Source of the DNA: Planctomycetota bacterium
GTDB taxonomy: Bacteria; Planctomycetota; Phycisphaerae; Phycisphaerales; UBA1924
Assembly: GCA_039208875.1 (NCBI GenBank)
Contig: JBCCQU010000001.1
Span: 1 to 23,815, forward strand
Reading direction: 5' to 3'
Length of the DNA stretch: 23,815 nt
The notes below the pieces were generated by a model. It did not search any database. It was given only the letters and a program-made list of their open reading frames with translations, and was not told the origin of the DNA. Numbering within the stretch: position 1 is the first letter of the stretch; every line of letters starts with the position of its first letter. A program made the translations under genes and the position numbers. Shown here one piece after another: positions 1-23,815 of this stretch.

Positions 1-1
1 A

Positions 2-745
2 GCGGCCTGTGCGCACACACCGCACCTCGACGACGATGCCTGGCACGACATCGCGCAGAGCGCAGCAGGTGATCGCGATGTGTTGTTTGTCGAGCCGCCT
101 GTACATGTGACTCAGCGGGACGAAGGCCTCCGCGTCTTGTTCGATCGTGTTGGCGAGGCGACGCTGCCAACACACGCTGTTCATGACGCGAGCAATGCAG
201 CGGTCGTGCTGGAGACAGCCATCTCGCTCGTCGGTCGCGAGCGAGCGGAGGCTGCGCTGCAAGGTCTTGCGTTGTATGAGCCGGCGGATATGCGGCAGAC
301 GCGGCGACAGTGTGGGCCGATCACCGTGATCGATGACGCGTACAACGCCAACCCCGACTCAATGATCGCTGCCCTGCACACCCTTTCGCAGCAGTCGGCG
401 TCTCGTCGTGTCGCTGTGCTCGGCGACATGTGTGAGCTCGGTGGAGCATCGGCCGCTCTGCACAGCGAGGTCATCGAGCATGCTCAGCGTCATGCGGATG
501 CAATCGTCGCGCTCGGCCCGATGACGGCTGCGGCTGCTGGTAATTCACGCGGCAAACTATTGCTTGCATCTGAGCGAGTTGACGAAGCCGTCACCCTTCG
601 CATCGCCAGCGCGCTCAAGCCCGGCGACGTGGTGCTCGTGAAAGCGTCACGCAGCATGGCTTTGGAACGGGTGGTGGCTGCAATCGAGTCGCGATGGACC
701 GCGGACGGCGTGCTGACATCAAAGGTGGGGGCTGGCGAATGCTGA
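2..745 (+). CDS. murF: UDP-N-acetylmuramoyl-tripeptide--D-alanyl-D-alanine ligase (MurF), C-terminal part; 5' end lies outside the window
   Basis: Frame 2 is open from the window edge to the TGA at 743-745 (the track Met at 80 is internal). The translation carries the Mur-ligase C-terminal motif ...ITVIDDAYNANPDSM... followed by a Gly-rich segment, as in MurF. It is immediately followed by mraY, as in dcw clusters. Confidence 0.8.
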   Translation, partial: AACAHTPHLDDDAWHDIAQSAAGDRDVLFVEPPVHVTQRDEGLRVLFDRVGEATLPTHAVHDASNAAVVLETAISLVGRERAEAALQGLALYEPADMRQTRRQCGPITVIDDAYNANPDSMIAALHTLSQQSASRRVAVLGDMCELGGASAALHSEVIEHAQRHADAIVALGPMTAAAAGNSRGKLLLASERVDEAVTLRIASALKPGDVVLVKASRSMALERVVAAIESRWTADGVLTSKVGAGEC

Positions 746-1923
746 TCGCGTTGTACGACTGGCTCAGCCCGTGGATCGACGACATCAAACTGCTGCGGTT
801 TGTGCAGGTGATCGATCAGCTCGAGTTCCGCGCATTACTCGCCGCTGTGCTGTCGCTCATCATCGTGCTGGCCTTTGGACGTCGCGTGATCGCGATGCTC
901 GTGAAGTACAAAGTCGGCGATGCTGGCCTGACCGATGTCGATGCGCTGGCTCGCGTGGCCGAGGCCAAAGCCAACACGCCGACCATGGGCGGCCTGCTGA
1001 TCGCGGGCTCGATTCTCATCTCCACGCTGCTGCTGGCCGACCTCGGCGTGCGATGGGTGCAGATCGGTGTGGTCGTTGTGCTCTGGACCGCCGCGCTGGG
1101 GGCGGTCGACGACTATCTCAAGCTCACAGCAGCCCGCCGCAGCGGCTCGCGTCAGGGCTTGCATAGCTGGGAGAAGCTGGTCTTTCAGCTCGGCCTCGGT
1201 GTGATCGTCGGCTACTTCGCGTATCGCGCCGGCCTCGGCGACAGCGGCCCCGATGCAGCACCTTCGCTCGCGCACGCGCTCAATCTGCCGCTGCAAAAGA
1301 CGTACGAGTCGTCGCTCACCGGCGTGGTATCGCAGAGCGTGATCTATCTGTCGCTGCCCGTGTATCTCGTTATCGCTGCGCTCATGTTGGCAGGCATGTC
1401 GAACGCGGTCAACATCACCGACGGCATGGACGGACTCGCAGCCGGCATCGGCACCGTCGTGGCGTTCGGCTTGCTCGTGCTCGCGCTCATCGCGGGCGAG
1501 CTTCGATGGGCGCAGACGCTGCTGGTGCCGCACGTCAGCTTCAGCGGGGAGCTTGCTGTCATGGCGGGCGCGATGGCCGGCGCGTGCCTCGGCTTCCTGT
1601 GGTTCAATGCATCGCCGGCCAATGTCTTCATGGGCGATACCGGCTCGCTGTGCATCGGCGGGCTCATCGGCTATCTCGCGGTCGTCATCCGGCAAGAGTT
1701 TGTCACGCTGCTCATGTGCGGCGTCTTCCTGTTCGAGATCGCGTCGGTCGTCATCCAGGTCGCGTACTTCCGCGCGACCGGCGGCAAGCGCATCTTCAAG
1801 TGTGCGCCCGTGCACCATCACTTCCACATGGTCGGTTGGGCTGAGCAAAAGATCGTGGCCCGCGCGTGGATCGCAACGGTTTTGCTCGTGATCGTCGCGC
1901 TCGCGACGCTCAAGGCTCGTTAG
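739..1923 (+). CDS. mraY: phospho-N-acetylmuramoyl-pentapeptide transferase (MraY)
   Basis: ORF 694..1923. I prefer the ATG at 739 (MLIALYDWLSPW...), which overlaps the murF stop (ATGCTGA). The protein is polytopic and hydrophobic, and its C-terminal ...KCAPVHHHFHMVGWAEQKIV... matches the MraY HHH signature. Confidence 0.9.
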   Translation: MLIALYDWLSPWIDDIKLLRFVQVIDQLEFRALLAAVLSLIIVLAFGRRVIAMLVKYKVGDAGLTDVDALARVAEAKANTPTMGGLLIAGSILISTLLLADLGVRWVQIGVVVVLWTAALGAVDDYLKLTAARRSGSRQGLHSWEKLVFQLGLGVIVGYFAYRAGLGDSGPDAAPSLAHALNLPLQKTYESSLTGVVSQSVIYLSLPVYLVIAALMLAGMSNAVNITDGMDGLAAGIGTVVAFGLLVLALIAGELRWAQTLLVPHVSFSGELAVMAGAMAGACLGFLWFNASPANVFMGDTGSLCIGGLIGYLAVVIRQEFVTLLMCGVFLFEIASVVIQVAYFRATGGKRIFKCAPVHHHFHMVGWAEQKIVARAWIATVLLVIVALATLKAR

Positions 1924-3200
1924 TCGGCTGCGGGATCGATTAGCAGCAGCGGACGCACGAGCATCGGCCGATCTTGCACCGGGCCGTTCTCGTTCTCGCC
2001 GATCTCGATGACGAGCTCTCGGCCGCGCTCGCCGACGCCCGGCAGCACCGCTGCGCATTCGATCCGCGGCGACTCGCCGTCGACACTTCCCGACCAGACT
2101 TCCTGTGGCTCAAGCCCCGGACGGTTAACTAGCACACGAACCGTCGGATCGCCCCACACCCGCATCGAGTCGGGCAACACGATGCCGGTGGCAAATCGCG
2201 TCGCACCGGCGGGCAGGCTCCACGCGGCCGACATCGGGCCCGGCATGTCGATACGCGCGCCGAGCGGTGAACTGCTCTCGATCACCCGCGGCTGCGCAGT
2301 CCATCGGCGCTGAGCTCGTGCGCTCACCTCCACAAGCTCAAGCTCCGCGAGCGGCACGAGCGACTGGGCATCGAACACCAGCGTGCGCACGTCGCCGAGT
2401 GAAACCCGCCGCGTGATCGATGTCTCGCTCTCGCTTTCGCCGGTCTCGGAACTGTTGTGCAGCGACGGCGCGATCGATAGCACACCGGCGTCGACGAGTG
2501 TCGCGGCCGCGAGCTCGAGCACCGAGCCGTCGGCCAGCGTGATGACCGTGCCGGTGGCAGGCGTGAGCGGATTGGCGAGCGTTGCCCGCGTGACGCGCGA
2601 CGCTTCGACGCGTGTCTCGCTGTCTGTGGTTTCGACGATGAGTCGCAGCGGCGGGCCTTGGTCGAGCAGCGTGAAGCCGCGCAGCGTGTCGCCGTTGGCA
2701 AGACGCACGACATCGTCATCGATCGCGCCCGCGGGTTCTCTCCGCGACGGCGGCGAGATACCCGGGGCGAAGCTCCGCACCTCTTCGAGCGGCAGCGTGA
2801 TCTCGCCGAAGCCGACGTGCGACCAGCGCAGGGATTCCTCGTCGCTCGCCGGTTCGTCGGAGACCGAGCCCAGCAGCACCTGGCCGTCGGTGAGCACGAG
2901 CTCGCCGCCCGAGCCGCGAAGCCATCGGCTCTCCGCGAGGCCGAAGGCGGACGCCCGTTCGATCGCAGTATCAGGGTCGACGATGATGGCTGCGACTTCC
3001 GCCAATGTGCGATCACGCCGTAAGCCAAGATCATCGACAAAGCTGATTCGCTCAGCATCGAGCGAGATCAACTCGATCGGTCGGCTGCGCAGCTGCGCAT
3101 CAATCAGCACGACGCCGTCCGATGCACACGCCGATGCGGTCATCGTGCCAATCACAGCAGCGGGCAATGACAGTCGTGATGCGCTCTTGTGCATGGTCAC
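1920..3200 (-). CDS. hypothetical secreted/periplasmic protein (last gene of the long minus-strand operon)
   Basis: 426-aa ORF. The start is GTG at 3200, overlapping the upstream stop as GTGA, or ATG at 3194. The N-terminus MHKSASRLSLPAAVIGTMTASAC looks like a signal or lipoprotein peptide. No domain recognised. Its stop shares TTAG with the convergent mraY stop. Confidence 0.5.
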   Translation of the reverse strand: MTMHKSASRLSLPAAVIGTMTASACASDGVVLIDAQLRSRPIELISLDAERISFVDDLGLRRDRTLAEVAAIIVDPDTAIERASAFGLAESRWLRGSGGELVLTDGQVLLGSVSDEPASDEESLRWSHVGFGEITLPLEEVRSFAPGISPPSRREPAGAIDDDVVRLANGDTLRGFTLLDQGPPLRLIVETTDSETRVEASRVTRATLANPLTPATGTVITLADGSVLELAAATLVDAGVLSIAPSLHNSSETGESESETSITRRVSLGDVRTLVFDAQSLVPLAELELVEVSARAQRRWTAQPRVIESSSPLGARIDMPGPMSAAWSLPAGATRFATGIVLPDSMRVWGDPTVRVLVNRPGLEPQEVWSGSVDGESPRIECAAVLPGVGERGRELVIEIGENENGPVQDRPMLVRPLLLIDPAAD

Positions 3201-4321
3201 TTCTGGAAGATCGGCAGATAACGCTTGGGCATTTGCAGAATAATCAGCGCCATGGCTGTGCCATATTCGTCGCCGACGGAGCGATCACGCCAGTTGCCGT
3301 CCTCGAGTTGCAGCGACAGCATGTGTTCGGAGATCGCGGTCCACCACGAGGCCCAGTCGTCGCCGCCCGCGAGGAACATCGCTTGCACCGAGTAGTAGTG
3401 GCCGTACCAGTAGTGCGCGTTCGAGCTCTCGCTGCCCGGCGTGGCTGTGCGGTTGAGATACGCGAGGCCGTCGTCGAGCGCTTCGTCTTCGTACACACCC
3501 GCGTATTGCAGACTCGCGACGCCCGCAGCGGTGCGCGGCCATGCGCTCTGCCCGCCCTGCGCCTGATACTTGAAGCCGCCATCGACGTTCTGGCAGCGCC
3601 GCACATACGCGACCGCATCATCGATGACCTGCTTATCGACCTCGATGCCGGCGTTGCGCGCCGCACGCAAAGCCATGATCTGGCAGATCGTCACGCTGAC
3701 GTCGGCGTCATACGGGACGGGGTTGTATCGCCAGCCGCCCTCGTCGTTCTGCGAGCGCTCGATGAGCCGGACCGCTTTGACGAGTGCTTCATACGCGCGG
3801 TCGGCCTGTGGCGTACCTTCTTCGCCGAGCATGCCGTAGATCTCGCCGAGGAACAGCGTCGCGAAGCCGTGGCCGTACATCGGCCCGTTGTCGGCGTCGG
3901 CCGCGATCAGCCCGCTCTCGGTCGCGTTATCCAGCACGTACTCGAGGGCCTTCTCGACGAGGTCGCCGTACTCGCCGCGACCGGGCGTGTGGCCGTCAGC
4001 CATAAACGCGATGGCTGCGAGCGATGTCACCGCGACGTTTCGACCGAAGCGTCCGCCGCCGAACGCGCCGTCCGCGTCTTGGCGATCGGCGAGCCACACC
4101 ATGCCCGCGGTCACCGCTGCATCGATTTCAGCATTGAGCTCGTCGGGTATCGGGTCGTTGGTTGCCGAAGTGCGCTCGGTCGTTGGAGCCTGTTGCTCGA
4201 CAACCGGCCCGGTGAAGAGGTCGCCGTCTTGTGCGCACGCCGGTGCGACCGCTCCCGCAGCCAAGCCGGCAACAACAGCGACAGCGAGCGCACGTTTGTT
4301 TGCAGCGTTGAATGCGATCAA
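3197..4321 (-). CDS. secreted prenyltransferase/squalene-oxidase repeat (terpenoid-cyclase-like alpha-alpha toroid, QW-motif) protein
   Basis: ORF track 3197..4444. I place the start at the in-frame TTG at 4321, which overlaps the upstream TGA (4318-4320) as TTGA and yields the signal peptide (M)IAFNAANKRALAVAVVAGLAAGAVAPACAQDG. Repeated QW-type motifs (NDEGGWRY, QNVDGGFKYQ, QLEDGNWRD) and an aromatic-rich repeat are typical of prenyltransferase-beta and squalene-hopene-cyclase folds. Confidence 0.65.
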   Translation of the reverse strand: MIAFNAANKRALAVAVVAGLAAGAVAPACAQDGDLFTGPVVEQQAPTTERTSATNDPIPDELNAEIDAAVTAGMVWLADRQDADGAFGGGRFGRNVAVTSLAAIAFMADGHTPGRGEYGDLVEKALEYVLDNATESGLIAADADNGPMYGHGFATLFLGEIYGMLGEEGTPQADRAYEALVKAVRLIERSQNDEGGWRYNPVPYDADVSVTICQIMALRAARNAGIEVDKQVIDDAVAYVRRCQNVDGGFKYQAQGGQSAWPRTAAGVASLQYAGVYEDEALDDGLAYLNRTATPGSESSNAHYWYGHYYSVQAMFLAGGDDWASWWTAISEHMLSLQLEDGNWRDRSVGDEYGTAMALIILQMPKRYLPIFQK

Positions 4322-5052
4322 GGCTCGGGCTCCTCCGCGAGGCGGCGGTAATACTGCTCGGTCATGCGGCGATACAGCGTGCTGAAGGTCTCGTTGGTGC
4401 CCTGCACCAGCGCGTCGCGCAATCGTGCGGGCAGGTTGCCCCACGCTGCGAGGTCCGCAGCCTCGGGATCATTCAGCGCACCATCCTGGCGGCCCGGCGG
4501 CATCGACTCCTGCTCGCCCTCACCCTGCGCCTGCTGCGATTCTTGCTGCTGGCCCTGTTGCTGTTGCGCCCGCGGCTGATTGGGCTGGCTCTGCTGTTGG
4601 CCTTGTTGCTGCTGGCCGCCTTGCTGCTGTTGCTGTTGTTGTTGCTGACGACGCTGCGCCTCATCAATAAGGTCGTCGAGCGATCGCAGGATGTCTTCCT
4701 GAATACGCTGCGTTGCGAGGCCCGCATCGCGCGACGCACCGAGCCGCGCACCCGCACGCGACATCAGATCGACCGCCCGCTCGAAGCGCTCCGGCTGCGA
4801 TCGGCCGTCTTCGCCAGCGAGCGCACGATCAACGTAGTCGTCGGCTCCTTCGTCCGCGACTTCATCGGTGCCGGGCTCCGCTTCGTCTTCGTCGAGGCCG
4901 AGAAGCTCATCGAGCCCGGGCAGCGGCTGATCGGCTGCCGGTTCTTCGGCGGGTTCTTCAGCAGGCTCGGCTTGCGGCTCCGTAGCCGGCTGAGCAGTCG
5001 CAAGCCCGGCTGCAACAACCAGCGCGAGCCACGCGGGTGCGAGCTTCGTCAT
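4318..5052 (-). CDS. secreted acidic low-complexity protein with EP/PE repeats and a long poly-Gln tract
   Basis: The ATG at 5052 overlaps the upstream TGA (ATGA). The signal peptide is MTKLAPAWLALVVAAGLATAQP. An EPQAEPAEEPAEEPAAD acidic linker is followed by QRRQQQQQQQQQGGQQQQGQQQSQPNQPRAQQQQGQQQESQQ. Confidence 0.55.
   Translation of the reverse strand: MTKLAPAWLALVVAAGLATAQPATEPQAEPAEEPAEEPAADQPLPGLDELLGLDEDEAEPGTDEVADEGADDYVDRALAGEDGRSQPERFERAVDLMSRAGARLGASRDAGLATQRIQEDILRSLDDLIDEAQRRQQQQQQQQQGGQQQQGQQQSQPNQPRAQQQQGQQQESQQAQGEGEQESMPPGRQDGALNDPEAADLAAWGNLPARLRDALVQGTNETFSTLYRRMTEQYYRRLAEEPEP
4525..4656. repeat. CAG/CAA-type trinucleotide low-complexity tract encoding poly-Gln (CTG/TTG-rich on the plus strand)
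   Basis: Plus strand ...ctgctgcgattcttgctgctggccctgttgctgttg...ttgctgctgttgctgttgttgttgctg... codes residues 133-176 of the 4318..5052 protein. Confidence 0.7.
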
Positions 5053-8000
5053 GGTGCTTCTCCTTGCTCCGGCTGCTGCGGCTGTTGCTGCTGTTGCTGC
5101 ATCTGCTGCTGTAGCACTTCGAGCAGTTGCTGACCGCGTGTCGCGAGTTCATCCTGCAACTCCGCAACATCGCCCAGCTCTTCGGTCGTGATCTCGCCCG
5201 CAGCCTCGTCGATGGCTCGCGTCAGTTCGTACGCCTCGGCCTGCATCGCCCGCAGCAAACGCAACTCCGCGATCGGCGGGATCGGTTCGTCAGCCTGTTC
5301 GCCGCCCTGCCCGCCGCCGCCGTCACCACCGCCGCCAGCCCCCTGCCCAAAGTCCTCGTCGCCCGCCTGCGGATCGGTCAGCGTCTCGACAAGCGATCGC
5401 AGCAATCGCTCGGCTGTCCGCTGCTCCCGCAGCACGCGTGCATCGACACGGCCTTCACGCATAGGCTCGGCTGCACGCTCGGTCGCTGCATCCAGGCGAT
5501 CGTGCGCGAGATCGAACATCACCGATTCCTGCAGCGCATCCGTCTCGGCTCGCAGCTCGGCCAGCTTCGTGCGCAGCGATGTCTGCACCTCGCCAAGGTC
5601 GCGCACCGTCCGCCGCGTCCGCCGGTCAAGATCCCGATCGGCAAACGCATCCGTCCGCTCGCGCAGCTCCACTTGCTCTCGCAGCGCCTCGACGTACGCC
5701 CGCCGCAGCTCGTCGCGTTCGCGTTCGTTCTCTCGCTGCTGCGCCTCCGACTGCAGCCGTTCAGCCTCGTCGCGCGCAGCGATGAGGTTATCGAGGCTTA
5801 TCTGTTCGCCTGCCCTCGCGGCGGCTGCATCGCCGAGATCGTCACGGATCGCGCGGATCGCCGACGCCTGCCCGGTCAGTGCCTGCTCCAGCGGATCGAT
5901 CACCGAAGCTGCAGCCTCCGCAAGCTCTGCCTCCACCTGATCCAGCACCGCGAGCGTGTTCGTGTTGATGCGGATCATGCCGGCGTCGAGGCCAACGAGC
6001 GCCCGGCCCGCAGCCACCGCTGCGTCGAGGTCGGCGAGCGCCTCCTCCTGCTGCGCGATGAGTGTCTCGAGCGACTCGATGACCGAGCTCAGCACACGGT
6101 CGAGCGTTTCATCGCGGTTGCGCGGCGCGCGATCGAGATCCTCCAGCATCTGCTCGATGGCTTCGAGTGCCTGCTGCTGCTCGCGTTGGGCGGTCTGCGT
6201 CTGGTTCTGCTCGATCTGCTGCGATGCCTGCTCGAGTTGTTCGCCGAGTGCCTGCTCCCGGCCGCGGGCTGCCGCTTCCGCGAGCGACGACGCCTGGCTC
6301 GGGTCGCGGCTGCGGAGATCGTCAGCGCGATCGGCCAGATCATCGATGGCTTCGCGCGCACGATCGGCCAATTCCCGTTGCCGCTCGGCCAAGCGTTCGA
6401 GTTCCGATCGCTCGGCCTGCGTCAGCTCATCCAGCGATCTGCCGGTGGTCTGCTCTGCTGCGCGTGCGGTCTCGTTCCGTAGCCTTTGCTGATCGTCGCG
6501 CAGCCGCTCCACACTCCGCCGCGCCGTCCACGCATCCTCGCCGCGATCGAGCGAGCGGATCAGCCGATCGAGCTCGTCGCGCACGCGGTCCTGCTGCTCG
6601 GCTGCCTCTTGCAATTGCTCAGCTTCTTGTGCGTCCGTTTGGTCCGCAGCGTCTTCGCCCCTCTCGTCACCGCTTTCGCCTTGCTCCGCACCGCTCGATC
6701 CCGCAGCATCGAGCCGATCCGCAGCGGTGTTCGAAGCCTGCCGAGCTTCCGAGAGCCGTTGCCCGGCTTCATCGAGCAGGCCCGCGAGCGCTTCGTCGTC
6801 GAGTTGATTCCGCTCGACGCGTTCGCTCAGCCGTTCGACAGCTTCAAGCTGAGCATCGAGTCGCGATGTCACGCCGCGCTGCGCAGCTGTGGTCTCGCGC
6901 GTGCCGCCGGTCAGCGACGCCCGCTGCGCGACGTCGGCCTGTTGTTCGTCCAGCCGCATCGCCGACCGCCGCACCGCACCCAACTCGGCCCGCAATTGCT
7001 CAGCCAGCTCGCCTTCGTCGATGATCCGAAGCCGGCGGATCGCGGACCGCGCCGGGCCATGGCCGTCGAACGCGTCGTTCGCGATCGCAGTGACCCAGAT
7101 CTCATCGCCCGGCAACAGGCCGTCCGAATCTGCCGCGACATCCGCGACCGTCAGCGTGGCTGAGACGTTCATGCGACGCGGTGTGCGCGCAGCATCACCA
7201 GCGCCCTCACCGAGCCGCTCTAGAAGGACAGTCTCGTCGCCGACCGGCTCCGGCGCAGCACCGACCGAGCCGCGATCGGGCTTGGCCACCTGTCGCACGA
7301 GCGAAAGCGAAGCCAGGCCAACATCATCCCGGGCATCGGCTTGCACGGTCACCACCGCGGTCGGCAACACCGACGCATCGCGGGCCGGCTCGATGATCAC
7401 CGCGGTCGGTACACGGTCCGGCGTGACGTCGATCGCCAGGCCGACCGGAGCGTCCGTCGTCAGCCCGAGTTCATCGGTCGGCGTGATTGTCAGCCGCACG
7501 CTTTCAGCAGCGTCCGACTCGATCACCCATTCGTTCGACGCTTCGCCATCGGCGCCCGCAGCGAAGTCGATACGCCCAACGTCGATGCCCACGCCGAGCG
7601 CCCGCGTCACAAGCTCTGTGCGCTCCGCCTCGGTCGTTGGCAACGGCAACGGCTTGTTGAACGTCGCGCGGATCGACACCGTCGACCCGGCAAGCACCGG
7701 CCCGACGACGATCTTCCGTCCGGCGGGCGATCCCGCGCCGATCAGGGCCTCACCCGTCACGAAGCCCGCTGCGTCCTCGATGTCGCTCGCGTAACTCGGC
7801 GGCGTCACGTTCACCGTCAGGCTGCTGACCTCCGGCCGGCGCGCGAGCTGCACGCTCTGCCACGAGGTCTGATCGTCGCCGCTCTCGAGCCTGTATTCCA
7901 GTCGCACATCGGCCTGCGCACGCGCCGCGGTCGTCGGCTCGATGAGTCGTTCATACAGCGTGCCGTCGCCCACCTCGCGGTCCTGCGGCGTCAGCAGCAC

Positions 8001-8954
8001 ACGCCGCTCTCGCTCCGCCCGGTCATCGACCACAACGCGATAGATGGCTGCGACCTCGGGCTCATCGCGCGGCGAACGCAGCAGCGACGCCCGCAACGGC
8101 ACCACCTCGCCGAGCGCATACACGCGGTCCTCGGTTGCATCGCTCACAGCTGTGCGCTTCGGCCACGCGATGTCCGTCCAAGGCAACAGCACCCGGCCCG
8201 CGCCGATCAGCACCGTCGTCGGCGCAGCGACCAGCAGCACCAAAGCCAACGCAACCGCGCCGCCCGCGATCGCACCGGGCCGACCCGCTGCGGTGTTGTC
8301 GAGCACGTCGCGCGCTGTCAGTGTGCGCGCGCGGGCCGCTGCATCCATCACGACGGTCGAGGCGAGCAGACGAGTCGTAGCAGCCTGCGAAGCGGTGCCC
8401 TCGCTCCCGAGCTCGACGCCCGCAGCCAGCAGGCCGGTCAGGCCTGCATCACGCGCCGCCGGGGTGCGCTCCACACGCAGGGCGAAGTCGGTCAGCGACG
8501 GCGCGAAACGCCACGCGGGAAGCACATGCCGATGCACAGCCCACCCGAGCGCAGCGACGCCGCCCAGCCACGCTGCGAACCGCAGCCACGCCGGCACCCG
8601 CACCGCGAAATCGAACAAAGCCAACGCGAACACAACGCCGAGCGTGATCGCCCCGACCCACGCCGCCGCCCGCACCAGCAGCAACAGCCGCGACCGTGCG
8701 CGCAGCGAGGCCAGCGTCGACGACAGCTCCGCAGCCAGCGTCGCGGCATCGGCAGAGGGCTCGCTCGGCTTCGGCCCGGTGATTGCCTCAGGGCTGTTCG
8801 CAGGTGTGCGATTGTCCGGCATCCGGCTTCGGCTCCATCCATGGCACGGTCCCGCGGCCGGCCTTCCTTCCATACAGCTTCGAAGCCCGCGATGTGCCCC
8901 GCGAGCCCAAACTGCTGAGAACTCCAGTTCAACCGCGCAAACCCATGGAATCAT
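5049..8954 (-). CDS. giant membrane-anchored protein: N-terminal TM helices, beta-rich repeat region, roughly 600-aa Glu/Arg/Ala/Leu coiled-coil, Gly-rich and poly-Gln C-terminus (DUF4175/TIGR02302-like architecture)
   Basis: 1301-aa ORF starting at ATG 8954, 22 nt after the upstream stop. An alternative ATG is at 8822 (MPDNRTPANSP...). Two or three hydrophobic helices (LLLLVRAAAWVGAITLGVVFALALF; AAWLGGVAALGWAV) are followed by ...FALRVERTPAARDAGL..., then VTPP/ITPTDE-type beta segments, a long charged heptad-like region, GQGAGGGGDGGGGQGG and QQQMQQQQQQPQQPEQ. The family call is from memory of the TIGR02302/DUF4175 description, not from a search. Confidence 0.6.
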   Translation of the reverse strand: MIPWVCAVELEFSAVWARGAHRGLRSCMEGRPAAGPCHGWSRSRMPDNRTPANSPEAITGPKPSEPSADAATLAAELSSTLASLRARSRLLLLVRAAAWVGAITLGVVFALALFDFAVRVPAWLRFAAWLGGVAALGWAVHRHVLPAWRFAPSLTDFALRVERTPAARDAGLTGLLAAGVELGSEGTASQAATTRLLASTVVMDAAARARTLTARDVLDNTAAGRPGAIAGGAVALALVLLVAAPTTVLIGAGRVLLPWTDIAWPKRTAVSDATEDRVYALGEVVPLRASLLRSPRDEPEVAAIYRVVVDDRAERERRVLLTPQDREVGDGTLYERLIEPTTAARAQADVRLEYRLESGDDQTSWQSVQLARRPEVSSLTVNVTPPSYASDIEDAAGFVTGEALIGAGSPAGRKIVVGPVLAGSTVSIRATFNKPLPLPTTEAERTELVTRALGVGIDVGRIDFAAGADGEASNEWVIESDAAESVRLTITPTDELGLTTDAPVGLAIDVTPDRVPTAVIIEPARDASVLPTAVVTVQADARDDVGLASLSLVRQVAKPDRGSVGAAPEPVGDETVLLERLGEGAGDAARTPRRMNVSATLTVADVAADSDGLLPGDEIWVTAIANDAFDGHGPARSAIRRLRIIDEGELAEQLRAELGAVRRSAMRLDEQQADVAQRASLTGGTRETTAAQRGVTSRLDAQLEAVERLSERVERNQLDDEALAGLLDEAGQRLSEARQASNTAADRLDAAGSSGAEQGESGDERGEDAADQTDAQEAEQLQEAAEQQDRVRDELDRLIRSLDRGEDAWTARRSVERLRDDQQRLRNETARAAEQTTGRSLDELTQAERSELERLAERQRELADRAREAIDDLADRADDLRSRDPSQASSLAEAAARGREQALGEQLEQASQQIEQNQTQTAQREQQQALEAIEQMLEDLDRAPRNRDETLDRVLSSVIESLETLIAQQEEALADLDAAVAAGRALVGLDAGMIRINTNTLAVLDQVEAELAEAAASVIDPLEQALTGQASAIRAIRDDLGDAAAARAGEQISLDNLIAARDEAERLQSEAQQRENERERDELRRAYVEALREQVELRERTDAFADRDLDRRTRRTVRDLGEVQTSLRTKLAELRAETDALQESVMFDLAHDRLDAATERAAEPMREGRVDARVLREQRTAERLLRSLVETLTDPQAGDEDFGQGAGGGGDGGGGQGGEQADEPIPPIAELRLLRAMQAEAYELTRAIDEAAGEITTEELGDVAELQDELATRGQQLLEVLQQQMQQQQQQPQQPEQGEAP
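5064..5111. repeat. second CTG/TTG-rich tract encoding the poly-Gln C-terminus of the 1301-aa protein
   Basis: Plus strand ggctgctgcggctgttgctgctgttgctgcatctgctgctg lies about 400 bp from the first tract, in the adjacent gene. Confidence 0.65.
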
Positions 8955-8976
8955 TGGGTGTTGCGGCGGTGCTGCG

Positions 8977-11379
8977 TCAGATCAGCTTGATGAGTCTCCG
9001 TCCGATCCATTCCGTCGCCAGCAGCACGAACGTCAGCAGCAGCACGATCGGCTTGTCCCACAGCGGTTCGACGGTCGGGGCTGCGTCGATGATGAGTTCG
9101 CGATTCGGCAGCCGGGCCGGCAGATTGGCAAGGTCGGCCACCGGCACCACCTCGCCATCGGTGCGGGCAGCCAGCGAGGCCAGCAGAGCATGGTCCGCCT
9201 CGGGCCGGCGCAGTTCCTCGTCCGGCAGCGCCACCTCGACCGCCGCGGTCACATCGCCGGCCGGCAGCAGCGGATCGCTCGCGGTCAGCACATAGCTCCC
9301 AGCCGCTGCGGGCAGCCATGTCGTCGCGTAGCTGCCGGTGTCGTCGCTCGTATCCGTGCGCACGAGCGTGAGCTGCGTCACCGCGTCCGGCTCATTCGGA
9401 TCGTTCACCGTCACCTCGATGGTGCCCGGCGCGACATCGATCAGCGATTGATCCACGAGCCGCAGCGTGACTTGCACCGGCTGATCGATGACAGCCCGTG
9501 TCGGGGCGGCTTCCAGCACAGCAGCCTTGCCCGTGCGCGCAAGACTGCCACGCCCGGCCAATCGCACGAGCGGCAGCCAGAAGCGTTCCGGCAGCGCCTC
9601 GCCGCGGCCGTAGCGCCAGCGCCAGATCTCATCCGTCGCGACGTAGATGCTGCGACCCGAGCCGTAGCGCATGGTCAGCACCGCGGGCGTTGCCGAGTCA
9701 ATGGCTGCGGGATTGTCGCCCGGTCGCCACGTGCCCTCGGGTATCGCCGACGCCAGCGTTTCCGCCGCCGGCTTGAGCCGATCGGGATCAACGCGTTGCA
9801 CGCCACGCAGTCGGCTCCAGCCGGTTGCCGGGTCGAGCAATCGCTCGGGCCAAGGCTGGTCGGCTGTCTCACCCAGCCGCAGCACGCCGAGACGATCGGC
9901 GGCGTCCGTGCGCGCGAGCGTGATGGCGCCGTTCCAACTCGGCAGCCCGGGCGAGCCATCGATGCCGCGGGCTGTGAACGGCAACAAATCGGCGAGCGGC
10001 GTGCCGGCGAAGGTCGCGGGTGTCGAGGCCGGCCCGCCGATCCACACCAGGCCGGCTCCGCGATCCGCGACGTGCGCGCGCAGTTGCTCGAGCTGCTCCA
10101 GCCCGAAAAGTTCAGCCCGCACATCACCGAGCACGATCACGTCAAACTCGGCCCACTCTTCGGGCGAACGCGGCAGCCTCGCCACCGCAACATCGCCCTC
10201 TTGGATGTAGCTGCGGTTGGGCGCGAGCAGCAGCGACGACGACCGCACGCTCGACTCGCGCAGCAGGATGTTCTTGAGATAGCGGTACGTCCAACGCGGA
10301 TAGCCATCGACATACAGCACACGCAGCGGCTGATCGACGATGTCGAGCTCGAACGGCTTGCTGTTGTTGGATTCGATCAGATCCGTGCGCGCGGTGACCA
10401 CACGCACTGCCCATGTCGCGCCCTGCTCGGCGTCGGTCGGCTGCGTCAGCAGCGTGATCGCTTCGTCCGCTGTGCGCACGACTTGGTCGTCCAGCACGAT
10501 GCCGGTCGAGGTATCGACAAGCTCGACGCGCACGCCCTCAGCCATCATCGCGGCGACGGCGTCTTCGTCGCCGAGTGTGCCGAGCGAAACCGAGATCGGC
10601 ACGACGTCATCGACGAACACCGCCGGCGGCGCATCGACCGAAGCCACGGCGAGATCGGGCGGCGCGGTCGGGCTGCCCAGCGGCACCGGATACACGCCGA
10701 TGCCCTCTGCCTGCAGCCGCTGCAGCGTTTCGCGGCTCGGCTCCGCTGCCGATCGACCATCGGTCAGCAGCACGAATCCCGACACGGGCCGCGCTGCAAC
10801 GCGACGGAACGCCTGCGCGAGCGACGCGTTGAGGTCGGTCCGCAGGCCGTCAGCGTCACCGAGATCGAGCCGGACGGACTGCGAGGATGCGCTCTCGTCG
10901 AGCGGGCCCGCGAGTTCGAACACGCCGCTATCGAAGCCGAGCCACAGCACGTTGCGTTCGCTGGCTGCCTGTCGCCACGCCGGCCACGATGCGCGCACGG
11001 CCTCGCGCAGTTGTTCATCACGGCTCACGCGCGCATCGGCATCGAACGAGCCGCTGGCATCGGGGATGGACATCGACGCGGAGCGGTCGGCCAGCACCAC
11101 GATCCAGTCGCGCTCGGTGCGTTGGTTGTCCTGCACGAGCTGCGGCCCGAGCGCGAGCGCGAGCAACGCAAGAATCGTCAGCGTGCGCACGCCGGCGAGC
11201 GCGATGCGCGGCTCGCGCGCACCTTCGAGCCTGCGATACGTCGCCCAAGCCGCGAGCGAGGCGATGATGCCGAGCACGATCCACACCGCGGGTGATAGCG
11301 GCGTGGCCCAGTCGAGCCGGGCCGGGCCGTCCGCGTCGAAGCGTTCAACGCCGAAGAGCTGATAGAGCAGTTCGGTCAT
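8977..11379 (-). CDS. BatA/BatB-like membrane protein with a VWA (MIDAS DxSxS) domain and a class-I glutamine-amidotransferase-like (DUF4159-like) domain
   Basis: The ATG at 11379 overlaps the upstream TGA (ATGA). N-terminal TM helices (AVWIVLGIIASLAAWATY; TLTILALLALALGP) are followed by DWIVVLADRSASMS (MIDAS). ...LRVLYVDGYPRWTYRYLKNILLRE...FDVIVLGDV...GAGLVWIGG resembles the GATase1-like module of Bat-type proteins. There is a C-terminal TM anchor (IVLLLTFVLLATEWIG). Confidence 0.65.
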   Translation of the reverse strand: MTELLYQLFGVERFDADGPARLDWATPLSPAVWIVLGIIASLAAWATYRRLEGAREPRIALAGVRTLTILALLALALGPQLVQDNQRTERDWIVVLADRSASMSIPDASGSFDADARVSRDEQLREAVRASWPAWRQAASERNVLWLGFDSGVFELAGPLDESASSQSVRLDLGDADGLRTDLNASLAQAFRRVAARPVSGFVLLTDGRSAAEPSRETLQRLQAEGIGVYPVPLGSPTAPPDLAVASVDAPPAVFVDDVVPISVSLGTLGDEDAVAAMMAEGVRVELVDTSTGIVLDDQVVRTADEAITLLTQPTDAEQGATWAVRVVTARTDLIESNNSKPFELDIVDQPLRVLYVDGYPRWTYRYLKNILLRESSVRSSSLLLAPNRSYIQEGDVAVARLPRSPEEWAEFDVIVLGDVRAELFGLEQLEQLRAHVADRGAGLVWIGGPASTPATFAGTPLADLLPFTARGIDGSPGLPSWNGAITLARTDAADRLGVLRLGETADQPWPERLLDPATGWSRLRGVQRVDPDRLKPAAETLASAIPEGTWRPGDNPAAIDSATPAVLTMRYGSGRSIYVATDEIWRWRYGRGEALPERFWLPLVRLAGRGSLARTGKAAVLEAAPTRAVIDQPVQVTLRLVDQSLIDVAPGTIEVTVNDPNEPDAVTQLTLVRTDTSDDTGSYATTWLPAAAGSYVLTASDPLLPAGDVTAAVEVALPDEELRRPEADHALLASLAARTDGEVVPVADLANLPARLPNRELIIDAAPTVEPLWDKPIVLLLTFVLLATEWIGRRLIKLI

Positions 11380-13643
11380 GCAGCGATCCCCGGCGTGCTG
11401 TCGCTCGATGTCTTGGCGTGGCTGAAGAAGCGGGCGAGGATCATCTCGATCGCAGCGAAGGCGAGCGCCGCGGCGAAGAGCACAGCGGACAGCCCCGCGC
11501 CGGCGCCATCGCCGAGCCCGGCTTCGAGCGTCGAGCTTCGGTCGCCGCCTGTGCGCGTGCGATTCGTTGTTGTGTCATCGAGCCAGATGGGGCTCGCGCC
11601 CGCGAAGGCTGAGGTAAGCCATGCCTCGACGCTGTCGCGAGGTTGCGTGGTGGTGTCGCTGCCGCGGGTATCGGGATTGATCGCGATGGCTGCCGTGCGT
11701 CGGCCTCGCTCGTCCTCGATGGCGTACGCCGCGGCATCGCGGATCGGTTCGGTCGTGGTCGCATCGAGCACCGCACCGGCGTCGGTTTCGTCGAGCCGGC
11801 GGAGCGTCGCTGCGTTGGGTGGCAGGGTCGGCGCGTTGCCCGCGATGATCGATGCCACGCCGGCGGAGACACCCGCACCCTGCCGCGTGAGCTCTTGCAA
11901 CAGCGGCACGACGAGCGGCGTCGCGGGCAGGTTCGACCAATCGACATCGAGCGCGACCGAGCTCGTGATGAGCAGGCCCCCGGTGCGAGATGTGCCGGTC
12001 GATGCGCGCACGGCGGTGAGCAGTGGCTGGCCGTCGCTTGTCGCAAGCAGTATTTTGACAGGTTGGCCTTGCGCAGCGGTGATCGGCAGCCGGCGCGCGA
12101 TGGTGACGGGCCGCGCGAGTTCGCTGAGCTCTGCGCGGATCAGCCCGAGCAGGTCGTCACCGGTTGTCGGTTGTTCGATGCCGATGGTGAGGCTTTCGAC
12201 ATCCTCGGCTTCGCTGGCGATCTCGATCGGCGGCTCGCTGTCGAAGGCGGCTGCCAGCATGGCGTCGGGCCAGAGGTGCACCGCGATGCCGTTGGGCGGG
12301 AAGACGATGACGAGGCCGCCGCGGCTGAGCATCTCGGCGACGCGCGACCAGCCGGCAGCGGAGACTTGATCGGGGCGTGTGATGATGAGTCCGTCGAGCG
12401 TGGCGAGGTCGGCGGTGTCGAGCGAAGCGGGGTCGAGATCGGTCGTGGTCACCGCACCGATGGGCCGACCGAAGGCATCCCGATCAGGCCGGAGCGCGAG
12501 CCGCACCCAGTCGGCGCCCTCGTAGCTATCAAGCCGCGGACGCGAGCCGAAGCGGCGAAGGCCCGCGACACCGAGGCGGAGCTCCGGCCGAAGCCGAACG
12601 ACCGCCCGGCGCGTGTTGTCTGCTTCGAGCGCGTCGCGATCGATGGAGGCTTCGAGCACAGCAGCGGGATCGTCGCCGGCGCTGACGAGGTCTGCCGGAT
12701 TGATCGAGAGCGTCGTGCTGGCTTCGGTCTGCCCCGGCTGCCAGCGCACGGTCGCGCGGGCTTCGCTCGCTCGGCCCAGCACGCGCACACGCACGGTTGT
12801 TGTCGCCGCTTCGCTTTCACCGGAGCGTGCAAGCGCGATGCGCACAGCCGTTGCACTATCCGCGATCGGCCCCGCGCCGGGATCATCGCCCGAGCCGGTG
12901 AGCAGCAGGTCGCGGAGCGGGCGCACATCGGTGATGGCGACGTTGCCGACGTCGGCATCGGGCGGAGCGATGGCAACAAGCGATGTCGGCGGCGACGGCG
13001 GCGGCGTGACCGGTGTGCCGGCTTCGACTGAGCCGCTGCGCGATTCGCTGAGCCACGCGACCATCGCTCGGCCCTCGCCGGGCTCGGGGAGATGATCGGT
13101 GAGCAGCGCGACAGCAGAGGCCGGCGACGTGCGCGCAACGGTTGGCTCCAGCGTTTGCAGCACGCGACGCACGGCGGCGAGATCGCCCGACGGCGGCAGC
13201 ACCACAGCCGAGGCCGGCTCCGACAAGGTGACGACCGCAGCCCGGTCGCCGCGATCTTCGTTGAGTTCTTCGAGCAACTCGATCGCGCGCTCGCGATTGG
13301 CTGCGAATGCCGAGGCTTCGCCGACCTGCACGCCGGAGGTCAGGCTGTCGTCGAGCATCAGGAACAGCGTGACCGGCGCCGACCCTGAGACGCCCGCAGC
13401 GGCGCCGAGCAACGGTCGGCCGAGCGCGAGCGCGAGGAAAAGAACCACCAGGCAGCGTGCGGTGAGCAGGATGATCTGCTCGAGCGTGACGCGCCTTTGT
13501 TGGCGGCGATAAGCCTCCATCAGGAAGCGCATCGCGGCCCAACGCACGGGCTGACGACGCCGGCGCATGAGGAGGTGGATGATGATCGGCAAAGCCACGG
13601 CCAGCAGTCCCGCAGCCAGCAACGCCGGGTTGACAAAGCTCAC
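11376..13643 (-). CDS. aerotolerance-regulator N-terminal (BatA_N / TIGR02226 double-transmembrane) domain protein with a VWA-like region and a C-terminal TM anchor
   Basis: GTG start at 13643, 33 nt after the DUF58 stop. The N-terminus MSFVNPALLAAGLLAVALPIIIHLLMRRRRQP...LLTARCLVVLFLALALGRP is the canonical BatA_N double-TM motif. It is followed by TLFLMLDDSLTSG (VWA-like) and ends with the TM anchor LSAVLFAAALAFAAIEMIL. Confidence 0.75.
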   Translation of the reverse strand: MSFVNPALLAAGLLAVALPIIIHLLMRRRRQPVRWAAMRFLMEAYRRQQRRVTLEQIILLTARCLVVLFLALALGRPLLGAAAGVSGSAPVTLFLMLDDSLTSGVQVGEASAFAANRERAIELLEELNEDRGDRAAVVTLSEPASAVVLPPSGDLAAVRRVLQTLEPTVARTSPASAVALLTDHLPEPGEGRAMVAWLSESRSGSVEAGTPVTPPPSPPTSLVAIAPPDADVGNVAITDVRPLRDLLLTGSGDDPGAGPIADSATAVRIALARSGESEAATTTVRVRVLGRASEARATVRWQPGQTEASTTLSINPADLVSAGDDPAAVLEASIDRDALEADNTRRAVVRLRPELRLGVAGLRRFGSRPRLDSYEGADWVRLALRPDRDAFGRPIGAVTTTDLDPASLDTADLATLDGLIITRPDQVSAAGWSRVAEMLSRGGLVIVFPPNGIAVHLWPDAMLAAAFDSEPPIEIASEAEDVESLTIGIEQPTTGDDLLGLIRAELSELARPVTIARRLPITAAQGQPVKILLATSDGQPLLTAVRASTGTSRTGGLLITSSVALDVDWSNLPATPLVVPLLQELTRQGAGVSAGVASIIAGNAPTLPPNAATLRRLDETDAGAVLDATTTEPIRDAAAYAIEDERGRRTAAIAINPDTRGSDTTTQPRDSVEAWLTSAFAGASPIWLDDTTTNRTRTGGDRSSTLEAGLGDGAGAGLSAVLFAAALAFAAIEMILARFFSHAKTSSDSTPGIAA

Positions 13644-13676
13644 GCCCGGCCCCCGATCGGTTCGCAGCGCGGTGCA

Positions 13677-14738
13677 TCAGCCATACTTGCTCCGCTTGAT
13701 CTGGGCGTTGCGGCGGGCGACGAACGACGCGAGCGGCGGGCCCAGCCAGTCGTACGTATCAACGAGCTGGTAGTCGAAGCCGAAGCGTCGCATGATGCGT
13801 TCGACTTCTTCGCGGTGGTTCTCAAACGCTTCGAGATATGCGGAGCGAACGCTGCGTGGGTCGAGCCGGATGGCTTCTTCGCCCTCGAGCCCAACGAACG
13901 GCGCAGCCTCGCGCAGATTGAACGTGCGCTCGGCGTGGTCGACGACCTGGAAGGCCATGAGATCGTGGCCGCGGTGCCGCACGCGCGCGACGGCTGCGCG
14001 GATGCGCTCCGGGTCGTCGTAGAAGTCACTGATCAGCACGAGAAGGCAGCGGTTGTTGACGTTGGCGAGCGCTTGATCGACCGCTCGGCCCATGTCGGTC
14101 GGCTTATCGACCGGGTGCGTCGCGAGTGCGCCGACGATCTGTCGCCACGTTGCGTTGGCGCCGGAGCGTCGCACAGCAGCGCGGATCTCGTCGGCGAACA
14201 CATACAGCCCGGCGCGGTCGCCCTGCCGAAGCGTGATGTACGCGAGTGCTGCTGCGAATCCTGTCGCGTGGTCGAACTTGCTCCAGTACGTGCGGCCGTC
14301 GCGGCTGGCCTTGCGGCCCGCGCCAGATGCCTCGGAAAACGATCGGCTGCCGTAGTCCATCGAGCCGGAGGAATCGACGAGCACGATGAGGTCGAGGTTG
14401 GTCTCTTGCTGGTACTGCTTGAGGTGCAGCTTGTCGGAGCGTGCGAAGACCTTCCAATCGAGGTGGCGGATGTCGTCGCCCGCGACGTACGGCCGGTGCT
14501 GGGCAAACTCGACGCTGAAGCCCTGGTACGGCGAGCGGTGCTGGCCGGTGTTGATGCCCTCGACGATCATCTTTGCGCGCAGCTCAAACGTCTTGAGCCG
14601 GCTGAGCGTCTGCGGGTGCAGATAGAGCGAGGCGTCTTCTTCCGGCGGCAGCACGCGGTTGCTGTCGGCACGGCCACCCGCTTGGCCACCCGCTTGGCCC
14701 CCGGGGTTGGTCACGGATTTGGGGTCGGGCTCGGGCAT
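13677..14738 (-). CDS. DUF58 family protein (MoxR-associated VWA-like partner)
   Basis: ATG at 14738. ...LKTFELRAKMIVEGINTGQHRSPYQGFSVEFAQHRPYVAGDDIRHLDWKVFARSDKLHLKQYQQE...IVLVDSSGSMDYG... matches the DUF58 core (HRSxxxGxSxEFxxxRxYxxGDDxRxIDW) plus a VWA-like DxSxS. Confidence 0.8.
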   Translation of the reverse strand: MPEPDPKSVTNPGGQAGGQAGGRADSNRVLPPEEDASLYLHPQTLSRLKTFELRAKMIVEGINTGQHRSPYQGFSVEFAQHRPYVAGDDIRHLDWKVFARSDKLHLKQYQQETNLDLIVLVDSSGSMDYGSRSFSEASGAGRKASRDGRTYWSKFDHATGFAAALAYITLRQGDRAGLYVFADEIRAAVRRSGANATWRQIVGALATHPVDKPTDMGRAVDQALANVNNRCLLVLISDFYDDPERIRAAVARVRHRGHDLMAFQVVDHAERTFNLREAAPFVGLEGEEAIRLDPRSVRSAYLEAFENHREEVERIMRRFGFDYQLVDTYDWLGPPLASFVARRNAQIKRSKYG

Positions 14739-14783
14739 GCTGTGATGGTACCGGCCGCAGCGGAACGGTTGCGGCTAAGACAA

Positions 14784-14811
14784 CAGCCCGGTCCGCGACG
14801 GGGCCGGGCTG
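14784..14811 (-). terminator. candidate intrinsic terminator downstream of the EF-hand gene
   Basis: Perfect 8-bp GC-rich stem cagcccgg/ccgggctg with a 12-nt loop. On the minus strand it is followed by TTGTCTT, only moderately U-rich. It sits in the 142-bp gap between the EF-hand stop and the DUF58 start. Confidence 0.3.
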
Positions 14812-14880
14812 CCGTCAGGCGCCGGGGTCAGCGTCCCGGCGGGGGTTGGGGTCTGGGAGGTTGCTGGCGGGTGGATTCGT

Positions 14881-15900
14881 TCAGACTTCGCCGGCCGGGG
14901 TGCCGCGTTGCCTTCGCTCGCCACGCTCGCCACGGGGCTTGCGGTCGCCGCGTTCGAACTTCTGCCCCCGCTCGCCACGCTTGCCCTTCTGGCCGCGGTC
15001 ACGTTCGCCGGCACCCATGAGCACGCGACTGATCATCTGCGGCGGCAGATCGGCGATGCGGAAATCGTCCTTGTTCTCAAGGAACAACGCCCAGTCGCTG
15101 GCATCGATGTTGCCGTCGCCGTTGAAGTCCGCGGCGTCATCGCCAGCACCGAACGCTTTGGTCGCGGCTGCGATCTCGTTGGCGTCGAAACTGCCGTTGA
15201 AATCGGCGTCGAACGAGCCGATCTTGGCGGAGAGCTTGAGCCGCGGCTTGAAAGCCTCGAACGCAGCCTTGCGCTCTGCGTTCGAGAGCTTGCCGTCGCC
15301 AGCACTGTCAAACTCGGCGGTGACCGAGGCACGGAGGGCCTCAGCCTGCCCGCGGTAGTAAGTCTTGGACGCTTCGCGTTCTTCGGTGCTCAGGTCGCCG
15401 CTTTCGTCCTTGTCCCAGCGGGCCATGAACGCTGCGCGCATGGCCTGGCTCCGCTCGCGGCGTGCCTCGGCGCTGGCTTGCAACTCGTCTTCGGTCACAG
15501 CCCCGTCGCCGTTGCGATCCTGCTTGGCGATGAACTTCTTGCGGCTTTCGGCTGCACGGGCCTCGAGCTTCTCGCGGGCTGCAGCTTTCTCCGCGTCGCT
15601 GATTTCACCGTCGCCATCGGTATCGAATCGCTTGACCCAGTCGGCTTTGGACTTGCCGCCGCGCTTGCCCTCTTCGCCCTTCTCGGCACGCACGGATCGC
15701 ATGGCTTCGCGGGCGGTTGCACGCTCGGATTCGCTGAGCTGGCCGTCGCCGTCCTTGTCGAACTTCTCGATGATCTTGGCTCGGGCTTCGCCGCCACGCG
15801 ACTGATTGGCGTCCTGCGCTGCCGCGATACCAGTCGAAAGCCCCAGGGCGAGGCCCGTGACTGTGAGAAACGCGGCGGTGCTCGGTGTTGAACGGCGCAT
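14881..15900 (-). CDS. secreted multi-EF-hand calcium-binding protein with an Arg/Gly/Glu-rich C-terminal tail
   Basis: ORF track 14881..16056. I prefer the internal ATG at 15900, giving MRRSTPSTAAFLTVTGLALGLSTGIAAAQD (signal peptide). Six D-x-[DN]-x-D-G loops: DKDGDGQLS, DTDGDGEIS, DRNGDGAVT, DKDESGDLS, DSAGDGKLS, DFNGDGNID. The tail is RDRGQKGKRGERGQKFERGDRKPRGERGERRQRG. Confidence 0.75.
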   Translation of the reverse strand: MRRSTPSTAAFLTVTGLALGLSTGIAAAQDANQSRGGEARAKIIEKFDKDGDGQLSESERATAREAMRSVRAEKGEEGKRGGKSKADWVKRFDTDGDGEISDAEKAAAREKLEARAAESRKKFIAKQDRNGDGAVTEDELQASAEARRERSQAMRAAFMARWDKDESGDLSTEEREASKTYYRGQAEALRASVTAEFDSAGDGKLSNAERKAAFEAFKPRLKLSAKIGSFDADFNGSFDANEIAAATKAFGAGDDAADFNGDGNIDASDWALFLENKDDFRIADLPPQMISRVLMGAGERDRGQKGKRGERGQKFERGDRKPRGERGERRQRGTPAGEV

Positions 15901-16121
15901 GGCGGTGTCCTTTCGCTGTGAGGGCCGCGTGCTGCTGTCAGCTCGGCCCGCTACATGTTGGCTTCGGAGGGTAAACGGCTGCGGAGGCTGCGCATTGCAG
16001 GGAATTCGAGGAACGGCGAAACAGCAACACCGGATGCTCAAGGGGTGTTTGAGCACCCCGCCGCCTCGTGCGCCCGAAACGCGGCCGTCCGCTTCCCCAA
16101 CTACATGGTGACCACTCAGCC

Positions 16122-16128
16122 GAGGAGG
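16122..16128 (+). promoter_or_regulatory. strong Shine-Dalgarno (GAGGAGG) for the TM2-domain gene
   Basis: GAGGAGG lies 8 nt upstream of the ATG at 16137. Most other genes in the window lack an obvious SD. Confidence 0.55.
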
Positions 16129-16136
16129 CGCCTGCT

Positions 16137-16382
16137 ATGGAAACCCCGAAGGATACTGGACTTGCGTATATCTTCTGCCTGCTCGGCTTTATTGGGCTGG
16201 CCGGAGTGCACCGCTTCTACCTCGGCAAGTGGGGGACCGGCATCATCTGGCTGCTGACGGGCGGCCTGTTTCTCATCGGCACGCTCATCGACCTGCTGCT
16301 GATCCCCGGCATCGTGAGGCGGACGAACGCCCGCATGGCCCGCCGCGGCGAGCTGATCGACGCGAACGTGGCCTTCGCGTAG
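16137..16382 (+). CDS. TM2 domain-containing small membrane protein
   Basis: ORF 16068..16382. I prefer the ATG at 16137, which has GAGGAGG 8 nt upstream. METPKDTGLAYIFCLLGFIGLAGVHRFYLGKWGTGIIWLLTGGLFLIGTLIDLLLIPG matches the TM2 pattern (G.HRFYLG...G...LLT.G...IG.LID). Confidence 0.75.
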   Translation: METPKDTGLAYIFCLLGFIGLAGVHRFYLGKWGTGIIWLLTGGLFLIGTLIDLLLIPGIVRRTNARMARRGELIDANVAFA

Positions 16383-16389
16383 GTGATCG

Positions 16390-18216
16390 CTAGAACGGTG
16401 CCGGCTCGTCGCCACCCATCGGCGGCGGGGGCAGGTCGGGATCGTCATCGAAATACGACTCGTCGGGCAGGTCGGTCGGCTCATCGTCTACGGGTGTGTC
16501 CGGCACATCGTCGACCGACCAGCCGCCGCCACTGGCGCCGCTGCCCCGATCAAAGTCGGTCGGCCCGCCGCCGTCGCGATGGTTCGCAGCGGGTCCGGTG
16601 CGCTCGCGGTGGCCGAACGCAGAGCCAACGCCGCCTCCAGTAGCTGCGCCTGCTCCGACTTGCGGATAGCCGCCGCCGCTCGGCCCGGGCTGCGAGCCCT
16701 GGCTGTAGCTGTCCGGCAAGCCACCGGGCACGGCACCGGGATAGTCGGTGTGGTTGCGGAAGCGGGTGGTCTTGTTGTCCCACGTCAGTTTGACGACGCC
16801 GGTCGGGCCGTTGCGCTGCTTGGCGATGATGAGCTCGGCGAGGTTGGCTTTGTCGGGGTTTTCGTCCAGCCAGTCCGGATCGTTCTTGTGGTAGTACTCC
16901 TCGCGGTGCAGCAGCATCACGACGTCGGCGTCCTGCTCGATCGAGCCAGATTCGCGGAGGTCGCTCATGCGCGGGCGGTTACCCTCTCTTTGTTCGGTGC
17001 CGCGGTTGAGCTGCGCGAGGCAAACCACGGGTAGCCGAAGCTCTCGGGCTAGCGCCTTGATGCCGCGGCTGATGGTCGCGACCTCGATCTGTCGGCTTTC
17101 GCGCGCCGCACCGGGCGAGGTGAGCAACTGCAGGTAGTCGATGACGATGCAGCCGATGCCGTGCTGGGCGACGAGCCGGCGCGAACGTGCGCGCAATTGA
17201 AGGATTGTCAGCGCGGGCGTGTCGTCGATGAACAGCGGCGCTTGCTTGAGTTCGTCACAGGCTTTGATGACCGCTTGGCCGTCGGGCGCGATCTGGCCCG
17301 TGCGTAGCCTTTGCAGATCGACACGCGAGCGCGATGAGATCATGCGTTGCGCGAGGGCGCTCTTCGACATCTCGAGACTGAAGACGAGCGTTGAGACCTT
17401 CTTGCCGCGCTGCACGATGCCGTCGCCGCCGGTCGCGATCTGCTCGGCCAGGTTCAGCGCGAGCGCGGTTTTGCCCATGGATGGTCGGGCTGCGAGGATG
17501 ATCATCTCGCCGGGCTGCAGGCCGCTGAGCTTGTCGTCGAGGTCATCGAAGCCGGTGGGGATGCCGGTGTGCGGCTTGCCCTCCATCTCCTCGAGCCGTT
17601 GCAGCTCTTCCTGCAGGATGATCTCGAGCGCCTGCGTGTCGTTGCGGCCGGGCTCGTCGGCGATCTCGAAGATCGCGGACTGGGCCTTGTCCAGCACCTC
17701 GCGCACGCCGTTGGGACCGAGCTGGCCTGCATGAAACGCGTCGTACAGCATCTCGCCGGCCGAGTGAATGAGCCGCCGCAGCCGGGCTTTGTCCGCGACG
17801 AGCCGTGCGTAGTGCGTGGCGTTGGCAGCCGACGGCACGTGCTCCGCAAGCTCGACCAGATACTCCGCGCCGCCGACGTCTTTGAGTTGGTCAGCGTCGC
17901 GCATGCGGTCGACGAGTTGCACGAGGTCGAGCGAGCGAGTCTCGTCGTAGATCTCGACGAGCCACTTGTAGATCACGCCGTGCTTGCCGACGTAGAAGTC
18001 GTCGGCCGACTTCGTGAAGTCGATCACCTCCATGATCATGTTGGGATCGAGAATCAGCGAGCCGAGCAGCGCCTTCTCAGCCTCGATGGAGTGGGGCGGC
18101 AGACGGTCGAACAACTGATCGATGTTGAACCGTGGCCCGCGGTCGGACTTGCCGCGACGACCCCGACCATCTCCCTGGTCGGTCACCTCGATCTCTTGTC
18201 CGATGCCGTCCTGCAT
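16390..18216 (-). CDS. dnaB: replicative DNA helicase DnaB with a C-terminal low-complexity extension of about 110 aa
   Basis: ORF to 18336. I prefer the ATG at 18216 (MQDGIGQ...). It has the DnaB N-terminal domain (PPHSIEAEKALLGSLILDPN), Walker A (AARPSMGKTALALN), the RecA-like core and KQRNGPTGVVKLTWDNKTTRF. After ...RFRNHTDYPG comes a Gly/Pro/Asp-rich tail ending DDDPDLPPPPMGGDEPAPF. Confidence 0.9.
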   Translation of the reverse strand: MQDGIGQEIEVTDQGDGRGRRGKSDRGPRFNIDQLFDRLPPHSIEAEKALLGSLILDPNMIMEVIDFTKSADDFYVGKHGVIYKWLVEIYDETRSLDLVQLVDRMRDADQLKDVGGAEYLVELAEHVPSAANATHYARLVADKARLRRLIHSAGEMLYDAFHAGQLGPNGVREVLDKAQSAIFEIADEPGRNDTQALEIILQEELQRLEEMEGKPHTGIPTGFDDLDDKLSGLQPGEMIILAARPSMGKTALALNLAEQIATGGDGIVQRGKKVSTLVFSLEMSKSALAQRMISSRSRVDLQRLRTGQIAPDGQAVIKACDELKQAPLFIDDTPALTILQLRARSRRLVAQHGIGCIVIDYLQLLTSPGAARESRQIEVATISRGIKALARELRLPVVCLAQLNRGTEQREGNRPRMSDLRESGSIEQDADVVMLLHREEYYHKNDPDWLDENPDKANLAELIIAKQRNGPTGVVKLTWDNKTTRFRNHTDYPGAVPGGLPDSYSQGSQPGPSGGGYPQVGAGAATGGGVGSAFGHRERTGPAANHRDGGGPTDFDRGSGASGGGWSVDDVPDTPVDDEPTDLPDESYFDDDPDLPPPPMGGDEPAPF

Positions 18217-18320
18217 ACGCGTTCCTTCGCGGCCGGGCCTCGGCTGCTTCCGTGCAGAGCTTCCGGCAGCAGCGGCGTGCGGGTCGTGCAGCGCCAACAA
18301 CCGACAAGCTCTTGCACAGG

Positions 18321-18329
18321 TTATCCACG
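18321..18329. promoter_or_regulatory. DnaA-box-like 9-mer TTATCCACG in the dnaB/pdxH divergent intergenic region
   Basis: It matches the TTATNCACA consensus at 8 of 9 positions. It lies about 105 bp upstream of the dnaB start and about 26 bp upstream of the pdxH ATG. It is a single AT-rich word in GC-rich DNA. Confidence 0.3.
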
Positions 18330-18354
18330 AGGGCAACGCGGCATATCGTCAGGC

Positions 18355-19026
18355 ATGGCCGATAGCTTTCTCGACACGTTCAGCCCGCACAACACCTTGC
18401 CCGAGGATCTGCCAGCCGATCCGTTCCCGCTGTTTCAGCGGTGGTTCGACGAGGCCCGCGAGAGCGGCGACCAACCCAACCCCAACGCGATGACGCTGGC
18501 CACGGTGGATGCCGACGGCACGCCGTCCGCCCGCATCGTGCTGTGCAAAGCGATCGAGGCCGACGCGGGCGTGGTGCGATTCTTCACGAATTACGCGGGC
18601 CGCAAGGGGAGATCGCTCGATAACGAGCCGCGGGCCGCGGTGGTCTTTCACTGGGATCACCCCGATCGGCAGGTGCGCATGGAAGGCCGCGTGACCAAGT
18701 CGTCAGCCGAGGTGAGCGACGCGTATTACGCGAGCCGGGCGTGGGAGAGTCGGCTCGGGGCGTGGGCGAGTCGGCAGTCGGAGCCGCTCACGAGCCGCGA
18801 GCAGTTGCTCGAGCAAGTCGTCGAGGCCGTGTCGCAGCTCGATGTCGATATCGCGGGGCTGATGAACGGGCAGGAAGTCGATCTGCCGAGGCCGCCGCAC
18901 TGGGGCGGGTTTGATCTGCGGGCCGAGGCTGTGGAGCTGTGGCTCGGTGGCCCGGGCCGGGTGCACGACCGCGCCCGCTGGGAGCGAACCGGCGACGGCT
19001 GGTCGTCGACGCGGTTGCAGCCGTAG
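18355..19026 (+). CDS. pdxH: pyridoxamine/pyridoxine 5'-phosphate oxidase (PdxH)
   Basis: The ATG at 18355 (MADSFLDT...) lies within the longer track ORF 17569..19026. NPNAMTLATVDADGTPSARIVLCK...VVFHWDHPDRQVRMEGRV...WGGFDLRAEAVELW... matches PNPOx family motifs, and the 223-aa length is typical. Confidence 0.85.
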   Translation: MADSFLDTFSPHNTLPEDLPADPFPLFQRWFDEARESGDQPNPNAMTLATVDADGTPSARIVLCKAIEADAGVVRFFTNYAGRKGRSLDNEPRAAVVFHWDHPDRQVRMEGRVTKSSAEVSDAYYASRAWESRLGAWASRQSEPLTSREQLLEQVVEAVSQLDVDIAGLMNGQEVDLPRPPHWGGFDLRAEAVELWLGGPGRVHDRARWERTGDGWSSTRLQP

Positions 19027-19029
19027 GCG

Positions 19030-21735
19030 TTAGTCCGCGATGCGCCGCTGAGGGCGATCGCCGTAGTGCTTGCGGATCGCCCGCGCGAGTTCGCGGATGG
19101 TCATCGGCCGAACGCCCATGCGACTTCGGCGTGCGCCGATCGCGAACAGCAGCTTCCATTGCCTCGCAAGCGTGAGGTAGCTGCGCCACACCGGCCACGA
19201 CGGGTCGTAGATGTTGGTTGATTCGCTGGTGTTGCCGTTCAGCTCGACGATGCCGAAGCCCTCGCCGCGTTTGAGCGCATCGTCGGTGTCGTAACGCAGG
19301 TCGAATCGGCCGAAGTCGAGCCCGGTATCGCCGAACTTGAACGGATAGCTGGTGTGCTTCGCGGTGTAGCTCGCGACGACATCGGTGAGCGCAGCCTCGA
19401 GGGCGGGCGTGATGAGGTCTTCGCCATCGGAGAACAGCGCGCCCTGCGCGTGATTGCCAGCTTTGCCGAGAGAAACGACGCTGCTGTTCTTCGGGATTTC
19501 GTCGCGGCGCGCGCCCAGGCGTTGCATGAACACATCGGCCTGCCGGCGGTAGCGTTTGTGCGCGTAGATCAGTTGCTCAAGTGTGCGCTTGCCGTCGCCG
19601 ATCACCGCGGGGAATGTCTTGCGATTGATGCTGAAGATGCAGCCCTTGCCGGCGTCGTCTCGATACCACAGCACGCCGGCCTCGTTCGGACCCGGGTGAT
19701 ACCGCTGAATCACCATCGGCCGATGGTCGTTGCGCAGCACGTCGAGCAGCGTGTCGGGATCGGCAACGAAGCGCACGCCGACGCCGCGCTGTCCGGCGTC
19801 CGGCTTGAGGATGATGCCCGGCGCGTCGCCGCGAAGCTCCGGTTGCGAAGCGGTGATCGTTCGCACACGCGTGGCCCGTTCTTCGGGCGTGCCGCCGGCT
19901 GGCAGCAGCGCGTGCGGCAGGGCGCCCGGATGGTCGAAGCCGGACATGATCTCGTGCTTGCTCTCGCCGATGACGCCGCCGCCATCGGGGATGCCGGGGT
20001 TGGACGATGTCCATGTCATCGGGCCGCCGTGCCGGGCTGCGAGCCACACCAGATACGGCACGATCGGCAGATACAGCAGCCATGTCGGCCAATACTCGTG
20101 GTGGATGATGCGTTCGATGTCCGCGATCAGCCGTGCGCGCCCGGCGGGCGTGACGCACAGCAACAAGCCGCGGCTCGCGATGTATCCCGGATAGATCGAC
20201 ACGAGCGCGACCCAGCCCGCGGCCAGTCCGGTCGCCGCAGCGATCGCGGTGCCGATGGCGAACGCTGGGAGAATCGCAGCGGCTGTCCACAACACGCAAC
20301 CGAGCACCGCGCCGGCTGCCCAGCGCGGGCCGGGCGCTGCGACCTCGCGGCCTGCAGCCAGTCCGTCGCTGCGCTCCCAAGGCCGGAACCGGAGCGCAAA
20401 CGACCACACAAACGGACGTCCATCGCTGCGCGCGTGCCAGAGCGTGCGCGCATCGTCGGTCAAGCGATGGCGTCTGCCGACGAGCTCGAGCATGGCGAGA
20501 AACGCAGCGACGCTCGCGACGCCGATGTCGAGCCAGACCGCAGCGACGAGCGAGCCAAGCACAGCCGATCCGAGTTCGGGCTTCCACCACACAAGCAACG
20601 CGAACACCGGCACCAGCGACCACCACGGCGCAAGGCGTAAGCCGAGTTCGAGCCATGTCGGTGGCGGCACCGGCGCGAGGTCGATCGCTGTGCGCACGGG
20701 CTCGACGCCCGGCATGTCGTGACGCTCAAGAAACGGCACGAGATGCGACGCTGTTGCCTCGGGCTGAACGAACGGCAGGAAGTGGCTGGCGTCCATCATC
20801 ACAAGGCGTGATGTTGGGATGAGATCGTGATGCGCTTCGGCGCCCCATGCCGGCGTGAGAAAGTCATCGCGGCCGTGCAGCACGAGTGTCGGCACGGTGA
20901 GCTGTTCCATAATTGCGCGCAGCGGCCGTTGATCGGTATCCCAGAAGTTTCGGATGAATGCGAGCCTTCCCTCGTGCGGGCCGAAGAGGCCGAAGTGGGG
21001 GAGGAGATCGGGGCCGATCGCGATGGCGATGTAGCCGAGCGCGTACTTGGCGTGCTCGAAGAAGTAGTCGCCCGAGCCCTCGGCTTCTTGCAAGCCGACC
21101 GACGCGAGCATCGTGAGTGACGCGAGCCGATCGGCATTGTTGTCGGCCATGTGCAGCGCAACGCCGCCGCCGTTCGACCAACCAACGATGTGCGCTCGAT
21201 CGATGCCGAGCTCGTCGAGCAAGGCCTGTGCGTAGCGGGCGTGCGCAGCGATCGAGTAATCCGGGATGCGCCAGTCCGACCAGCCAAAGCCGGGCAGGTC
21301 GGGCGCGATGACGTGGTAGCCGGCGTCGGCGAGCAACGGCCCGAGATACTCGAAATTGGCGCCCATGCCGGGCGAGCCGTGGAGCAGCAGCACCGGAGGA
21401 CGGCCGCTGCGCTTGATGGCGTCGCGTGCCGCGTCGAGGTTGCTGCCTTCGCCGCCGCCCGCAGCCAACCACGTGCGCATCTCGACCTCGGCTTCGCCCC
21501 AATATTCAAAGGTCATGCGCACGGTATCGGCGTCTGCTACAGGGCCGTTCGCATCGAACGCTGGCACCGTGAGGTTGTACCGTTTGTCGGTCGGCAGGCG
21601 ATCGGGCAGCGACGCGGACGAGATGTTCCACGAGATCGCGACGAGGATCGCGTAGACGATGAGGCCGAGGGCAACTTTCGTGCGCACGTCGTAACGCCAT
21701 GCGCGCAGCCGGTCTTGCCACGAACTTGCGCTCAT
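19030..21735 (-). CDS. membrane fusion protein: N-terminal alpha/beta-hydrolase, central polytopic TM region, C-terminal ATP-grasp (RimK-like amidoligase) domain
   Basis: The ATG at 21735 overlaps the rlmN TGA (ATGA). The N-terminal TM helix is followed by the hydrolase fold: VLLLHGSPGMGANFEYLGP, nucleophile elbow HIVGWSNGGGVALHMA (GxSxG), LVLHGRDDFLTP (Asp), MMDASHFLPF (His). Residues ~370-600 carry several hydrophobic helices. The C-terminus shows GIILKPDAGQRGVGVRFV (ATP-grasp phosphate loop) and FGIVELNGNTSEST (E-x-N Mg site). Confidence 0.7.
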   Translation of the reverse strand: MSASSWQDRLRAWRYDVRTKVALGLIVYAILVAISWNISSASLPDRLPTDKRYNLTVPAFDANGPVADADTVRMTFEYWGEAEVEMRTWLAAGGGEGSNLDAARDAIKRSGRPPVLLLHGSPGMGANFEYLGPLLADAGYHVIAPDLPGFGWSDWRIPDYSIAAHARYAQALLDELGIDRAHIVGWSNGGGVALHMADNNADRLASLTMLASVGLQEAEGSGDYFFEHAKYALGYIAIAIGPDLLPHFGLFGPHEGRLAFIRNFWDTDQRPLRAIMEQLTVPTLVLHGRDDFLTPAWGAEAHHDLIPTSRLVMMDASHFLPFVQPEATASHLVPFLERHDMPGVEPVRTAIDLAPVPPPTWLELGLRLAPWWSLVPVFALLVWWKPELGSAVLGSLVAAVWLDIGVASVAAFLAMLELVGRRHRLTDDARTLWHARSDGRPFVWSFALRFRPWERSDGLAAGREVAAPGPRWAAGAVLGCVLWTAAAILPAFAIGTAIAAATGLAAGWVALVSIYPGYIASRGLLLCVTPAGRARLIADIERIIHHEYWPTWLLYLPIVPYLVWLAARHGGPMTWTSSNPGIPDGGGVIGESKHEIMSGFDHPGALPHALLPAGGTPEERATRVRTITASQPELRGDAPGIILKPDAGQRGVGVRFVADPDTLLDVLRNDHRPMVIQRYHPGPNEAGVLWYRDDAGKGCIFSINRKTFPAVIGDGKRTLEQLIYAHKRYRRQADVFMQRLGARRDEIPKNSSVVSLGKAGNHAQGALFSDGEDLITPALEAALTDVVASYTAKHTSYPFKFGDTGLDFGRFDLRYDTDDALKRGEGFGIVELNGNTSESTNIYDPSWPVWRSYLTLARQWKLLFAIGARRSRMGVRPMTIRELARAIRKHYGDRPQRRIAD

Positions 21736-22871
21736 GGCGTGGTGAGGCCGACGTAGCGTCGCTTGCGGATGTGTGCTGCCCCGAGCTGGCCGCAGGCTGC
21801 CATTTGCGATCGGCCTTTGGTCCGGCGTCGCTTGACGAACACGCCGCGATCAATGAGGTCGGCGATGAAGCGTTCCACATCTTCTTCGTTGGGGGCGGGC
21901 CACGGCGAGTTGCGGCGCGGGTTGTACGGGATGACGTTCACGAGGCCGCGCGGCACGGGCGTGTCGCTGCTCGAAAGCCAGGGCGAGAGATAGTCGGCCA
22001 GCTCGTGCGCATGCTCGGTGCGGTCGTTCACGCCGGGGATGAGCACGTATTCGAAGCACAGCTTCTTGCCCGGGCCGAGCGGGACTTGGAGCAGCGCATC
22101 GCGCAGGTCGGCCATCGGCATCGTGCGGTTGATCGGCATGATCTCGTTGCGCACATCGTCGTTGGGTGCGTTGACGCTGATGGCTAGACCGAGCCGATGC
22201 CATCCGGGTTGTTGCATCGCGCGGGCGAGCTTGCGGATGCCATCGACGCGGCCGACGGTCGAGACGGTGATCTTGCTCATCGGGATCGCGGGGCCGTGGT
22301 GGTCCGTGAGTATGGCGATGGCATCGATGACCGCGGCGGGATTGTCCATCGGCTCGCCCATGCCCATGAACACGATGTTGTTGATGACGGTCGGCTCGGT
22401 GAACGGCGTGCCGAAGCGGGCGTTGAACCATTGCGCGACGATCTCGTCGACGGTGAGTGATCGGATGAGGCCCATCTGCGCGGTCTCGCAGAAGCCGCAG
22501 CCCATGCCGCATCCAACTTGCGAGCTGACGCAGAGCGTGCTGGTGCGCGCACCGCGGCGGCCGATCATCGGGATGATGACCGATTCGACCTCAAGGTGTT
22601 CGACTCGTCCATCGCCGGCGATCGGGCCCTTGCTCGGGCGATCGACGCGGGTGAGAAACTTGGTCGTGACGCCCTCGGGTGTGTCCTCGCTGTGCGCACC
22701 GGTGACGGGCAGCGATGCATGCGGCTGGGGCAGCTTGCCGTGCCGGAGCGCGTCGTGATAGAGCTTCATCGCGCCGGGCCGTTTGATGCCGAGCTCGAGG
22801 CACGCAGCCGCGAAGCGATCGTGCGTCATCGCGAGCGGGTTGGGCACGGGTTTGGCTGCACCGATCGTCAC
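21732..22871 (-). CDS. rlmN: 23S rRNA (adenine2503-C2)/tRNA methyltransferase, radical SAM (RlmN)
   Basis: LCVSSQVGCGMGCGFCETAQMG is the RlmN/Cfr radical-SAM CxxxCxxC context. MGMGEP, VSTVG and the C-terminal MAACGQL are conserved RlmN motifs. The start is GTG at 22871 or the internal ATG at 22829 (MTHDRFAAACLELG...). Confidence 0.85.
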   Translation of the reverse strand: MTIGAAKPVPNPLAMTHDRFAAACLELGIKRPGAMKLYHDALRHGKLPQPHASLPVTGAHSEDTPEGVTTKFLTRVDRPSKGPIAGDGRVEHLEVESVIIPMIGRRGARTSTLCVSSQVGCGMGCGFCETAQMGLIRSLTVDEIVAQWFNARFGTPFTEPTVINNIVFMGMGEPMDNPAAVIDAIAILTDHHGPAIPMSKITVSTVGRVDGIRKLARAMQQPGWHRLGLAISVNAPNDDVRNEIMPINRTMPMADLRDALLQVPLGPGKKLCFEYVLIPGVNDRTEHAHELADYLSPWLSSSDTPVPRGLVNVIPYNPRRNSPWPAPNEEDVERFIADLIDRGVFVKRRRTKGRSQMAACGQLGAAHIRKRRYVGLTTP

Positions 22872-22901
22872 GCCGCGATGGTATCCGGGCGCGGCGGCGA
22901 G

Positions 22902-23726
22902 TTAGTTGTCGGTGGCAGCGGCGCTGGTCTGGCCGCTGTCGGTTGTGCGATCGCGCTTGGGCTGCGCGGTTGGCGAGCGATCGACCATGGAATCGAGCAT
23001 GGTGCCGATGAGCGCGACGGTCTCGGCGTTGCCGTCGGCTTGGCCGCCGCCGCCTTGATTGACCATGACGCGTGGCGTGATCTCGATGGCGTTGTCGCCG
23101 ACGATCTTGAGGAGCTCGACGAGGGCTGCGTTGCCGGCGCCGATCTGCTCGGAGACCAAGCGGAACGCCTCGGCTCGTGCTGAGGCTTCGATCTGGATGG
23201 CCTCGGCCTCGGCTTGCGCCTCGATGATGCGTTTCTGCTGCGACTGCTCGGCGATTTGCACCTCGTAGCTGGCTGTGGCGAGGCGGCGCTCCTCCTCGGC
23301 TTCTTGCTCGGTGCGTGTCAGTTCCTTTTTCTGCTCGGCTGCTCGCTGCTGTTCTTGGAAGGTGATTTGCTCTTGAAGCGCGATTTCGCGATCGGTTTGT
23401 GTCTTCAGCAGCGGGGCGAGGTCCGGATCGTTGGTGCCGACGTCGCCGATGCGCACAGCAACGATGGACACGCCGCGTTCGGCCATCTCGTCGCGGAGCA
23501 TCGAGAGCGATTGGCTCTCTTGCTGCGAGCGCTGCTGCACGTAGTCGAGTGCCTTCACGTCTTCGGCGTTGTTGCGGAATATGGCGCGGACGGATGAGTT
23601 CAGCGGGTTGACGACTTTCTCTCGGTCGTCGCCGAGCTTGGCAATGACGACCGGTGCGAGCGATGGCTCGATGGCGTACTCGACGCGGACATCGACGGGA
23701 AAGGTAAAGCCGTCGCTTGTGCGCAC
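22902..23726 (-). CDS. SPFH/band-7 (flotillin/HflC-like) domain protein, apparently interrupted; coding continues upstream to the window edge
   Basis: The track ORF starts at GTG 23726, but the same frame stays open from 23815 down to a TAA at 23742-23744, reading ...VSIVSNEVRILYFTAGRAGQGTD*QRPITVRTSDGFTFPVDVRVEYAI.... The body shows the band-7 pattern (T.DG...V.VDV.V.Y.I), then a coiled-coil (EQQRAAEQKKELTRTEQEAEEERR; IEAQAEAEAIQIEASARAEA) and a Ser/Thr-rich tail. Confidence 0.65.
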   Translation of the reverse strand: MRTSDGFTFPVDVRVEYAIEPSLAPVVIAKLGDDREKVVNPLNSSVRAIFRNNAEDVKALDYVQQRSQQESQSLSMLRDEMAERGVSIVAVRIGDVGTNDPDLAPLLKTQTDREIALQEQITFQEQQRAAEQKKELTRTEQEAEEERRLATASYEVQIAEQSQQKRIIEAQAEAEAIQIEASARAEAFRLVSEQIGAGNAALVELLKIVGDNAIEITPRVMVNQGGGGQADGNAETVALIGTMLDSMVDRSPTAQPKRDRTTDSGQTSAAATDN

Positions 23727-23815
23727 GGTGATGGGGCGTTGTTAGTCGGTGCCTTGGCCGGCGCGGCCCGCGGTGAAGTAGAGGATGCGAACTTCGTTGG
23801 ACACGATGGAAACGG

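Follow-up and report, generated by a model that had tools for sequence, protein, structure and literature searches.

We analysed a stretch of 23,815 nucleotides from a Planctomycetota bacterium (Phycisphaerales; UBA1924), which comprises positions 1-23,815 of the forward strand of contig JBCCQU010000001.1 in assembly GCA_039208875.1 and is referred to below as the window. As a preliminary description of this DNA had proposed, positions 1920-14738 contain seven consecutive open reading frames that all lie on the minus strand, which we designate G1 through G7 (Table 1).

Table 1. Features of the G1-G7 cluster and its immediate surroundings in the window
Feature	Positions	Strand	Description	Basis or remark
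EF-hand gene	14881..15900	-	Possible accessory gene, encoding a predicted secreted protein with EF-hand repeats	142 nt upstream of G1, same strand
G1	13677..14738	-	Predicted cytoplasmic DUF58 protein, 353 aa, VWA-like fold	Pfam DUF58
G2	11376..13643	-	Predicted inner-membrane protein, 755 aa	BatA_N double-TM hairpin, VWA_2-like domain, C-terminal TM helix
G3	8977..11379	-	Predicted inner-membrane protein, 800 aa	Two N-terminal TM helices, C-terminal TM helix
Intergenic gap	8823..8976	-	Separates block 1 from block 2	G4 start at 8822
G4	5049..8822	-	Predicted membrane-anchored giant, 1257 aa	TM segments, composition profile
G5	4318..5052	-	Predicted secreted acidic protein, 244 aa	Alignment of 31 orthologs
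G6	3197..4321	-	Predicted exported protein, 374 aa, TTG start, a single (alpha/alpha)6 toroid domain	QW-like repeats
G7	1920..3200	-	Predicted secreted protein, 426 aa	Repeated xDGxxLxG motifs, weakly NPCBM-like C-terminal domain

The first two products fall into the families that had been expected of them. G1 matches Pfam DUF58 (PF01882; E 3.8e-41, 141 bits, cutoff 23.4) along with VWA_CoxE and VWA_2, retains an intact DxSxS MIDAS motif (D122-S124-S126), and is 51-67% identical to its orthologs; no hydrophobic segment was found in it. G2 matches BatA_N (PF07584; E 5.1e-16), VWA_2 (27.7 bits, cutoff 27), and NCBIfam TIGR02226 (2.7e-21), and its transmembrane (TM) segments at residues 8-26, 57-75, and 718-736 bound a large region that is predicted to be periplasmic. 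G3 had been called a VWA- and GATase1-like protein. Searches of Pfam returned no significant match to VWA, GATase1, or DUF4159, yet both folds are present in its AlphaFold model (pLDDT 87), where the TM pair is followed by a VWA-like domain, a beta-sandwich, a noncatalytic GATase1-like alpha/beta domain, a second beta-sandwich, and the C-terminal TM helix. The MIDAS columns of G3 (D98, S100, S102, T181, and D207) are invariant in the ortholog alignment. Foldseek matches for G3 in the PDB include ANTXR2, an ADC synthase, and three chains of yeast oligosaccharyltransferase (OST), namely 6c26_B, 7oci_G, and 6ezn_G, which we take to be Wbp1, the OST48 homologue. Wbp1 is a noncatalytic scaffold subunit with a GATase1-like alpha/beta domain, a beta-sandwich, and one C-terminal TM helix. 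The OST chains are the best PDB matches of the C-terminal half of G3 (alpha/beta, beta-sandwich, and TM anchor; E ~1e-8), with a likeness at the level of fold only (10-12% identity, low global query TM-score of 0.16-0.19), and nothing suggests common ancestry with OST or a role in glycosylation.

A four-gene MoxR operon of Rhizobium leguminosarum, cmdA-D (RL3499-RL3502), was reportedly described by Vanderlinde et al. in 2011 (cited in PMC5700661), and the MoxR operon of S. meliloti (locus L091) is presumably its equivalent. In the S. meliloti operon, genes for MoxR and DUF58 precede one for a BatA_N/DUF4159 protein and an ORF for a GATase1-like membrane protein, the equivalent of G3, after which the operon stops. 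When profiles were compared with hhalign, G2 aligned with the first ~540 aa of the BatA_N/DUF4159 protein encoded by the third gene (97.7%, E 1.9e-12), and G3 aligned moderately well over 411 columns with the product of the fourth (75%, E 2.6e-5), an ORF that the sequence record examined apparently contains in split or frameshifted form and that, like G3, has a weak match to DUF7408. What operons of the cmdA-D type share with G1-G3 is a DUF58 protein, a BatA_N double-TM protein, and, less certainly, a GATase1-like membrane protein with a C-terminal TM helix. They differ in that MoxR heads the alphaproteobacterial operon, as it does in some Phycisphaerales relatives, whereas the window has none; the third alphaproteobacterial gene encodes a C-terminal DUF4159 domain, which Pfam does not detect in G2; G3 possesses an extra VWA domain with its MIDAS intact; and G4-G7 are four added genes that have no alphaproteobacterial counterpart. 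In planctomycetes, G1-G3 probably correspond to this four-gene operon of MoxR and DUF58 in alphaproteobacteria, which is related to Bat. The assignment of the first four genes to a Bat module in the preliminary description was thus one gene off, as only G1-G3 map onto the four-gene operon, and G4 groups with G5-G7.

A further point of comparison is the BatI (Bacteroides aerotolerance) operon, which Tang et al. are said to have described in 1999. Together with its spirochaete relatives (Borrelia bb0170-bb0176; PMC5700661), it shares with the cluster MoxR-associated DUF58 and BatA_N/VWA proteins of the inner membrane, with the VWA domain on the periplasmic side. The VWA domain of a Borrelia BatA-type protein faces the periplasm, and mutants of the Rhizobium cmd operon are summarized in the same article as having envelope and morphology defects (PMC5700661). 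No match to the TPR (BatC), BatD, or SH3 (BatE) components was found in G1-G7, with G3, G4, G5, and G7 searched to E <= 10. Conversely, the Bat operon lacks the coiled-coil giant, the (alpha/alpha)6 toroid, and the NPCBM-like protein represented by G4, G6, and G7.

The cluster had earlier been described as a Bat/MoxR-type operon. Among its relatives, six loci (L019, L033, L040, L052, L065, and L082) have a MoxR gene (AAA_3, E ~1e-63) immediately upstream of G1, and MoxR is also encoded next to the DUF58 gene in locus L087 and on the P0288 contig. The window itself has no MoxR gene: a tblastn search with the MoxR of L019 returned none, and the gene upstream of G1 encodes the EF-hand protein rather than a MoxR AAA+ ATPase (AAA_3). 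With no MoxR in the 23.8-kb window, dependence of this particular operon on the ATPase is assumed only.

As a block, G4-G7 matches no described family. After its N-terminal TM helices, G4 continues with a beta-rich region (~210-600) and a helical or coiled-coil region of ~600 aa, which is proline-poor and acidic and includes a Gly spacer along with a Q-rich tail. Its only domain match is a weak one to Big_7, and its family includes 3331 clusters at 50% identity (E <= 1e-30). We reject the earlier description of G4 as DUF4175-like (PF13779), given that G4 has no match to this family at E <= 10 and none in NCBIfam; among 36 orthologs a single match was obtained (E 0.0079, scoring far short of the gathering cutoff), and none among six G4-G5 fusion proteins. 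The earlier description of G5 as a secreted, acidic, poly-Q protein agrees with its content of 16% Q and 19% D+E and with the signal-like segment at its N-terminus. The predicted signal peptide is followed by LDELLGL, a helical TQRxQEDIxRKLD motif, a linker rich in Q and S, and a motif conserved at the C-terminus, WGxLPxRVR...YYRRLAEE, and no Pfam family was found for the protein. Because the last 200 aa of a 1490-aa G4 homolog (P0268) are 47% identical to G5, the two genes are fused there, and such fusions of G5 to G4 occur in some genomes. G7 is the least conserved member of the cluster, with 21-40% identity among 29 aligned orthologs and 26-29% identity to its orthologs in L001 and L004. 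While the G7 of the window does not match NPCBM (PF08305), 3 of 30 orthologs do so weakly (best E 0.001), and a precomputed NPCBM match exists for the equivalent gene on the P0288 contig.

The junctions between the genes reveal how the cluster is organized. Four of the six are 4-bp start/stop overlaps, rather than the five that had been claimed. Those of G2/G3 (ATGA, 11376-11379), G4/G5 (ATGA, 5049-5052), and G5/G6 (TTGA, 4318-4321) are present as first reported, and the one between G6 and G7 (GTGA, 3197-3200) is present provided that G7 starts at GTG 3200 and not at ATG 3194; another overlap in the preliminary description ("21732-style") lies outside the cluster, between two genes that are unrelated to it. 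The other two junctions are gapped. G1 and G2 are separated by 33 nt, and G3 and G4 by 22 nt if the longest ORF is used or by 154 nt if G4 starts at 8822. The latter start is that of the NCBI-annotated product and agrees with the lengths of orthologs, which makes G4 a protein of 1257 aa instead of the 1301 aa given previously. Among related loci, the overlap is kept in 72 of 77 at G2/G3, 41 of 48 at G4/G5, and 40 of 44 at G5/G6, with a candidate overlap in 23 of 48 at G6/G7. Only the G3/G4 junction is without overlap throughout (0 of 54 loci; the gap has a median of 125 nt), and it is also where the cluster is broken in 16 of 68 loci (~24%), in which unrelated genes come after G3. At least one genome (L090) carries the G4-G7 block without G1-G3. 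In the window, the gap between G3 and G4 has no Rfam match, and a stable fold was not found (z = -0.7). Based on the absence of overlap, the length of the gap, and the split loci, the cluster is two translationally coupled blocks, G1-G3 and G4-G7. The notion of a translationally coupled seven-gene unit holds for most of the junctions, but not for the cluster as one uniformly coupled whole.

Despite this internal division, the arrangement is widely maintained. The seven-gene order was found in 48 of 68 assessable Phycisphaerales loci or genomes, and two lineages that are much more distant also have it. G1 and G2 precede G3 in all 66 of 66 loci, and G4-G7 follow G3 in 48 of 68, with four more truncated. 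An eight-gene order (MoxR-DUF58-BatA-G3-G4-G5-G6-G7) is complete in lineages with a G4 identity of only 25-30%. The neighborhood comparison proposed in the preliminary description thus shows the arrangement to be kept, and the fact that dozens of genomes have it in common, together with the pattern of overlaps, goes beyond chance. The earlier view of a translationally coupled Bat/MoxR-type operon is supported to the extent that this is a real and conserved envelope operon of the MoxR/DUF58/BatA class in which coupling prevails. The same recurrence supports the terpene-cyclase-fold protein (G6) and the Q-rich secreted protein (G5) as true conserved members and not chance neighbors, and the label of "passengers" is misleading, as G6 is conserved like DUF58 and far more than G2-G5 and G7. 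The arrangement had been thought undescribed; in agreement with this, we found no description of it in the searchable literature.

We consider it probable that G1-G7 constitute a two-module cell-envelope operon of Phycisphaerales, in which a first module of the widespread, though poorly understood, MoxR-DUF58-BatA_N type is combined with a second, lineage-specific module. An alternative, possible but rather doubtful, is that two independent systems happen to be adjacent, that is, a self-contained MoxR/DUF58/BatA unit (G1-G3) and an unrelated periplasmic complex (G4-G7) that is driven by its own promoter in the G3-G4 gap, with their adjacency reflecting inherited order. Such independence would fit the nonoverlapping G3/G4 junction and its median gap of 125 nt, the 16 loci with unrelated genes after G3, the solitary G4-G7 block, and the alphaproteobacterial operon that ends with the equivalent of G3. 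Yet, the adjacency persists where G4 is 25-30% identical and the flanking genes are entirely different, and across genomes the flanks vary on both sides of G1-G7 while the internal order remains constant. Since the modules are apart in 24% of genomes, they may be able to work independently.

G6 bears on what the second module might do. It has QW repeats on an (alpha/alpha)6 barrel and matches both Prenyltrans (33.7 bits, cutoff 26.5) and SQHop_cyclase_C (27.1 bits, cutoff 26.1), which confirms the prenyltransferase/squalene-cyclase fold that had been recognized in it. Its identity across relatives (58-72%) is the highest in block 2 and on par with that of DUF58, and D205, D207, C213, C243, H151, and H303 are invariant, residues of the kinds that make up the Zn-binding Asp/Cys/His triad of protein prenyltransferase beta subunits. 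It is 13-19% identical to class II terpene cyclases, prenyltransferase beta subunits, and other (alpha/alpha)6 toroids; among the proteins compared with it, YPO2471 of Yersinia pestis (PDB 7tem) is likewise an exported, uncharacterized, single-domain toroid. An alpha-2-macroglobulin or complement thioester domain was also considered, but the CxEQ thioester motif was not found in G6. Given its fold, G6 could be an active periplasmic terpenoid cyclase or prenyltransferase, with the operon making or modifying an envelope isoprenoid lipid, an explanation that we view as unlikely. Compared to class II terpene cyclases, G6 is single-domain, predicted to be periplasmic, and devoid of DxDD, a motif (searched as D.D[DE]) that is absent from 39 of 40 members of its family. 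Furthermore, Pfam detects no protein prenyltransferase alpha subunit (PPTA) in the operon. The model of all 374 aa is a single 12-helix barrel without the double-barrel (beta-gamma) architecture; because single-barrel cyclases such as MstE exist, this feature on its own does not place G6 outside the cyclase family. G6 is apparently a noncatalytic protein with the fold of terpene cyclases.

It is very improbable that the cluster is a conflict or defense system resembling the MoxR-vWA-beta-propeller ternary systems: MoxR proteins of related loci do match Pfam bpMoxR (E ~1e-11), but they match AAA_3 far more strongly (E ~1e-63), PADLOC models match none of the seven proteins, no beta-propeller, effector, or nuclease domain is present in the cluster, and species-level genomes carry it as one locus with housekeeping-like conservation (at least 585) and with the core genes murF, mraY, and dnaB as neighbors.

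Most likely, the two-module operon encodes a MoxR-serviced periplasmic scaffold that is anchored in the inner membrane. With the topology predicted from hydrophobicity and the positive-inside rule only, module 1 would consist of a cytoplasmic DUF58/VWA adaptor (G1) and two inner-membrane proteins (G2 and G3), each of which would have a short basic loop in the cytoplasm and a large periplasmic part made up of VWA, beta-sandwich, and noncatalytic GATase1-like domains. The MoxR AAA+ ATPase, the usual head of such operons, would be encoded elsewhere in the genome. Module 2 would contribute the coiled-coil G4, its detachable acidic C-terminal partner G5, the toroid G6, and G7 with its putative glycan-binding domain. 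From the cytoplasm, MoxR and DUF58 could act on G2 and G3 through the conserved loops of these two proteins and in this way assemble or remodel the scaffold. The MIDAS site of G3 may capture acidic partners, for example, G5 or the tail of G4, and this capture could position G6 and G7 as ligand-binding subunits, with glycan or polyprenyl-linked ligands, for the maintenance of the envelope.

A more specific form of this proposal can be envisioned, although we would give it little credence. Modules 1 and 2 would form a Phycisphaerae-specific, MoxR-powered periplasmic machine with an anchor in the inner membrane, in which G6 would bind a cell-wall intermediate, either polyprenyl-linked or glycan, and G7 would bind a glycan. 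The machine would have a role in the growth or division of the envelope, and the lineage, to our knowledge, has no FtsZ. In about 22 of the 48 loci, G7 convergently abuts murF-mraY. If the specific proposal were true, this abutment would reflect a functional link to the synthesis of peptidoglycan precursors.

Lastly, the EF-hand gene upstream of G1, whose start we set at Met53 of the ORF, matches the Pfam families EF-hand_7, EF-hand_1, EF-hand_6, and EF-hand_5. Similar EF-hand proteins are encoded on the same strand and no more than ~250 nt upstream of G1 in six other loci (L024, L037, L043, L060, L064, and L080).

Our analysis points to a cluster of two coupled gene blocks, joined in most loci but not in all. 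Seven consecutive minus-strand ORFs, numbered G1 to G7 in the order of transcription, fill positions 1920-14738 of the window, which belongs to a metagenome-assembled contig and has a G+C content of ~67%. G3, G4, G5, and G7 are annotated as encoding hypothetical proteins. The products of G3, G4, and G6 are identical to NCBI proteins, the TTG start of G6 agrees with the NCBI product, and the G4 start at 8822 is that of the NCBI annotation and is consistent with orthologs of ~1200 aa. The preliminary description had 4-bp overlaps at the last five junctions. When read directly, the sequence contains such overlaps at only four of six junctions, and the one placed at 21732 belongs to another gene pair, which encodes an alpha/beta-hydrolase fusion protein and a radical-SAM protein.

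Genes of the cluster and its flanks, with the junction to the next gene in the window and the share of loci, across genomes, where a candidate 4-bp overlap in the proper frame occurs at that junction
Gene	Position	Strand	Product or content	Junction to next gene	Overlap candidate across loci
G1	13677-14738	-	353 aa	33-nt gap	22/72
G2	11376-13643	-	755 aa	ATGA overlap	72/77
G3	8977-11379	-	800 aa	154-nt gap; 22 nt with longest G4 ORF	0/54; median distance 125 nt
G4	5049-8822; longest ORF reaches 8954	-	1257 aa	ATGA overlap	41/48
G5	4318-5052	-	244 aa	TTGA overlap	40/44
G6	3197-4321	-	374 aa, TTG start	GTGA overlap; 2-nt gap with ATG 3194	23/48
G7	1920-3200	-	426 aa		
murF (C-terminal part) and mraY	80-1923	+			
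EF-hand gene	14881-15900	-	secreted EF-hand repeat protein		
Hydrolase-domain gene	19030-21735	-	901 aa		
Radical-SAM gene	21732-22871	-			

The gene order is conserved well beyond this contig. In three contigs reached via G6 homologs, all seven genes occur in identical order amid other flanking genes, with ortholog identities of 64-67% for G1, 63-65% for G6, 41-42% for G3, 38-40% for G5, 33-39% for G4, 30-35% for G2, and 26-29% for G7. Relatives of G6 itself number in the thousands; among the nearest 120, identity is 61-72%, and all that carry a name belong to Phycisphaerales. A scan with the G3 alignment, taking one genome per species, returned at least 585 genomes with a relative. Among the best 80, nearly all of which are Phycisphaerales/Phycisphaeraceae MAGs, G1 and G2 precede G3 in 66 of 66 loci. 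The expectation of a conserved neighborhood was borne out for the second block as well, since G4 to G7 follow G3 in 48 of 68 assessable loci, and in four more the contig ends inside or after G4. One typical Phycisphaerales-type seven-gene cluster (L076) carries the label "uncultured Isosphaeraceae bacterium"; this bin may be mislabelled or chimeric.

The main rival explanation is that G1-G3 and G4-G7 are independent neighbors. In its favor, unrelated genes follow G3 in the remaining 16 of 68 loci, and in all 16 the break falls at the G3/G4 junction, the same place as the gap in the window. In addition, one locus (L090) contains G4-G5-G6-G7 with no G1-G3 upstream. Together with the distribution of overlaps, these loci are why we describe two blocks rather than one. 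Yet, the adjacency of the blocks has been kept at deep divergence, which argues against independence. In locus L087, for example, identity is still 58% for G6 and 51% for G1.

For the G3-G4 gap, a regulatory RNA or structured element was considered and rejected, as there was no Rfam match there or elsewhere in the window and the fold z-score was -0.7. The intergenic sequence is conserved among very close relatives only. A consensus scan of the window found no sigma-70-like sites, and terminator-like sites at background level, an outcome that is not informative for a planctomycete.

The first block corresponds to a known module. Pfam and NCBIfam searches supported G1 as a DUF58 protein and G2 as BatA_N/TIGR02226 with VWA_2. 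For G3, the proposed VWA- and GATase1-like folds are present in an AlphaFold model (mean pLDDT 87), but no significant Pfam family was recovered; by sequence, DUF4159 and GATase1 were both missed, with a weak DUF7408 match at most. From the N terminus, two helices of the model lead into a VWA-like domain; next come two beta-sandwiches with a Rossmann-type domain between them, and then a C-terminal helix. The MIDAS residues D98, S100, S102, T181, and D207 are invariant among orthologs. Because the alignment contains no invariant Cys, the GATase1-like domain is taken to be non-catalytic. The top PDB matches in Foldseek are three yeast OST chains, presumably Wbp1/OST48, along with ANTXR2 and an aminodeoxychorismate synthase.

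Searching plasmid and chromid records with MoxR, we reached a Sinorhizobium meliloti locus (L091) encoding MoxR, DUF58, a 937-aa BatA_N + DUF4159 protein, and a fourth ORF with weak GATase1_like and DUF7408 matches. We take this operon to be the Rhizobium "broadly conserved operon RL3499-RL3502" (cmdA-D). Envelope and morphology defects are described for Rhizobium cmdA-D mutants in PMC5700661. In hhalign comparisons, the G2 profile matched residues 1 to ~540 of the third gene product (97.7%, E 1.9e-12), while the G3 profile matched the fourth ORF (75%, E 2.6e-5) over 411 columns that include the C-terminal TM helix. With G2 and G3 matching the third and fourth genes, it is G1-G3, and not the first four genes as had been proposed, that correspond to the known module. 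Unlike the Bat operon, G1-G7 lack the TPR, BatD, and SH3 components. The fourth S. meliloti gene (13663-15731, CP090106.1) is absent from the PLSDB gene table and reads as two ORFs of 197 and 492 aa with a 4-bp overlap, and so represents two coupled genes or else a pseudogene with a frameshift.

MoxR is absent from the window, and in this genome it is encoded elsewhere or on another contig. In six related loci (L019, L033, L040, L052, L065, and L082), a gene for an AAA_3 MoxR ATPase precedes G1 on its strand at a distance of 4-61 nt. Two distant G4 homologs (P0283, 30% identical; P0288, 25%) both lie in an eight-gene array of MoxR, DUF58, BatA, G3-like, G4-like, and G5-like genes, a faint SQHop_cyclase gene, and a G7-like gene, the last with an NPCBM match on the P0288 contig. 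Since MoxR heads related and distant arrays alike, the ancestral cluster probably included it.

The second block encodes less familiar proteins. No significant family was found for G4, G5, or G7, nor for G3, even in searches at E <= 10. G4 has hydrophobic N-terminal helices, a beta-rich middle, and then an acidic, proline-poor helical region of ~600 aa. Its proposed assignment to DUF4175 failed, as neither G4 nor any of six G4-G5 fusion proteins matched that family in Pfam, 35 of 36 orthologs did not match it either, and NCBIfam returned nothing. When 1.84 billion representatives were searched with a G4 profile, the best 150 matches were full-length orthologs only, a result that cannot reveal remote families. 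Orthologs of G5 share a signal peptide, an LDELLGL motif, a helical segment, a Q-/S-/K-rich linker, and a WGxLP...YYRRLAEE tail; the poly-Q of G5 itself is not conserved. G4 and G5 are a single protein of 1430-1500 aa in four loci (L015, L039, L073, and L077) and in proteins P0249, P0263, P0265, and P0268, and G5 is 47% identical to the C terminus of such homologs. Elsewhere the two genes are unfused and overlap by 4 bp, and G5 then carries a signal peptide of its own. By implication of the fusion, G4 and G5 act together, and most of G4 is on the periplasmic side. Finally, G7 is poorly conserved, with a weakly NPCBM-like C-terminal end.

The description of G6 as a prenyltransferase/squalene-cyclase protein holds in part. 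Prenyltrans and SQHop_cyclase_C were above the Pfam cutoff, though weak, but the catalytic motif is absent. The AlphaFold model (mean pLDDT 85) is a single 12-helix barrel, and the HMMER match to squalene-hopene cyclase is confined to the QW repeats. In Foldseek, GH76 mannanases, epimerases, and complement thioester domains rank closely behind. A catalytic cyclase was rejected for the missing motif (no DxD[DE] in 39 of 40 family members), and a thioester domain for the lack of CxEQ in G6. Conserved blocks take in H151, D205, D207, C213, C243, H303, and many aromatics, a pattern suggestive of a constrained pocket or of a surface that contacts several partners. The annotation "terpene cyclase/prenyltransferase" is corrected here to an exported, probably non-catalytic toroid. 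In locus L053, an ORF directly upstream of G1 (5421-6647, +) has a weak BLAST match to G6 (56 bits) and no Pfam family; it may encode a divergent second toroid protein.

MoxR/DUF58/BatA operons rank with the most widespread bacterial gene clusters of uncharacterized molecular function, and their mutants have envelope, morphology, or stress phenotypes. To our knowledge, no client is known. Here, the conserved core is linked to four further proteins, predicted to be periplasmic, across at least one order and at least 585 species-level genomes. An operon of this type with these extra genes was not found in the searchable literature, in line with the preliminary description. G4-G7 are concrete candidates for the role of MoxR-module client or output, one of them being extremely conserved and having a ligand-binding fold, and this linkage renders the function of the module testable. 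The cluster also defines three unannotated protein families (G3, G4+G5, and G7). For the G1-G7 system, our data show the component genes, the folds, the synteny, the pattern of coupling, and the G4-G5 fusion, and from these we infer complex formation, a topology, and a ligand. In the proposed mechanism, a cytoplasmic MoxR/DUF58 engine would act via G2 and G3 on a periplasmic scaffold of G4-G7, in which ligands would be bound by G6 and G7. We consider this mechanism most likely because MoxR AAA+ proteins and their VWA partners are described as assembly or remodelling chaperones in reviews cited in PMC5700661 and PMC3893208. A defense system was dismissed, as none of the seven proteins has a match among the PADLOC models.

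The surroundings of the cluster are partly recurrent. The murF-mraY pair is convergent with G7, and the stop codons of mraY and G7 overlap at 1920-1923, leaving no space for a terminator. A convergent mraY lies ~0-170 nt from the G7 stop in ~22 of 48 complete loci; the upstream flank is variable. The EF-hand gene, which shares the strand of G1 and lies 142 nt upstream of it, has a XopAW-like NCBIfam match below cutoff. In L024, L037, L043, L060, L064, and L080, a similar protein is encoded at this position, a hint that the VWA/MIDAS proteins may have a calcium-binding accessory. Farther upstream and unrelated to the operon, the 901-aa protein has an alpha/beta-hydrolase N-terminal domain followed by a long, unassigned membrane-rich and C-terminal remainder, and its gene overlaps by ATGA the radical-SAM gene upstream of it, which by our reading is RlmN-like.

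Follow-up and report, generated by a model that had tools for sequence, protein, structure and literature searches.

A planctomycete protein family that joins an alpha/beta hydrolase, VTT/DedA-related helices and an ATP-grasp ligase, with a possible role in aminolipid head-group modification

Analysis of a 23,815-nt stretch of planctomycete DNA (hereafter the window) showed that a complete open reading frame on the minus strand (19030..21735, stop codon at 19030-19032) is a genuine single gene encoding a 901-aa inner-membrane enzyme with three modules: an alpha/beta hydrolase, a polytopic helical region and an ATP-grasp ligase. The reading that we tentatively prefer, and consider quite possible, is that the family is a tRNA-independent system that would modify, move and trim the head group of an aminolipid.

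The ORF list contains the gene as one polypeptide, as originally predicted, and all the motifs claimed for it are found in the protein. An identical sequence is deposited at NCBI as 'MAG: alpha/beta hydrolase [Planctomycetota bacterium]'. At E <= 1e-3 the protein is matched by 902 others, and the best 120 of these (E <= 1e-185) share 35-51% identity with it, the majority being full-length and colinear and a few aligning over less than half of the query. The original prediction had named a frameshift, or two genes merged by the ORF caller, as a result that would overturn it. This is excluded by the colinear homologues, by a 113-sequence family alignment that shows no break and by a full-length AlphaFold2 (AF2) model that is confident over the whole length (mean pLDDT 93.4, pTM 0.89). 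The origin of the contig from a metagenome-assembled genome is all that we found in favour of an artefact produced by frameshift or assembly error, and with more than 100 colinear full-length homologues from independent assemblies against it, such an artefact is extremely improbable.

Residues 1-41 (21613..21735, minus strand) comprise a basic cytoplasmic tail and a signal-anchor helix, TM1 (core 21-39), as indicated by hydropathy and by the AF2 model, in which a helix covers residues 6-41; the tail carries five K+R (family median four) and two follow the TM1 helix. The alpha/beta-hydrolase domain comes next (residues 52-340; 20716..21582, minus strand), with the Abhydrolase_1/6 fold and the G-x-S-x-G elbow, acid and His in canonical order. 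Its motifs are HGSPG at 119-123 (oxyanion), GWSNGG at 185-190, HGRDDF at 287-292 and DASHF at 315-319, and the catalytic residues Ser187 (21175-21177), Asp291 (20863-20865) and His318 (20782-20784), all encoded on the minus strand, are invariant among the 113 aligned homologues. Matches in Pfam and NCBIfam back the hydrolase assignment made earlier. All 37 NCBIfam matches of the window protein are sub-threshold, and the absence of OlsI (NF052614) from the best 25 of these 37 rules out the domain as an OlsI equivalog.

Hydrophobic helices do lie between the two catalytic domains, as had been described, but they cover about 208 residues (361 to 568) rather than about 230. The AF2 model places eleven helices within approximately 361-568, and hydropathy peaks occur at 364-382, 396-414, 476-494, 494-512 and 509-527. 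No Pfam family matches residues 346-570 of the window protein at E <= 10. Among 33 homologues, eight match PF09335 (VTT_dom), and hhalign of the window clade against the VTT-positive homologues gave a probability of 98.8% (E 4.5e-17), a score due in part to conserved flanks; the alignment is gapped where the signature loop would be, and in it Glu387 and Asp403 of the window protein correspond to the acidic pair of the VTT-positive proteins. As judged from these profile comparisons, the polytopic region at residues 361-528 (20152..20655, minus strand) is a diverged domain that shares descent with the VTT/DedA (lipid-scramblase-type) domain. The signature loop GDxGLWxxGRxxGR is missing from the helical region of the window protein, and the loop GDxGLWxxGR is found in none of 20 RlmN-linked loci and in 30 of 37 TANGO2/GH3-linked loci. 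The earlier reading of the helical middle contained neither this origin, nor the placement of the catalytic domains on opposite faces, nor the spread of the family.

Residues 529-568 (20032..20151, minus strand), delimited by invariant columns and the AF2 model, form a basic amphipathic helix and a proline-rich hydrophobic helix (AF2 helices 530-544 and 551-568) that contain the motifs GRxRL and HEYWPxWxxYLPxxP, with R533, E547 and W549 invariant. In the ligase-only relatives P0124 and P0254 the same segment opens the ligase after a strongly basic N-terminus. Its probable role is to keep the ligase at the inner leaflet as an interfacial anchor.

The remainder of the chain (residues 569-901; 19033..20031, minus strand) is an ATP-grasp carboxylate-amine ligase domain, with the ATP-grasp fold and the motifs LKPDAGQRGVGV at 643-654, FGRFDLR at 808-814 and IVELNGN at 829-835. 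The phosphate-binding Lys644 of LKPD (19804-19806), Arg810 and Asp812 of GRFDLR (Asp812 at 19300-19302), and Glu831 (19243-19245) and Asn833 (19237-19239) of ELNG, all on the minus strand, are invariant in the 113 sequences, and in the alignment profile cyanophycin synthase has 'IKP', 'D' and 'EvN' opposite K644, D812 and the E-x-N pair. The ATP/Mg residues are all intact, and carboxylate-amine ligation is predicted from them. The kinship of the ligase to known structures was found with the alignment profile and not with the single sequence, for which Pfam returned a weak TTL match (E 0.012), NCBIfam returned cyanophycin synthetase (E 0.029, 12.4 bits against a cut-off of 850) and phmmer of the C-terminal 366 aa against the PDB returned chance matches only (XRCC3, porin). 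Structurally the ligase comes closest to the G domain of CphA1/CphA2, to GshF, to Ddl and to LysX/ArgX, and the nearest solved ATP-grasp enzymes use amino acids, peptides or proteins, not lipids. A relationship to the RimK-like ligases that occur with 7TM and inactive transglutaminase modules had been proposed and was not supported; the partner modules are missing. None of the families PF08443, PF14397 and PF14401 matches the window protein at E <= 0.1; RimK (PF08443) matches one of 15 C-terminal homologues (E 0.3) and one of 33 full-length homologues (E 0.0049).

These relatives bring up another reading, membrane-associated synthesis of a poly-amino acid or peptide in the style of cyanophycin synthetase or RimK, in which the ATP-grasp domain would extend the C-terminus of a cytoplasmic peptide or protein, the helical domain would export or anchor the product and the outer hydrolase would depolymerise or release it. 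We regard it as improbable: the protein lacks both the Mur-ligase-like M domain and the N domain of CphA, neither a carrier protein nor a cyanophycinase is found as a neighbour, identity to CphA1 is only about 18%, and the conservation of the interfacial helix, like the VTT fusion, suggests that the substrate resides in the membrane.

The orientation in the membrane was deduced from charge bias and from domain permutations among relatives. The N-tail and the loops 419-469 (10 K+R) and 529-550 are K/R-rich, and the linker from the hydrolase to the membrane is acidic. One relative (P0244) has an N-terminal cytoplasmic TANGO2 domain, the residues KRDKRW and one TM helix before the hydrolase; P0254 has the ligase first, then a single TM helix and then the hydrolase; and at L077 a gene of its own encodes the hydrolase, complete with a signal anchor. 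These three independent arrangements imply an odd number of crossings between a cytoplasmic domain and the hydrolase. Most likely, on these sequence features, the hydrolase is periplasmic and the ligase cytoplasmic, on opposite faces of the membrane, and we infer the number of crossings within residues 364-418.

Domains placed in this way could carry two independent activities on a shared membrane scaffold, for example a periplasmic esterase or lipase and an unrelated cytoplasmic ligase, with no common substrate. Such independence would fit the window clade, where the VTT signature that would link one face with the other has been lost, as well as the existence of relatives with a ligase and no hydrolase (L054, L062 and P0124). 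However, hydrolases of one subfamily are paired with the ligase in three arrangements, as an N-terminal fusion, as a C-terminal fusion (P0254) and as a separate downstream gene (L077, 53% identical), and this repeated independent association argues for a coupled function; the full-length model is also compact (pTM 0.89). We thus think it unlikely that the two activities are unrelated.

The family is large, with 1,339 cluster representatives at E <= 1e-30, and is present in at least 451 species genomes, mostly of Phycisphaerae (Planctomycetota), where its current annotation is 'alpha/beta hydrolase' only. It splits into two groups, one with the VTT domain intact and one in which the VTT signature was lost, and the copy in the window belongs to the second, an RlmN/pdxH-linked clade. 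The architecture had been called uncharacterised, and this agrees with our search of the published literature on combinations of DedA/VTT, ATP-grasp, TANGO2 and ornithine lipids, in which the family is not described and whose scope did not include the amidoligase survey of Iyer et al. 2009 (PMC3268129).

The genes around the VTT-intact group point to lipids. In its operon, TANGO2 and a DinB-like protein accompany an OlsI-like hydrolase and a GH3 protein that resembles the lyso-ornithine-lipid synthetase OlsH. The family gene lies downstream of GH3 and alpha/beta-hydrolase genes in 25 of 83 related loci, and in eight loci olsI-olsH come directly before the fusion gene. The operon GH3 matches the NCBIfam model 'lyso-ornithine lipid synthetase OlsH' over its full length (E 1.3e-105) with a score below the equivalog cut-off (353.9 against 620), and the 296-aa OlsI-like hydrolase of one locus (L001) matches the OlsI model weakly, with 69.8 bits against a cut-off of 385. 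TANGO2 is found immediately upstream in 29 loci, often with a 4-nt overlap, and is fused to the N-terminus in P0244; the bacterial TANGO2 copy retains Cys2 and the NRDE motif. In planctomycetes OlsH and the alpha/beta hydrolase OlsI constitute the ornithine-lipid pathway and are always in one operon (PMC12493201), and for TANGO2 a Cys-Ntn amidohydrolase activity on derivatives of fatty acids has been proposed (PMC13044924). Since relatives are operonic with ornithine-lipid genes and TANGO2, the substrate of the family is probably a lipid rather than a peptide. The copy in the window has no ols, TANGO2 or DinB genes within the 23.8 kb, its neighbours being housekeeping genes, and when the whole window was searched by tblastn with TANGO2, GH3 and the OlsI-like hydrolase, the hydrolase domain of the gene itself was the sole match. 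For the window protein, which is in the other clade, the lipid link is therefore based on homology to the operon-linked clade, at 41-47% identity.

The same neighbourhoods bear on a role in cell-wall precursor synthesis, in which the ligase would add an amino acid to the lipid II stem peptide or to an undecaprenyl-linked intermediate, as D-Ala-D-Ala or D-aspartate ligases do, while the DedA-derived domain handled the polyprenyl-phosphate carrier and the hydrolase trimmed the product. No mur, ddl or fem-type gene recurs near the 83 loci, whose recurrent neighbours are OlsH-like, OlsI-like, TANGO2, DinB-like, RlmN and PdxH genes; the Mur fragment of the window is 18 kb away on the other strand, and the window protein lacks the VTT signature. 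A cell-wall substrate is accordingly rather unlikely.

In the window itself, the gene upstream and co-directional (21732..22871, minus strand) encodes an RlmN/Cfr-family radical SAM methyltransferase (Pfam Radical_SAM; NCBIfam TIGR00048, E 8.3e-67, 225.6 bits, below the 290-bit cut-off). The minus strand at the junction reads ...ACG CCA TGA GCG..., and the rlmN stop TGA (21732-21734) overlaps the ATG of the 901-aa gene (21733-21735) in the ATGA at 21732..21735 that had been described before. An alternative start exists, a GTG at codon 17; the overlapping ATG is the likely start, a choice supported by the RlmN-linked loci, since four of the 20 others share the identical -4 overlap and most of the remaining junctions measure -8 to +21 nt. 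Downstream, the convergent gene pdxH (pyridoxamine 5'-phosphate oxidase; 18355..19026, plus strand; PNPOx_N E 2.1e-23, PNP_phzG_C E 6e-13) probably starts at 18355 (MADSF), its stop codon and that of the 901-aa gene lie 3 nt apart, and its convergent orientation rules out a functional tie. A promoter and terminator scan of 18300-23815 gave nothing above shuffled expectation. TruD and BFN genes are also kept downstream in Phycisphaerae loci; gene order is broadly conserved in this class, so that adjacency alone is weak evidence, also for the lipid link.

The ATGA overlap indicates that rlmN and the 901-aa gene are co-transcribed, and on the sequence of the junction they are probably also translationally coupled. 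Because the overlap sits in a conserved rlmN-gene-pdxH block, the coupling looks like inherited gene order and not like shared function or chemistry. A function tied to RlmN, in RNA or ribosome modification, would explain the overlap, the RlmN homologue directly upstream in 20 of the 83 loci (in one part of the tree only) and its retention even at the ligase-only locus L054. We hold it to be very improbable, since the protein crosses the membrane several times and probably has a domain in the periplasm, the sister clade has TANGO2 or OlsH-like genes in the position of RlmN, a PdxH homologue is also conserved downstream in 14 related loci (convergent in 12), so that the whole block looks inherited, and no known RlmN partner resembles the protein.

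In the aminolipid reading that we prefer, the order along the chain is basic tail and signal anchor, hydrolase, VTT/DedA-derived helices, interfacial helices and ATP-grasp ligase. The ligase, held at the inner leaflet, would phosphorylate the head-group carboxylate of a membrane lipid and would join an amine or amino acid to the activated carboxylate; our guess is that the lipid is of the ornithine type, in full or lyso form, and that its free alpha-carboxylate is the group used. The helical domain would present the lipid or move it across the bilayer, and the periplasmic hydrolase would de-acylate, trim or trans-acylate it on the outer face. The earlier idea of synthesis and trimming at the membrane is a reasonable hypothesis. 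The analysis establishes the ORF, the domains with their catalytic residues and folds, the distribution of the family and its gene neighbourhoods; the topology, the lipid substrate and the reaction we infer.

If this reading is true, the family would provide the first case of an ATP-grasp enzyme with an assigned role in the chemistry of membrane-lipid head groups and the first VTT/DedA-type domain in an enzyme with an active site on each membrane face. It would also be a candidate for aminolipid modifications, in planctomycetes and elsewhere, that are still unassigned, such as ATP-dependent amine transfer to the ornithine-lipid carboxyl. The sister clade puts a bacterial TANGO2 in one operon, and once in the same polypeptide, with OlsH-like N-acyl-amino-acid synthesis, which makes the debated role of TANGO2 testable in a bacterial system. 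A more specific version, which we offer as speculation and find doubtful, casts the family as a self-contained machine that would 'make, flip, trim' aminolipid head groups independently of tRNA. In it the cytoplasmic ATP-grasp domain would amidate the free alpha-carboxylate of ornithine-type lipids with an amine or amino acid, the VTT-derived domain would translocate the product, the periplasmic hydrolase would remove or re-acylate it, and TANGO2, the operon partner that is sometimes fused, would be the amidase for the aminolipid. A biochemically known reaction is the ATP-dependent transfer of taurine to the carboxyl group of ornithine lipid, to which no gene has been assigned (PMC12971839). 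If the specific version is true, the family would be the kind of ATP-dependent transferase for ornithine-lipid head groups that has lacked a gene since the 1970s, and bacteria would offer a way to approach the substrate, as yet unknown, of TANGO2 as a human disease protein.

Among known systems, the best profile and Foldseek matches to the ligase are the CphA1 G domain, CphA2 and the ATP-grasp half of GshF/GshAB, with which it shares the ATP-grasp fold, the 'KP' strand Lys, R-x-D, E-x-N and the 'GDG..T..ELI' insert. Only the G-domain region of CphA1 aligns (C-terminal fragment query 104-289 with CphA1 245-433), and there is no Mur_ligase match in Pfam. Compared with Ddl, LysX/ArgX and RimK, the window protein has no Pfam RimK or Dala_Dala_lig match, its ligase has a reduced N-terminal subdomain and a membrane context, and the 7TM and inactive transglutaminase modules are missing. 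Many homologues carry a bona fide VTT domain (PF09335, the family of bacterial DedA and of eukaryotic TMEM41B and VMP1) between hydrolase and ligase, whereas free-standing DedA proteins have no catalytic domains. The membrane-anchored alpha/beta-hydrolase lipases (the phospholipase A PlaF, ABHD6) are also among the closest known systems. Like OlsI, the fused domain is an alpha/beta hydrolase, and in the sister clade OlsI-like and OlsH-like genes precede the family gene in one operon; publications on OlsHI make no mention of that gene, ATP-grasp, TANGO2 or DedA. The logic that we propose is that of MprF (reviewed in PMC6103681) and the periplasmic aa-PG hydrolases AhyD, PA0919/VirJ and AcvB (PMC13197417 and PMC11980842): a head group modified at the inner leaflet, translocation by a fused polytopic domain and a hydrolase that controls the level. 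The analogy would be functional only, as there is no homology to MprF, which uses aminoacyl-tRNA and a GNAT-like synthase, and no GNAT-like tRNA-dependent synthase domain was found in the window protein with Pfam or NCBIfam. In contrast to MprF, the putative system described here would use an ATP-grasp synthase and a VTT-derived translocator, with the hydrolase in the same polypeptide.

The fusion gene occupies 19030..21735 on the minus strand, beginning in the ORF list at the first start codon past an in-frame stop, and the identical protein is found in NCBI as 'alpha/beta hydrolase' from the 23,815-bp Planctomycetota MAG contig. The search returned 902 proteins matching the 901-aa protein; the best 120 of these 902 share 35–51% identity with it, and the majority are full-length and colinear. 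The 113-sequence alignment of the family shows no break, and AlphaFold2 gave a confident model of the full-length protein (mean pLDDT 93.4, pTM 0.89). These data exclude a frameshift or merged-gene artefact, the case named by the original prediction as its refutation and one to which we give practically no credence. The 901-aa ORF is a genuine gene encoding one polypeptide, as had been proposed, and all the motifs quoted at that time were found in it.

The hydrolase module (residues about 52–340, minus strand) was recognised by Pfam Abhydrolase_1 (E 5.6e-30) and Abhydrolase_6 (E 1.8e-15), and contains HGSPG (residues 119–123), GWSNGG (185–190), HGRDDF (287–292) and DASHF (315–319). Ser187, Asp291 and His318 are invariant across 113 homologues, in agreement with the complete Ser-Asp-His hydrolase predicted originally, and so are the family-specific lid residues E219, G220, E227, Y231, P246, F248, F264, D268 and R270. 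By its residues the domain looks catalytically competent; its substrate is not given by the fold alone. Many alpha/beta-hydrolase equivalogs of NCBIfam (PcaD, BioH etc.) matched, all partially and below threshold, and the module was therefore placed in no specific subfamily.

Single-sequence searches were nearly blind to the ligase module (residues about 569–901, minus strand): Pfam returned TTL at E 0.012, the PDB gave chance matches only, and none of the ATP-grasp models suggested beforehand (PF08443, PF14397, PF14401) matches the 901-aa protein in Pfam. A profile built from 15 homologues was used, and its top match was the cyanophycin synthase G domain (E 7.8e-7), the weaker matches being nearly all ATP-grasp enzymes. 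This is consistent with the Foldseek comparison of the AlphaFold2 model of residues 525–901 (pLDDT 87.5) with the PDB, in which CphA1 came first (E 1.5e-8), followed by CphA2, GshAB, D-Ala-D-Ala ligases and TTL. The module carries LKPDAGQRGVGV (residues 643–654), FGRFDLR (808–814) and IVELNGN (829–835); no change at K644, R810, D812, E831 or N833 was seen in 113 homologues, and the positions aligned with them in cyanophycin synthase are its phosphate-binding Lys and its Mg-binding Asp and Glu-x-Asn. Because the profile, the structural match and the conserved ATP/Mg residues agree, the module is a divergent and probably active ATP-grasp ligase, and the ATP-grasp assignment originally made is upheld. 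Synthesis of a peptide or poly-amino-acid by the fusion protein is a rival reading that we consider improbable.

The helical middle (residues about 361–568, minus strand) had been described as plain hydrophobic helices. The helical region is real, but its VTT/DedA ancestry was missed: Pfam PF09335 (VTT/DedA domain) was detected in this region of many homologues (8/33 in one set, and also the homologous proteins P0222 and P0244), and profile-profile comparison of the window clade with the VTT-positive relatives gave a probability of 98.8% (E 4.5e-17), a score supplied in part by the conserved flanks. The GDxGLWxxGRxxGR loop of the VTT-positive proteins is a gap in the window clade, which retains the acidic pair E387 and D403, and the window's own helical region had zero Pfam matches at E <= 10. 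Since homology to the VTT-positive relatives is combined with loss of the signature loop and of any Pfam match, these comparisons indicate that the region is a diverged VTT-derived domain that falls outside the Pfam family proper. Two helices come after the VTT-derived part, first a basic amphipathic one that is conserved (with R533, E547 and W549 invariant) and then a proline-rich hydrophobic one, HEYWPxWxxYLPxxP. The same segment opens the ligase-only relatives P0124 and P0254, straight after a strongly basic N-terminus; as the ligase requires ATP, the proline-rich helix cannot span the membrane there, and we regard it as an interfacial anchor.

The topology was inferred from charge bias and domain arrangements. 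The N-terminal tail is basic (K+R = 5 in the window protein, family median 4) and leads into a signal-anchor helix; the linker C-terminal to the hydrolase is acidic, and both loop 419–469 (K+R = 10–11) and segment 529–550 are basic. This pattern fits a protein with the N-terminus in, the hydrolase out, one net crossing at 364–418, a hairpin at 470–528 and the ligase in. Three other arrangements were found among the relatives. P0244, with TANGO2 fused at its N-terminus, runs from this domain, which must be cytoplasmic, through KRDKRW and one TM helix to the hydrolase, and P0254 runs in one chain from ligase through one TM helix to hydrolase. At locus L077 (L077:1939-5358), a VTT-ATP-grasp gene is directly followed by a separate gene for a hydrolase of the same subfamily, with its own signal anchor and C-terminal TM helices; this hydrolase shares 53% identity and the lid motifs with the window's domain. 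The L077 contig carries the label 'uncultured Alcaligenaceae', perhaps through a binning error. From the charge bias and these three independent architectures, the two active sites most likely lie on either side of the membrane. Two unrelated activities might share such a scaffold, and we judge this, too, to be improbable.

A profile search with the ligase domain recovered 3,270 cluster representatives at E <= 1e-3, of which 1,339 reached E <= 1e-30. Judged by length, representatives of about 820–950 aa are full fusions and those of 350–600 aa are VTT-ligase or ligase-only proteins, and longer forms also occur. Relatives are encoded at at least 451 loci (one genome per species), nearly all in Phycisphaerae and some in Gemmataceae. 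When the ligase domains were placed in a neighbour-joining tree, sequences with the VTT motif and with TANGO2 and/or GH3 neighbours formed one clade; in the rest of the tree, where the window sits, the motif is absent and RlmN often precedes. The VTT motif was present at 30 of the 37 TANGO2/GH3-linked loci against none of the 20 RlmN-linked loci.

On its minus strand the window has an SPFH-like ORF, then the RlmN-family gene, then the 901-aa gene, beyond which lies convergent pdxH. There are no TANGO2, GH3 or additional hydrolase genes in the window, whose copy is the subtype with the least informative gene context. The minus-strand junction reads ACG CCA TGA GCG, the rlmN stop and the ATG of the fusion gene sharing ATGA at 21732-21735, just as had been noted from the sequence. 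An RlmN homologue lies immediately upstream at 20 of 83 related loci; apart from the window, four of them show the 4-nt overlap, and for most of the rest the junction measures −8 to +21 nt. The overlap being real and recurrent, co-transcription and translational coupling with rlmN are likely, and the region shows no conspicuous promoter-like or terminator-like site. Downstream, 14/83 loci have a PdxH homologue, which is convergent (opposite strand) at 12 of the 14. In the window, 3 nt separate the convergent stops of pdxH and the 901-aa gene (19024-19032) with no terminator-like hairpin between them. Their transcripts must either overlap or terminate within the opposing gene.

The coupling might suggest an RlmN-related role, but this is very unlikely: the pairing is confined to one part of the tree, and the same slot in the sister clade holds TANGO2 or OlsH-like genes. 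For these reasons, and because pdxH is conserved downstream, we read the pairing as inherited gene order. At some RlmN-linked loci (L054:5811-8044; L062) the downstream protein has only about 411 aa, with interfacial helix and ligase, and rlmN adjacency is thus kept where hydrolase and TM modules are missing. The RlmN-family radical SAM gene of the window (21732-22871, minus strand), with the CGMGCGFC motif and a C-terminal Cys, is under all NCBIfam RlmN/Cfr cut-offs (at best 225.6 bits against 290 for RlmN) and may be a divergent planctomycete RlmN; the NCBIfam RlmN matches start only at about residue 78–110.

Farther off, also on the minus strand, are dnaB, an EF-hand protein and a Bat-type cluster. 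The dnaB ORF (16390-18336) has a long Gly/Pro/Asp-rich low-complexity C-terminal tail and, at the N-terminus, an extension beginning at TTG that may be over-called. The cluster (5049-14738) contains BatA-N/VWA (11376-13643) and DUF58/VWA (13677-14738) genes and, ahead of them, two very long ORFs with zero Pfam matches (5049-8954, 1301 aa; 8977-11379, 800 aa). The 391-aa EF-hand protein (14881-16056) and a prenyltransferase or squalene-hopene-cyclase-like toroid protein (3197-4444, minus strand) have no apparent tie to the fusion gene.

In the sister clade, TANGO2 is immediately upstream of a VTT-ligase or hydrolase-VTT-ligase gene at 29/83 loci, frequently with a 4-nt overlap. The bacterial TANGO2 homologue of locus L001 (L001:5220-5984) begins MCTLTL and has the NRDE motif, and therefore retains the Cys2 nucleophile. 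On the basis of a crystal structure, human TANGO2 has been proposed as a Cys-Ntn hydrolase with fatty-acid derivatives as substrates (PMC13044924), and a bacterial homologue has alternatively been named a heme-trafficking protein (PMC10470608); the linkage to the fusion gene could bear on the substrate of human TANGO2. At 25/83 loci the upstream genes include a GH3 gene and one for a 296-aa alpha/beta hydrolase. A DinB-like ORF stands between GH3 and TANGO2 at 27 loci, and at 8 loci the hydrolase gene and GH3 are followed directly by the fusion gene. The DinB-like ORF (about 190–230 aa; L004:3881-4564 and 26 other loci) is always right upstream of TANGO2 and has weak Pfam matches under the cut-off (DinB E 7.6e-4, DinB_2 E 1.4e-3). 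Its loci include L035, L037, L041, L055 and L075 from Gemmataceae, and DinB-like, TANGO2 and ATP-grasp genes form a conserved triad.

The GH3 gene matched the NCBIfam model 'lyso-ornithine lipid synthetase OlsH' over its full length (E 1.3e-105; 353.9 bits against an equivalog cut-off of 620), and the hydrolase beside it matched OlsI weakly; the OlsI-like and OlsH-like genes precede the fusion gene at L001:2560-5066 and 24 other Phycisphaerae loci. OlsH (GH3) and OlsI (alpha/beta-hydrolase O-acyltransferase), shown in 2025 to constitute a third ornithine-lipid pathway in Singulisphaera acidiphila, are always in one operon in planctomycetes, and ATP-grasp, TANGO2 and DedA are unmentioned in that paper (PMC12493201). 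Our loci extend the OlsHI operon to Phycisphaerae, with extra genes added. According to a 2026 review, taurine transfer onto the carboxyl group of ornithine lipid is ATP-dependent, with no gene assigned (PMC12971839).

An N-acyl-amino-acid synthetase, an O-acyltransferase-like hydrolase and a putative lipid amidase thus recur as operon or fusion partners. Given these links, an inner-leaflet ligase, a scramblase-type domain and an outward serine hydrolase, the most economical reading of the family is a lipid head-group modification system, which we propose tentatively, with somewhat less than even confidence. The ATP-grasp domain would activate a carboxylate carried by a lipid and attach an amine to it, the most plausible candidate being the alpha-carboxylate of an ornithine-type aminolipid or its lyso form; the helical domain would move or present the modified lipid, and the periplasmic hydrolase would trim or re-acylate it. 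Against this reading, no lipid genes adjoin the fusion gene in the window's clade, where the VTT signature has also disappeared; conservation of gene order is general in Phycisphaerae, TruD and BFN being likewise retained downstream; and the closest solved ATP-grasp enzymes act on soluble substrates. Modification of a cell-wall precursor is a minor alternative, to which we give a small chance.

Hydrolase, VTT/DedA and ATP-grasp are domain families already known. In agreement with the view that the architecture is not a characterised enzyme, no description of the fusion, its probable two-sided topology or its operon partners was found in the searchable literature, a scope that does not take in the 2009 amidoligase survey, and we class the protein as an ATP-grasp amidoligase whose membrane-integrated architecture is new. 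The family is large and unannotated, and offers a concrete, testable tie to aminolipid biology and TANGO2. The proposed system would follow the same logic as MprF and the periplasmic aa-PG hydrolases, whereas it is built of unrelated parts and would use no tRNA.
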